From Epithemia pelagica (Eukaryota; Protista; Bacillariophyta): a DNA stretch of 64,000 nt. The translations under genes and the position numbers were made by a program. The notes under the pieces are model-generated. The model had not been told where the DNA came from. It made no database searches and saw nothing but the letters and a program-made list of their open reading frames with translations. The DNA is taken from the NCBI GenBank assembly GCA_946965045.2, contig OX337238.1, forward strand, positions 1,364,001 through 1,428,000. The letters run 5' to 3'. This document shows positions 1 through 64,000 of this stretch, in pieces (positions within the stretch are counted from its first letter, which is position 1; each line of letters opens with the position of its first letter).

Positions 1-1624
1 CATAGCAGAGGAGCGGAGCGCTCGAAAGGGCAATCAGTCAGTGTTGTTGTGCCTTTGTGGAGAGAAGAAAAATGCAAAGAAACCCAGCGATACTACAGCC
101 GCTTTACCATCAAAATCTAATCTATCGCAGCTACCATCGCAAAGGTCACCATGACCATGCGGGGTACTCCTAGCACTCAACGTAGGGAGTGGGAATAGCT
201 CAGGGATGAGCCGATAAAACCACAATCGCCCAGCTCTACGTCATTCGTCACCTTGTTGTTTGTGTAAAAGAGAACCTACTTTTCTGAATAGAGAAATTTA
301 GTTGCACCCCATGCATTGATTGCTGCCGACGAACGCCATTCGAGAGGAAAAAATGATACTCTCTCCATCAAACGGCGAACTACCTACTAGTTGACACGTC
401 ACAATAAAAAGTTCAGGGCTATGGTAACATGCAATTGTTATATGAGTACAAACATTCAAGTTCTGCTTGGATCAGATGGTTCTATGTGGTAGAGTGGTCT
501 TCGTTCTGGCCTGGTGGATTTTTATCATGCTGCTGCAGTTTCTCTTGCTGGAACAAACAGTCAGTAAGTAGAGTACCAAGGCATCTGTCGCTGTGGTATA
601 CTTATTCTTGTCAGGTTCATGCCGACAAGCTGTAAGTTTGAAGCATATACAGGACACACCCCGTGACAATGCACGCACGAAGCACGCTGGTTGAGGTACC
701 ATTGCCCTCTAGATCGATATCCAAATTAGAATCCTCATCGGAAAGGAAGGGTATTTGTTTGAGGACTTGAAATTGTTGTCGTTGTTGTTGATTCTCTTCC
801 TTCTGTTGAGGCAAGGGTATGGAAAACCAAAATGCATGAGCAAACATGTTGCGAATAGCTCCATGGCGATCCGACAAGCCGAAATCAGTGCAACCAACGA
901 TGGTTACATGAAAATCAATGAGCACGTACCATCCACATGATTATGATTCTCGACGTAAGTCTTTGCGGGTATGGAAAGTACAAGTATCGGTACTGGTCGT
1001 CTCTGAAATTGTGACACCATGTGCTCTGGTTCATGTGATGCCCATTATTGTTTCGTTATGCAAGGCAAAGGCGAGAACCGGTTCGAGAGGAACCTTTGAG
1101 ATTTGAGATGATCCATGGACAACGTTGCACCAGAGTCATGAGTCATCTCCCAAGGGTAAAAAGTAGAGGGTTCTCTTTTCGACGATTCGGAACCCATCTT
1201 GAGCGCGCGACTGAAAGAGGCGACGGCACGCTCGCAGTGAGTCGAGAGCGTGACAGTGACATGCCGATTGGCGCCAAGCGTCAAGCGCCTCACCATTCAC
1301 CATGACCCGCGAATCGGGAAGAGGAAGAAGTGGGTTCGGTTCAGCCGGAACCATGGCAACCTGTTTCTACGGTTTTACAAACAGCTTTTTAAACTGGAGG
1401 ATGAGGTACAATGCATACGTATTCCGTTGCCAACGGGCAAGCCTTTGACGCTTTCGAACAAGCCACGGACGTTCCGCATGACATCCAAACTCTTCCCATC
1501 TCGTCCAAAAAAAGGCATGTCGAAATAATATGCTGACTGATTCAAAAATGTCTCTTCGCAAACTTGCATTTTTCTGAATCATCGTCATTCGGATACATAG
1601 CGAAAAGTGGATATTTCTTGGACG

Positions 1625-3217
1625 ATGAGAAAGATTGCCACCACTCGAGCATTAGATGGGCGATTGGGTGCCAGTACCATGAAGAAGAAGAAGAACAAGA
1701 AGAAGCGGCATTGTACCGACACGAAACCGCCATTAGATCCACGACGAGTCCATTCCTCTGCAACTTTCTTACCGACCGTTCCAAGAAAGGCAACACGAAT
1801 TGGATCGAAGCTGAACAGCCACAACAAACGATTTTGGGTTCTCGTCAGCACCCTTGTGGTGGCCTTGTTTGCATTGCTTGTGTTTTCCATTGTAATTGTC
1901 GTACTATTGGAGACTCATACTCCACTCGAAGCATATTCTCCAGGATCGCCCCCAATGCCGTTTTCCAAGGCTGTTCCCAACACCCATTCTTCCACCATAC
2001 AGCCAATGGCACAATTCCAAGACGACGCAAACGACACAGTTTGGAACACGTTCGAGTCGCTCCATGACGAGCAACCACACATGTTACAGACCACAACGCC
2101 ATTCGACTCAACCGACACAGTTTCCAGGAAAGAGCCCCATTCCCCGATCGAGAGTTCGAACGACAAGACCACCAAAACCGCTCGTCGTCGTCGTCGTCGT
2201 CTTCCTGAAATTGTGTGGCTCATGTCGTTTCCAAACTCCGGAACGTCGTATACCTTGCAAAATATTCGCTCCTTGACCAACTGCACGATTGGATCCAATT
2301 ATGGCAAACAAGAATGGGGCATGAACCAGGCGGTGCGATACCAGGGAGGTCCCTATGTAGAACGAGATCGACCCCTGCCCGCAACTTCTCTCTTGACCAA
2401 GACACATTGCGGGGGGTACAAGTATGGACACAAGACACATTCCCGAGAAGCCGACTTTGCCTGGGCGTGTCGTCAAGGGTACAAGAAAATGTCATCAAAC
2501 AAGCAATCTTCGGTCTTGTCATCCTCCTCCGAGATCCACACCATACACAAGGCTGTTCACTTGATTCGCAATCCCTTTGACAATTTAATCTCCCGCATGC
2601 ACAACAAACTCAACAAGCTAAAACGACTTTCCAAGAAGAATAACGACAAGAGCAAGACCCAGAGCCTCGAATTGCGCTATCCCAACTCTCGACAAGGGTT
2701 TTTGAATTATTGCCGCACATTTGTCGATGGGAATACCAAGAGAGGGAGCAACCACCAGTCCATCAAGAAACGACAGCTACCTTGCGCCATGGAATGGGTT
2801 CGATACGTGGAATGGCACAATCATGCTCTTGCTTTGTTCGAGACGCCTTCTCCTCCACATGGTGGATCGTTACTCCAAGATATCCATGGCGAGGAGCCAG
2901 GAGAGGATGGTTGGGTGGTGGATATTCAGTCGGTTCATCGCCTGTACTATGAATCGTACTCGTCGGATTATAACACAACCGTACAAGAATTGGTAGACTT
3001 TTTGCATCTGCCCACACTCACCCCCGGTCCCTTTCATCTGTTTGATGGTGGGAATCGAACCTATTTGCACTATTATACACGAGCCGAATTTGTCCGGGCG
3101 CAACAAGTGGTGCAGCAACGTGCCACTCCGTCCTGTTGGAAGGCCCTTCAACACTACTTTGGAGCCAACTACCAACAACAAACATGGATGCCAGGACGTC
3201 CGGCGGCTTCTTCTTAG
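1625..3217 (+). CDS. Type II membrane sulfotransferase-family protein (copy A, complete)
   Basis: Open 536-aa ORF (first ATG at 1625). N-terminal TM segment FWVLVSTLVVALFALLVFSIVIVVLL, 5'-PSB-like loop LMSFPNSGTSY and 3'-PB-like motif HLIRNPFDNLIS, typical of PAPS-dependent sulfotransferases. Confidence 0.75.
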   Translation: MRKIATTRALDGRLGASTMKKKKNKKKRHCTDTKPPLDPRRVHSSATFLPTVPRKATRIGSKLNSHNKRFWVLVSTLVVALFALLVFSIVIVVLLETHTPLEAYSPGSPPMPFSKAVPNTHSSTIQPMAQFQDDANDTVWNTFESLHDEQPHMLQTTTPFDSTDTVSRKEPHSPIESSNDKTTKTARRRRRRLPEIVWLMSFPNSGTSYTLQNIRSLTNCTIGSNYGKQEWGMNQAVRYQGGPYVERDRPLPATSLLTKTHCGGYKYGHKTHSREADFAWACRQGYKKMSSNKQSSVLSSSSEIHTIHKAVHLIRNPFDNLISRMHNKLNKLKRLSKKNNDKSKTQSLELRYPNSRQGFLNYCRTFVDGNTKRGSNHQSIKKRQLPCAMEWVRYVEWHNHALALFETPSPPHGGSLLQDIHGEEPGEDGWVVDIQSVHRLYYESYSSDYNTTVQELVDFLHLPTLTPGPFHLFDGGNRTYLHYYTRAEFVRAQQVVQQRATPSCWKALQHYFGANYQQQTWMPGRPAASS

Positions 3218-3343
3218 GGCCCTCTTCTTAGTTTTTGTCCGTCGACTACTCCTCTATGGTGCTCTTCTTGAAAACTGTGAATTTGTGGAGAGATAGCTAA
3301 GGTAGCTATATTAGCGACTGAAATGAGATAGATTTTTCGGCCA

Positions 3344-5854
3344 TTGGCTGTGATGGATGTGTATCTTTTCGTACCGTCAACCTTCCAACTAGGAACATGC
3401 ATCAGAATAACAGGTCCAAACAGACAACCCATCAGAATGTCGTTTACGTGTGACCACCGGAGCTCCAGGAAGAATGGAATCGGCACCACGCCATCGGTTC
3501 TTGATGGTGGTGCACCGTCAAGTATCGTTTGGACGTGTCACGTTCGCACCGTATTGTGTCTGTCCCTGTCCCTACTGCTGTTGCTCGTGGATGGACCGGT
3601 GGTTGAGGGACGAATCGGCAATGACTATTCTTCTTCTTCTTCTTCTTCTTCTTCTTCTTCTTCTTCTTCTTCTTCTTCTTCTTCTTCTTCTTCTTCTGCG
3701 AGAATGACGAGGTTGCATCCTTTGCAACAACAGCAAACGCAAAAGGATACATGGTCTCACCTCAAGACAAATCAACGGCCCACAAACAAGGAGCCAGGGT
3801 CGTTCCTGTCCCATGGTTCACCACCTGTAGCCTTTTGTGGTTCGTTGCCACGGTCTTGTCGTCGAAACGTTGCATCTACTCCTTGTACAGTTGGATTGTC
3901 CAACACGGCACTACCACCACGCTGTTCTTGTTCCAAGCCAAAACACATTCACCCTGCCATGGATCCTTTTTCCCAGATTCCAAACCGCAAACCGTCATCC
4001 ATGGCCTTGTACTCGGAGATTGGGTCTTTGTGGCCAGGCAGTGCTCGGACCAGTAGTTTCTTGGTTCGCATTGTCTTTGTCCGAGCCATGGCCTTTGTCC
4101 ATCTCGTGGCCTTTACCATTGCCTATCGACAAAACAAGGCCTTGATTGGCGATACTGGCATTACACCTGCTCGACATGTATTGAAGCAAGCCATGGAGCG
4201 AGGACAGGCCAAACGTGATCGTCGATTGCAATGGAGACACGAGCAAGCCTCCACATGGAAGAACAAACCTCTCCAGTATGGGCGACAACGGTTCATGGCG
4301 TGGTTGGATACCTTTTCTTGGTTTGTCCGTTTTCGAGAGGTTTGGTGGGACCGTTGTGATGCCCGCGATCGACCCTTGCCCACCGTCGTGTGGTTGGCCC
4401 GCAATCCGTGTGACAAACAAGGGATGAATCAGTGGTTGGATGGGATTGCTCTGACAGGTATGGGCTTGTCATTGACCGTGTTGGCCTTGGGTGCGGCCAA
4501 TGTGCCATTGGTCTTGGGCTTGTGGATGTGTCAACGATCTCTCATGTCCATGGGTGGACTTTGGTATGGCTATGGCTGGGAACCCCAATTGGCGGAATTG
4601 AGTTTTCATGCCCTCTTTTTGGTTCCTCTGATTTCTCTTCAAGCCGTACCGTCCGTTCCCATGTCTCCCTGGGTCCAATGGACCCTGCAATGGTATTTGT
4701 TTCGCATCATGATGGGTGCTGGTCTCATCAAGTTACGATCGGGCGATGTCAAATGGAAGAATTTGACGACCATGCAATACTTTTATGAAACCCAACCCAT
4801 TCCGAATCCCTTGACCAAATATTTCCATCAAATGCCCAAGGTTTGGCATAGATGCGAAACCGTCATGAATCATTTCATTGAATTGGTCGCACCTTGGCTG
4901 TTGCTGTTGCCTCCCTCGGGTGTCTTGCAGTCAGTGGGCATGGCCGGTCGTGGACCGTTACTCCTCCAAACCTTGCGACGCATCGGTGGACTCATTCAAT
5001 TGACCTTTCAATGTATTTTGATCACTTCGGGGAATTTGAGCTTTTTGAATTGGTTAACCATGGTTCCAGCAATCTTGTGTTTGGACGATGCCGTGGTAGC
5101 ACCCCTTTTTGGAGGACTGGACCATGCTCGGGGAGCCGTGGCGGCGGCAGCCGCAGCCGCTGCCAGGACACACGCCCCAGTCACTCCCGTCGTACGACGA
5201 CTAGTCAGTGCTGCCTTTGTGACCCTCATTCTTCAATTGACTATTCCCGTCGTTCGAAATTTGTGTTCCCAACACCAAATCATGAATGGATCCTTTGATA
5301 AATTGCGCCTCGTCAATACCTACGGTGCCTTTGGTGTCGTGGAAGAAGAACGGACCGAACTGGTCATTTCGGCCTGCAATGGTGTGGATTTGAACGATTG
5401 GCGAGAATATCAGCTTCCGGCCAAACCCGGAAATCCCTACCAGACACCCAAATTTATTTCGCCCTATCATTATCGGTTGGATTGGCAACTGTGGATTGCG
5501 GCCTGTATGCGCCGTGTCGAATCGAGTCCCTGGATTCACGTCTTGTTGCTCAAATTATTGCAACAAGATCCACAAGTCCTCAAACTCTTTGACCATGATC
5601 CCTTTGCGAATGAACCAATACCACCCAAATACATTCGTATTGAAAAGTACAAGTACCAATTTCACAAAACGGGAGTGCATCCAGAGGATTCCACGACTCG
5701 CAATGCCGACGACGACGACAGCAACGACAACCAAATAGGTCGTCCGCCGTATTGGGACCGTCACGTCATTGGTCGATTCTATCCACGACAAGGAATTGCG
5801 ACAGTCGATAGTTTAAAGGAGGAGATTGCCAAGGCTGGTCTACCACTAGATTAG
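3344..5854 (+). CDS. Lipase maturation factor (LMF1/LMF2-like) membrane protein, copy A; true start probably downstream of 3344
   Basis: Motifs YGWEPQLAE, RIMMGAGLIKL..D..W..LT.M.YFYETQPIPNP, GNLSFLNWLT, VNTYGAFG and YHYRLDWQLWIAA, plus several hydrophobic helices. Confidence 0.88.
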   Translation: MAVMDVYLFVPSTFQLGTCIRITGPNRQPIRMSFTCDHRSSRKNGIGTTPSVLDGGAPSSIVWTCHVRTVLCLSLSLLLLLVDGPVVEGRIGNDYSSSSSSSSSSSSSSSSSSSSSSSARMTRLHPLQQQQTQKDTWSHLKTNQRPTNKEPGSFLSHGSPPVAFCGSLPRSCRRNVASTPCTVGLSNTALPPRCSCSKPKHIHPAMDPFSQIPNRKPSSMALYSEIGSLWPGSARTSSFLVRIVFVRAMAFVHLVAFTIAYRQNKALIGDTGITPARHVLKQAMERGQAKRDRRLQWRHEQASTWKNKPLQYGRQRFMAWLDTFSWFVRFREVWWDRCDARDRPLPTVVWLARNPCDKQGMNQWLDGIALTGMGLSLTVLALGAANVPLVLGLWMCQRSLMSMGGLWYGYGWEPQLAELSFHALFLVPLISLQAVPSVPMSPWVQWTLQWYLFRIMMGAGLIKLRSGDVKWKNLTTMQYFYETQPIPNPLTKYFHQMPKVWHRCETVMNHFIELVAPWLLLLPPSGVLQSVGMAGRGPLLLQTLRRIGGLIQLTFQCILITSGNLSFLNWLTMVPAILCLDDAVVAPLFGGLDHARGAVAAAAAAAARTHAPVTPVVRRLVSAAFVTLILQLTIPVVRNLCSQHQIMNGSFDKLRLVNTYGAFGVVEEERTELVISACNGVDLNDWREYQLPAKPGNPYQTPKFISPYHYRLDWQLWIAACMRRVESSPWIHVLLLKLLQQDPQVLKLFDHDPFANEPIPPKYIRIEKYKYQFHKTGVHPEDSTTRNADDDDSNDNQIGRPPYWDRHVIGRFYPRQGIATVDSLKEEIAKAGLPLD
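3629..3697 (+). repeat. (TCT)n microsatellite, ~23 units (5 units in copy B)
   Basis: Seen directly; reads as poly-Ser in the LMF ORF frame. Confidence 0.95.
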
Positions 5855-6739
5855 AGGCATCCTCGTCGATCAAGACACTGTGGTGAGACACGCTTCAGCA
5901 CAACACCGTTCGAAACGACATGGACTCTTGCATGGACAACGAGGCTGTATATTGCACCAGAAACAAAATTGTTTCCGGCAAGTTTCAAATTCACAATGTA
6001 TCAATGGAAAAGAGAAAAGTGTGACAAACTCAGTCAGATGTGTCACAAATTCTTTTGGTCCCAGGCTGCGGCATATTTCTGCTCTTCACTGATGGTTGCC
6101 ATGATGTTGCAGTCATCCCCAATCAGTCGGGGAACACAACAGTTCTTTTCTTTATCATATGCATCACATGACTTGTACTGCAAAAAGAGCATGTCAGATT
6201 GTGAGATACAGTGATGAGATGAGTAATCATCTGGATTGTGGTGTTCCGTTGCTTGAACACTTCTTGTTTGTACCCAAGATTTTCATTGCTTCTGAGATTC
6301 CTGGACCTCTAAGCAGGGAAGAAACCTCTTGCTCCCATCGTCCGAGCTTTCACAGGTCCAACAGAGGACTTTTTTCATCATATCTCTGGGCACAATTTCT
6401 CTCATTGGGAGAGTAGTTCAATGTTCTTCAACATTCATGGCGAGGACGAGCAAAGACTTCAAAATTTGCTGCCACCTCGAAACGACACATCCTAAAGTAG
6501 TAGTTAATCGACGATGTATAACAAGAGAAGTGACTGCATTGGACGTGTCGTAACCCAGACACTGCTTTTTAGTTCTACCAAGTACATCATATCACCCGAG
6601 AGAGCATAAAAATGACTGACACACTTTGGTAGAATCACAGTTCGACGTGCTTCCTGCAGAAAGTATAAATTATTCCAGTTCATCGACTGTTCTGATCACC
6701 CTTTGCGATGTACAAGTAGATCGAGAGGCCTTCCTAATT

Positions 6740-9046
6740 CTAAGGTAGTTCTTCTTCTCCCTCCCCCTCTAAAACGAAGTCCACTAAACCGACGAACACA
6801 ACGTTCTCGAAAGTGCTACCCAAAAAATCGCGAAAGTCAATCGTTGTGGGATTTCTTCCTGGTTCTACCACGGTTGCGTCACAGAAACACTGGTCTTCAG
6901 CGGCTAAGTTACGTTTCCGACGGTCCGGCACGTGCTTCAACCCTTGTTTCGCAATTCTTTTCTTGGCAGCAGTGTAGGAACGCAGGGCTCGTGCGCCTTC
7001 CGAGTCACGAAGGAGCGACTCTGTTTCATCACTACTTACACCAGTACATTGGATCAATAGAGCGTCAGATTCGCCCTCCTCCCCCTCGAACTCGAACTCC
7101 AACTCGCGGCGACGACCATGGCGGAGGCGGCAACAGTCTCCGTCTCCGTCTCCGTCAGGAATTCCACATGGCTCGAAACGACTAAATACACATGACTCGA
7201 GGCGCGGGAAGTTGACTGGGCAATTCTCAGCAACAAACAAATTGTACCCCACGACACCATCCTTTGCAATCACAGCAAGGTCGTCGTCCGACAAGTTACA
7301 AGTATCCTCGTTAAAAACCACTATCGCTTGAAAATCAACCTCCTTGCGCTTGCCAGTACAGCCAACGGTCCCATTTAAACTACGCAACACTCCAAATGCG
7401 TTATCGGTTCCAAATGCTTGTTCGGTTGTTTGCCGGAGGGCATCATCGAGAAGCGAGTTCAACTCGTCTAACACAACACCATCACCAGGCGTGGCAGAAG
7501 CAGGACAAAAACATCTGGAATCGTCCTTCTTAGTATCGGAGAAGTCGCTCATGCCGGAGGCACGGCGATGATGCACCAGACCATGCGGTAGCGTTTGGTT
7601 CGACGCCGGACTTTGAATGTATCGTTCGACTAAGTCACGCCGACCCTGGTCTCCGTCATCGTCATCCTCTCTGCCTGTATCATCTTTGGAGCTAAAGTCT
7701 CCTCCCCAGGGAAACTCGAATCCGAATAGTCGTAGGTGTCGTCTTCTATCCCCGGGATCCATGTCAACGTCATGGAGGCGTTGTGTTCTATCACCCTTCT
7801 TCTTTTTGTTCTTCTTTTTGGGTTTTCCGGCCGAGTCCCCGCATTTTTTAAAATCAAAATTGTAAAAGGTGTTTTCCAGCCGTGTAAACCTGGACTCACA
7901 TAGTTCAAATTGTTCCTGGTTGTAGCTCTCGACAAAGAGGGCAAACCACTCGTCGGTTTTTTTCTTTCCCAACAAACAGGGATCGTCCCCAATTGCCGAG
8001 ACAAAATTAAATGTATCCACCACATCAAATGTTCCACAGTCGATTTCTCGCAGTTCGCGGACGGCCGTGACTTCGTGCACGTCGGACAAACAGTCACTAC
8101 CGCTGGAGGAACCGCTCTTGCCTTTTTTGCTCTTGCCGCTACCACTACTCATTTCCTCGCCACTGCTCTTGCCTTTTTTGCTCTTGCCGCTACCACTACT
8201 CATTTCCTCGCCACTGCCGTCCGACCCCTTTTCTTGACAATGCTGAACGGCACCATCGAGTCCCATTCGGAGCTGTTCTTCCGTGACTCCCTTTTGTACG
8301 TCTCCGGTCAGCAAGTTGGTGGCACAATAACAACCCTTGAACGGGCAGTCTACTTGATCATCATCCAAAATCCCCGACAACGGACATTCGGTTTCTTGAT
8401 TCCTGGTAAACGTTTCCGTTAGGTCATCGTTTTGTACCAAGGCGGTCGAAGGATCGGGTGGGCCATAGTATCCTACCGTGACTTCGTAAAGGGTCCAGTC
8501 TTGATGGTCATTGTCCGAGGCTGGAATGCGTTCGAACGACTGAATGAGACTGGAATCGATACTATGAATCACTCGTTGGGAAGGATCGCAAAGCACGGCC
8601 GTTTGGGCACGAAAGGCATCCTTCAACACGTGACCCAAATCCGCAAAATCGTTCTTGTCCAAATGTCCGTCGACTTGAATGGCAATAAATGATGGTTCAT
8701 CAAAGGTTTTGAACTCCGTCCCGATCTCGTCACACTCGATTTTTTCCACCTGCGTTTGAGGATCGTACGAAAGCATTCGATGGTCGGTCGATGGCATCCA
8801 GGGTTTCTTCTTCTTTTTGATTTTGTGGTTGTTGTGGTTGTTGTGGTTGTTGTTGTTTCGTCTCGTGGTGGGTAGTTCGAGCAGTTGTTGTTGCTGTTCG
8901 GCCAACCGTGCCATGGAACAGGACACTGCACTCATCATCCAGACCAACACAAGTGGAACGCAGGAGTAGGAGGAGGAGACTCTTCTGGTCCGTGGCGGCA
9001 GTCGATCTGTGGACGACATGTCTGCTATATAGTCTCGTGTTGGCAA
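6740..9046 (-). CDS. Putative secreted modular Cys-containing protein with Lys/Ser/Gly-rich inserts and RXL sites (copy A, intact)
   Basis: 768-aa ORF with hydrophobic N-terminal segment VPLVLVWMMSAVSCS, three related modules each with a C[YF]C motif, two SGEEMSSGSGKSKKGKS repeats and several RXL sites. Confidence 0.7.
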   Translation of the reverse strand: MPTRDYIADMSSTDRLPPRTRRVSSSYSCVPLVLVWMMSAVSCSMARLAEQQQQLLELPTTRRNNNNHNNHNNHKIKKKKKPWMPSTDHRMLSYDPQTQVEKIECDEIGTEFKTFDEPSFIAIQVDGHLDKNDFADLGHVLKDAFRAQTAVLCDPSQRVIHSIDSSLIQSFERIPASDNDHQDWTLYEVTVGYYGPPDPSTALVQNDDLTETFTRNQETECPLSGILDDDQVDCPFKGCYCATNLLTGDVQKGVTEEQLRMGLDGAVQHCQEKGSDGSGEEMSSGSGKSKKGKSSGEEMSSGSGKSKKGKSGSSSGSDCLSDVHEVTAVRELREIDCGTFDVVDTFNFVSAIGDDPCLLGKKKTDEWFALFVESYNQEQFELCESRFTRLENTFYNFDFKKCGDSAGKPKKKNKKKKGDRTQRLHDVDMDPGDRRRHLRLFGFEFPWGGDFSSKDDTGREDDDDGDQGRRDLVERYIQSPASNQTLPHGLVHHRRASGMSDFSDTKKDDSRCFCPASATPGDGVVLDELNSLLDDALRQTTEQAFGTDNAFGVLRSLNGTVGCTGKRKEVDFQAIVVFNEDTCNLSDDDLAVIAKDGVVGYNLFVAENCPVNFPRLESCVFSRFEPCGIPDGDGDGDCCRLRHGRRRELEFEFEGEEGESDALLIQCTGVSSDETESLLRDSEGARALRSYTAAKKRIAKQGLKHVPDRRKRNLAAEDQCFCDATVVEPGRNPTTIDFRDFLGSTFENVVFVGLVDFVLEGEGEEELP

Positions 9047-10012
9047 ATGGTCGTTGGAGAGGTACCAAACTGGAACTCAGTCACGGGGAACTGTTAGACT
9101 GTCAAACAGAGAGAGAGGAGGTCGTTCGTCACTGCGCAACTCTCCAGAGGTGTTGGATACGAGTGCTGTCGTCCTGCGTGTTGTTGTTCTTGTTGACTAT
9201 ACTTGTTGTGTTCCAAAAGAGAGGAGGTCGCCCGTGTTCTGTTGCCACAAAAAGGCTTGCTTCTTTCTACGTGGTTGTGGATGACACCAAAAGTAGGTAC
9301 CTGCCAATGAAACCAGAGAGGGAGAGAGTTGTGTCTTGGTTTGGAGTGACTTGGCACAAATCAAAAGTGTTTGTTCCGAACGGATCACCACCGCAGCGCC
9401 CACCACTCGAATTTTCCAAATTTCTGTCATCTCTCTCCAAATTTGGTACGAATGTCATTTATCCAGTTCGTCGGCCGTTCCTAGAAATCAATTAGACTAC
9501 CAAAGGAACAGCACAAAATCCGGTGCGAGTCATGGTGAAACCCAGTACACATAAAAAATGAGAATTCGGAAGGTCGGAACGGAGCCAACCTGGATGGGAC
9601 TTCTAAGTAAAACTGGCAACGCGGGACTCATTCGGCATTCCTACGCCGAAATAGTCTTCCAAGACCAAAAGATCCGCTATGAAATTTTATCAAATAATTT
9701 CTTCAAGATGGCCGGCGCTTTGGGGACTTCGGAGTCTACAGTCCACGCACCATGATTCCGATTTCCTCCGCTCCCCTCATTGAAATTGCCTTAAAAGCTG
9801 GTTCCGTCTCGGACGAGAGGCTGCCAAGAGATCGGCCAATAACCTGTCGAGTCCGAACGAGAAGTCTGGCTAGTAGTCATAACACAACCTATCCTAGTTA
9901 ATCATTGCCTTGAAGCAGATAGTGTTGACAGTCCATAGCTAAAACCCGAATTTCGACAATGGCTAATTTCACTAGTATCTGTTACGACTATGGACTATGG
10001 ATCTGTGGACGA

Positions 10013-11011
10013 CTAGGATGGATCTGTGTAGTCAACGGAGAAGAGTTTCTCTCCATTGTTGATTGCAAGTTGTGAGACGATGAGGATGACACGGAAAGCA
10101 CGGCCATGGGACGCAATGTCATGCCGCCATGTTTGACGCAGACAACCCCAGTCCTTGAAGCGCTTGTTGATGGTTTCTTGGCGGCTTCGGACTCGTTGTT
10201 GCATTTTTAGATTGTCTGCTGGATTGCTGAATCCAGCTGGGCACTTGACAAACTCAGGATGTTCGCCACGGTAGCCATCATCAGCCTCGACCCTCTCATT
10301 GGGGTCGAGGTGTGACAGAAGACAGTCACGGAAAATTGTGATGTCGTTGTGGCTGCCAGCAACGTAGGGCCCATTCAACCACACGATATCCCCTGTCAAA
10401 ATACACAGCCCAATTTCATATCTGAGGGCACTTTTCTTGAATTTGTGGCTGTAGAACTTGCGTCCGTTCTCAGCCACCCGAAAGTCTGTCCCATCAACAC
10501 TAATGAGGCAGTCATTCCCTTTGTCTAGCTTATAGCGGTTTTCCCACACTATCTGTAAAGCATTCTTGGAATGTTAGACAATGAAACAAAAACAAACAAA
10601 AACGACTGTAGGGAGACTTACCACTTGACTTTCAAGGCGGACAATGGCATCAATGAAGAGCCATGTCCATTTCGAGAACGTGTTCCTGTTGACACCACCA
10701 GCCAGAGTGCACAATACTCGTTCCTTTGCATACACCCGAAGGAACATGAGTGTCCAAAGAAGATGGGACATTGTTCCTGACACAGGCACCGAGTCGGACT
10801 CCACAAGAGCGCACCACAAATTCAAGCAAACAAGAATGCCACACCCAAAATACTGCCGAAACATCCGCTCCTCACTTTGGACGGTCCCCTTTTTACGGTG
10901 GAACAAAAGGGAATCGTTGCTCCAGATCAACCGGGCATGGTACAAAAAGTCTTCAGGGTTTGGGGCAGACCAGCGTTGCCGCTTGTTCCCCTCGGCATTC
11001 GACGGAGCCAT
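10013..11011 (-). CDS. Harbinger-type DDE transposase (DDE_Tnp_4-like), two exons
   Basis: Exon 1 (11011-10622) and exon 2 (10552-10013) are joined in frame by a 69-bp GTAAGT..CAG intron. Motifs ISVDGTDF, VEADDGYRGE and RSRQETINKRFK. Confidence 0.85.
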
Positions 11012-11385
11012 GATGGACAGTTTTTGTGAGAAATCTTGAGGACGAGACACGACTTTTAGGTAGAAATCGTACCTTTCACGATTCAGCACGCGAGCATCGA
11101 TTTCTCCTTTCTACTTCTACTAGGGACCACAACTGTGGATTAGGGACCGTTCCCCACCGAAAAATTTGAACGGATCCATGTTGATTTCGTTGATAGTGTT
11201 ACATAGGCAGATGACTATTCATTCGTGACCAATATAAGACCACTCTCTAGACCTGTCATATTGACTTAGCACGTACATGTCCATTACAGATTAGACAAAC
11301 AACCGATTAAGCGTAAGAAAGCGGGCCGGTCAGTTGGATGGCACGTGTCCATAATTAATTTTGGTCCTGATGTCAGAAATCTGGT

Positions 11386-11593
11386 CCCGATCTCGGAATT
11401 CGGGTCGATCTCGGAATTCGGGCCAGATCTCGGAATTCGGGTCGATCTCGGAATTCGGGCCAGATCTCGGAATTCGGGTTTTTACTCTGAAATAAAGTAT
11501 ACTTTGGTCGGAATTCGGGTCGATCTCGGAATTCGGGCCAGATCTCGGAATTCGGGTCGATCTCGGAATTCGGGCCAGATCTCGGAATTTGGG
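11386..11593 (+). repeat. Tandem array of 18/19-bp units GATCTCGGAATTCGGG(TC/CCA), two blocks of ~5 units
   Basis: Read directly. Blocks are separated by an AT-rich spacer (~11480-11507) and lie between the two divergent Harbinger genes. Confidence 0.92.
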
Positions 11594-11788
11594 CTTTCCG
11601 TTGAACGGACCAATTATGTTTTTTCAGTTACCGCGCCTGCTTGCAATGCCGTGTGACTGCGAGAGGGAAAGTCAACTTGTTTCTGATTGCAAGCATGCCA
11701 GTCACACAAAGACAACGGAGTGCTCAGAAGAAGAACTTCACGTCGAAGTCTCGCAATCTCTTGCCATCATAAATTTTGTCTCAATGAA

Positions 11789-13022
11789 ATGAAAGTGGTG
11801 CTACCGACCGACAGAGTACCTGCTTGGAGTAAGAAAGACGACGCCAAGCTCGCTGAACTCTTTCGCAAGGGTCCAAGCCACGGTGGAATTTCAAGCAACG
11901 ACACGTCCGTTAACACTGCGAAGAAAGTCCTTCTCACTCACTTTCCCGAGCGCTGCAAGCCCGACGTCCACAAGGCATACAAGAATTTTGGCCCTCTCTT
12001 TCGCGAAAAAGCCAGAGCCTGGAATATTAACCAGACTTTGACAGGGGCACGGAAAGCCCGAGCTGGTAAACGACGTAAGTGCAAGTGTCCATTGTTGAAA
12101 GTTGCTTCATGATTCTAACTACTTTCTTTCTTTTGTTATAGAATCAGCTGTTGCTGCTGAAGAGCAAAATCGCCTAGAGGTTAACAACCTTGTCGAGGAC
12201 GAAGCCGAGGAAGTTGAAGACGGAGACTACAGTGGGGCTGAGGAGGAGGAGGACATCTCCATTGATCTTGAAGAGGCGTCAGTTGAATCTGGTGCAGCAG
12301 AAGAAGAGGTAGAAGACAACAACAGCGAAATCAACAGCTTCAGCATGGAGGAGGCGGTTCAAGCGTTCAAAAAGATGGGCCTCACCCCGGCCAAGACACC
12401 TAAGAAGGGTGGTGGTGGTGCTGCTTTCAAGGAACTGGTAGTAGCGGCTTCATATCCCTACTGTGCATCTAAGTTTGAGAGTTCTAATACTCTGTTCTGT
12501 TCTGTGGACATGTGTGTCCCAGGAGGGTCCACGAAGACCTACACTCCGGGGCTGGTGGATGATGGCATGGCAGTCCAGGTCGATTCTGTTGTGCCAAGCT
12601 ATTTCTTCCAGAAAGGTCGACTGTTGGCGGCGCATCCTGATCTTGGGCAAGAGGACCATAGGGTCACAGAGTTCAAGCAACTCTGTGACCGGGCCAAACA
12701 GGAACATGCAACGTATGAGGGTGGCAAACCAAAGTTTGTAGCGAAGCAGAAAATCAAGTTACCTTTCAAGTGTGTGAAGGAAGATATGCAATACGAACTA
12801 CAAGCCTTCACTTCGAAGGACAAAGACTTCACCAAGGAGCACAGGGGTGCTGCCAAGATGTTTGTTTTCTCGATACTCCTCAAGGCCGCCAAGCAACCGG
12901 AACGAAAGCGTGCAAACCAAGGCACTGCACGGACCATCGCCCCTTACAATGATTCTGATGACTCCGATGTCCAAGATGTGGATGAGGATGAGATGAGTCA
13001 TGATGGAGACTACCAGAACTGA
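11789..13022 (+). CDS. Harbinger accessory protein with N-terminal Myb/SANT-like helix, two exons
   Basis: WSKKDDAKLAELF resembles the Myb/SANT start. A phase-compatible intron at ~12075-12141 joins ORFs 11687-12112 and 12102-13022. Lies inside the TIRs, as expected for the second Harbinger gene. Confidence 0.65.
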
Positions 13023-13935
13023 ATTTTGACCTACGAGAATGTCGCCTCCCCTAAATCTTGGTGGAATGATGTTTGGACTAACGACCTAGCCTTTTGGGAC
13101 ATTGACGAGACCTAGGACGAGAAAGGCTAGCTTACGTAGATAATCGATTAGTAGTGCAATCCGAGACGGAACAAGCTTTTAAGGCAATTTCATTAAGGGA
13201 ACGATTCAAGAGGTGTATATTTTCTGTCCTTCGTGCGTTGCGCAACTTTGGCCTCTTGTTTTTTTTCCAAAGCGCCTGCCATGTCAAATCGTCAGCCTGC
13301 CTTCGATCGTTGAAATCTGAACGCCGGCCTCGCCTCGTATTTTGTGCCATGAATCGTCTCACTTCTCACTTTTCGACGAACCACAAGAAATGACAATGGG
13401 GCTGCAACAAAATCGAACAATCCAGCAAAATGAATGACCACAGCATGAATACTACTGTCAAGATCTACCCCCTGGATCATTAGTAAACGCGGCAATCAAC
13501 CGAATGAGAAGAAGGATGAAAAATGACAAGACATGACAATCAACCAGTGTGTGGACGACATCAGAGTCTAAGGAAGGACACAATACAATGGATAGGGCCA
13601 GGAAGCCTAGAAACAAATAGGAGGAGTACCTAGATACATATAGAGTTGACTATGCTTGTATTTTAGTTGCAAATGTACTAAGAGCTTTCCTTGTTGTGGG
13701 CCATTGCCACTTGTCTTGTGTTTGTGCATGTTTTTTTCTGTTTCACGTGTGTGTTCACTGTTCATCCTTGTGTGGGATTTCTTCGAAGCGCGCGAAGCCA
13801 GCTATGACAGTTGGTATGGACGTTATAAATACTGCTTTTAGAGTAAAAACTGAGTTATAATTTCAAGTAAAAACTAAAATGAAAAAAGAGAAATGTCGGA
13901 TGGATGACAGAAGTTATACTCCCGCCGGATCGGAC

Positions 13936-14875
13936 AGTTCCCTTTACCTCAATGATGGCCTTGATACAACTCCCAGCTAGTAGAGGTAGAGGTATTCGAA
14001 CCCCAGGAACGTACGTCATTCCCTTCCTCCAAGTCTGGGCAATGTATGTGGTCAACGAGTGTTGTTGTGTGAGAATGATCCACTTGTGGTGAGAAACCAA
14101 AGAACAAGAAACGAATGGACTGTGCGAGTTCCTGGAATGGTATCATGATCAACCCAGATGTCAAACGCGGAACCGAACGCCACCAAGTAGTAGATCTAAC
14201 GCAATGGTATACTTGGTTGGTCATGAGAACTACCAGCACACGTCTCGATGGCATGTCATGGGGTGATCCATCGTCCAGTTACGTTCATCGATGGTCTTCT
14301 CCGGGGAGAGACAATTGCTGCGCAAGGGTACCTAATGATTTGGAGGATGCCATTGTCGAGTCCCCAAACGACAGTTTGTGTGGAGACGTGTAGTGCGTGC
14401 AAGCCGATGGAAATCACGCAGAAACGTAGTTGGTTGTTATATTCGACCGAGGGCAGTTCCTCTAGGTTGATGAATGTCTCTCTCGTTGGCCCTTGCACGG
14501 GCATAGAGGTGGACGACGATACATGGTTTTCTCGGTTTGTGGAGGACGCACAATGTGAAGAGTCGAATTCGATTTCACTCTCGTGGGGAAAATTCCCTTG
14601 AGCAGAGTGGTCCTTCTACTACAATAGAGCAAGTCGAGAACTGTTGGGAACAAAGCGTACCATTTCACCAAGAGACTCGGGTCGTATGTGATCTAGGTCT
14701 AGTTGATTCTAGGTTGAGAGCCAACAATTTTCCACCCACCAATTGGTCGAGCAAATCCACAGATCATCGATTGAACATAAAATGTCCTTTCCAAAGACCG
14801 AATCTGGTATCATGTGTCGCTCACAGTTTCAGTACACAGCAAATAGGGAGTACACAGCAACCTGGAATGCTACCT
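13936..14875. repeat. Unclassified repeat R, copy 1 (also 56011-56984 and 63483-63868)
   Basis: Shared blocks such as CGAACCCCAGGAACGTACGTCATTCCCTTCCTCCAAGTCT and GAGAACTACCAGCACACGTCTCGATGGCATGTCATGG occur at all three loci. No intact ORF. Confidence 0.8.
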
Positions 14876-15191
14876 TGTGAGAATATAGCAACCATAGCAC
14901 GTCTCGCGGTCACCTAGACTACCCAATCTACAGGATGTTCGCTTCGCTTTGCATACGACTGCAAGGACAAGCATTAGGTGAATAAAGGCTTGCCCTTGTC
15001 GTCCTTTTAGAACGTATAAAGCTCATAATAACAAAACAACCGATCTACGAATGCCCCTACGATTACGTCTTCCCAACCTATCGTAGAAATCACACGCTGC
15101 CTCTGCGAATAGAGACCAAGAGACCACCAAGAGTATCACCATAGTCGAAACCAGAGCTGCCAGAGCACGAAGAGTCGCCGCTGCTGCAATT

Positions 15192-16494
15192 ATGGACGCA
15201 GGCGGTGGAGGAGGAGGAGCACCTCCAGCACCTCCAGGGGGAGGAGGAGCTGCCTTTGCACTTGGACCTGGACGAACTAACGACGTTCTGGACTTCACGG
15301 AATCATCAGCCGTGAAGCTCTACTACAAGGCTATTGCTCCATTGGAGACCAAGTTGGATGGACAGCCGGACAACATTGCTGTCTTCCTTGCTTCCGTCGC
15401 TGACCGAGCTCGCCGTTTCCACTGGACGAGCATCCTGACCATCCCTGTGGCAGGAGGAGTCAGTCGCAACCTCATCAAGGATTATGCCCAAGTCACTGCT
15501 ACTGAAGTACAAGCACGAGCTACGACCTATCAGGGTCAACAGACGAGAGACGCGCAAAACTCGGACATGCTTTATTACTTTCTGATCGAATCATTGACAG
15601 AAACGATTAAAGCTCAGGTCTTGTTGTTTGTGGACAACTTCACAATCAACGACGCACCCGATGGGATTTGTCTTCTCAAACAGATTGTCGTCCTCACCTA
15701 CATCGACAATAGGGCAACTACAGCCCATATCAGAGACACTCTAATCAATATGTCCGACATACTGACTGAGCTTGAGGGCAATATTACCCTGTTTCAACAA
15801 CTGGGTGAGAACACAACAGGCCCGGCTCAATGCGCGTGGTACGGATGCACCCGACCTACTTTCGTATCTATGGAAGGCCTACACTCATGATCAACATGAC
15901 TCTGAGTTTGTGGCCTACATAAAGGACCTTCGCAATATGTACAATGATGGTCGCGCCAACCACACGAGTGCGCAACTCATGGTCCTAGCTGAAAACAAAT
16001 ATAAAGAGCGAGTGCAATCAGGTGACTGGGGTCAACCATCCGAGGAACAAGCTGAGATTGTGGCATTAACTGCTAAACTCCATACAGTGGAGAAGCAGCT
16101 TAATGCACGATCCAGCAATCAAACGAAAAAGACTTCCTCAGGGAAGCAACAAGGCAAGGCATCGACCAAGAACTCGTCCAACAAACGCCCTGCAACGACT
16201 GCTGATGCATCCAATAAATCCAAGCAGAACAAATATGCTTGGAAGGATGTGAAACCATCTGGGAATGAGACCAAAGTGGACGGCCATCCAACAAAGAAGA
16301 AGGATGACAAGCTCTACTATTGGTGCTTGAACCACAACGATGGCAAAGGCAAGTGGGTGCTGCATCACCCGAATGAATGCAACAACACTTCCAACCAGCA
16401 GCAATGGCAACAACGAAGCTCAGGCACTGACACAGTCAACATGGCTACCTTCGATACCATGGACAGCGGTGCTGAGAGCAGTGACCAAGAATGA
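15192..16494 (+). pseudogene. gag: copia-1 gag, frameshifted near 15790
   Basis: Overlapping ORFs 15192-15890 and 15772-16494 with a C-terminal YYWCLNH..GKWVLHHPNEC Zn-knuckle-like motif. Confidence 0.75.
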
Positions 16495-19400
16495 CAGTGG
16501 TGGTCGGTGTCATACATGCAACTCCTCCGACTGTTGCACTGGATGATACTGTACTTGTGTGGCAACCCAGGACTGACACTGGTGGCCATGATTAACGCAG
16601 CAACAGTCATAGTAGATATATACTTACCTGTCTATGACTATGAACCATATGTGCCGAAACAATATCGACGACCATCCATCATCCTTCATTGGATGCGATA
16701 TCTATGGCGCAGGTCTATGCTACCTTGGCTATGTTCAGTTGAAACCTGGATCAATAGCATGCGGACTCGCAGACGCAAGCGAGGCGGGTGTCCGCTAAGC
16801 TATAGAAGTCCGGCGCGCACTCATTGCTACCACTTGCGAGTTTACACAGTTGCTATGGCAACTACCCAGTCGAATGACGACGCGGAACTCGAGCCTCAGG
16901 CACGAGAAACTACGTTTGACACAGACTCCGTTGTAATACTCATCGACATTGGAGCATCAGCATGCATCACTAATGATCTTGCTGACTTCCTACAGCCTCC
17001 AACAAATGTCAGTGCTCAAGTCACAGGCATCAGTCGCCAAAAAGTGCTAGCTACAAAAAGAGGAACAGTGGCCTGGAGATTTGAAGATGACAATGGAGTG
17101 GAGCACAGGTTTGTAATTTGCAATGTTTACTATGTGCCTGATGCTCCTCACCGAATCTTGTGTCCGCAACAATGGGCGCAACAAGCCCATGATCAGAAAC
17201 CCATGGCAGAAGGCACTGGGTGTATGACGACCAGTAAACATGTCGTGTTGTTTTGGGACCAAAGACGATACAGGAAGTCAATCCCATTGGACACTAAACT
17301 CAACATTGGCCTTGCAAGAATGGCATCCGGATACAAACGCTTTGCCACTTTCATGGCTAATGTGGCACACAACTGGGAACCCGAGACGGAACAAGCAGTG
17401 TTCGAGACTCACATCATACCTGATGATGAATCCACTGCACCACAACAGATGGATGACGACGACATGTCGTTTCAACCACCTGACCCAGTCGATCCACCCA
17501 CAACGACGGATCCACCAATCATACAATATGGTGGCGATGTGCCAGCCACCACTGACGACTTGCCAACGACAAGTCAAGTGGACTTTGCCTTACCAGACAA
17601 ACCACATGTCATACCTGATGACGATGAGCCACGCAATTTAACACCACACGATGAATTGTTGCGTTGGCATTACCGATTGGGCCATGTCTCATTCCGGAGA
17701 ATCCAGCTCATGGCCAAACGAAATGAGCTGCCCAAGAAACTGTTGGAGGCCAAAATTCCTTTGTGCCCAGCCTGTCAATATGGCAAGATGACAAGGCGAC
17801 CGTGGAAAACCAAACCACAACAAGCAGGCAAACAAGTTCGCACATTGACAGCACCAGGACAAGTTGTCTCTGTGGATCAACTGGAATCCACAACTGTGGG
17901 CTTCATCGGACAACTCAAGGGCATCTTGACAACCTGGCGGTACAAATATGCCACAGTGTTCGTCGATCAGTACTCACGCTTGTCTTTCGTCTTCCTACAA
18001 CGGCGACTCACCAGCGAAGAGACGGTACTGGCCAAGCACGCCTTTGAACGATATGCGAGAGATCGCGGAGTCAGGATTCAGCATTACCATGCTGACAACG
18101 GACGGTTTGCTGACAATGGTTTCATCGGAGACTGTCAGGCCCATGGACAGGGACTCACCTACTGTGGAGTCAATGCCCATTTCCAAAACGGTATTGCAGA
18201 GAAGAAGATTCGGGACTTACAAGAGTAGACTCGAACTATGCTTTTGTATGCGATTGGGAAATGGCCTAGGATGCTAAACATACATCTATGGCCATATGCA
18301 TTAAGGACTGCCAACGCTGCCATTAATGCAATCCCAACCATCAAAGGCCAACGCTCATCCGAGGAAATCTTCTCTGGAGTGGAAGTCATGCCCAAGATTC
18401 GGCATTTCCACACCTTTGGATGCCCAACCTACGTTTTGGACAACAATTTACAAGCCCAGAAGGGGCTGCACAAGAGGAAAGTGCGTTCAAGACTTGGAAT
18501 CTATCTGGGACCATCTCCCAATCACGCCAGGTCTATCAGTTTGGTTCTGAACCCGAGAACCGGTCATGTATCTCCCCAATTCCATGTGAAGCATGACGAT
18601 TTCTTCGAAACTGTGACTGGCTAAGCCACAGACTTTGATACACCAGAGCCTGACTGGAAATATCTTAGCCGGCTCACAGTGAAGAAGAAACAAAGAACGC
18701 ATCAACAATCCACCAATATGTTGCCTGGGGGAGCTGACATCCTACGACCAGTCAGAGCTCCCAATCAGCAACACTCATTGATACCTCCAATGGAAGATGA
18801 CATCGTCCCTCTTCCAGTGGATGAGCCACCTTTGGAACCAATCCATCAACCCATGCCAGAGCCTGAGGGAGGTCAGGCAGAGCAACCTACTCTACAGCGA
18901 CAAACGCGCAGTGGACGAGTCGTGCGGAATACTCAACGATACGCAGAAGGAGTCCAACAAAGACAACAAGGACTCGTGGCATGGGAGACGCTAGTAGACC
19001 AGGATGACAATGAACTGGTCCCAACAGCTCAACAACAATATGAGATCCAACAACAACTGGAGGATCCAGTGTCCTTTGTAGCCAGTGCTGACCCTGACAC
19101 CATGTACCTCAATGAGGCCATGAGTCAGCCTGACCGCAAGCAATTTTGCATTGCCATGGACAAAGAATTGGCAGACCATGAGCAACGACAACATTGGAAA
19201 GTTGTGAGACGCTCACAGGTACCATCAGGTACAAAGATTGTCAACATGATTTGGTCCATGAAGAGGAAACGACGCATCGACACCAGAGAGATCTACAAAT
19301 GGAAAGCTCGTCTTAACGTGCATGGAGGCCAACAACAGTATGGCATCAACTACTGGGAAACTTATGCCCCAGTAGTAATGTGGACTACCTTATGGTTCTT

Positions 19401-19543
19401 CTTTGTTTTGTCTTTGCTCCGAGGTTGGCACACACGACAACTCGATTTTGTGCTCGGTTTCCTCAAGCACCTGCAGAGGTCCAACTATATATGAATTTCC
19501 CACAAGGCTATCACTACCAGCTAGGAATTTCTCGAAAGACACA
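16495..19543 (+). pseudogene. pol: copia-1 pol (protease-integrase-partial RT), disrupted
   Basis: Protease IDIGASAC, GAG-pre-integrase HYRLGH..CPAC, integrase VSVDQL/VFVDQYS/HADNG, RT KWKARLNVHGGQQQYGINYWETYAPVV. In-frame stops at 18226 and 18622 and a frameshift near 19460. Confidence 0.85.
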
Positions 19544-20530
19544 CCAAAGTCCGGAACGTCGTATACCTTGCAAAATATTCGCTCCTTGACCAACTGCACG
19601 ATTGCATCCAATTATGGCAAACAAGAATGGGGCATGGACCAGGCGGTGCGATACCAGGGAGGTCCCTATGTAGAACGAGATCGACCCCTGCCCGCAACTT
19701 CTCTCTTGACCAAGACACATTGCAAGGGGTACAAGTATGGACACAAGACACATTCCCGAGAAGCCGACTTTGCCTGGGCGTGTCGTCAAGGGTACAAGAA
19801 AATGTCATCAAACAAGCAATCTTCGGTCTTGTCCTCCTCCTCCGAGATCCATACCATACACAAGGCTGTTCACTTGATTCGCAATCCCTTTGACAATTTA
19901 ATCTCCCGCATGCACAACAAACTCAACAAGCTGAAACGACTTTCCAAGAAGAATAACGACAAGAGCAAGACCCAGAGCCTCGAATTGCGCTATCCCAACT
20001 CTCGACAAGGGTTTTTGAATTATTGCCGCACATTTGTCGATGGGAATACCAAGAGAGGGAGCAACCACCAGTCCATCAAGAAACGACAGCTACCTTGCGC
20101 CATGGAATGGGTTCGTTACGTGGAGTGGCACAATCATGCTGTTGCCTTGTTCGAGAAGCACGTTCCTCCAAGTGGAGAATCGTTACTCCAAGATATCCAT
20201 AGCGAGGAGCCAGGAGAGGATGGCTGGGTGGTGGATATTCAGTCGGTCCATCGCCTGTACTATGAATCGTACTCGTCGGATTATAACACGACCGTACAAG
20301 GCTTGGTAGACTTTTTACATCTGCCCACACCCACCCCCGGTCCCTTTCATCTGTTTGATGGTGGGAATCGAACCTATTTGCATTATTATACACGAGCCGA
20401 ATTTGTCCGGGCGCAACAAGTGGTGCAGCAACGTGCCACTCCGTCCTGTTGGAAGGCCCTTCAACACTACTTTGGACCCAGCTACCAACAACAAACATGG
20501 ATGCCAGGACGTCTTGCGGCTTCTTCGTAG
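19544..20530 (+). pseudogene. 5'-truncated sulfotransferase copy B
   Basis: Matches copy A from position 2231 (inside the PSB loop) to the stop. Lacks the TM segment and promoter and directly abuts copia-1 RT sequence. Confidence 0.8.
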
Positions 20531-20566
20531 AGCCTTCTTCTTTGATTTTGTACCGTCGACTACTCC

Positions 20567-22174
20567 CGTAGTATCCGAACAAAATACAACGGTGAGTAAA
20601 ACTACGTAGCTTCTGGTACATTCCTACGATACTTTATACGCCATAGTGGGTGGGCATCCACAAGACGATACCTTTGCTACCTTATCTATCTTCTTTTCCA
20701 ATTTACTCCAACACCTCTGTAGGTAGAGCGGAATAAAATCTCCTTGGCGATTCTGTATGAGCCTCTCCAGGTGCCCAAACATGGTGCCATAGTCGCCTTC
20801 TCTCTACCAATCTATCGTACCACCAGGATCCAGCCGTCACGTTCGTGGACAGGAGAAGCCGTTGTTTGAATCTCCCAACATGGCAGCAAACATTTGCCAA
20901 AATAGCCCTTCCTCCACCCGATATCCGTCCACTAAGAGACTCCTGTAGTAGTAGCACATACACTCACTCAAGTTCACTGCACTGGGTGTTGTCCATCGTT
21001 CATTCATAGGAGTAGAAGAGAAGACCACAATTCTCGCCCCTCGACCATCCACAGAATGTATCGTCCGGAAGAAAGGTATCTAGATACCCTCCGTTTCAGT
21101 GCGACCGTGAAATTGGACGAAAAAACCGTTCTCTATGGACCAAAGAGGCGGATGGTATGACTCTTTTGGATCTCTTGGGTCTATTCTACCAACCTATTAC
21201 TCCTACCTAGGTAGTACGGGCAGTGTCCGAATGCAGAATGATTCAAAGTGTCCCCTAAGGACGAAAATGGAGGTGTTTTGGTGATTCTTTTTTATGGACA
21301 TGCTCGTGAGATTAAATTCTACCTTGAGACGACAACCAACAACAATACTCTAGTTCCTTCGTTTGTTGCTCCCTTTCCAATAAGGATGACTGAATGGAGA
21401 GTCCACCACCACCACTTTTGTGTGATGTGTACGGCGGCCTGGCTTGTTATTATCTCAACCGTCCCGTGTAGAGAACATGGTTGAACGGGAAGCTCGTTTG
21501 GTTTGTGGCCTCGAGCAATTGCGTGCGCACAACGACTTGTCGTTGTTGTCTTGTTGATGATGGTGCTGTGATGTCGACATCGTCATCATGGCGATGGGTG
21601 CTTCTTGCGACAAGGCTCAAGGTGGCCCATTACGCCGACCAACAGTATTCCCGACGCTCGACAGTCGCAGGTTTTCGGGCAGGAGGAGGAGCCCTTGTTG
21701 CTCTTTCGGCTGCCACCTGGTCTGGTGGTTGGTCTTGTTGTCGCGCCATAAAGACTTGGTAGATGCGGGAATGCAGGAGCAGTGCCTTGTCGGAGACCAA
21801 CGAATACGATCACGACGACGACTCTTGTGGATGGTTGTTGCTGTTGCTGTTGTAGTATTTTGGATTGCCACCACAAGGGTCGAAGGTGTACGTGAAATGA
21901 AAAATGTGAGAAAAGTTGTATTTCAGTCATGAAGTACACTTACTTTCATAGTGCAGAGTTGTATTTTTGGCATGGTTTCCGCAACTGAAAGGGCAACTTC
22001 TAGTTGTATGGCATACTCTCGCAACTATAAGCTAGAGGCACACTATGAAGTACGAAGACATACTCCTGATGGGACTGACTGGACTGATGCATACTCCTGC
22101 ATCCACTATAATAGTACGCGATTCGAGACCCAGTCAAGAAGAATACTACTGCAGTTGTATTTTTGCGTTATTCC
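20567..22174. other. ~1.6-kb segment present only in copy B
   Basis: Copy A reads ..GACTACTCC-TCTATGGTG (~3243-3261) with no intervening sequence. TCC occurs at both edges. No convincing ORF or TIR. Confidence 0.7.
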
Positions 22175-22263
22175 TATGGTGCTCTTCTTGAAAACTGTGA
22201 ATTTGTGGAGAGATAGCTAAGGTAGCTATATTAGCGACTGAAATGAGATAGATCTTTCGGCCA

Positions 22264-24711
22264 TTGGCTGTGATGGATGTGTATCTTTTCGTACCATCAA
22301 CCTTCCAACTAGGTACATGCATCAGAATAACAGGTCCAAACAGACAACCCATCAGAATGTCGTTTGCGTGTGACCACCGGAGCTCCAGGAAGAATGGAAT
22401 CGGCACCAGGCAATCGGTTCTTGATGGTGGTGCACCATCAAGTATCGTTTGGACGTGTCACGTTCGCACCGTATTGTGTCTGTTACTGCTGCTGCTCCTG
22501 GATGGACCGGTGGTTGAGGGACGAATCGGCAATGACTATTCTTCTTCTTCTTCTGCGAGAATGACGAGGTTGCATCCTTTGCAACAACAGCAAACACAAC
22601 AGGATACATGGTCTCACCTCAAGACAAATCAACGGCCCACAAACAAGGAGCCAGGGTCGTTCCTGTCCCATGGTTCACCACCTGTAGCTTTTTGTGGTTC
22701 GTTGCCACGGTCTTGTCGTCGAAACGTTGCATCTACTCCTTGTACAGTTGGATTGTCCAACACGGCACTACTACCACGCTGTTCTTGTTCCAAGCCAAAA
22801 CACATTCACCCTGCCATGGATCCTTTTTCCCAGATTCCAAACCGCAAACCGTCATCCATGGCCTTGTACTCGGGGATTGGGTCTTTGTGGCCAGGCAGTG
22901 CTCGGACCAGTAGTTTCTTGGTTCGCATTGTCTTTGTCCCAGCCATGGCCTTTGTCCATCTCGTGGCCTTTACCATTGCCTATCGACAAAACAAGGCCTT
23001 GATTGGCGATACTGGCATTACACCTGCTCGACATGTATTGAAGCAAGCCATGGAGCGAGGACAGGCCAAACGTGATCGTCGATTGCAATGGAGACACGAG
23101 CAAGCCACCACATGGAAGAACAAACCTCTCCAGTATGGGCGACAACGGTTCATGGCGTGGTTGGATACCTTTTCTTGGTTTGTCCGTTTTCGAGAGGTTT
23201 GGTGGGACCGTTGTGATGCCCGCGATCGACCCTTGCCCACCGTCGTGTGGTTGGCCCGCAATCCGTGTGACAAACAAGGGATGAATCAGTGGTTGGATGG
23301 GATTGCTCTGACAGGTATGGGCTTGTCATTGACCGTGTTGGCCTTGGGTGCGGCCAATGTGCCATTGGTCTTGGGCTTGTGGATGTGTCAACGATCTCTC
23401 ATGTCCATGGGTGGACTTTGGTATGGCTATGGCTGGGAACCCCAATTGGCGGAATTGAGTTTTCATGCCCTCTTTTTGGTTCCTCTGATTTCTCTACAAG
23501 CCGTACCGTCCGTTCCCATGTCTCCCTGGGTCCAATGGACCCTGCAATGGTATTTGTTTCGCATCATGATGGGTGCCGGTCTCATCAAGTTACGATCGGG
23601 CGATGTCAAATGGAAGAATTTGACGACCATGCAATACTTTTATGAAACCCAACCCATTCCCAATCCCTTGACCAAATATTTCCATCAAATGCCCAAGGTT
23701 TGGCATAAATGCGAAACCGTCATGAATCATTTCATTGAATTGGTCGCACCTTGGCTGTTGCTGTTGCCTCCCTCGGGTGTCTTGCAGTCTCTTGGCATGG
23801 TCGGTGGTGGACCTTTACTCCTCCAAACTTTGCGACGCATTGGTGGACTCATTCAATTGACCTTTCAATGTATTTTGATCACTTCGGGGAATTTGAGCTT
23901 TTTGAATTGGTTAACCATGGTTCCAGCAATCTTGTGTTTGGACGATGCCGTGGTAGCACCCCTTTTTGGAGGACTGGACCATGCTCGGGGAGCCCTGGCG
24001 GCGGCAGCCGCAGCCGCTGCCAGGACACACGCCCCAGTCACTCCCGTCGTACGACGACTGGTCAGTGCTGCCTTTGTGACCCTCATTCTTCAATTGACTA
24101 TTCCCGTCGTTCGAAATTTGTGTTCCCAACACCAAATCATGAATGGATCCTTTGATAAATTGCGCCTCGTCAATACCTACGGTGCCTTTGGTGTCGTGGA
24201 AGAAGAACGGACCGAACTGGTCATTTCGGCCTGCAATGGTGTGGATTTGAACGATTGGCGAGAATATCAGCTTCCGGCCAAACCCGGAAATCCCTACCAG
24301 ACACCCAAATTTATTTCGCCCTTTCATTATCGGTTGGATTGGCAACTGTGGATTGCGGCCTGTATGCGCCGTGTCGAATCGAGTCCCTGGATTCACGTCT
24401 TGTTGCTCAAATTATTGCAACAAGATCCACAAGTCCTCAAACTCTTTGACCATGATCCCTTTGCGAATGAACCAATACCACCCAAATACATTCGTATTGA
24501 AAAGTACAAGTACCAATTCCACAAAACGGGAGTGCATCCAGAGGATTCCACGACTCGCAATGCCGACGACGACGACAGCAACGACAACCAAATAGGTCGT
24601 CCGCCGTATTGGGACCGTCACGTCATTGGTCGATTCTATCCACGACAAGGAATTGCGACAGTCGATAGTTTAAAGGAGGAGATTGCCAAGGCTGGTCTAC
24701 CACTAGATTAG
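22264..24711 (+). CDS. Lipase maturation factor-like protein, copy B (intact)
   Basis: 815-aa ORF nearly identical to 3344-5854, with a shorter poly-Ser tract. Confidence 0.88.
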   Translation: MAVMDVYLFVPSTFQLGTCIRITGPNRQPIRMSFACDHRSSRKNGIGTRQSVLDGGAPSSIVWTCHVRTVLCLLLLLLLDGPVVEGRIGNDYSSSSSARMTRLHPLQQQQTQQDTWSHLKTNQRPTNKEPGSFLSHGSPPVAFCGSLPRSCRRNVASTPCTVGLSNTALLPRCSCSKPKHIHPAMDPFSQIPNRKPSSMALYSGIGSLWPGSARTSSFLVRIVFVPAMAFVHLVAFTIAYRQNKALIGDTGITPARHVLKQAMERGQAKRDRRLQWRHEQATTWKNKPLQYGRQRFMAWLDTFSWFVRFREVWWDRCDARDRPLPTVVWLARNPCDKQGMNQWLDGIALTGMGLSLTVLALGAANVPLVLGLWMCQRSLMSMGGLWYGYGWEPQLAELSFHALFLVPLISLQAVPSVPMSPWVQWTLQWYLFRIMMGAGLIKLRSGDVKWKNLTTMQYFYETQPIPNPLTKYFHQMPKVWHKCETVMNHFIELVAPWLLLLPPSGVLQSLGMVGGGPLLLQTLRRIGGLIQLTFQCILITSGNLSFLNWLTMVPAILCLDDAVVAPLFGGLDHARGALAAAAAAAARTHAPVTPVVRRLVSAAFVTLILQLTIPVVRNLCSQHQIMNGSFDKLRLVNTYGAFGVVEEERTELVISACNGVDLNDWREYQLPAKPGNPYQTPKFISPFHYRLDWQLWIAACMRRVESSPWIHVLLLKLLQQDPQVLKLFDHDPFANEPIPPKYIRIEKYKYQFHKTGVHPEDSTTRNADDDDSNDNQIGRPPYWDRHVIGRFYPRQGIATVDSLKEEIAKAGLPLD

Positions 24712-26284
24712 AGGCATCCTCGTCGATCAAGACACTGTGGTGAGACACGCTTCAGCACAACACCGTTCGAAACGACATGGACTCTTGCATGGACAACGAG
24801 GCTGTATATTGCACCAGAAACAAAATTGTTTCCGGCAAGTTTCAAATTCACAATGTGTCAATGGAAAAGAGAAAAGTGTGACAAACTCAGTCAGATGTGT
24901 CACAAAATCTTTTGGTCCCAGGCTGCGGCATGTTTCTGCTCTTCACTGATGGTTGCCATGATGTTGCAGTCATCCCCAATCAGTCGAGGAACACAACAGT
25001 TCTTTTTCTTTATCATATGCATCACATGACTTATACTGCAAAAACAGCATGTCAGATTGTGAGATACAGTGATGAGATGAGTAATCATCTGGATTGTGGT
25101 GTTCCGTTGCTTGAACACTTCTTGTTTGTACCCAAGATTTTCATTGCTTCTGAGATTCCTGGACCTCTAAGCAGGGAAGAAACCTCTTGCTCCCATCGTC
25201 CGAGCTTTCACAGGTCCAACAGAGGACTTTTTTCATCATATCTCTGGGCACAATTTCCTTCATTGGGAGAGTAGTTCAATGTTCTTCAACATTCATGGCG
25301 AGGACGAGCAAAGACTTCAAAAGTTGCTGCCACCTCGAAACGACACATCCTAAAGTAGTAGTTAATCGACGATGTATAACAAGAGAAGTGACTGCATTGG
25401 ACGTGTCGTAACCCAGACACTGCTTTTTAGTTCTACCAAGTACATCATATCACCCGAGAGAGCAGAAAATTGACTGACACACTTTGGTAGAATCACAGTT
25501 CGACGTGCTTCCTGCAGAAAGTATAAATTATTCCAGTTCATCGACTGTTCTGATCACCCTTTGCGATGTACAAGTAGCTCGAGAGGCCTTCCTAATTCTA
25601 AGGTAGTTCTTCTACTCCCTCGCCCTCTAAAACGAAGTCCACTAAACCGACGGACACAACGTTTTCGAAAGTGCTACCCAAAAAATCGCGAAAGTCAATC
25701 GTTGTGGGATTTCTTCCTGGTTCTACCACGGTTGCAAAATATGGCTAGCCTATTGAGCGAATTTAGCGATAGTAAGGCCTCTAAGCTAGAGGCATGAGAT
25801 AGTCACAATTTTATATTTTTGAGTCACACCCCTACGCGTATTTTGGTTTATCAGACCCAGAGGAACTCTGCGTTTATGGTAAAAGCTATGGCACAATGGC
25901 CTGGGAAGGTCGAGAAATATCTGGATCGATGAAATAGATCAGCCCAAAGGTCGACTAATGAAGTCGTACAGCTAGTCTCGTTGAATATCCGGCCTGCAAC
26001 GGGGTTTGGACCGGACTAGCTAACAGATGTGGTCTGCGAGTGCGCACATCTGGGGCAATGGCGGACGCGCCGGTCTTGGCCGTTGACAAGACAAAGCCTG
26101 CTATGCGGTCATGATTATTTCATAAATGAAACATGAGCCGACGATGCAGCTGTGCACGCTTTCTACCTTTTGAATCGCCCGAAATGAGTGAAGAACCGGA
26201 CCGTGTGACTGAAAGAGAATGCTCACTTCCGAATACAAGAAAGTCCCAATTGATCCGTCTACACGTAGATAAAAGAAGTAAACA

Positions 26285-27778
26285 ATGGCCGAACCCGTCG
26301 CTCCCGCTCCTCCAACCGCTCAAGAACTGCTCACTCAGCTTAATGGCTACCTTGAGAATACCCTCCTCATTGGTCAACAAGAAGTTCGTAACGCTCTCAA
26401 TGCACAAGGCCTTGTTTCGATTGGCGATTTTAATGGTCTAAAGGAAGACGATATCGCTGAAATTTGCGCTAATGCCAGGAAACCCGGTGGAACTGTCCCT
26501 AATCCGGACTACGACGCTGCTAATCCAGTTCCTGGAGTCCCAATTACCATTACGAACCCTGGAGTATTGGTCGGGCATGTTTTGGAAAAGCGCTTGAAGA
26601 TGCTTGGGTACTACGTCCAGTATCTCATTAAGGTCGATCGCGAGTTTAGTGCGGCAACGGCAACATTGGCTCAAATCCAAGGACTCTACCGTCTTAAAGA
26701 AGCGGATGAAGAGTATGATAATGAGATTGAGCTTCCCGAGAAACTCACAAATGTTGATAACATACGAGTCGTTCTCGAAGATTTAGACGACTACCTTGAG
26801 AGGAAAAGAGGAGTTACTATGATCCCTTTGGCAGCGTATACTCGCTCGATGCCAACTCCTCCTCCGGTTAACTTGGACCCAGGAATCGGAGCACCAACGT
26901 ACTTGAGAGAACTTATCAGGCGTGCGCCACTAACTGGAGCAACCGCGGTGGCTGACAAAGAGGCAGTTTGGGATGTCATACGCCACATAACCCATGATGG
27001 CCCTGGATGGGGCTGGGTTCAAGCCTTTAGCCGCAGTCGGGACGGAAGAGGTGCTTATATTGCTTTAAAGAGTCACTACTTTGGTGACGCCTTTCAATCA
27101 AGATTGAGGGCAAAAGCAGACCAAGTGTTAGAATCGGCCTATTATGACGGGTCAAAACGAAACTACACATATGAGAGGTACATTGAATCGCTCCAGAGGG
27201 CCTTTACAGATCTCGAATCAACTGGCGAGATGGTCAGTAATGAAAGGAAGGTTAGAGTTTTATTGTTGGGTGTATCTGATCCAAGGCTTGAAAGCGCGAA
27301 GAACACCATACTCGCTACACCTTCACTCAGGGCAAACTTTGAAGTCGCTTCCAATTATTTGGCAGAGATTCTTGACAGCAAGGTCTCGTACAGTGCTTCA
27401 ACAAGGAAGGCCCGAATCTCATCTATCCAGCATAACAAGAATGGAAAAGTTGGAAACAAGAAGAATGGGAGTAACCAATCAAACGGTTTGGACCCCAACA
27501 AATATTATCCCTTTAGAAAGTGGATAAAACTCACAAAGGAACAACAGCAAATGGTCCGAGAAGCAAGGGACGCTGTTAACAGCAGTACAAAGAAAAGGTC
27601 TGCTGCTGCTGTTCATTTTAAGAACGGTAAGAACAAGAGAAAAGGTGTTGATGGAAGCACGACGACGACTACCGATGAGAGTTCAGAGACAACTGGCGAT
27701 TCCAGTGAGAACGACAAGGAACTCGGTATTGGCGCCATAATGAGCCAGAGAAAGAAAGGCAGGAGAGAAACCGTGTGA
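26285..27778 (+). CDS. gag: copia-2 Gag
   Basis: 497-aa ORF with the copia capsid-like motif GWGWVQ..DGRGAYIALKSHYFG. Ends in TGA in frame with pol. Confidence 0.85.
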   Translation: MAEPVAPAPPTAQELLTQLNGYLENTLLIGQQEVRNALNAQGLVSIGDFNGLKEDDIAEICANARKPGGTVPNPDYDAANPVPGVPITITNPGVLVGHVLEKRLKMLGYYVQYLIKVDREFSAATATLAQIQGLYRLKEADEEYDNEIELPEKLTNVDNIRVVLEDLDDYLERKRGVTMIPLAAYTRSMPTPPPVNLDPGIGAPTYLRELIRRAPLTGATAVADKEAVWDVIRHITHDGPGWGWVQAFSRSRDGRGAYIALKSHYFGDAFQSRLRAKADQVLESAYYDGSKRNYTYERYIESLQRAFTDLESTGEMVSNERKVRVLLLGVSDPRLESAKNTILATPSLRANFEVASNYLAEILDSKVSYSASTRKARISSIQHNKNGKVGNKKNGSNQSNGLDPNKYYPFRKWIKLTKEQQQMVREARDAVNSSTKKRSAAAVHFKNGKNKRKGVDGSTTTTTDESSETTGDSSENDKELGIGAIMSQRKKGRRETV

Positions 27779-30700
27779 CGAGATGTCCGCGAGATAGATG
27801 TACTCTCCAGAGACATTAGCGTTAAGACGTCTATGTGCGAATTAGACAGTCACGCTGACACTTGTTGTCTCGGTAAGGATTGCCTCGTTTTATATGAGAC
27901 AGACAAGGCAGAAGTGAGTGGGTTTTCAACACAGCTCGGGAAATTAAAGGAAACTCCCGTGATCACAGGCGTGTTGGCATATGATGAACCCGAGACAGGA
28001 GAGACTTACCTGTTGTACTTTCACCAAGCGCTCCATCTTCCGATGATGGAGAAGAGTCTATTGAATCCGAATCAGATGAGAGAGGCAGGTATCATCGTCA
28101 ATGATGTGCCCCTCAAGTTTATCAAGCAAGAGCAAAGGACAAGTGAATCACATTCATTGGTTGTTCCCATTAACGACGACAATGGAAATACACTGACAAT
28201 TCCTCTGGAGTTGAAAGGAGTAATCAGTGGCTTCACTGTAAGGAAACCGTCGTGGGAGGAGATAGCGAATGTTGACCCTGCGAACAGGATTGAGATGACC
28301 AACGACAATCCGGAATGGGCCCCGAATGACTCGACTGAAGAAGATGTCGATGAGAGAAGGCTCAGACAGGACGTTTGTCAAGACATGGTCAGGACGAAAG
28401 GTTCAAGGTCGTTGAGCAACAGAATGACCAAGATGGTGAGAGTAAACTCAAGAACCGTAGCCGAAACGAGCCATAAGAGAAAGGGGACAATAGATCCCAT
28501 TGGGTTGGCTTCGAGATGGGGAATCGGTTTGTCAATTGCAGAAAGGACTTTCAAAGCAACAACGCAACTTGGAGTAAGAGATTTTTCCCAAGGCGTCGGA
28601 AGTAAAAGGCTCAAGCATACGGCTTACCAGTTTAAGCATAGAAGGCTTCGGGCAGATGTATACACAGATACTCTGTTTTCGGATACAAAATCTTTGAGCC
28701 AAAATACTTGTGGTCAAATTTTTGCGACCGAGTTTGGCTGGGTTCAATTTTATCCGTTGGAACGCAAGAAGGATGCTCACACGGCTCTAGAGAAGGTCTT
28801 TAACGACTACGGGATCTTCAATAGCGTCGTCCCAGATAATGCTCCAGAATTGACGAGTGGGAAATTCAAGAAGACTGCCCAAAAGTTTGGTTGTCGTATT
28901 AAGCCCATAGAGGCTTGGACACCAAACCAAAATCTAGCCGAAGCGAACATCCGCGAACTGAAGAGGGCTTATAGAAGGGAAATGAGAAGGACAAACGCCC
29001 CTGCTGTATTATGGGATCATTGTTTGCAACTGGTAGCTGAGAGACGATCCCATACAGCTTCTGCGACTGAACCGTTTGATGAAGGTCCACCTATAAAGAT
29101 GTTGACCGGTGATACACCAGACATATCCCATCTAGTTGAACACAGATGGTATGACCCGGTCTGGTATTCCAATCCCGGGTTTGAGAACAGGGAACTCGGA
29201 AGGTGGCTAGGACCAAGTAAATCGGTTGGTCAAGCAATGAGTTCGAAAATACTGACACGAAAAGGGAAGATTGTCCATCGCACTTCCGTGTGGCCCCTGT
29301 CAGTTGAAAAGTCCCATGATCCGTTGTTTACTGCACAACGCGAACAGTTTGATACCGACCTAAAGGAAGCTCTGGGGAACCGATTCGAAGGTCTTGACCC
29401 AGAGGAAGGAGATGATCCCGCAGAAGAAGGAAATGATACTCCTTTCTTTGAGGCATATGAAGACGATGAGCAAAAAGACACGAGAGTTCCAGAGGCCGAC
29501 GATTACAAGGTGGATGCATACGACAAATTAATCTCGGCCAAGGTGATGCTCCCTTTAGGGGACTCAAAGAGACCAGGTCAAGTTATACGTCGGAAAAGAG
29601 ATGCAGACGGTAATCCAATTGGTCGGTCATCTTCAAATCCGTATCTGGATACGTCGTTGTACGAAGTAGAGTTCCATGATGGCCACGTCGAGTCTTATGC
29701 GGCAAACCTGATTGCCGAGAACATTTACGAGCAGTTAGACGATGAGGGAAACAAATACAAACTCATCGATCAGATCATGGATCACCGAAAAGATGCAACT
29801 GCCATACCAATCTCAGAGGGTACGTTCTTTCATAATGGGAGAGAACATAAGAAAAAGACGACGAGAGGTTGGCAGCTTTGTATATTGTGGAAAGATGGTT
29901 CCACGTCGTGGGAAATGCTCAAGGACTTGAAGGAATCGTATCCTTTAGAAGTAGCCAAATATGCAGTGGCTAATCTGCTTGACAAAGAACCAGCTTTCAA
30001 TTGGTGGGTCGATTTCACTCTCAAGAGGCGTGCAAGACTAATCAAGGCCGTCTCAAGCACAAGATACATGCGAAAATGGCAGAAGTACAGTATTGAGCTT
30101 CCTAAGACCGTAGAACGGGCGTTGCAAATCGATAAAGAAACAGGAACAGACTTCTGGGCTAAAGCCCTTCAACTCGAAATGTCTAAGATCTTTCCTGCAG
30201 TCAAGATTTTGGAAGAAGGTGCGCCGCATCCACCTGGCCATCAAGTCATCCCATGTCATATTGTGTTTGACATAAAGATGGATTTTACCAGGAAGGCGAG
30301 GTATGTAGCAGGGGGACACCGTACCCAAGAGCCAGAAATGCCTACCTATGCCAGTGTAGTCAGCAGGGAGAGCGTGAGAATCGGATTCTTACTTGCAGCA
30401 CTGAATGGAATCGATATCCTTGCGGCTGATATCGCTGGAGCATATTTGGACGCTCCTTGCCACGAAAGAGTGTGCACCAAATGTGGCTTGGAAATTTGGA
30501 AAAGAAAATGAAGGGAGGTACGCGATAATCACTAAGGCACTATATGGCCTTAAAACGAGTGCCTTTGCATGGAGAGAACACCTTTCCACGACTTTGCAAG
30601 AGTCGTTAGGGTTTCGACCGTGCCGAGCAGATCCCGATGTATATCTTCGGGCCTCTACAAAGGACGATGGATCGAAGTACTATGAACTTGTGTTCATCTA

Positions 30701-31778
30701 TATAGATGACGTTCTAGTCATCTCTCAGAAGGCACAAGAGATCTTGAATATGATTGACCAGCATTATTTATTGAAACCGGATTCGATCGGAATACCCAAG
30801 ATCTATCTGGGGAACCAAGTAGAAACTTTCGACATTGACAATGACGTGTCTAAAAGATGTTGGGCGCTAAGTTCAAAGCGATACGCAACAGAAGCCATAC
30901 GGAATGTCAAGGTTTGGATGGATGAAAGAAACTTGAGTCTTAAGACTCGAGCCCCAAGCGTGCTACCAACAGGATACCGTCCAGAATTGGATACGAGCCC
31001 ATATTGCAATGCTGATTGGCAATCGTTTTTCCAACAGCAGATTGGTGTTCTCAGATGGTTGGTCGAGCTGGGAAGGATCGACATTACTGCGGAGGTTTCA
31101 ATGTTGGCGGCTTTCTTAGCAGGAGCAAGAGAAGGTCATGTTCATGCGATGCTTCATGTCTTCGCTTATCTGAACTTGCATGACCGTTCGAGACTGGTAT
31201 TAGACCCTTCATATATTCAGCACGGAGAAGAATTGACAGCTGATTGGGCAGGTTTTTATCCAGACGCCAAAGAGGACATTCCAGCAGACGCTCCAGAACC
31301 ATTGGGTAATCCAGTCCAGATGACGGTCTTCGTCGATTCTGACCATGCTGGGGATTTGATCACCAGACGATCAAGAACTGGAGTCTTAATCTATCTGAAT
31401 CGTGCTCCTGTAACTTGGTACAGTAAGAAACAGACCAGCGTCGAAACATCGACATTTGGGTCAGAGTTCATGGCTCTCAAAGTGGGCATTGAAATGGTAA
31501 AAGGACTTCGATACAAGTTAAGGATGATGGGCGTACCTCTGGATGGTCATGCGCATATACGGGTTGATAACATGTCTGTGGTACTGAATACTTCGGTCCC
31601 TGAATCAACACTGAAAAAGAAGTCAAATTCAATCGCATATCATTTTGTTTGTGAGAATGTTGCATCGGGCATGTGTCGTGTTGCTTTTGAACCGTCGAAG
31701 ACTAACCTTGCTGACATTCTTACTAAGATTCAAACAGGTACAGAGAGAACACGGTTAGCATCAATGATCCTATATTAG
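27779..31778 (+). CDS. pol: copia-2 Pol (PR-IN-chromo-like-RT-RNase H) with one +1 frameshift near 30493
   Basis: ELDSHADTC (protease), YTDTLFS/VPDNAPE (integrase), KARYVAGGH, ALYGLKTS, YIDDVL (RT), FVDSDHAGD..RVDNMS..NLADILTK (RNase H). Confidence 0.88.
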
Positions 31779-32187
31779 TGCGTTTCCCGCCAACCTCTGT
31801 TGGGTCTGGGTACGTCCTGCACCTAAAAGATGAAAGGGCTTTAAGCAGGTCTAGATGGAACGAGAGAAGATTGGCACAGTTACTTCATTACGAGACGAAG
31901 AACTGTGAGGGGACCAAAATATGGCTAGCCTATTGAGCGAATTTAGCGATAGTAAGGCCTCTAAGCTAGAGGCATGAGATAGTCACAATTTTATATTTTT
32001 GAGTCACACCCCTACGCGTATTTTGGTTGCGTCACAGAAACACTGGTCTTCAGCGGCTAAGTTACGTTTCCGACGGTCCGGCACGTGCTTCAACCCTTGT
32101 TTCGCAATTCTTTTCTTGGCAGCAGTGTAGGAACGCAGGGCTCGTGCGCCTTCCGAGTCACGAAGGAGCGACTCTGTTTCATCACTA

Positions 32188-32568
32188 ACTCCATACCAGA
32201 CTGTGTAGGTAGTTCGTCTCACATTTTTTACTACAGCAGGAATTTTTTGTACGACCGGGAAGTAGTTTCGTGCGAGTCGCGCGGTTTCCCTCTCGTGTGT
32301 GACACTTGTGTGACACTTGTGTGACACTTTGTGACATGGCTTCCAGGAATTTCTCACTACCTACACAGCTTGATAGGGAGTAAGTTTACTACTTCCCTGT
32401 GTGTGGCCGTCCTCTCGCGTCGGGCGCGCCCGGCTTGTCGGGAAAATGACTCGACGGGCAATTGTCTTGTCGGGCGTGCGCCCTCCTCGACCATTGCCCT
32501 CCTCGTCATTATTCCCTCCGCGCCGGGCGGTCCCTCCTTGAAAGGACTCGACACCGGGAAGTATTAAT
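32188..32568. mobile_element. 381-bp unclassified insertion flanked by ACTA repeats
   Basis: Empty site ATCACTACTTAC at 7028-7039 in copy A. ACTA at 32184-32187 and 32569-32572. GC-rich core and three TGTGACACT repeats; no clear TIR. Confidence 0.65.
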
Positions 32569-35117
32569 ACTACTTACACCAGTACATTGGATCAATAGAG
32601 CGTCAAATTCGCCCTCCTCCCCCTCGAACTCGAACTCCAACTCGCGGCGACGACCATGGCGGAGGCGGCAACAGTCTCCGTCTCCGTCAGGAATTCCACA
32701 TGGCTCGAAACGACTAAATACACATGACTCGAGGCGCGGGAAGTTGACTGGGCAATTCTCAGCAACAAACAAATTGTACCCCACGACACCATCCTTTGCA
32801 ATCACAGCAAGGTCGTCGTCCGACAAGTTACAAGTATCCTCGTTAAAAACCACTATCGCTTGAAAATCAACCTCCTTGCGCTTGCCAGTACAGCCAACGG
32901 TCCCATTTAAACTACGCAACACTCCAAATGCGTTATCGGTTCCAAATGCTTGTTCGGTTGTTTGCCGGAGGGCATCATCGAGAAGCGAGTTCAACTCGTC
33001 TAACACAACACCATCACCAGGCGTGGCAGAAGCAGGACAAAAACATCTGGAATCGTCCTTCTTAGTATCGGAGAAGTCGCTCATGCCGGAGGCACGGCGA
33101 TGATGCACCATGCCATGCGGTAGCGTTTGGTTCGACGCCGGACTTTGAATGTATCGTTCGACTAAGTCACGCCGACCCTGGTCTCCGTCATCGTCATCCT
33201 CACTGCCTGTATCATCTTTGGAGCTAAAGTTTCCTCCCCAGGGAAACTCGGATCCGAATAGTCGTCGGTGTCGTCTTCTATCTCCGGGATCCATGTCAAC
33301 GTCATGGAGGCGTCGTGTTCTATCACCCTCCCCGCATTTTTTAAAATCAAAATTGTAAAAGGTGTTTTCCAGCCGTGTAAACCTGGATTCACATAGTTCA
33401 AATTGTTCCTGGTTGTAGCTCTCGACAAAGAGGGCAAACCACTCGTCGGTTTTTTTCTTTCTCAACAAACAGGGATCGTCTCCAATTGCCGAGACAAAAT
33501 TAAATGTATCCACCACATCAAATGTTCCACAGTCGATTTCTCGCAGTTCGCGGACGGCCGTAACTTCGTGCACGTCGGACAAACAGTCACTACCGCCGGA
33601 GGAACCGCTCTTGCCTTTTTTGCTCTTGCCGCTACCACTACTCATTTCCTCGCCACTGCCGTCCGACCCCTTTTCTTGACAATGCTGAACGGCACCATCG
33701 AGTCCCATTCGGAGCTGTTCCTCCGTGACTCCCTTTTGTACGGGTTCGTCCAGCAAGGCGGTGGGACAATAACAACCCTTGAACGGGCAGTCTACTTGAT
33801 CATCATCCAAAATCCCCGACAACGGACATTCGGTTTCTTGATTCCTGGTAAACGTTTCCGTTAGGTCATCGTTTTGTACCAAGGCGGTCGTAGGATCGGG
33901 TGGGCCATAGTATCCTACCGTGACTTCGTAAAGGGTCCAGTCTTGATGGTCATTGTCCGAGGCTGGAATGCGTTCGAACGACTGAATGAGACTGGAATCG
34001 ATACTATGAATCACTCGTTGGGAAGGATCGCAAAGCACGGCCGTTGTGGTACGAAAGGTATCCTTCAACACATGGCCCAAATCCGCATAATCGTTCTTGT
34101 CCAAATGTCCGTCGACTTGAATGGCAATAAATGATGGTTCATCAAAGGTTTTGAACTCTGTCCCGATCTCGTCACACTCGATTTTTTCCACCTGCGTTTG
34201 GGGATCGTACGAAAGCATTCGATGGTCGGTCGATGGCATCCAGGGTTTCTTCTTCTTTTTGATTTTGTGGTTGTTGTGGTTGTTGTGGTTGTTGTTGTTT
34301 CGTCTCGTGGTGGGTAGTTCGAGCAGTTGTTGTTGCTGTTCGGCCAACCGTGCCATGGTGTTAGGATTCTCACCGAAAACTAGGTGGCGAAACCTACAAC
34401 TCATCGAATGATGCTAGTATTTTATGGCATCTGATGACATTTTCCTAAAAAGTGAGAAAAGAATGTCGGCATGCTCGCGAAACTATAAATTTGGCCACGG
34501 CATGCTCGCATTGCACGTGTTATCGGCGACCGCTCGGATATTAACTATGGCCCAACACGTGCGCGCCCAAAACTATCAAGTGCGCGCCTCTACTATCCGA
34601 GTACGCGCATCCACGATTCGACCTAACGGTCTATGTAATCAAAGCACGAATCACGATCACGCGAGACCATATCTCTGTTCCCACAAATCCAAGAATGCAA
34701 ACAGCAACGCGCCCAGGACAAGACTTATACCACGACAAAGCAAGAGCTGTTGCATCCCATACATGTTATCCATCACCCTATACATTCAATATACACCAAT
34801 GCCGGTCTACTCCAACCAGTGAGGACCTATCACACCAGATCCATGGCCGTATACAAGAGCCAGGACTTTGGCACCATCAACCACCTTAGTTAGTAATCGT
34901 CTCACAATCATTAATATCACCATTTTAACACTCATCTTAAGACTAACCTCTTATCAGTGGACCGACTGCCCCCACCCACGGCGGACTTCGACTTGCAACT
35001 CTTCTCTGACCCGTGGAGGATTGTTGTATCGGTTGGTGATTCGATTGTCGGCTCAGCGAGCCTTTTACCTATCCTACCTATCTGTCTAACCCCTGTTGAA
35101 TCGAGAGAAGTTTATCA

Positions 35118-35131
35118 GATTAACAGTCTCA
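35118..35131 (+). other. Putative primer-binding site complementary to a tRNA-Asn(GTT) anticodon arm
   Basis: GATTAACAGTCTCA directly follows the 5' LTR. Its reverse complement TGAGA-CTGTTAA-TC has the form stem, Asn anticodon loop, start of the 3' stem. Confidence 0.6.
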
Positions 35132-35155
35132 TCGTTTATTTCCGAGAAGCTTTCG

Positions 35156-35911
35156 ATGTCTCACGACGATTCCAACCTCTCTATTCGGCACATCTTTCAT
35201 TCCTTCCAACAAAGCGGGGAGGAACTCCATCCACCCGTGTCCCATCCGGGCGAGCCCTTGATTGAAACTCCGAAACAGACCCCGACTCAGGCCAGTGCTC
35301 CGAATCCCTTCCAGACCCCGGACCAAGTGGTCCAGCCTCCTTCGATTCCGACTCACCCTTCGACTCCGCCTCGCCGTTTGAACCCTACTCGCACCCGACG
35401 TACGAGTCGTCTTCTTACTGCGCATATCCGACACTTCCGCGAGCCGACTGAGTCGACTACCGACCCCGACGTGATCCGTTCCACAACCAAACGCGAGATC
35501 GATTTCCAGTCCGTCCAACCCGTGACTGACCTTGAGGACATCCAACGACTTCTCGACCTCTTGTACCAGTGCTCGAGACGCCGTTTCATTGTCCAAGCCC
35601 TGTTGGGCAACCCTGTGGAACCCATCCGTATTCGATTCATCTCCTTTGAACGTCCAACCAACTACTTCCACACCATCTGGATCGTCAACTTGACGACGAA
35701 TCCGCTACCTACCCCGACTACTCGTCTCGACGAGTACGTCTCCTTTGTTCACGAGATCCATCTCTGCCAGGATTTCCGTGCGACTATCTACCCTCTCTTC
35801 ACTCAACACGTGAACCACTTGTTGGAAGACGACGACGTTGAAGAACTAGCCACTACAGTGACCGATTCCGCATCTCGTCTTCAGTACCGAGCCGAAAGTG
35901 ACCAAGAATAA
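35156..35911 (+). CDS. Extra ORF upstream of gag-pol in the CoDi-like element
   Basis: 251 aa from ATG 35156, Pro/Thr-rich N-terminal half, no recognised domain, 176 bp upstream of the gag-pol ATG. Confidence 0.45.
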   Translation: MSHDDSNLSIRHIFHSFQQSGEELHPPVSHPGEPLIETPKQTPTQASAPNPFQTPDQVVQPPSIPTHPSTPPRRLNPTRTRRTSRLLTAHIRHFREPTESTTDPDVIRSTTKREIDFQSVQPVTDLEDIQRLLDLLYQCSRRRFIVQALLGNPVEPIRIRFISFERPTNYFHTIWIVNLTTNPLPTPTTRLDEYVSFVHEIHLCQDFRATIYPLFTQHVNHLLEDDDVEELATTVTDSASRLQYRAESDQE

Positions 35912-36087
35912 GTAACTTTACGTAGTTTCTACACCAAACCAGACACAAAACCGAGTTCCGCACATCCGGGTTCCAAGCACATCACACATCCGGGTACCTA
36001 CATACGTGTCACATCCGGGTAAATAAAATTTTCGCAAGGACATCACGCTACACACTGTAATAACAGCTGAACCATACAAGTACTATC

Positions 36088-39000
36088 ATGGAAGCGACAC
36101 CTCCCAAGACACCGTTTACTCCTCCTGAGGACAAGTCAAGTCATATAACCAACCAAGATCTCTTCGACCATATAACTAAAGGCATCTTTGGTTGTAATGA
36201 TGAACGAGCCCAATCACTTCAAAAGTGGATGCGACATCATGGTTTTGAACATATCCTTCATGTCCTCGACCATGTTGCAACTGATCCCGAGGAGACACTC
36301 AAAGATCTTATGCAATACAAGGTTGGAAAACAAGTCAACGACCTACAGACAAGTACAAGATTACAACTCAAACTAATGGCATATTGGTTACTACAACAAC
36401 GGCAACTCCAACATGGAAAACTACCCCGTGCTACATGGATGAACCTCATGAGGGACCAATATGACGATTGGAGGATCAACACCGACTTTACCAAGTCTGG
36501 TATGAACCAAGACCCAGTTTCTCCTCTGAAATCACCTGCACACTCCGTATCATCCCGATCTCCCACTACATCCTCTACAACATCTCAATCCATGTTAGAT
36601 CTCTCTGCTTTCAAGAAAGGAACCAAAAGAGATGCAACAGCATTTGAATCATTCAAAGACGAACGATACTTTGATTCGTTTTGGCGTGTATTCAAATCAA
36701 CTGCGAAAGCACAAGGATTGTCGAATGTTCTTGATTTCGATTACAAGGTACCCAAGGATGACGAATGCGCAGAGTTACTTTTTCGAGAACAACAAGTCTT
36801 TGTCTATTCTGTACTTGTACGTATTATCCAAACCGACCAAGGAAGAGCATATGTTCGAGAACATGAACATGATGAAGATGCAAGAGCCGTCTTGAAGAAA
36901 CTCCATGTTCTACACACTGAATCTGATCTAGCTAAGCGAGAAGTGTTACGCCTAACAAGCTACATTTCGAATCTTCGACTGGATGACTCTTGGCGTGGTA
37001 CAACTTGTCAGTTTCTCCTACATTTTCAAGAACAGCTACGACTTCTGGATAACCTTGTACCACTGTCGGATCGTATCCATGACCATACAAGGATGACCTT
37101 CCTTATGCAAGCTGTTGAAAAGGTACCTGATTTAAGACGAGTCAAGATCTTGGATAACATTGTCAACACAAAATCTGGAGCCAAGTCTCTCTGTTATCAA
37201 TCATATTTCCGCCTGCTTCTTGATGCTGCTTTTGACCATGACCAAGCTACCCGAACTTCTGCGTCTAACCGCCGTCGTCATGTAAAGCAACATGAATTTC
37301 AGTTGGATGAACCTTTTGAACCAGTGGAGCCCCCTGACTACCAGATCAACAACACGAATATCCAATCCGAAAAGTCCCCAACTTCGTCGAAAATCAGCCT
37401 TCCAAGAGATGTATGGTTTAAACGCTCTGAAGAGGATCGGCAAATCATTGTCGACTTCAATAAATCCGTCCAAGATTCCCCGACAACTCCACGCAAGGTC
37501 CAAACACATTCTCTTGACATTGATCCTGAACCGGACCCTGATCCTGATACCAACAACATTGGTGATACCCATCAAGATGCACCAGAACAAGATCCATTCG
37601 ATACATCCTCTGATCCGGTTACCCAGTTCGTACACCAGGCTATTGCATCGACAGATATCAATCATCCAGCATCTGACCTCAGCAACATCTTGTCAACTTC
37701 TACAACAAAGTCAAGTCCTAAAGTCAAGTTCAAGTCTTTTGCCGATCACAAGCAAAAGGTTCATATGTCACAATATCTATTCTCCCGCAAATCCACCTTT
37801 TCTGGTAATCAACTCATCGATCGAGGTGCCAATGGAGGCCTTGCAGGATCTGACATGCGTATCCTTGCCAAAACCGGACGTCATATTACCATTGTAGGTA
37901 TTGACAATCATGAATTGACTGGCCTTCCAGTCGTTACCTGTGCTGCCAAGTTTGATACAAGTGATGGACCCATTATTGGTATCTTCAATGAGTATGCCCA
38001 CTATGGAAAGGGTTTATCTATCCATGCCCCAGCGCAATTTGAACATTTCGGCCTATCTGTCGACGAACGATCCGTCAAGGTTGATGGCAAACAACGCATT
38101 ACTACCCTTGATGGACGTGCATTGCCCTTACGAATCAAGGATGGCCTTGCATACATTCAATCTCTGGGAATCCCTTCTGATGACGATATGGATAAATATC
38201 CGCATATTGTGTTCACTTCACCCCATATCTGGGATCCTTCTGTACTTGACCATACCCATCCAGACCCCCATCGAGACCCTGCACCGAACTGGACATCTGT
38301 GGAGACTGATGGTAGTATGGAAACGTACCCCTATGACCAATATGGGGAGTATACCAATCGCGTTGTATGCACTTTGAATCTCCTCCTTGATCTCCCATAT
38401 GATCATGGCCCCGATACACCTTCCTTCTTTTCCATCTATGCTGATCAAGATGGCAACGACCCCACACTTCATGCGTCTGTCCACAAACTCTACAAGGAAC
38501 AATACGACTGGAAGAAATTTCGCCCTTTCTTTGGGTGGCAATCGGAAGACGTAATCGCCGATACGTTCAAGCATACAACTCGTCATGGACACATTTCCTT
38601 TGACCAGGATACCTTGAAGAAACACTTTAAGGCCCGGAATCCTATCCTTAACCTACCACGACGGCATGAACCCGTTGCCACTGACTCCATCTTCTCCGAC
38701 ACCCCGGCTGTTAACCATGGTGGCAAGATTGCTCAGATTTTTGTTGGTCGTGATACTTTGGTTACTGACATTTATGGTATCAAGTCTACCAAGCAATTCG
38801 TCAATACCCTCCAGGATAACATTCGTACACGTGGTGTCATGGAGACTTTGATCAGTGATGGTGGTTCGTCACTTATTTCCCACAAGGTCAAGGATATTCT
38901 TCGCACCCTTCTGATTGGTGAATACCGTTCCAAGCCCTATCATCAACACCAGAACAAAGCTGAGAACCGCTACCAGACCGTTAAGCGTATGACCAATGCT

Positions 39001-41768
39001 ATCATGAATGCCTCCGGTTGCCCTGCTTCTGCATGGTTACTTTGTTTAGAATATGTGTGTGACCTCCTCAATCACACTTCCTCTCCCACCCACTCTGGCC
39101 ACACCCCTCTTGAGGCTCTTACCGGTACCCCACCCGACATTACCCATCTCCTTTTCTTTCCTTTCTGGGATGAGGTCTACTATCGTGTCGACCCTTCTGA
39201 ACCTACCTCCGATTCTTACCCTTCGTCTCCCGACGAGAAGCTTGGCCACTGGGTTGGTTTTGCCCACAATGTTGGTGATGCCTTTACTTGGAAGATCCTC
39301 ACTGCCGACAACGTCATCATCTACCGTTCCGCTGTCCGTCGCGTTGCCTCCACTACCCCCAACCTTCGTGTGGATATCTCTTCAGGGGAGGAGTTGCCGC
39401 ATGAACCCACTGACAAGCAAGGTGACACTGTCTTTATTCGCAGCAGAAGTGAAGACCCATCCACACCTATGCCAACAATTGACTACGACGATTTAGTTGG
39501 ACGCACATTCCTTTGTGACACTGAAGAGAATGGGGAGCGCCACCGAGCACGAGTAATTAAACGAGTTGTCGACCTGGAACAAGATGCAACCAAACAAGAA
39601 GATCGACTCAAATATATCTTTCGCAAGTCTAACTCCAATGTTGATGAGATGATCTCCTACAACCAGCTCATGGAATACATTGAAAGGGATAATCAAGCCC
39701 AAACGACAGGGGATAGTCTCTTCCGATTCAGAGACGTTATTGCACACCAAGGACCTTTGAACTCAAGCGATCCAGACTATAAAGGGAGTAAATATAATGT
39801 CCTTGTTGATTGGGAGACTGGGATGACGACATACGAACCTCTATCTCTTATTGCAAATGATGACCCCATCACAGTCGCCATCTATGCCAAGAAAAATGGT
39901 TTGCTGGATCTACCTGGATGGAAACATCTCAAGCGATACGTCAAGACAAGCAAAAGACTCATTCGAGCAGCTAAACAATCCAGGATCAAACAAGTTTGTC
40001 GCTCTATCAAGTACAAGTTTGGTTTCCAAGTACCTCACACCTATGAAGAAGCAGTGGAACTAGACAAGCAATTTGGGAACACGAAATGGCAAGACGCAAC
40101 AGAATTGGAACTCTTACAGATCCAATCGTATAACACTTTCAAGGACCATGGAAAAGCCAAGTTCATTAATGGGAAATTGGCCAATGCACCAGAAGGATAT
40201 CATAAGATAAGAGTACATCTGGTCTTTGATGTCAAGCATGACGGAAGGCACAAGGCACGACTTGTCGCAGATGGACATCTCACCAAGGAACCCGTTGAGA
40301 CCATCTATTCAGGGGTTGTCTCCATTCGCAACCTTCGCATTGCCATATTTCTTGGAACCATGAACGACATGGAAATATGGGGAGCAGATATTGGGAACGC
40401 ATACCTAGAAGCATTGACAGGAGAGAAGATTTTCATCATTGCAGGACCAGAGTTCAAGGAGTTAGAAGGACATATCTTGATCATCTACAAGGCATTATAT
40501 GGTCTCAAATCCTCAGGTGCTCGCTGGCATGACAAACTGTTTGATGTTCTCATTGATATGGGATTTTCTCCAAGCAAGGCTGACCCTGATATTTGGATGA
40601 AGAAGGCTCCTGGAGAAGACTGTTATGAATATATCGCTGTATATGTTGATGACTTAGCTATCGTTGCCATGGACCATGAAGCTGTCTGTAAGATCTTTAC
40701 AGAAAAATACAACTTCAAACTCAAAGGAGTCGGACCTATCGAGTATCATTTGGGGTGTCGTTATACCAAAGATCCAGATGGTACACTTGTGTCTGACCCA
40801 CGAAGGTACATCGAGAAGATGATGGATACCTATGAACGATTGTTCAATGAGAAACCCAAGAAAGCAAAGCCGCCAGTCATTGCTAACGATCATCCTGAAC
40901 TCGATGACTCGGAGCTCTTAGATGAAGAAGGGACCCAGCATTTCCAGACTCTTATTGGACAACTGCAATGGCTAATTACCATTGGCCGTTTGGATGTCTT
41001 TCCTGCTACCATGACTCTATCAAGGTTCAGAGCTGCTCCAAGGATTGGTCATTTGAAGCGAGCTAAACGCATCTATGGATACCTCATGTCATTTCCTGAT
41101 GGGTCTATCAGATTCCGCACTGGGGAGCCAGATTTATCAGCTTTACTTATCCAAGAATACGATTGGAGTCTACCGTATACATGGACGCCAAGGAACGTAT
41201 CCCTGAGGACTGTCCAACCCCACTTGGGCGTTTTGTGACAACTATACATTATGTCGACGCAAATCTCATGCATGATATGGTTACTGGGAAAGCAGTTACA
41301 GCCATCCTGCATTTTGTAAATGGTACACCCGTGGACTGGTACAGTAAGCGACAAGCCACAGTGGAAACAGCCACGTATGGATCTGAATTTGTTGCCGCAA
41401 GGACTGCAGTTGATCAGATCACGGAGCTACGCCTTACACTCCGATACTTGGGAGTCCCTCTGCGAGAGAAGAGTTACATGTTTGGAGATAACCGCTCTGT
41501 CGTTATCAATAGCACCACACCACACTCAATCATCTCCAAGAGGCACCATCTCCTATCCTATCACCGAGTCCGTGAAGCTATCGCTGCAACGTACGTCACA
41601 TTCTACTGGAAAGATGGAAAGACAAACCCAGCTGATATCCTCAGTAAACATTGGGAATTCGCCGCAGTTTGGCCCATGCTCAGATCTTTGTTATTCTGGA
41701 GAGGAAAAATCCAGGAAAGTGATGAGGGAATTGACAATCCTCATTCGACGAATTGTGGGGAGTGTTAG
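36088..41768 (+). CDS. CoDi-like Gag-Pol polyprotein, frameshift near 41170 before RNase H
   Basis: 1716-aa ORF: gag, protease LIDRGANGG, integrase ATDSIFSD/LISDGG/QNKAE, RT KARLVADGH, ALYGLKSSG, YVDDL. RNase H (YVDANLMHD..FGDNRSV..NPADILSK) is in the next frame. Confidence 0.9.
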
Positions 41769-43284
41769 GATTCTCACCGAAAACTAGGTGGCGAAACCTA
41801 CAACTCATCGAATGATGCTAGTATTTTATGGCATCTAATGACATTTTCCTAAAAAGTGAGAAAAGAATGTTGGCATGCTCGCGAAACTATAAATTTGGCC
41901 ACGGCATGCTCGCATTGCACGTGTTATCGGCGACCGCTCGGATATTAACTATGGCCCAACACGTGCGCGCCCAAAACTATCAAGTGCGCGCCTCTACTAT
42001 CCGAGTACGCGCATCCACGATTCGACCTAACGGTCTATGTAATCAAAGCACGAATCACGATCACGCGAGACCATATCTCTGTTCCCACAAATCCAAGAAT
42101 GCAAACAGCAACGCGCCCAGGACAAGACTTATACCACGACAAAGCAAGAGCTGTTGCATCCCATACATGTTATCCATCACCCTATACATTCAATATACAC
42201 CAATGCCGGTCTACTCCAACCAGTGAGGACCTATCACACCAGATCCATGGCCGTATACAAGAGCCAGGACTTTGGCACCATCAACCACCTTAGTTAGTAA
42301 TCGTCTCACAATCATTAATATCACCATTTTAACACTCATCTTAAGACTAACCTCTTATCAGTGGACCAACTGCCCCCACCCACGGTGGACTTCGACTTGC
42401 AACTCTTCTCTGACCCGTGGAGGATTGTTGTATCGGTTGGTGATTCGATTGTTGGCTCAGCGAGCCTTTTACCTATCCTACCTATCTGTCTAACCCCTGT
42501 TGAATCGAGAGAAGTTTATCACATGGAACAGGACACTGCACTCATCATCCAGACCAACACAAGTGGTACGCAGGAGTAGGAGGAGGAGACTCTTCTGGTC
42601 CGTGGCGGCAGTCGATCTGTGGACGACATGTCTGCTATATAGTCTCGTGTTGGCAAATGGTCGTTGGAGAGGTACCAAACTGGAACTCAGTCACGGGGAA
42701 CTGTTAGACTGTCCAACAGAGAGAGAGGAGGTCGTTCGTCACTGCGCAACTCTCCAGAGGTGTTGGATGCGAGTGCTATCGTCCTGCGTGTTGTTGTTCT
42801 TGTTGACTATACTTGTTGTGTTCCAAAAGAGAGGAGGTCGCCCGTGTTCTGTTGCCACAAAAAGGCTTGCTTCTTTCTACGTGGTTGTGGATGACACCAA
42901 AAGTAGGTACCTGCCAATGAAACCAGAGAGGGAGAGAGTTGTGTCTTGGTTTGGAGTGACTTGGCACAAATCAAAAGTGTTTGTTCCGAACGGATCACCA
43001 CCGCAGCGCCCACCACTCGAATTTTCCAAATTTCTGTCATCTCTCTCCAAATTTGGTACGAATGTCATTTATCCAGTTCGTCGGCCGTTCCTAGAAATCA
43101 ATTACCAAAGGAACGGAGCACAAAATCCGGTGCGAGTCATGGTTAAACCCAGTCAGAGTTGTGAAGTAAAAAGTACCCTTTTTTGCAAAGTACCATACTT
43201 TTATACTATACTTTACCTTACTTCTACTTCCCGAAGTAAAGTAACCATCTCACTCGATCATTACTTTACTACACGAAGTACATT

Positions 43285-43970
43285 ACTCTTCTCCTTCTGC
43301 GTTATCGCAAAGTACATCATTAAAGTACCCCCCACTTTACACCACGTCATAAAGTAATCAAGTAAAGCACCACCATCGCTGACGACTGACTATAAGTACA
43401 TAGTAACTCACCACCATCGCTGACGACAAACTATAAGTACTTAGTAACTCACCACCACCCATGCTGGATACACAAAGTACGAAAGTCAAGTACCACTGTC
43501 AAGTATTATCCACCATTCAGTAGTATAACTACACAAAGTACATCACTCCTCTCCTACTGCGTTATCGCAAAGTACATCATTAAAGTACCCCCCACTTTAC
43601 ACCACGTCATAAAGTAATCAAGTAAAGCACCACCATCGCTGACGACTGACTATAAGTACATAGTAACTCACCACCACCCATGCTGGATACACAAAGTACA
43701 AAAGTCAAGTACCACTGTCAAGTATTATCCACCATTCAGTAGTATAACTACACAAAGTACATCACTCCTCTCCTACTGCGTTATCGCAAAGAACATCATT
43801 AAAGTACCCCCCACTTTACACCACGTCATAAAGTAATCAAGTAAAGCACCACCATCGCTGACGACTGACTATAAGTACATAGTAACTCACCACCACCCAT
43901 GCTGGATACACAAAGTACAAAAGTCAAGTACCACTGTCAAGTATTATCCACCATTCAGTAGTTTAACTAA
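43285..43970 (+). repeat. Left subterminal tandem repeat, ~3 units of ~220-260 bp, rich in AAGTA
   Basis: CTGCGTTATCGCAAAG(T/A)ACATCATTAAAGTACCCCCCACTTTACACC recurs at ~43297, ~43557 and ~43776. Confidence 0.9.
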
Positions 43971-44518
43971 GTTTATTGCTGAGGGTGGACGACGAGAAGT
44001 TGGGGACGACGAGGGGCAGTAACGACGAGAAGGGCAATAGCGACGAGGAGTGGACTGCCCCTGTGAGATCCGCGTAAGCGGATCGAGGGGGCAGTCCACG
44101 ACGAGAAGCTATTGCCGGACGAGGAGTTACGCCCTGAGAAGTGCCCCAACGACGAGGATTCCCCCGGGGCTATTAACTTATGTATGCTTCCTTTGTCGCG
44201 AGGAGTCGTGCCAAACGCGCGGCGTGACAATAGGTATTCTTCGCTCTGTTTATAGGCTTTCATCTACTTACGTACTTACATAGGATTGTCATAGGATTAT
44301 TCTTAACGCTCTTTACCTAAGAATATGTGCGTGCTGGCAATCTCACATTTATGCAATATGGTCAGAACATGCCAATCAAAATCCAATCGTGCTCCTTTCT
44401 ATAAGTGACCATCTTTCTTACATAGAGAAAAGCACGTGTTACTTAGAGTCACTATTCCTCCATCCCTCCCCCAACCATTGATACCAACAACACGACACCA
44501 TAACTCAAGACGAATAAC

Positions 44519-44836
44519 ATGGGAAAGTCGACCATGGTGACTCCTCCTCCGGGAGGAAACACCCGTCTTCCCACGAACTATACCCAAACCATCACTCCCC
44601 CTCCAATCATTGACCTCTGTACCCCTCCAGAGGTCATTGATCTTTGTTCTCCGTCGTCATCCTCTTCGGACTCATCAGGACAGACGCTCATCTTCCTTAC
44701 CAACGAAGGGAGCAAAAATGAGTGGGATGGCCGCTTATACAAGCGATCAGAGCTATATGACGACTGCACAGGGTCGGCCGAGGAACATAGCATCAGCTCT
44801 GACCCTTGGATCCAAGAAAAATGGAATAGGTGGTAA
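44519..44836 (+). CDS. Small ORF (105 aa) with tandem SUMO-interacting-motif-like sequences
   Basis: ATG start; contains PIIDLCTPPEVIDLCSPSSSSSDSS. Coding status is unproven. Confidence 0.4.
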   Translation: MGKSTMVTPPPGGNTRLPTNYTQTITPPPIIDLCTPPEVIDLCSPSSSSSDSSGQTLIFLTNEGSKNEWDGRLYKRSELYDDCTGSAEEHSISSDPWIQEKWNRW

Positions 44837-45060
44837 GTTGATGCCGTCGTTCTGGCCATTGTCGTGATTTCTCGTTGTTGTTTTCTTCCCAAAATTTTGA
44901 ATCCATCCGTCACGCGCGCGCATAGCCTAGTCGCTTTTATTGTTTGTACTAGAATCTACGTAGCCCCTACGACGCTGCACGTTCTCGCAAGTGTCACCCT
45001 CTTCCTTTGCACCTCTCTCATTTCCGCTCTTCATTTTGTCATTGTCGCAACAGTTTCACC

Positions 45061-48000
45061 ATGGCAACCCGCCAATCGCAGCGGATGCGGGAGCACTTGA
45101 ACTCCAATAGCGCACCACCCAACAACACTGGACAGGATGACGCAGTCCCTCCAGTCCCTCCGAATCTGCGACGTTCCGTACGTCGACTGGAAGCAGAATC
45201 GTCGTCGGAAGGAAACGACAACGACCCTGTCGCAAACGCAACAACAACAACAGTTCTTCCTCAAGAACCTCAGCAATCAAAGTAAGTCTAATAATGCTCT
45301 TGCTTCACCAGGTCTGTTAATACTTGTCTCTCACCATCGTTTGCTTTTGTTCTGCAGCATTTCGACTGCGGAGCTTGTTGCACGCAACGATTCTTCCAGG
45401 TTTGCGTTGTCAACAACAACGGCTCCTGAGGCAGCACCTGGCCAGGAGGAGGTTCCCATGACCAAGAAGCTGGACACCAAGCTTCTTTCTACGGCTGTAG
45501 TACAGCGCAAGCCGATCTCCTTGTGCGCAGAGACTGGTGCTGTGATGGTGTCCAAGTCCCTTGCAAGAGCACCTCCAACGATGGATGCTCAGTCGGCGCG
45601 CTCTATTGCTGCATGGACATCATACTGCAAGTTGTCCCCTACCATTCATGGGGAGTTCAATCTCTTCGACATCGGCGGCCTACGACAAGGACAAGGCCGC
45701 TTCGTTACAACGCTACTTCGGCCTTCTACAGAGACAAGAAGATTTCCATTTCCTACTGGAACCTATAGACAATCCAGATGAGCCAGATGACAGTGGAGAG
45801 AAACTCCCCATGCTATTTTATGTGCTGGGTGGAGTCAAGACTACTGGAAAGATCACGCTGTTGAACAACACCATGATCTGCTTCGTCCTGAATACACGGA
45901 TGAAGGGATACGATCCGACAACCCACTCAATGTGGGATGTCAAATTCAACTTCCAACCCAACTCGATGATGAAATTTCTCCACCACATCTTCGCCTGCCT
46001 TAAAGCCAACGGAGTGGCCCTAACACAGTCGGACCTCCGCTTTGGCCGTGGATCCTACCACGAACTCCTCGCCAACATGTGGGCGGATGCGGCAAAACAA
46101 CGATCTGAATTTGGGCGGCTACCCTTCAGGGTCATCACTGCCTTACACGACGAGCAAAAGATGAAACACGCAGAACCCAAACTTCGCCTGCAGATTGAAA
46201 AGGGCAACGAAAATAACAACGAATTGCGGATGGCCGTCTTTTATATGTTCTCTCGTGACACGTCGGACCGAAATGGTGAAGTAAGTTGTTGTGTTGTTGA
46301 TTGTTTGTTGTTGATTGTTTGTCCACTCACTCTTTGATTGTTGCTTTCTTGTGATTGCAGGCTAGACTTGCTAAAGTTAGTGACTTTGTGTTCGTCAAAA
46401 AATTAGACAAGTCGTATGGAATGTTGTCCGGACTCGTTGCAATGATTCCGAAGGAATCCATCGAAGAGAAGACGTCCAAGCTGACGACGAGTAAGACAGC
46501 GATCGACCGAACCGTGGATCACACCGCGAACATGATCATCGACAACCCTTCCGACGAGAACTGCACGTACAAAGTGCTGATGCGGTACATGAAGATTACC
46601 CAGCCGCCAGGGTGGCAAGGATTGATCTTCCTCGAGCGAATCCCAGCGAAGCACATGGCCGCTCGGAAAGATGGTGCAACGCACCTCGGGTGGACCGAAT
46701 TGGTCCCCGAAACCTCGAAGACTGACGGAGACGGGTCGGGTTTCAAATGCGCAGGTAGATTGGGTGCGAATTTCCCGAACCGAAACTTGAAAGCTCTGGC
46801 CCGTCGCTGCGGATTTGAAAACGCGGAGAGAGTCACTGGTCGGACGGGCCGTCGCACGGGAATTACCAAAGTTGCAAACAGTGGCATCCCGCAAGCATTG
46901 GCCCGACAATACGGACGCCACGCAACCGACAAGGCGAACGAAAAGTACCAGGACGCCACGGCGCGATCGAAGCAGATTGCTTTGACGGCGAATTGGTACT
47001 CGGGCTCGGAAGACGAGAACAAAGATCCCAAAAAAGGTAAGCCCGTTGTCGTTGATTGTCGCGTCAAGTTTCATGGTTGTTCACTCATTTTCTTTTGCTT
47101 TTGATTCGGCCACAAAAGACAAAAAGAAGAACAAGAAGAAGAAAAAGAAGCGATCAAAGAAGAAGCACTCATCATCATCCTCGTCATCATCATGTGATGC
47201 ATCTGCTTCATCGTCCTTGTTGTCGTCGACAGAATTCAGAGTGCTCTTGAAGCGAGCAAAAATGGAGACGTTTCAGCAACGAAAAATAGACAAGTTGGAA
47301 CACGCCAAAAAGAAGATGGAGACGTCCTCTGGTGCTGACAATGACAACAGCGACAGCTCACTCAGCCACCACAAATCCAAGAAGCGTAGCTCAAACCACA
47401 AAAAGAAAGGTATGTTGATTGTTGCAATGGATGCTTGATTGTTGTGTCGTCCTTTTGCTCATTTCATTGGTTTTGGTTAAACAGACAAGAAGAAGAAGAA
47501 GAAGAAGAAGAAGAAGAAGAAGAAGAAGAAGAAGAAGAAGAAGAAGAAGAAGAAGAAGAAGAAGAAGAAGAAGAAGAAGAAGAAGAAGAAGAAGAAGAAG
47601 AAGAAGAAGAAGAAGAAGAAGAAGCGTCGCAAAACCTCTTCTACAGCCGCGTTGTCGTTGTCATCGTCTTCGTCATCTTCTGGTGACAATCTCTTTCGTG
47701 AATTGGGTAGATTGGAGAAAAAGAAGAACAAGAAGAACCCACAACAACCACCTCCTGTTGTTTCTGTTGTTGGTACGATGAATTTGAATTGTTGCTTTTC
47801 GTCCTGTTAACACTGGTTTCTCACCGACTCTCGTTCCTTTTTGACAAAGGCCAAGTCGAAAAAGAGAACACAACACCATTGTCATCAACCATGGCCAAGA
47901 AAGTTGCTGACGTGATGGACAACAAGTTGAAGAAGAAGTACTCGAGTACTTCTTCGCCTGGAAAAGATTTGGTGCTTGCCACCCGTCACCACCACAATGC

Positions 48001-48541
48001 ACCCACAGAGACGACGGTAGCTTCCTCGCACAGAGTTGCTGTCTCCTTGCAACAACCATTGTCGCCAAGCCCATTGCGTACCAGACGCCCAACTGCTCCT
48101 GGTCGTTACCACGACCATTCAGTGGATTGTCATATTGGTGGTGGTCGTCATTCGGACGACCGTGTCGTGGAGCATCATTTGTCGTCGTACGCCTACCATC
48201 GCCAGGGGCACAACAATGTTTATGCATCCCAGTCGGCGTCGTACTCACCCTCTCCACCACCACCCTCCCATTCTCGGCATCATCATTCCTCCTCCTTGAC
48301 TCATGAGTACCACCGCCGCCATCAATATGACCCGTCACCATCGCCACCGCCACCACCTCCTTCGTATCGTGCTCCAGCATACCCTTATTACCACCACAAT
48401 CATCATTCCCACCATCACCATCACCACCGTAGTGGATACACGCCACCGCCGCCGCCGCCGCCTCCTCGTTCCTCTTCTTCTCTCCATTACCATCACGAAC
48501 ATCGCGGCAACCATCACGGTCATCACCGCTACCACCACTGA
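45061..48541 (+). CDS. Multi-exon tyrosine-recombinase-like (Crypton/DUF3504-like) gene with a low-complexity C-terminal tail; apparent frameshift near 45675
   Basis: Introns at 45282-45357, 46281-46360 and from 47037. The spliced product has DRNGE-ARLAKVSD (catalytic Arg box), TSKT, TGRTGRRTGIT (HxxR-like) and GRHATDKANEKY (H..Y nucleophile). 3' exon structure is uncertain. Confidence 0.65.
47487..47624 (+). repeat. (AAG)n microsatellite, ~45 units
   Basis: Seen directly. Confidence 0.95.
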
Positions 48542-49280
48542 CTTCGTGTCTTGCCAGCCATGCCTCCAAGTACTTCTTCTTCCGACTATAGACGTTGATG
48601 CGTTGAAGGTACGTTGATTGTTGCGCCTGTCCTCTCTCTTTACCTTGTCTCGGCCACACAGTTGTCTCACGCAGTCTCGTTTTTGTATTTTTGCCTTGGA
48701 ACGAAATTTTGGATGTCTTCTTCTGTTTCGGTCGTGTTTATCCGCTCGTTGTTACACGTTACGATCACTGTCTCTGTCCGTTGTCTCCGCCTTTTGTCAT
48801 GTTGCCCCTATGCCTGTTGGTCTGTTGCTGGTTGACTGTCCGTTTCTGTCCGTTTTCGACTGTTTCCGTTTTTGGCGCGTTCCGTTTCTGTGGGTGCTAC
48901 TTTTCTGTGGGTGCTACTTTTCTCTGGGAGCTACTTTTCCGTTTTGGGCTATTCTAAATTCTTACACTAAAATAAAAATCCAATTACAGTAATTTTTAGG
49001 GCTTATCTATTTGGGGGTGAAAGTAGGGAAAGGCACGACGAGGAGTGATAAAGGTAGAAAGTAAATCCTCATCTCACTCCCTTTCTACTTTCCACGATCT
49101 TTCCACGCATTCTTTTCCCCCATTAATCCAATCTCACACATACAACAGATGAGGATAAGCACCTCTGGTAACAGCATGGTATCGTTTCACCGCCTCCTCC
49201 TCTCCTCCTCTCACACACAGCAACCAAACAAGTTTCATACATACCTTTGTTATTCTTGAGATACTGTTCATTGTTTCACC

Positions 49281-52146
49281 ATGCCGGACGATCCGGGAGA
49301 ATCTCCATCAAAAGGGGATGAAGCCCCTTTACCTTCATCATCTAAAAAGCGAACTCCCAAACCGAAGAAAAAGACTCCTAAATCCAACAAGACTCCGTCA
49401 TCCAAGAAGAAACCTCCGCCCTCTACAAATCCGAAGAAGAAATCTCCCTTACAACGCAAACCCTCGGCATTGAAAAAACAACAAGCAAAAGTCGACGCTT
49501 ACTTTGCACAAATCGAAGGAGTTATCGACACTGCCGCTAAGAACGAGAAAGAGATGGTTCCTCTTCTCGACACTGTTCATCCCTATTTCTTGTCCTTTCC
49601 GAATCATTCCAAGTGGTGGGATTTCGCAGTACACATCGATTGGGCATTGCTTGAGAACAACATCATTGGAGTGGAGCATAATTATTACGAGTTTGCTGGC
49701 ATGCGCAAAATTATCAACCAACTCAAAGCCTTTGTCAAGGTTGGGGAAAACCCTGTCCCACTCGATGCCCCTCCAGCCAAACATGCTGAACTTTCAAAAG
49801 AGCGTTTTGGAGAAGTCTGTCGGAAATGTATCATTTGCCCCATCTGTTTCCGAGATGATAAGAAGACACTTTCAGAATCAGTTGTTCTATGTGGTTCCCT
49901 CCGCCCATCCAACATTTCACAGCACTGTGACAAGAAGCATAAAGAGTTTGACATTGATGCCGACCAGGAGAGGAAGGTTTCTACTTATAAGCAATCTACT
50001 ATGTCTCACTGCCGGAAGGACCACACAACAAAATCAGCAACTCAATCCAAATTCCAAATGCTGATATACCGGTTCGTGAACGACTGTTGCCTTCCAGCAA
50101 TCACAGTCGAGAAACCTCAGTTTTGCAAAATGATCCAGTTTGCCATGGAAAATGCCGGCTTGCTAAAGGGCAGCCGTGTTGAGATCATGAGTCGGCGGCA
50201 GATCACGAAGATTCGGATCTCGTCGTATCAGAACTTTTTCCTTGTTGTTGCCTCTCTCGTCCGCAAGGCCAGAGCTGAATACAACCGTCTCTGTTCCCAA
50301 GACGTTCCATTTGTCACTTGCTGCCACGATATTTGGCAAGCCCGTGACCATGATGTGCTCGGTGTCACCATCATGTTTACAGATCCGCGTAATTGCACAA
50401 TCTACCGGATCCCCATCGGCCTTGCCGAATGCCATGGTCACGCGGCAACAGATGTTGCAAATTTGACGGACCATCTCCTCTTGAGTGTTGGTCTCACCTC
50501 CAAAGATCTCTGCGCGGCCGTGAATGACAATACCTCCGCGGCTGTTTTGGCGGGGAAGTACATTATCGGCAACCCCGACAAGGCTGGTAAGTGCAATATG
50601 CACAAGGCCGAATTGATCCTGAAACACGCAACGGGTCTTGTCGAACGATACAACAACCATATCTTGATGGATAGTAATAAGCTCTTTTGCGATTGCTGGA
50701 TGATTTTCAAGAAATTTGCTTCATGGCTCACTGCCAAGAAAGCCCCTCACCGTTGAAGAAAGTTCAAGGAGGGCATCAAGAAACTTGGCGGACGGGTTGT
50801 TGTCATTCCCCTCCCCAACGACACCCGAGTTGGTGGTTGTGTCTTATCCAAGCAGTCACTTCTACGCAACAAAAAGATGATGGATCTGTACGTAAAGACT
50901 GCAGTCCGAAGCGACTCTCAATTCAAGGAACACTATCCTGAGGAAGACGACTGGAAGGTGAATGCACAATACGACGGCATCCTAACAAATTTGAAGCGGG
51001 TCTCCATGAAACTCCAAACAGACGACCCAGGAGCCAACTCTGCGTCTTTACTTGAGATTTATACGGCCTTCTATCATGCCCAGATAATGCGTATGGAAGA
51101 GCCTGACTGTGGAGTTGGGGTTTTGCCTATCTCTTCCGATGACAGTGATATTTTTTTGGATGCAAGTTGCACAATGGATGACCTAGAAGAGATGCGGCGA
51201 CTAATCCCATACAAGGAGCTAGAACCCGGTGCCCGACTTCTTATCCGACGCATAATTCAAGAATACAGGCACTACCTATTCAACCGCGACCCTGATGCAC
51301 TAAAGGCTGTATGTGCGAATCCTCTGTTGGCCAGTGTCTATGCTGACATGTTTGTGAGTTTTGGAGTTTACGACTTGGATACAGTGAAGGAAGGGCGTCG
51401 TATTTTCGTCCAAGACATGGTTGATCTCCACATAAATGCTCGTGTTTCAACTATCGGAGCTGCAATGGCGAAACAAGGACAACAGGGCGACAAGAAACAA
51501 GGAAACCGCTTCTTCATCGGGCAATTCAGCAACACTGAAATACAAAGCAATCGATGTGTTTGAACGAATTCGACGCTCCAGCGATTTGAAGAACCAAGGT
51601 ATGCTCCATCTAACAGGAAGGGCATCAAATGCAGCAAAAGAAAAAGAAATCGAAGAGGCACTCCGCAAAGCCTGCAATGATTCGTACGATGATTTCCTGC
51701 GACACTGCCGTTCCCAAATTGACAATAACTGGGAGCAGGTTATCAAGCAGTACCCAACACCCAAGTTCCTGGACGAATATGACGACTGGTCTGCCGAAGC
51801 TGAGGAAACATTCTCGCGCCATTGCCACAATCGCAACTACCTTGAAGTAGGCCAACACTTTGATCTGATGGGTTGGTGGAACGTGCACTCCAGCAATTGG
51901 GAATATGTGTTCCCGTCGGCAATCATCTGGTTGGCCAAACCGGCCACCAATGCCTTCCAAGAGAGAATCTTCTCTATCGGGAGTTGGATGCTCCAGAATA
52001 AGTTAATGGGCAACATGAAAAAAAAACGAATGAAATGCGTACTATGGAGTACATTAACAGAAAAGTCTTGGAGGAGATTACAACGAACGAGAAGAACATT
52101 GAAAAGGGCATTGGCACCAGTAAGTCATACGACAAACGGATTGTGA
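49281..52146 (+). pseudogene. hAT transposase with BED finger; one in-frame TGA (50754) and frameshifts near 51500 and 52020
   Basis: BED-like CPIC..SNISQHCDKKH, DDE core CCHDIWQ / VNDNTS / CNMHKAELIL / NDTRV, and C-terminal dimerisation-domain motif WWNVH..LAKPATNAFQERIFS. Confidence 0.88.
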
Positions 52147-52286
52147 TCCCCGAGGATGCGGCAATGGATGCGGCAGTCGAATTGAGTCTTTAAGACCAAC
52201 GGAAAAAGTTTCAAACCTCGGCCGTCCGGGATGCGACTACGGGCTTCCGCCAGTATTCCCACTCACACAAAGTCAACAGCAATGTC

Positions 52287-53300
52287 TTGGAAGACCCGGT
52301 AGTTGGGGGCACGTACTATCCCGTGGTTGGGTACAAAAAGCCAGCGGAAGAAGACAACGGACAGAATGAATCAACAACCATTCCGGTCCCACCACCAGAG
52401 GAGGTACCCAAAGTTGCTGGGGTTGTACCTCCGTTGCCTGACGATGAAGATGACAAGGATGGAACTGAAGCGGTGGCAATGGATAGTGCAATGGACAATG
52501 TGGTCTACAAGTTGTCGACTCATGGAGAAACTACAACTCCAATTGACTTCAACCGGGCTGTATATGTGGAGATTGATGCCAAATACGAAGACGATTCGGT
52601 AGCCTCCTCATTGCCTATACCAAAGGATCCAGACGAAGATAGTGATGGGATCATTGACCATGTACTGGACAAGGAATTGTGGGACGAGACGGACGACGAT
52701 CCTCGTCTAGAAGAACTCGTTACCATGCCGGATGACAATGAGGGAGAAGACAAAACCGGAGATGACAAAACCAGAGATGACGGCGATGATACTGACGTGC
52801 AGGTCATCAAAGTTACGAAACCCGACAATACCGACAATACAAAGACCGATAATACGCCAAAAGGGAAAAAAGCAAAGAAGGATGCACCGGTCCAGTCCAC
52901 ATTGGGATGGAAACGTAAACCTAGTCCATCCAGTGCTCCCACATCTCCGGCAAAGAAGAGAAACAAAACCGTACCCATTGGACAATCTCCTCGCATTCGC
53001 AAAAACAACAAGAAACTGTTAAAGGACAGGGCAACCAAGCGGTCTCAGGTGAACACAGAGGAGAATGACGAGATGTCAGTGGACAGAGACTTGGAAAAAG
53101 ACGAGAGTGCTCCGAATACAGGAGAAGAGGATGACGATGGCAATGATGAAAACCAAGACCAAGGAGATGACGACGTGTGTGACGATGAAGAAGAAGAATC
53201 GACCCGTTCGGATGGTGATGACGATGACAACGATGATGAAAACGACGATGACAAACGCGATGAAGAAGAAGAAGAAGACGAAGACGATGCCGAAGAATAA
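52287..53300 (+). CDS. Acidic low-complexity ORF, possibly the frameshifted C-terminal tail of the transposase
   Basis: 337-aa Asp/Glu-rich ORF with basic NLS-like patches (KRKPS, PAKKR), directly downstream of the transposase on the same strand. Confidence 0.45.
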   Translation: MEDPVVGGTYYPVVGYKKPAEEDNGQNESTTIPVPPPEEVPKVAGVVPPLPDDEDDKDGTEAVAMDSAMDNVVYKLSTHGETTTPIDFNRAVYVEIDAKYEDDSVASSLPIPKDPDEDSDGIIDHVLDKELWDETDDDPRLEELVTMPDDNEGEDKTGDDKTRDDGDDTDVQVIKVTKPDNTDNTKTDNTPKGKKAKKDAPVQSTLGWKRKPSPSSAPTSPAKKRNKTVPIGQSPRIRKNNKKLLKDRATKRSQVNTEENDEMSVDRDLEKDESAPNTGEEDDDGNDENQDQGDDDVCDDEEEESTRSDGDDDDNDDENDDDKRDEEEEEDEDDAEE

Positions 53301-53402
53301 AAGAACGAACCAAAAAGAGAAGATGAGTGTGAAACATGAGATTTACAGAAGAAGATTTTACTATTGGAATTTATGAATTTACCACAAAGAGCGATTAAGA
53401 GT

Positions 53403-55214
53403 TTAGGAGAATACTTGATATTTGTAGATCATGGACTCGATTGTTTTGCGCATAGAGAAATCAACTCTGTCCGTCTGGCGCAACTGCGATAGGAATGCTG
53501 TTCGTGATTCATAAGATACGGAATGTTGTCCGAACGCACCAAAGAGGGGATTGATGACATGCCAAGTTTCAGGGGGCAGCCAAGATTCGAGAACTTTGGA
53601 ACATGGCAAAGCAGTGACACCTTTCGGGACCCATCCAAGATGCTCACTCCACCTGATGACATGAATGTCGGACGGTATACCATCCACTCTTTGAAACGCC
53701 GTTTTGATCACTATGCAGGCGGTTTTGTATCCAATGCCATACAACGTAGTCAACTCGTAGATTGTTATGTCGTTTGGAATTTTCCCATGATGCCGTTGAC
53801 AGAAGTAGTCTGCCGCATTAACGATTCTCTCAGTGTTTTGATAGTATCGACCGGACTCTGAGAAGATGGAACAAAGGGCATCCATTCCATATTGTTGCGT
53901 GATTTCTATGACGGCCATTGCTGAAGTGAGGCCAAAAGCAAACAGCCGTGGCATGATTGAGCTCAGTTGAAGATCCGACGTACTGCTGCTCATGCAAATT
54001 GTCATTAAAATCATGAAAGGTCGATCAGCACTAGGGTCATGTTGACAGTCAAGCCAACTTGTCCATTTGTCCCGAGGTGCGAAGAATCCTTTTTCTTGGA
54101 GTTCCTCGTGGAAAGCAATCATCTGGGAAAGCATGGAAAGTCTTTTCTCCACAATGCTCTCCTCAAGCATCCGGATATTAAGTCCACATTTCGGTGGAGT
54201 CATCAATAATGGAGGTTTCCCAGGTTGGTGTCTCCGGTCAGGATATGATATTTCCAGTTTGGAGCGAGATGCGGATTGAAGCAATTTGGCTACTGTTGAA
54301 GTCCAGTGTCTTGTTGAGTATGAGTGTGTACCCGTGGGAGATTTCTTTGGTGAACCTTTCGACTGGTTCTTTTTGGGTGTAGACTGGTTTTGGATCTCAT
54401 GGGGTAAAGAAATCTCCATCTTTCCACTGTCTTCCGGCAAGGAATCGGTCGATGACAATTGGTCGTTGGTAGGAGTGGGTAATGTAGGACTGTTTGAGAC
54501 GTTTGGTTTGTATTGACTAGCAAAGAGTTGCTGCAATAATGACAAGTAGGGCCGCAGGTGCACTGGAAAGAGCGTCTGTTGTGTTGCCATTTCTTCCGTA
54601 TGAGAATCCGCAACGTAGTAATCAACGATGAAATCTTGTGCGCATGGTTTGCAATAGATGGCACAACCAGTGCGGATAAACCATGATGAGATGATGGTTT
54701 CGGTAGGAATGGGTGGGCCTTGTATGCACATTTGCTTGGTGAATTCCATGCATTGCTCGAATTTGGAATTCTCCATTACAGTGAAGAAAGGGTCGCAACT
54801 TATGGAAAGTATCAGCCGGTTGGAGTCGTTTGATTCGTTAGGGATGAAAAAGTGTTGGAATGAGTCGATTGGATGCTGTTTGGGAAACCCATCTTTTAAT
54901 GTCCGCACGATGATGCACACAATCAGTTGTACTTGTTCCCAGAAATGGAATGGTTGGAGTAGGCAGGGATGAGACTGTGATTGCGATGTGTTCCATTCTT
55001 TGTAGAAGATGAAGCCATCGTGCCGGATGAGCCACGATATGGTTTGTTGATGAACAGCATAACGGAGTGCGTTGGGTGTCATGGAAGGTTGCTCTGTGCC
55101 GTTGATGAAATCGTCCATAAGAGTAAAGAAAGGTTTACTCGAGTGGAGAACGTACATGGGCCGGCATTTAGATTTGAATTGAATTGTGTTGTGTTCGATA
55201 AATTCATTCATCAT
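53403..55214 (-). CDS. Endonuclease III/NTH1-like HhH-GPD DNA glycosylase/AP lyase with a long N-terminal extension and no Fe-S motif
   Basis: Intact ORF (probable ATG 55214). PFMILMTICMSSSTSD, HHGKIPND, HhH motif LTTLYGIGYKTACIV, GIPSDIHVIRW and WLPPETWHVINPLFGAFGQ parallel Nth/NTHL1 motifs. Confidence 0.85.
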   Translation of the reverse strand: MMNEFIEHNTIQFKSKCRPMYVLHSSKPFFTLMDDFINGTEQPSMTPNALRYAVHQQTISWLIRHDGFIFYKEWNTSQSQSHPCLLQPFHFWEQVQLIVCIIVRTLKDGFPKQHPIDSFQHFFIPNESNDSNRLILSISCDPFFTVMENSKFEQCMEFTKQMCIQGPPIPTETIISSWFIRTGCAIYCKPCAQDFIVDYYVADSHTEEMATQQTLFPVHLRPYLSLLQQLFASQYKPNVSNSPTLPTPTNDQLSSTDSLPEDSGKMEISLPHEIQNQSTPKKNQSKGSPKKSPTGTHSYSTRHWTSTVAKLLQSASRSKLEISYPDRRHQPGKPPLLMTPPKCGLNIRMLEESIVEKRLSMLSQMIAFHEELQEKGFFAPRDKWTSWLDCQHDPSADRPFMILMTICMSSSTSDLQLSSIMPRLFAFGLTSAMAVIEITQQYGMDALCSIFSESGRYYQNTERIVNAADYFCQRHHGKIPNDITIYELTTLYGIGYKTACIVIKTAFQRVDGIPSDIHVIRWSEHLGWVPKGVTALPCSKVLESWLPPETWHVINPLFGAFGQHSVSYESRTAFLSQLRQTDRVDFSMRKTIESMIYKYQVFS

Positions 55215-56010
55215 GTATTGATGATTGTGGGGAGAGAGTATATCAGAGAGGCAGAAGCGGCAGAGGTGAATGTGCTGTGCTCTGGGAGTGAAGCAGATAC
55301 AGCATGTCAGTCGGACATAGAAGTATGGGGTGTACTGAAGTAACAAAGTAAGACTACTTCGGTGCTAGGAAAGTAAGTGTGGGCTGTGGTTTTTGTTCTA
55401 TCCATAGTACGAAAGTAAAGTAAGGGAAGAATTGGAATGGTAGCTTAAGTAGAGGAGTAAAGTAACTGGTGAGAAGTAGTGATTTGTGGGTGGGGGAAGT
55501 ACTACGTGCTTGTTTGTGGGAAACTTACTAAGTCACGAAGTAAAGTATTACATATTATACATATTAGTATAGACTTTGAAAGTAAAGTATAGAGTTAGTT
55601 TAAGTCTGACTAGAAATATCGAAGTAAAGTACTGAATAATATACAGAGTGGATATAAGTATGTAAGAATAGTACGTACTTAAAGAGAATTTACTTATTAG
55701 TATATAAGGAGTCTAGAACGTGGATTAAAGTTACTTCACAACTCTGAACCCAGTACACATAAAAAATGAGAATCCGGAAGGTCGGAACGGAACCAACCTG
55801 GATGGGACTTCTAAGTAAAACTGGCAACGCGGGACTCATTCGGCATTCCTACGCCGTAATAGTCTTCCAAGACCAAAAGATCCGGTATGAAATTTTATCA
55901 AATAATTTCTTTACGATGGCCGGCGCTTGGGGGACTTCGGAGTCTACACTACAATCCAAACCACAAACTATGATTCCCATTTTCCTCCGCTCTCCTCATT
56001 ACAGTATCAG

Positions 56011-56984
56011 TTTCCCTTTAACTCCTGACCTCCCTCTCAATCTCACCAATAATGGCCTTGAAACTCCTCCCAGCTAAAAGCTAAAGGTATAAGGTGGAAT
56101 TCGAACTTCGAACCCCAGGAACGTACGTCATTCCCTTCCTCCAAGTCTAGGCACTGTGGTCAACGAGTTTTGTGTTGTGAGAATGATTCACCTGTGGTGA
56201 GAAACCAAACAACAACAACTGTGCGAGTTCCTGGAATGGTATCATGACCAACGCGCATGTCAAACGCTGAACCGAAAACGCCACCACGTAGAAGGTCTAA
56301 CGCAGTGGGATACTTGGTTGGTCATGAGAACTACCAGCACACGTCTCGATGGCATGTCATGGAGCGATTCATCGTCCAGTTACGTTCATCGATGGTCCTC
56401 TCCGGGGAGAAACCATTGCTGCGCAAGGGTACCAACTGATTTGGAGGATGCCATTGTCGTACCAAAACTACATTTGGTGTGGAGACGTGTAGTGCGCGCA
56501 AGCCGATGGAGCTCACGCAGAAGCGTAGTTGGACATGCCTCTGTTGTATTCGACCGAGGGCAGTTCCGCTACCGTGGTGCATGTCTCTCTCGTTTGCCCT
56601 TGCACGGGCATAGAGGTGGACGGCGATACATGGTTTTCACGGTTTGTGGAGGACACACAATGTGAAGAGTCGAATACGATTTCACTCTTGTGGGGAAAAT
56701 TCCCTTGAGCAGAGTGGTCCTTCTACTACAGTAGAGCAAGTCGAGAAGTGTTGGGAACAAAGCGTACCCTTTCACCACGAGACTCGGGTCATAGGTTATC
56801 AAGGTAGGTAGTTGATTCCTAGTTGAGAGCCAACAATTTTCCACCTCCCAATTGGTCGAGCAAATCCACAGATCCTCGATTGAATATAAAATGTCCTTTC
56901 CAAAGACCGAATCTGGTATCATGTGTCGCTCACAGTTTCAGTACACAGCAAATAGGGAGTACACAGCAACCTGGAATGCTACCT
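56011..56984. repeat. Unclassified repeat R, copy 2
   Basis: Colinear with 13936-14875, with many substitutions and small indels. Confidence 0.8.
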
Positions 56985-57198
56985 CTCTTCCTCTTTCGTT
57001 TTGCCACGCAGTCTCGTCGTGTATCGCCTACAGCGAAAGATACTTCTTGGGGCTTGTCATGTAGTCTATGTGCGATTGACTCACCTGCACCATCGTACGC
57101 ATGACAGGCACACCTTGCTCTTCCACGCGTTGCTGTCTATTAGATTGTACAGACTCTCTCGTGCTGCCATTTCTTGTCGACGTTGTAAAGCGCCGTGA

Positions 57199-58420
57199 CC
57201 ATGCCCACGACATTGAAAGACCAAGCATGGCAGTCGGGCCTTGTCCTGTTGAACGAGACACCAGAGTGAAATCTAAATGACTGGACTCCTCTTGTGGGTG
57301 GATGGCGTTTGCGTCATGCTTCTGTCGTACATGATCATCCTGATCAGGACATGAACAACCACAACAACAACAACAAGAGACAAACGGTCGTCGTGTTGGG
57401 AGGAATCGACGAAGGATATTATAGTACCAATTCCGTTCTGGTCCTAAATTTATCAGAATTGGACAAACAGTGGCGAGAAGGGCCACCAATAAACAAGGCA
57501 CGTTGTGGACACGCCGCTGTTGTGTGCAACGGAGGCGTCTACGTGATAGGAGGATACCATGACAATGAAGACAATGACGCAACTGCTACTTTAGGTTTCA
57601 TGGAAAGAATTGATGCCAACGATATGCTGCAATCATTTTCGACAACAAGAAGCACATATGAGAGCCATTGAACGACATTAAATTGCCGATTATCAACGGA
57701 ACGACAAGGATGTTGTGCTGTTGTGGTTCACAATCGATATATTGTGGTAATGGGTGGAAGGAACAGCGGGCAACACTTATGGTCGGTGGATATAATTGAT
57801 GCCAGTACTCACACTGTCGCTGCAGCGCCATGCATGAACGTTACTCGATCAAATTTTGCCAGTGCGGTCATTGGTCACTGTATCTTAGTCGCTGGAGGCC
57901 AAAACGATGAGGGAAGACATGATTCCGTGGAGTATTTGGACTTCGCGGAGGAGAGGAAAGACGACACTTTGACTACAGTCATTTCCTTCTCGTCAACATG
58001 GATGACTCATTGCTCTCCATTGCACAAGGGTGTTGTGGAATGGTTGCCGTGGGATCTTGTCTGGTTGTGGCGGGAGTAGAATCTCGAAGGGTGCAAGTCT
58101 TGGATACGCACCGCAACCGCATGTGGAATCTCCCGCGATTAAGAAATGATGCTCTAAGCCGTGGTATGGTGGCTGCTGTTGATCGAATTGCCGTGATTGG
58201 TGGATGGGGCTATCCGTCCTGTGGGACATTACCACTTATGGATAGGAATTCGTGGTGTTTTCGTCAACTCTGTCAGCAGCAACCCAGCGGATGGTATCAT
58301 TTTCGGGAAGGAATGGATACCCAACATGGTGATATTTTACCCTTGTCCAAATCGACCTCAGCTCGTAAACGCGCAAGGCCCAATACGCTCCGTGGTGATG
58401 AAGGGAAGGATGAAGCCTAG
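57199..58420 (+). pseudogene. Kelch-repeat protein pseudogene
   Basis: Kelch units VVLGG..W..GPPINKARCGHAAVVCNGGVYVIGG, YIVVMGG, RSNFASAVIGHCILVAGG. In-frame TGA at 57669 and a frameshift near 58010. Confidence 0.8.
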
Positions 58421-58485
58421 ACGTTTTGTTTAAGTCGTTGACTTGTTTTCAATGTTTGATTGCAATCGTAGAACCTAGTAAGTGG

Positions 58486-59518
58486 CTACTCAAAAGAAGA
58501 AAGAACACGTTGCAAGATAGAATGTATTTGTTTGTTATCAAAGGCGTGGAAGGAATGACCCAGCTTTGTGTGTCTACAAGTGGTACTGCGCTTTGGTGGC
58601 CTTACCTGTGGTGACCTGACAGTTGTGGGACAGAGCCACCACCGTGGTGGTGCGGGTCGTGAGACAAGAATCGGGGGCGTTGTGGTGGCACTTTGCAGGA
58701 CAAAGTCATTGTCCAAACACAGAGTCATTGTCCATGGATCGGTAGACGCCAGAATCCGACAGTGGTGGTGAATTCCAGAAAGGAAGAGTTTTGTATAAAT
58801 GTCGTAGTCAAGGACAATCCGCCATTTTGTGTCCATTACGATTTTGCAGGAGTGCCGAGTTCTATTCTTGTTCGTGACAGGGCAGTTCCATACCTGTTTC
58901 TAGACATGGTGGTTGCTAGGATTGTCATGGGGGTTCCGTCCTGTCGTTTCTTGGTGGCATGTGATGCTGCTGCTACGACACAAGTTTTGCTGTTGACCAC
59001 GACCAATCATCTGTCATACCACCCAAACAATATATACTGGAAGACGGCGGAGGAAGACACTCCGCAGTGGTCGGTAGCGGTAGTATTGGTGGACTTTGTG
59101 TCTACTGGGTTAAGTCAGAACTTCTTTCCGCCACATATGGGTGGGGCGACGCCAATGCGGAACCGGGGGAATATTGTGGTGGGGGATAGGTGGTCCCGGT
59201 CGCTTTGGCAAAGCAGTCCCATTTCGCATCATCCTTCACAATGGCATTCCAGTCCAAGCGGGGAAAGGATTTGGTCATGTACTCTTTGATTTCCGGTCCC
59301 GTGGTGAGGGACCAGATTTTGTGATTGGGTCGCGTAATGATATTGGCCGGTCGAATCAAAGTGGGATCCTTGACGTGCAAGAGTCCCAAACTCAACCCTT
59401 GGTCGCCGGTATTGACGGATCGAAATCGAATGACAGAGGTCATAAGTATTAATCGAGCATTATACATTATATGCATGGAATACTGAATTCTGTGACGCCG
59501 CAGAGTGTGTTGGCGCAA
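58486..59518 (-). pseudogene. Degraded fragment, possibly of an FAD-dependent monooxygenase (kynurenine 3-monooxygenase-like)
   Basis: LSLGLLHV..IITRPNH.IW..FPRLDW..WDCFAKATGTTYPPPQYSPG recalls algal KMO-like proteins from memory only. The downstream sequence is broken by stops. Confidence 0.35.
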
Positions 59519-59782
59519 GTAGCAAAGGTTTTTCTTTCAATTACGAGTATCATACAAGATAACGAATTGAAGATGCCTTCTTCAAGAATGCTGCACTGCG
59601 GAATGGTACTCCTAGATATAAAACTAATAGTAGCAACAGAACCCAATCCAACTACTCTAGTGGCACTATTGCATCTAGCATATCCCCCCTTGCCAATACA
59701 TGTTCCGAGTCGACGGGTCGATTTCCCCCGTTTCCGTCAGGATGGGTTTGTTGGGTTCTACCCATCAAAGATTTTTCAAGAA

Positions 59783-62152
59783 TCATGCAGTGTTGAGAAT
59801 TGAACCGGCCGTCTTCAAAAATTTTGCACTGCGCTCATTCCGGACGGTCAAGTTCAAGGCTCTCAACGATTTCATGGTTTGCTCGCGACGATCTAAAAAG
59901 CACGTAGTATCAGGGTTTCGCTCATAGAACCCTTGCCAAGGAATCGGCACACCTGTGCTCAAGGCACAAATGGTAAACAGCAATGATGCGGTATCGTGTT
60001 TCGGCATGGGACGCCAAGCCGTCCTGTTCCGCTTTTGGTGCACTTCTCGATGGGCAAATGCAAGGCTGCCTCGAAAACCCATGGCTTTTTCACCAACCCC
60101 ATAAACTGAGCAACCCCAGTCAATGAGGACAAACTTTTTACATTTTTTGTCAAAAATGATGTTTCGAGCACAGACATCCAAATGGAAGACATTCCGTCCA
60201 TGCGCAAAGTCCAAAGCAGACTGGATATCTGTGTATAGGCACTGCAGTTGCTCCTTATCAAGCTTGCCGTTCACGAGGGATCCTTTTGGTGAGAACGTGA
60301 AGGCAGGGACGTTGATCGTAGTTCCTCGAATCGTGTAGCAGATGCTTCCGAAGTCTTTAAGCACTGGAATCGACGGTCGATCGGAGTCAGGTTTTTCGTT
60401 AAGAGCCCTCAGAGCTCTCAGCTCCCTTTCGATGTATTGAACCTCCCCCACGACGGAAGATTTCACTACGAAGTTCTCATTTTTTGTTCCTCTGTTTTCC
60501 ACCTCCTTTCCTTGGTACACAATCCCATGCGTTCCGTATCCAATGACATCATGAAGTTCTAGCGGCTGTACCTGTGCAACATGTGTAGATTGATTGTGCA
60601 CATGGTAGGTGGCATTTGCTGCCGAGTCTCCACCGAAGAACTGCAACCCAAGAACTTTGTCGTCTGAACAAACCAGTCTGAACAGCTCCTGCATCCCGAC
60701 CGGCACAGACGTATTGTTGGCAGGAAAAGGACAAGAGGCATTTCTCGTTAGATATTTTTGGTCGCCCTCTTTTGTGACAAACTTCTTCAAGGCAACTTCC
60801 GAAACCAAGGGGAGAATTCCAGATCGCTCGACATCCAGGGACACGTCGCCGGTGTCCATTCCTGACAAGGTCATTGTTATCACCTCCAAATAAACCGGAG
60901 TGATAGCCAGAGCAATGGACTTGAGATTAATACCCACTCCACCAAGATTGAAGGCAACAAGAGTCCGCTTCGCCAGATGACCTACGCATTGATGAATGGC
61001 CTCCTTATGTGTGTCTTGGGGTTTTTTCGTCCCGCGTCTAACGTTTTTGGCTTCCACAAGTAATGACATTTCATGAGCAAGAAGATAAGGATTGAAAGCC
61101 ATGAGCTGATTGACTTCATAGTCCACAAATCGCTTGGTACCATAACTACCCGTTTTTGGAATATAGCGCTCCTTTCGCACATCGGATCGAACCGCCGGCT
61201 CCAATGTGTATTTGACACGCTCCTGTTGCCATGCCGGCACCGCTGCTGCTGGCACCGCGACATCCTGCTCGATTCCGTCTTCCTCGTCCGCCGTTTTCTC
61301 GGCAGTGCCGATGAGTGACAAGGCTCGAAACAGACACGCTAGGATAGGCTGTACCGCATTCTTCTCCGCTGATGAGTAGGATGGAAACGTGCATTTGCAT
61401 TTCTTGTCTGCCGCCTGAGTGTTCCATCCGAGAATGTGGCTGACAGTCCTGCTGATTTGTGCGCTTGTTGGGTTCTCGTTGATATTTGACTGTTTCATGG
61501 TGTCATTCCAAAAGGAGGCAAACTTAAGCAAATTTGCAGGTTGCGTGTCTTGTTTCGGAGGGGCTTTAACAGCGGCGAGATGTTTTTCGGCCATCTGTTG
61601 TTTACTGCCAGGGCTGTTGATGTGAACACCCCTCATCATGTACTCAAAATGCTCTTTGGTGCAGTCATCCTCGGTTGCAATGACGGCTGAGTTTATCTCT
61701 GTTTTGTTTGCAAAATCAGCCATGGTCTTGAGGTCGTCGCTCACTCCTGAGAACTTCTTCATGGTCGTTTCTAGTGGCTCGGCAACGTCGTTAAACAGAA
61801 AAAGATGTAAAGCCCAATAATCAGGGTAACCATCATCACTTGAAAAACTTTGCAACTTTTGGATATGCAAATTGGGGAACCGAGCTTTTAGACTGTTTAG
61901 ATTTCTCCCCGAGAGGAACTCCTCGAGACTTGTTCTTTGTCCTTCGTCCACCTCGTTTCGTCCAGATGCAAGTCCAAAAACCACGCGAAGGTGAAGGCGG
62001 ACTTCCGCATATATGTTTTGTATTTCAGTGATTGTTGTTTCTTTTGCATGGAAGGTACGCAAGTGGCGTGTCACAGAATCCATGTCCGAGTATTCTTCGC
62101 GATCCCCGAGATGATCTTTCTTGCGCTTTCTGGTACGACGGAAACTTGCCAT
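59783..62152 (-). CDS. 789-aa protein with a PD-(D/E)xK-like segment and a C-terminal protein kinase domain (Crinkler/CR-effector-like architecture)
   Basis: Kinase motifs IGYGTHGIVY, FVVKS, HLDVCARN, LIDWG, GFRGSLAF. Upstream FVDYE..LLVEAKNV..AIHQC resembles a restriction-endonuclease-like fold. Intact and intronless. Confidence 0.72.
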   Translation of the reverse strand: MASFRRTRKRKKDHLGDREEYSDMDSVTRHLRTFHAKETTITEIQNIYAEVRLHLRVVFGLASGRNEVDEGQRTSLEEFLSGRNLNSLKARFPNLHIQKLQSFSSDDGYPDYWALHLFLFNDVAEPLETTMKKFSGVSDDLKTMADFANKTEINSAVIATEDDCTKEHFEYMMRGVHINSPGSKQQMAEKHLAAVKAPPKQDTQPANLLKFASFWNDTMKQSNINENPTSAQISRTVSHILGWNTQAADKKCKCTFPSYSSAEKNAVQPILACLFRALSLIGTAEKTADEEDGIEQDVAVPAAAVPAWQQERVKYTLEPAVRSDVRKERYIPKTGSYGTKRFVDYEVNQLMAFNPYLLAHEMSLLVEAKNVRRGTKKPQDTHKEAIHQCVGHLAKRTLVAFNLGGVGINLKSIALAITPVYLEVITMTLSGMDTGDVSLDVERSGILPLVSEVALKKFVTKEGDQKYLTRNASCPFPANNTSVPVGMQELFRLVCSDDKVLGLQFFGGDSAANATYHVHNQSTHVAQVQPLELHDVIGYGTHGIVYQGKEVENRGTKNENFVVKSSVVGEVQYIERELRALRALNEKPDSDRPSIPVLKDFGSICYTIRGTTINVPAFTFSPKGSLVNGKLDKEQLQCLYTDIQSALDFAHGRNVFHLDVCARNIIFDKKCKKFVLIDWGCSVYGVGEKAMGFRGSLAFAHREVHQKRNRTAWRPMPKHDTASLLFTICALSTGVPIPWQGFYERNPDTTCFLDRREQTMKSLRALNLTVRNERSAKFLKTAGSILNTA

Positions 62153-63097
62153 TGTTGCTCTCGTGTCCTGACCAATCTGCTGTGTCGTTTATGACAACCC
62201 AACGCCACCACCCAACCCCCCCAACTAGTCCACCCCCAACTCCTCCACCCCCCAAATAAATCTTGGTGTCTTCTCCGTTGCGCTCGTCGTTCGCCGTCGT
62301 TCGTGGGTAGAGGTACCCCCTAGCATAAGGGGGTCTCCAGGTTAATCGTACTCAGATTACACCCATACCCATTCACGAGCAGGACTCACGCCTCTGCTAG
62401 GGGTAATGGCATGGCCGGCGTGGTGGTTGACACGCGTCGTCGTGATGATATGGAGTGTGTGGGCAGGTGCGTGCACCCGGGATTCCCTGATACGACTCCA
62501 ATTCAGGAATACAACGTCACCCAGACCCGGGTTTTTCTTTCATGTTCGACGAGAAATTCTATCGGAGCTCTAGCTAACCTTACGCCTCATCCCAGCTCTA
62601 GAGCAATATCCTCCGAAACTCTATCTGGCACTCTCTATTCTACCTCCATACTTACCCCCAAGCGGAAGGGCGAGCGAGAATTCAGTGCGCATTCTCATAC
62701 TCACCCCCAAGGCGCGATCCGCAAAATCGGCGATTTTCGCCGTCTTTGACAAAAAATCACAACAACAACAACGCAATCACTACGATACGGATCTTGTTGC
62801 GGTTGTTACAACACCCATGGGCCCTCCCCATCCGACCCGAGTTGTTTGCCCTGTCCATAGCAACCCAAGGGACCATCCTGGCGTGGAAACCGACCACTCC
62901 GACCTGCTGATTCCAGTTACATCTCAGTACCAAGACACTGCAATGGGAAGCAACAACAACCCGAATGAAAACCATCCATCCGACACCCTCCCAATCCCAC
63001 CCGTGTTGTTGATACTATCTCTACCCACCTCATGGACCGTCCTGGCCTGGAAACCAACCCGTCGGCGCTACACGAGGCCATCAACTCCGCTTTCCGT

Positions 63098-63179
63098 TGT
63101 TAGGATTCTCACCAAAAACTAGGTGGCGAAACCTAAGGTACAACTCTCATCGAATGATGCTAGTATTTTATGGCATCCG
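63098..63179 (+). mobile_element. 5' fragment (~80 bp) of the CoDi-like LTR
   Basis: TGTTAGGATTCTCACC.AAAACTAGGTGGCGAAACCTA..CATCGAATGATGCTAGTATTTTATGGCATC matches 34359-34431 with small indels. Confidence 0.85.
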
Positions 63180-63480
63180 TGTTAGAATTCTCACCGTCTA
63201 TGGTGGTTAGATTCTACATCTCATCGATTCCCCATGTCACATAGCCTCATGCTATCGCATCATGCCATCTAGCTTCGAGCTATGTTCCCTAGCTTCGCGC
63301 TATATCGACCTATATTTCTTCGCAAATCATGAAAAGTAAGAATAGATTGACGAACTCACTCTCAAGACTAAACTGGGTCGTGCGGTATTACAACGGACGT
63401 AAATTTGGCCGTTGCTCGGACATTATACTAACGCCCTAAGCGTACGCGCCCGAAATCATCGAGCGCGCCCAAGCGACATC
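63180..63480 (+). mobile_element. Truncated LTR of a related copia family
   Basis: Starts TGTTAGAATTCTCACC and shares TAAATTTGGCC and CGCGCCC motifs with the CoDi-like LTR, but is otherwise divergent. Confidence 0.55.
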
Positions 63481-63482
63481 CG

Positions 63483-63868
63483 ATGGCCTTGATACTACTC
63501 CCAGCTAAAAGCTAAAGGTATAAGGTGGAATTCAAACTTCGAACCCCAGGAACGTACGTCATTCCCTTCCTCCAAGTCTAGGCACTGTGGTCAACGAGTT
63601 TTGTGTTGTGAGAATGATTCACCTGTGGTGAGAAACCAAACAACAACGACTGTGCGAGTTCCTGGAATGGTATCATGACCAACGCGCATGTCAAACGCTG
63701 AACCGAAAACGCCACCACGTAGAAGGTCTAACGCAGTGGGATACTTGGTTGGTCATGAGAACTACCAGCACACGTCTCGATGGCATGTCATGGAGCGATT
63801 CATCGTCCAGTTACGTTCATCGATGGTCCTCTCCGGGGAGAAACCATTGCTGCGCAAGGGTACCAACT
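63483..63868. repeat. Unclassified repeat R, partial copy 3
   Basis: Near-identical to ~56053-56436. Confidence 0.85.
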
Positions 63869-64000
63869 TAGTAGAATTCCGTCAGTACACGCTCTAGAAG
63901 AGCCACAATCGATTACCAACTGATACCAAGGTTCTCCACGGGTCAGAGAACAAAGGAAACCCAAGGGTTCTATCGTAGGGATAGTCAGGACACTGAAGAC

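What the first reader, a model, noticed from the sequence alone, without database searches (positions are those of the whole stretch)
43154..55746. 12.6-kb hAT transposon carrying a tyrosine recombinase, a DNA glycosylase and a SIM-like peptide as cargo
Seen: perfect 16-bp CAG-initiated TIRs, an 8-bp TSD and the empty site in copy A (9539-9546) show the whole 12,593 bp inserted as one unit. Known: 8-bp TSDs, CAG ends and BED/DDE/dimerisation motifs define hAT elements, which typically encode only a transposase. Inferred: the three extra DNA- or chromatin-related genes may form a functional module, such as a second recombination route or counter-silencing, rather than random captured DNA. I do not recognise this combination from any described element.
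Basis: partly seen in the sequence, partly recalled or inferred. Interest (0 to 1): 0.92.

Follow-up and report, generated by a model that had tools for sequence, protein, structure and literature searches.

The report
Glycosylase-carrying hAT transposon with nested Crypton
The 12.6-kb insertion is real, but it is two jumping genes, one inside the other: a hAT transposon from a lineage that always carries its own DNA-repair-type glycosylase gene, which appears to be undescribed, and a separate tyrosine-recombinase (Crypton-like) element that later landed inside it.

Summary
Perfect 16-bp CAG-initiated TIRs, a perfect 8-bp TSD (AACCCAGT) and an uninterrupted site in the paralogous copy A show one 12,593-bp insertion.

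The "three-cargo module" reading holds for only one gene.

1. The tyrosine-recombinase gene and the SIM-like ORF belong to a separate 5,096-bp Crypton-like element (43962-49057). It is flanked by GTAG, and the 97.6%-identical sister hAT copy and all eight other related hAT loci examined lack it. Two related copies lie end-to-end colinear at non-hAT loci. Its recombinase is frameshifted here.

2. The acidic ORF is the transposase's own C-terminal tail, cut off by a +1 shift in an A9 run.

3. The glycosylase is a genuine element gene. At all ten loci examined (nine fetched plus the window) an endonuclease III/NTH1-like gene lies tail-to-tail with a hAT transposase. Six fetched elements and the window show both genes inside the TIRs with perfect 8-bp TSDs. 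The glycosylase and transposase trees are congruent, synonymous sites are saturated while the protein is conserved, and the catalytic Lys and Asp are kept.

This copy is a fossil: its transposase has a nonsense codon and a 14-bp deletion. I found no paper on a transposon-encoded HhH-GPD glycosylase. The scan had already noted the same hAT-glycosylase pairing on other pieces of this genome.

The parts
9539..9546 (.). Empty target site (AACCCAGT) in paralogous copy A
   Evidence: the empty-site contig is also seen in reads
43146..43153 (.). Left 8-bp target-site duplication, AACCCAGT
43154..43169 (+). Left hAT TIR, CAGAGTTGTGAAGTAA
43268..43961 (+). Left subterminal region of the hAT with about three copies of a 219-bp tandem repeat; the sister copy has fewer
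43962..49057 (+). Nested 5,096-bp Crypton-like tyrosine-recombinase element. GTAG lies before its first base and forms its last four bases. It has no TIR, no LTR and no RT.
   Evidence: Absent from sister copy L001 with a clean junction. Colinear end to end with L009 and L010. No terminal repeats. Single-copy read depth against about 2x for the hAT part.
44033..44116 (.). Internal inverted repeat: 29-nt arms around a 26-nt spacer. Candidate recombinase site. Very high read depth. The enclosing 91-bp segment 44026-44116 matches L010 at 100% only in inverted orientation.
44519..44832 (+). SIM-like ORF (IIDLC..VIDLC followed by a Ser/acidic tract); probable first exon of the Crypton gene, conserved in L009 and L010
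45054..47036 (+). Tyrosine-recombinase-like gene body. Inferred exons are 45054-45281, 45358-46280 and 46361-47036. It is frameshifted near 45650-45685 relative to the open 353-codon exon of L010.
   Evidence: recombinase assignment
47100..48541 (+). Lys-rich and His/Pro-rich low-complexity 3' part of the Crypton gene region, including (AAG)n at 47487-47624
49281..52146 (+). hAT transposase pseudogene. TGG>TGA at 50754-50756, a 14-bp deletion after 51505, and the hAT dimerisation domain near 51802-52000.
52017..53300 (+). Acidic C-terminal tail of the transposase, separated from the core by a +1 shift in an A9 run (52017-52025). The shift is shared with L001.
53403..55214 (-). Intact 603-codon gene. 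The N-terminal 234-aa domain has no recognisable fold. The C-terminal domain is endonuclease III/NTH1-like HhH-GPD with catalytic Lys (GIGYKTA) and Asp (PSDIHV) and no Fe-S cysteines.
55731..55746 (-). Right hAT TIR
55747..55754 (.). Right 8-bp target-site duplication, AACCCAGT

Best explanation
The unit was built by two independent mobile-element events. First, a hAT element of about 7.5 kb inserted into copy B of a local duplication and made the AACCCAGT duplication. This element belongs to a lineage whose standard gene set is a long transposase (about 1,200-1,300 aa with an acidic tail) plus a convergently oriented endonuclease III/NTH1-like DNA glycosylase. Second, a 5.1-kb Crypton-like tyrosine-recombinase element, whose first exon carries the SIM-like motifs, integrated at a GTAG site. 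That site lies in the left subterminal repeat region of this hAT copy or of its immediate ancestor. Both mobility genes have since decayed here. The transposase has a nonsense codon, a 14-bp deletion and a tail-separating frameshift, and the recombinase has a frameshift. Only the glycosylase ORF is still open. Shown: the structure, the nesting, the co-inheritance of glycosylase and transposase, and purifying selection on the glycosylase. Inferred, about 35-40%: the glycosylase is a bifunctional glycosylase/AP-lyase that acts on the element's own DNA, removing methylated cytosine or deaminated or oxidised pyrimidines to counter methylation-based silencing or mutational decay.
For: Ends, TSD and empty site.

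Nesting of the recombinase element:
- Sister copy L001 is 97.6% identical over 49054-55697 and has the same left end, but jumps from 43961 to 49058.
- The insert's last base coincides with the last aligned base of related elements in L009 and L010, whose flanks are unrelated and not hAT.
- GTAG or AGGTAG direct repeats sit at the boundaries, and there are no terminal repeats.
- Read depth is about 92-108 over the insert against 150-290 over the hAT part.
- The recombinase is frameshifted relative to L010.

The glycosylase as part of the hAT:
- All nine fetched loci with context (L001-L008, L011), like the window, place it tail-to-tail with a hAT transposase.
- Six complete elements have perfect 8-bp TSDs.
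- L006 and L007 differ by 3 nt in 6,798 bp and sit at different loci.
- The glycosylase and transposase trees have the same unrooted topology; Mantel r = 0.93, exact p = 0.001.
- pS is about 0.8 (saturated) against pN of 0.26-0.48.

Identity of the glycosylase:
- Profile against human NTHL1 gives E = 5.5e-18 with Lys and Asp aligned.
- Foldseek hits NTHL1 and EndoIII.

Transposase lesions.
Against: No RNA data could be obtained, so splicing, expression and the exon model of the Crypton gene are inferred. The recombinase assignment rests on language-model features (0.96), a weak integrase HMM hit (E = 0.018) and visible motifs. Pfam and PDB sequence searches found nothing. Whether the Crypton entered before or after this hAT copy inserted here is unknown. 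The biochemical substrate of the glycosylase is untested, and it lacks the Fe-S cluster that DME/ROS1-type 5mC glycosylases need. Nearly all family members come from one assembly, so the taxonomic breadth is unclear.
Confidence: 0.82

Rival explanations
1. One reading: the whole 12.6 kb is one hAT family member whose recombinase, glycosylase and SIM peptide form a co-adapted functional module.
For: All three lie between one pair of TIRs with one TSD. A DDE-transposon/Crypton composite that moves as a unit is known in Fusarium (MarCry-1_FO, PMC3212892).
Against: The sister copy and eight other related hAT loci lack the recombinase/SIM segment. The segment has its own conserved ends and has relatives outside hATs. 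It is at single-copy depth. The recombinase and the transposase are both broken here.
Confidence: 0.03
2. The 5.1-kb segment is ancestral to this hAT family and was deleted in L001 by recombination between GTAG microhomologies.
For: A 4-bp repeat at a junction is also what a microhomology-mediated deletion leaves.
Against: The supposed deletion would have to coincide to the base with both ends of an element family found independently at two other loci. None of the other hAT subfamilies has the segment.
Confidence: 0.03
3. The glycosylase serves the transposition reaction or its repair rather than silencing. Examples are processing of donor-site hairpins or gaps, nicking at abasic sites to favour repair-templated copy gain, or target choice.
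For: Endonuclease III-type enzymes with the catalytic Lys are AP-lyases that nick DNA (established for E. coli Nth and human NTHL1; Lys and Asp are conserved). The gene is strictly linked to the transposase.
Against: No other hAT needs such a factor, and Hermes and Ac transpose with transposase alone (established knowledge). No direct evidence exists either way.
Confidence: 0.25
4. The glycosylase is a passively captured host NTH1 gene with no role for the element.
For: DNA transposons do capture host genes. Its nearest relatives outside the family are ordinary Nth proteins.
Against: ORFs are open in seven divergent subfamilies with saturated synonymous change. Its tree is congruent with the transposase tree. 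A conserved extra N-terminal domain is found only in this family. 22 of 27 full-length representatives keep both catalytic motifs.
Confidence: 0.05

Closest known systems
hAT superfamily (Ac, hobo, Tam3, Hermes)
   Same: 8-bp TSD, short TIRs beginning CAG (YARNG type), the PF05699 dimerisation domain, and conserved D / D / E-bearing blocks (HDIW, NDN, QERIFS).
   Different: The transposase is about twice as long and has an acidic tail. A second, convergent glycosylase gene is a constant part of the element. Canonical hATs encode only a transposase.
TET/JBP-carrying DNA transposons of fungi, including hAT7 (Kojima 2025, PMC12730594)
   Same: DNA transposons, some of them hAT, that stably carry an enzyme acting on modified DNA bases. 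That enzyme is thought to counter methylation silencing.
   Different: The enzyme class differs (HhH-GPD glycosylase, not a dioxygenase), the host is a probable diatom, and the TSD is 8 bp. Here the gene co-diverges with the transposase, whereas TET/JBP genes hop between superfamilies.
Endonuclease III / NTHL1 (HhH-GPD superfamily); more distantly MIG, MutY and DME/ROS1
   Same: Same fold, the HhH motif with catalytic Lys, and the catalytic Asp.
   Different: There is no [4Fe-4S] cysteine cluster. An extra conserved domain of about 230 aa at the N-terminus has no detectable structural relative. The gene is encoded by a transposon.
Crypton elements, especially CryptonS of oomycetes and a diatom (Kojima and Jurka 2011, PMC3212892)
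   Same: A recombinase-only element with introns, no TIR, LTR or RT, short 4-6-bp direct repeats at its boundaries, and a stramenopile host.
   Different: The termini are ..GGTAG, not TATGG. The N-terminal exon carries tandem SIM-like motifs. An internal 29-nt inverted-repeat site is found inverted between copies. The recombinase domain is too divergent for Pfam.
MarCry-1_FO (Mariner-Crypton composite of Fusarium oxysporum)
   Same: A Crypton lying inside a TIR transposon.
   Different: MarCry has several near-identical composite copies with TSDs and moves as a unit. Here only one copy holds the Crypton, so it is a simple nested insertion.

Membership tests
hAT superfamily | 8-bp target-site duplication | tested here: met
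   AACCCAGT on both sides with an empty site in copy A; six related elements have perfect 8-bp TSDs
hAT superfamily | Short TIRs with a 5' YARNG start | tested here: met
   CAGAG... as a 16-bp perfect TIR; the family consensus is CAGRGTTGTGWAGTA
hAT superfamily | C-terminal hAT dimerisation domain (PF05699) | tested here: met
   Window scores 24.7 bits against a cut-off of 21.4. L004, L005 and L008 score 32.2, 25.8 and 26.2 bits. Hermes matches the same region at E = 0.007.
hAT superfamily | DDE catalytic core in an RNase H-like fold | tested here: inconclusive
   Alignment A5 has invariant D in HDIW, D in NDN and E in QERIFS, and the window ORFs show the same motifs. No fold or profile match covers the core.
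hAT superfamily | N-terminal BED-type zinc finger | tested here: inconclusive
   A CxxC...HxxxxH pattern (ICPICF...SQHCDKKH) is present, but Pfam zf-BED was not detected.
hAT superfamily | Intact transposase (autonomous copy) | tested here: not met
   TGA at 50754-50756, a 14-bp deletion after 51505 and a +1 shift in the A9 run at 52017-52025. This bears on autonomy, not on family membership.
Crypton (tyrosine-recombinase DNA transposon) | Encodes a tyrosine recombinase | tested here: inconclusive
   Atlas features score 0.96; 84 of 100 named hits are PF00589 clusters and some are DUF3504. phrog_1 integrase gives E = 0.018 over the RTGRR...RH...Y region. Pfam and PDB sequence searches were negative.
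Crypton (tyrosine-recombinase DNA transposon) | No TIRs, LTRs or reverse transcriptase | tested here: met
   No terminal repeats; no RT or other Pfam domain in its ORFs
Crypton (tyrosine-recombinase DNA transposon) | Short (4-6 bp) direct repeats at both boundaries | tested here: met
   Window GTAG/GTAG, L009 AGGTAG/AGGTAG, L010 GTCG/GTAG (imperfect)
Crypton (tyrosine-recombinase DNA transposon) | Several copies with the same ends at unrelated loci | tested here: met
   L009 and L010 are colinear from the 5' region to the last base; their flanks are unrelated and not hAT
Endonuclease III / Nth family (HhH-GPD) | HhH-GPD fold and sequence profile | tested here: met
   NTHL1 at E = 5.5e-18 and EndoIII at 7.7e-13. 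Foldseek hits NTHL1 and EndoIII at 4e-8 to 5e-6, with TM by target up to 0.72. Pfam PF00730 is only sub-threshold for the single sequence.
Endonuclease III / Nth family (HhH-GPD) | Catalytic Lys in the HhH motif and catalytic Asp | tested here: met
   K497 and D516 are invariant in A1 and align to the NTHL1 catalytic positions. 22 of 27 full-length representatives keep both motifs.
Endonuclease III / Nth family (HhH-GPD) | C-terminal [4Fe-4S] Cys-X6-Cys-X2-Cys-X5-Cys cluster | tested here: not met
   No cysteine in the last 45 or so residues of the window protein, and no conserved Cys after the GQHS motif in A1
Endonuclease III / Nth family (HhH-GPD) | Glycosylase / AP-lyase activity | not testable with these tools
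   Needs an enzyme assay
Transposon accessory gene (as in TET/JBP-positive transposons) | The gene lies inside TIR/TSD boundaries in several families and is co-inherited with the transposase | tested here: met
   Six complete elements plus the window; identical tree topology and Mantel p = 0.001

The most novel reading that the evidence does not exclude
A diatom hAT lineage has carried, since before its diversification into many subfamilies, its own clusterless Nth-type DNA glycosylase fused to a domain of unknown fold. The enzyme would work as a transposon-encoded counter-silencing or self-repair factor, excising methylated, deaminated or oxidised pyrimidines on the element. That would make it the first glycosylase-based counterpart of the TET/JBP-carrying fungal transposons.
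Probability: 0.35. Interest if true: 0.85.

Novelty: new variant of a known kind. Interest (0 to 1): 0.62.

Why it matters
Transposons that carry enzymes acting on DNA modifications are rare. The described cases I found are the TET/JBP dioxygenases in fungal transposons (PMC12730594). Other known counter-silencing factors, such as the VANC proteins of plant VANDAL elements, are not enzymes; this rests on my own knowledge.

A hAT lineage that has kept a catalytically competent-looking base-excision enzyme through deep diversification, and that was moving very recently (two copies differ by 3 nt in 6.8 kb), offers a direct experimental route into how transposons in diatoms deal with DNA methylation or base damage.

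For annotation, the result also warns that large "cargo-rich" DNA transposons can be nested composites. Here sister copies and read depth separated the cargo from the passenger.

Tried and rejected
- RNA evidence: both run searches returned only three assembly-like DNA runs and two marine metagenome runs. No spliced joints were seen, so expression and introns stay inferred.
- Pfam found nothing for the recombinase ORFs, the SIM ORF, the low-complexity ORFs or the glycosylase N-terminal domain.
- A PDB profile search with the recombinase alignment gave only a spurious helicase hit.
- Exon 2 of the recombinase gene had no homologue besides itself in the 5.8-billion-protein search, and its Atlas features were uninformative.
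- The N-terminal domain of the glycosylase (pLDDT 86) had no match in PDB by Foldseek, in AFDB clusters, or in the wide VIA-align search, where the best Z was 4.6.
- A scan of JGI metagenome contigs with the glycosylase alignment found nothing.
- The short contigs from other data sets (L012, L013) showed no transposase, so linkage outside this assembly is untested.
- No TIR was found for the L002 element, which is interrupted by a Copia and runs off the locus.
- Considered and rejected: deletion in L001 instead of insertion here, composite mobilisation, and passive gene capture. See the rival explanations.


Full report
**Observation.** The element begins at 43154 with CAGAGTTGTGAAGTAA and ends at 55746 with its exact reverse complement. 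AACCCAGT sits immediately outside both ends. Copy A carries the same flanks joined through a single AACCCAGT at 9539-9546. A self-BLAST of the window shows that region A (2231-14875) and region B (19544-56984) are 96-99% identical paralogues. Region B has gained several insertions:
- two LTR retrotransposons, at 25735-32025 and at 34358-42531 (the latter with 770-bp LTRs);
- the 12,593-bp unit, whose flanks abut exactly at its ends.

Contigs from public read sets cross the left junction and also show the empty form.

**What is inside.** The only Pfam hit in the unit is the hAT dimerisation domain, in a plus-strand ORF (51436-52146, 24.7 bits against a cut-off of 21.4). The transposase therefore runs on the plus strand from 49281. 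The long minus-strand ORF (53403-55346; first ATG at 55214) ends in a clear HhH motif with Lys and a following Asp. As a single sequence it scores only sub-threshold for HhH-GPD. The region 44.5-48.5 kb holds an intron-containing plus-strand gene with a recombinase-like C-terminal exon.

**The glycosylase is part of the hAT.** A search of 5.8 billion proteins found seven clusters, 33-97% identical and aligned over 83-92% of the query. All came from one ENA assembly. I fetched every locus (L001-L008), and later L011 from a further subfamily. In all nine, the glycosylase is followed tail-to-tail by a long ORF of 973-1,300 aa. For five of them that ORF carries a precomputed hAT dimerisation hit. 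My own Pfam scan confirmed the domain above threshold for three, and just below it for L001. Six elements have both ends:

| Locus | Coordinates | 8-bp TSD |
|---|---|---|
| L003 | 5204-16542 | CTCACCAA |
| L004 | 9524-16342 | CTTAAAAG |
| L005 | 9397-16491 | CCCGATAG |
| L006 | 9541-16338 | TTGTTCAC |
| L007 | 9541-16338 | ATTCAGGC |
| L008 | 9525-15909 | GTCCGCAC |

All six share TIRs of the type CAGRGTTGTGWAGTA. L006 and L007 lie on different contigs and differ by 3 nt in 6,798 bp, so the two-gene element moved very recently.

Further evidence that the gene is maintained:
- Trees of the glycosylase and the transposase from seven subfamilies have the same unrooted topology. Pairwise identities correlate (Mantel r = 0.93, exact p = 0.001).
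- Between subfamilies, synonymous sites are saturated (pS about 0.8) while pN is 0.26-0.48, and all seven distinct ORFs compared are open.
- A profile search of 1.84 billion representatives gave 44 proteins at E <= 1e-30. The scores then drop to ordinary Nth proteins.
- Seventeen 90%-identity clusters with 84 member sequences were inspected. Almost all come from the same assembly; three come from other data sets on short contigs.

**What the glycosylase is.** The family profile matches human NTHL1 (E = 5.5e-18) and bacterial endonuclease III (7.7e-13). The catalytic Lys (GIGYKTA against GVGPKMA) and Asp (PSDIHV against VDTHV) are aligned. An AlphaFold model has pLDDT 80-92 in this domain and hits NTHL1, EndoIII, MIG and MutY by Foldseek. 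No cysteine follows the GQHS motif, so the [4Fe-4S] cluster of canonical Nth is absent. The N-terminal 234 residues form a confidently predicted alpha/beta domain (pLDDT 86, pTM 0.77) with four conserved Cys/His positions: invariant C84 and near-invariant C17, H82 and C140. This domain has no structural match in PDB or AFDB clusters; the best Z was 4.6.

**The recombinase and the SIM-like ORF are a nested element.** L001 is a sister copy of the window's hAT. It is 97.6% identical over 49054-55697 and has the same left TIR in a different flank. That flank is the one seen as a loose end in the reads. L001 passes directly from ...CATTCAGTAG to AAAGTAAATCC..., which correspond to window 43961 and 49058. 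The extra 5,096 bp in the window are preceded by GTAG and end in GTAG.

Evidence that this is an independent element:
- Two loci elsewhere (L009, L010), found through the recombinase exon at 58-61% identity, are colinear with the insert. The match runs from its 5' region to exactly its last base. Beyond that point the flanks are unrelated and contain no hAT sequence.
- Their boundaries show the same short repeat: AGGTAG/AGGTAG in L009 and GTCG/GTAG in L010.
- The insert has no terminal inverted or long direct repeats and no RT.
- Read depth over 44200-47362 is at the single-copy level (92 and 108). The hAT part runs at 150-290.
- None of the other hAT subfamilies has the segment.

These are the properties of a Crypton: recombinase only, no terminal repeats, 4-6-bp boundary repeats, known from oomycetes and a diatom (PMC3212892). 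The recombinase assignment itself is moderately supported:
- Atlas features score 0.96 to PF00589 and DUF3504 clusters.
- phrog_1 integrase gives E = 0.018.
- An RTGRR...RH...Y pattern is conserved in the three copies.
- Pfam and PDB sequence searches were negative.

The SIM-like ORF (44519-44832; IIDLC..VIDLC plus a Ser/acidic run) is conserved in L009 and L010. It can be spliced in frame to the next exon (inference). The window's recombinase exon is split between two frames near 45650-45685, whereas L010 has one open 353-codon exon, so this copy is broken.

**The acidic ORF.** ORF 52287-53300 is homologous to the C-terminal tails of the continuous 1,092-1,300-aa transposases of the other subfamilies. 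In the window and in L001 it is detached by one extra A in an A9 run at 52017-52025. Reading one base fewer restores ...MKKKNEMRTMEY..., which matches the family consensus.

**State of this copy.** Relative to L001, the window's transposase has TGG>TGA at 50754-50756 and a 14-bp deletion after 51505. L001 in turn has a 1-bp deletion near the 3' end of its glycosylase and has lost its right end. The window's glycosylase ORF is intact. Against L001, dN/dS is 0.40 from 25 differences, too few to say much.

**Mechanism.** The following are shown:
- hAT-type insertion;
- Crypton-type nested integration at a GTAG site;
- long-term co-inheritance of the glycosylase with the transposase, and selection on the glycosylase.

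The rest is inferred. The enzyme is probably a bifunctional glycosylase/AP-lyase acting for the element's benefit. The leading idea (about 35-40%) is removal of methylated cytosine or of deaminated or oxidised pyrimidines, to oppose silencing or decay. This parallels the TET/JBP genes of fungal transposons (PMC12730594). A role in the transposition or repair reaction itself (about 25%) cannot be excluded. That diatom transposons are methylated is my own knowledge, not tested here.

**Novelty.** Five full-text searches found no report of a transposon-encoded HhH-GPD or endonuclease III gene. Earlier notes of this scan (s1-248246 with a follow-up, s1-242306, s1-226434) describe the same hAT-glycosylase pairing on other pieces of this genome. 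My results agree with them and add the co-phylogeny, the family size and the dissection of this composite. The Crypton is a new member of a known kind. The hAT with a glycosylase is a new variant of a known kind.

Noticed in passing
window 44026-44116; L010 6869-6959: The 91-bp segment around the inverted repeat near the Crypton's 5' end (29-nt arms, 26-nt spacer) matches L010 at 100% only in reverse orientation, while its flanks align forward. This suggests a recombinase-mediated invertible site. Read depth here is 20-45 times single copy.
   Followed up: partly
window 44519-44832; L009 8064-8489; L010 7322-7747: Tandem SUMO-interaction-like motifs ([IV]IDLCTPP[ED]VIDLCS plus a Ser/acidic run) are conserved in the first exon of all three Crypton copies. 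Kojima and Jurka report Ulp1-type (SUMO protease family) peptidases in some CryptonS elements, which hints at a SUMO link.
   Followed up: partly
window 52017-52025; same position in L001: The transposase tail is out of frame because of an A9 run, and both copies, which are 2.4% diverged, share this. It could be an old mutation, a homopolymer assembly error, or a slippage site. One base fewer restores the family consensus.
   Followed up: partly
L006 9541-16338 and L007 9541-16338: Two complete 6,798-bp glycosylase-hAT elements on different contigs differ by only 3 nt and have different perfect TSDs. This family was active very recently and would be the one to test experimentally.
   Followed up: yes
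L003 5204-16542: An 11.3-kb member of the same hAT lineage holds a piggyBac-type transposase gene (DDE_Tnp_1_7, 5739-7916). It is probably another nested insertion.
   Followed up: no
window 53743-54688 (reads): Read contigs in two runs join 53742 to 54689, a 946-bp deletion variant of the glycosylase gene at about single-copy depth. Another contig leaves the element at 55732, inside the right TIR. At least one further, rearranged copy exists.
   Followed up: no
window 2231-14875 vs 19544-56984: This is a large local duplication (96-99% identity) in which copy B has gained two LTR retrotransposons (25735-32025; 34358-42531 with 770-bp LTRs) plus the hAT. Copy A has its own 4.2-kb insertion (9741-13994) containing 37-bp tandem repeats.
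   Followed up: partly
window 43268-43961: The hAT's left subterminal region carries about three copies of a 219-bp tandem repeat rich in AAGTA/TACTT motifs. The sister copy has fewer. These may be transposase-binding repeats.
   Followed up: no
glycosylase residues 1-234 (window 54513-55214, minus strand): The conserved N-terminal domain, with invariant C84 and near-invariant C17, H82 and C140 (possibly a metal site), is confidently modelled but has no structural relative in PDB or AFDB clusters.
   Followed up: yes
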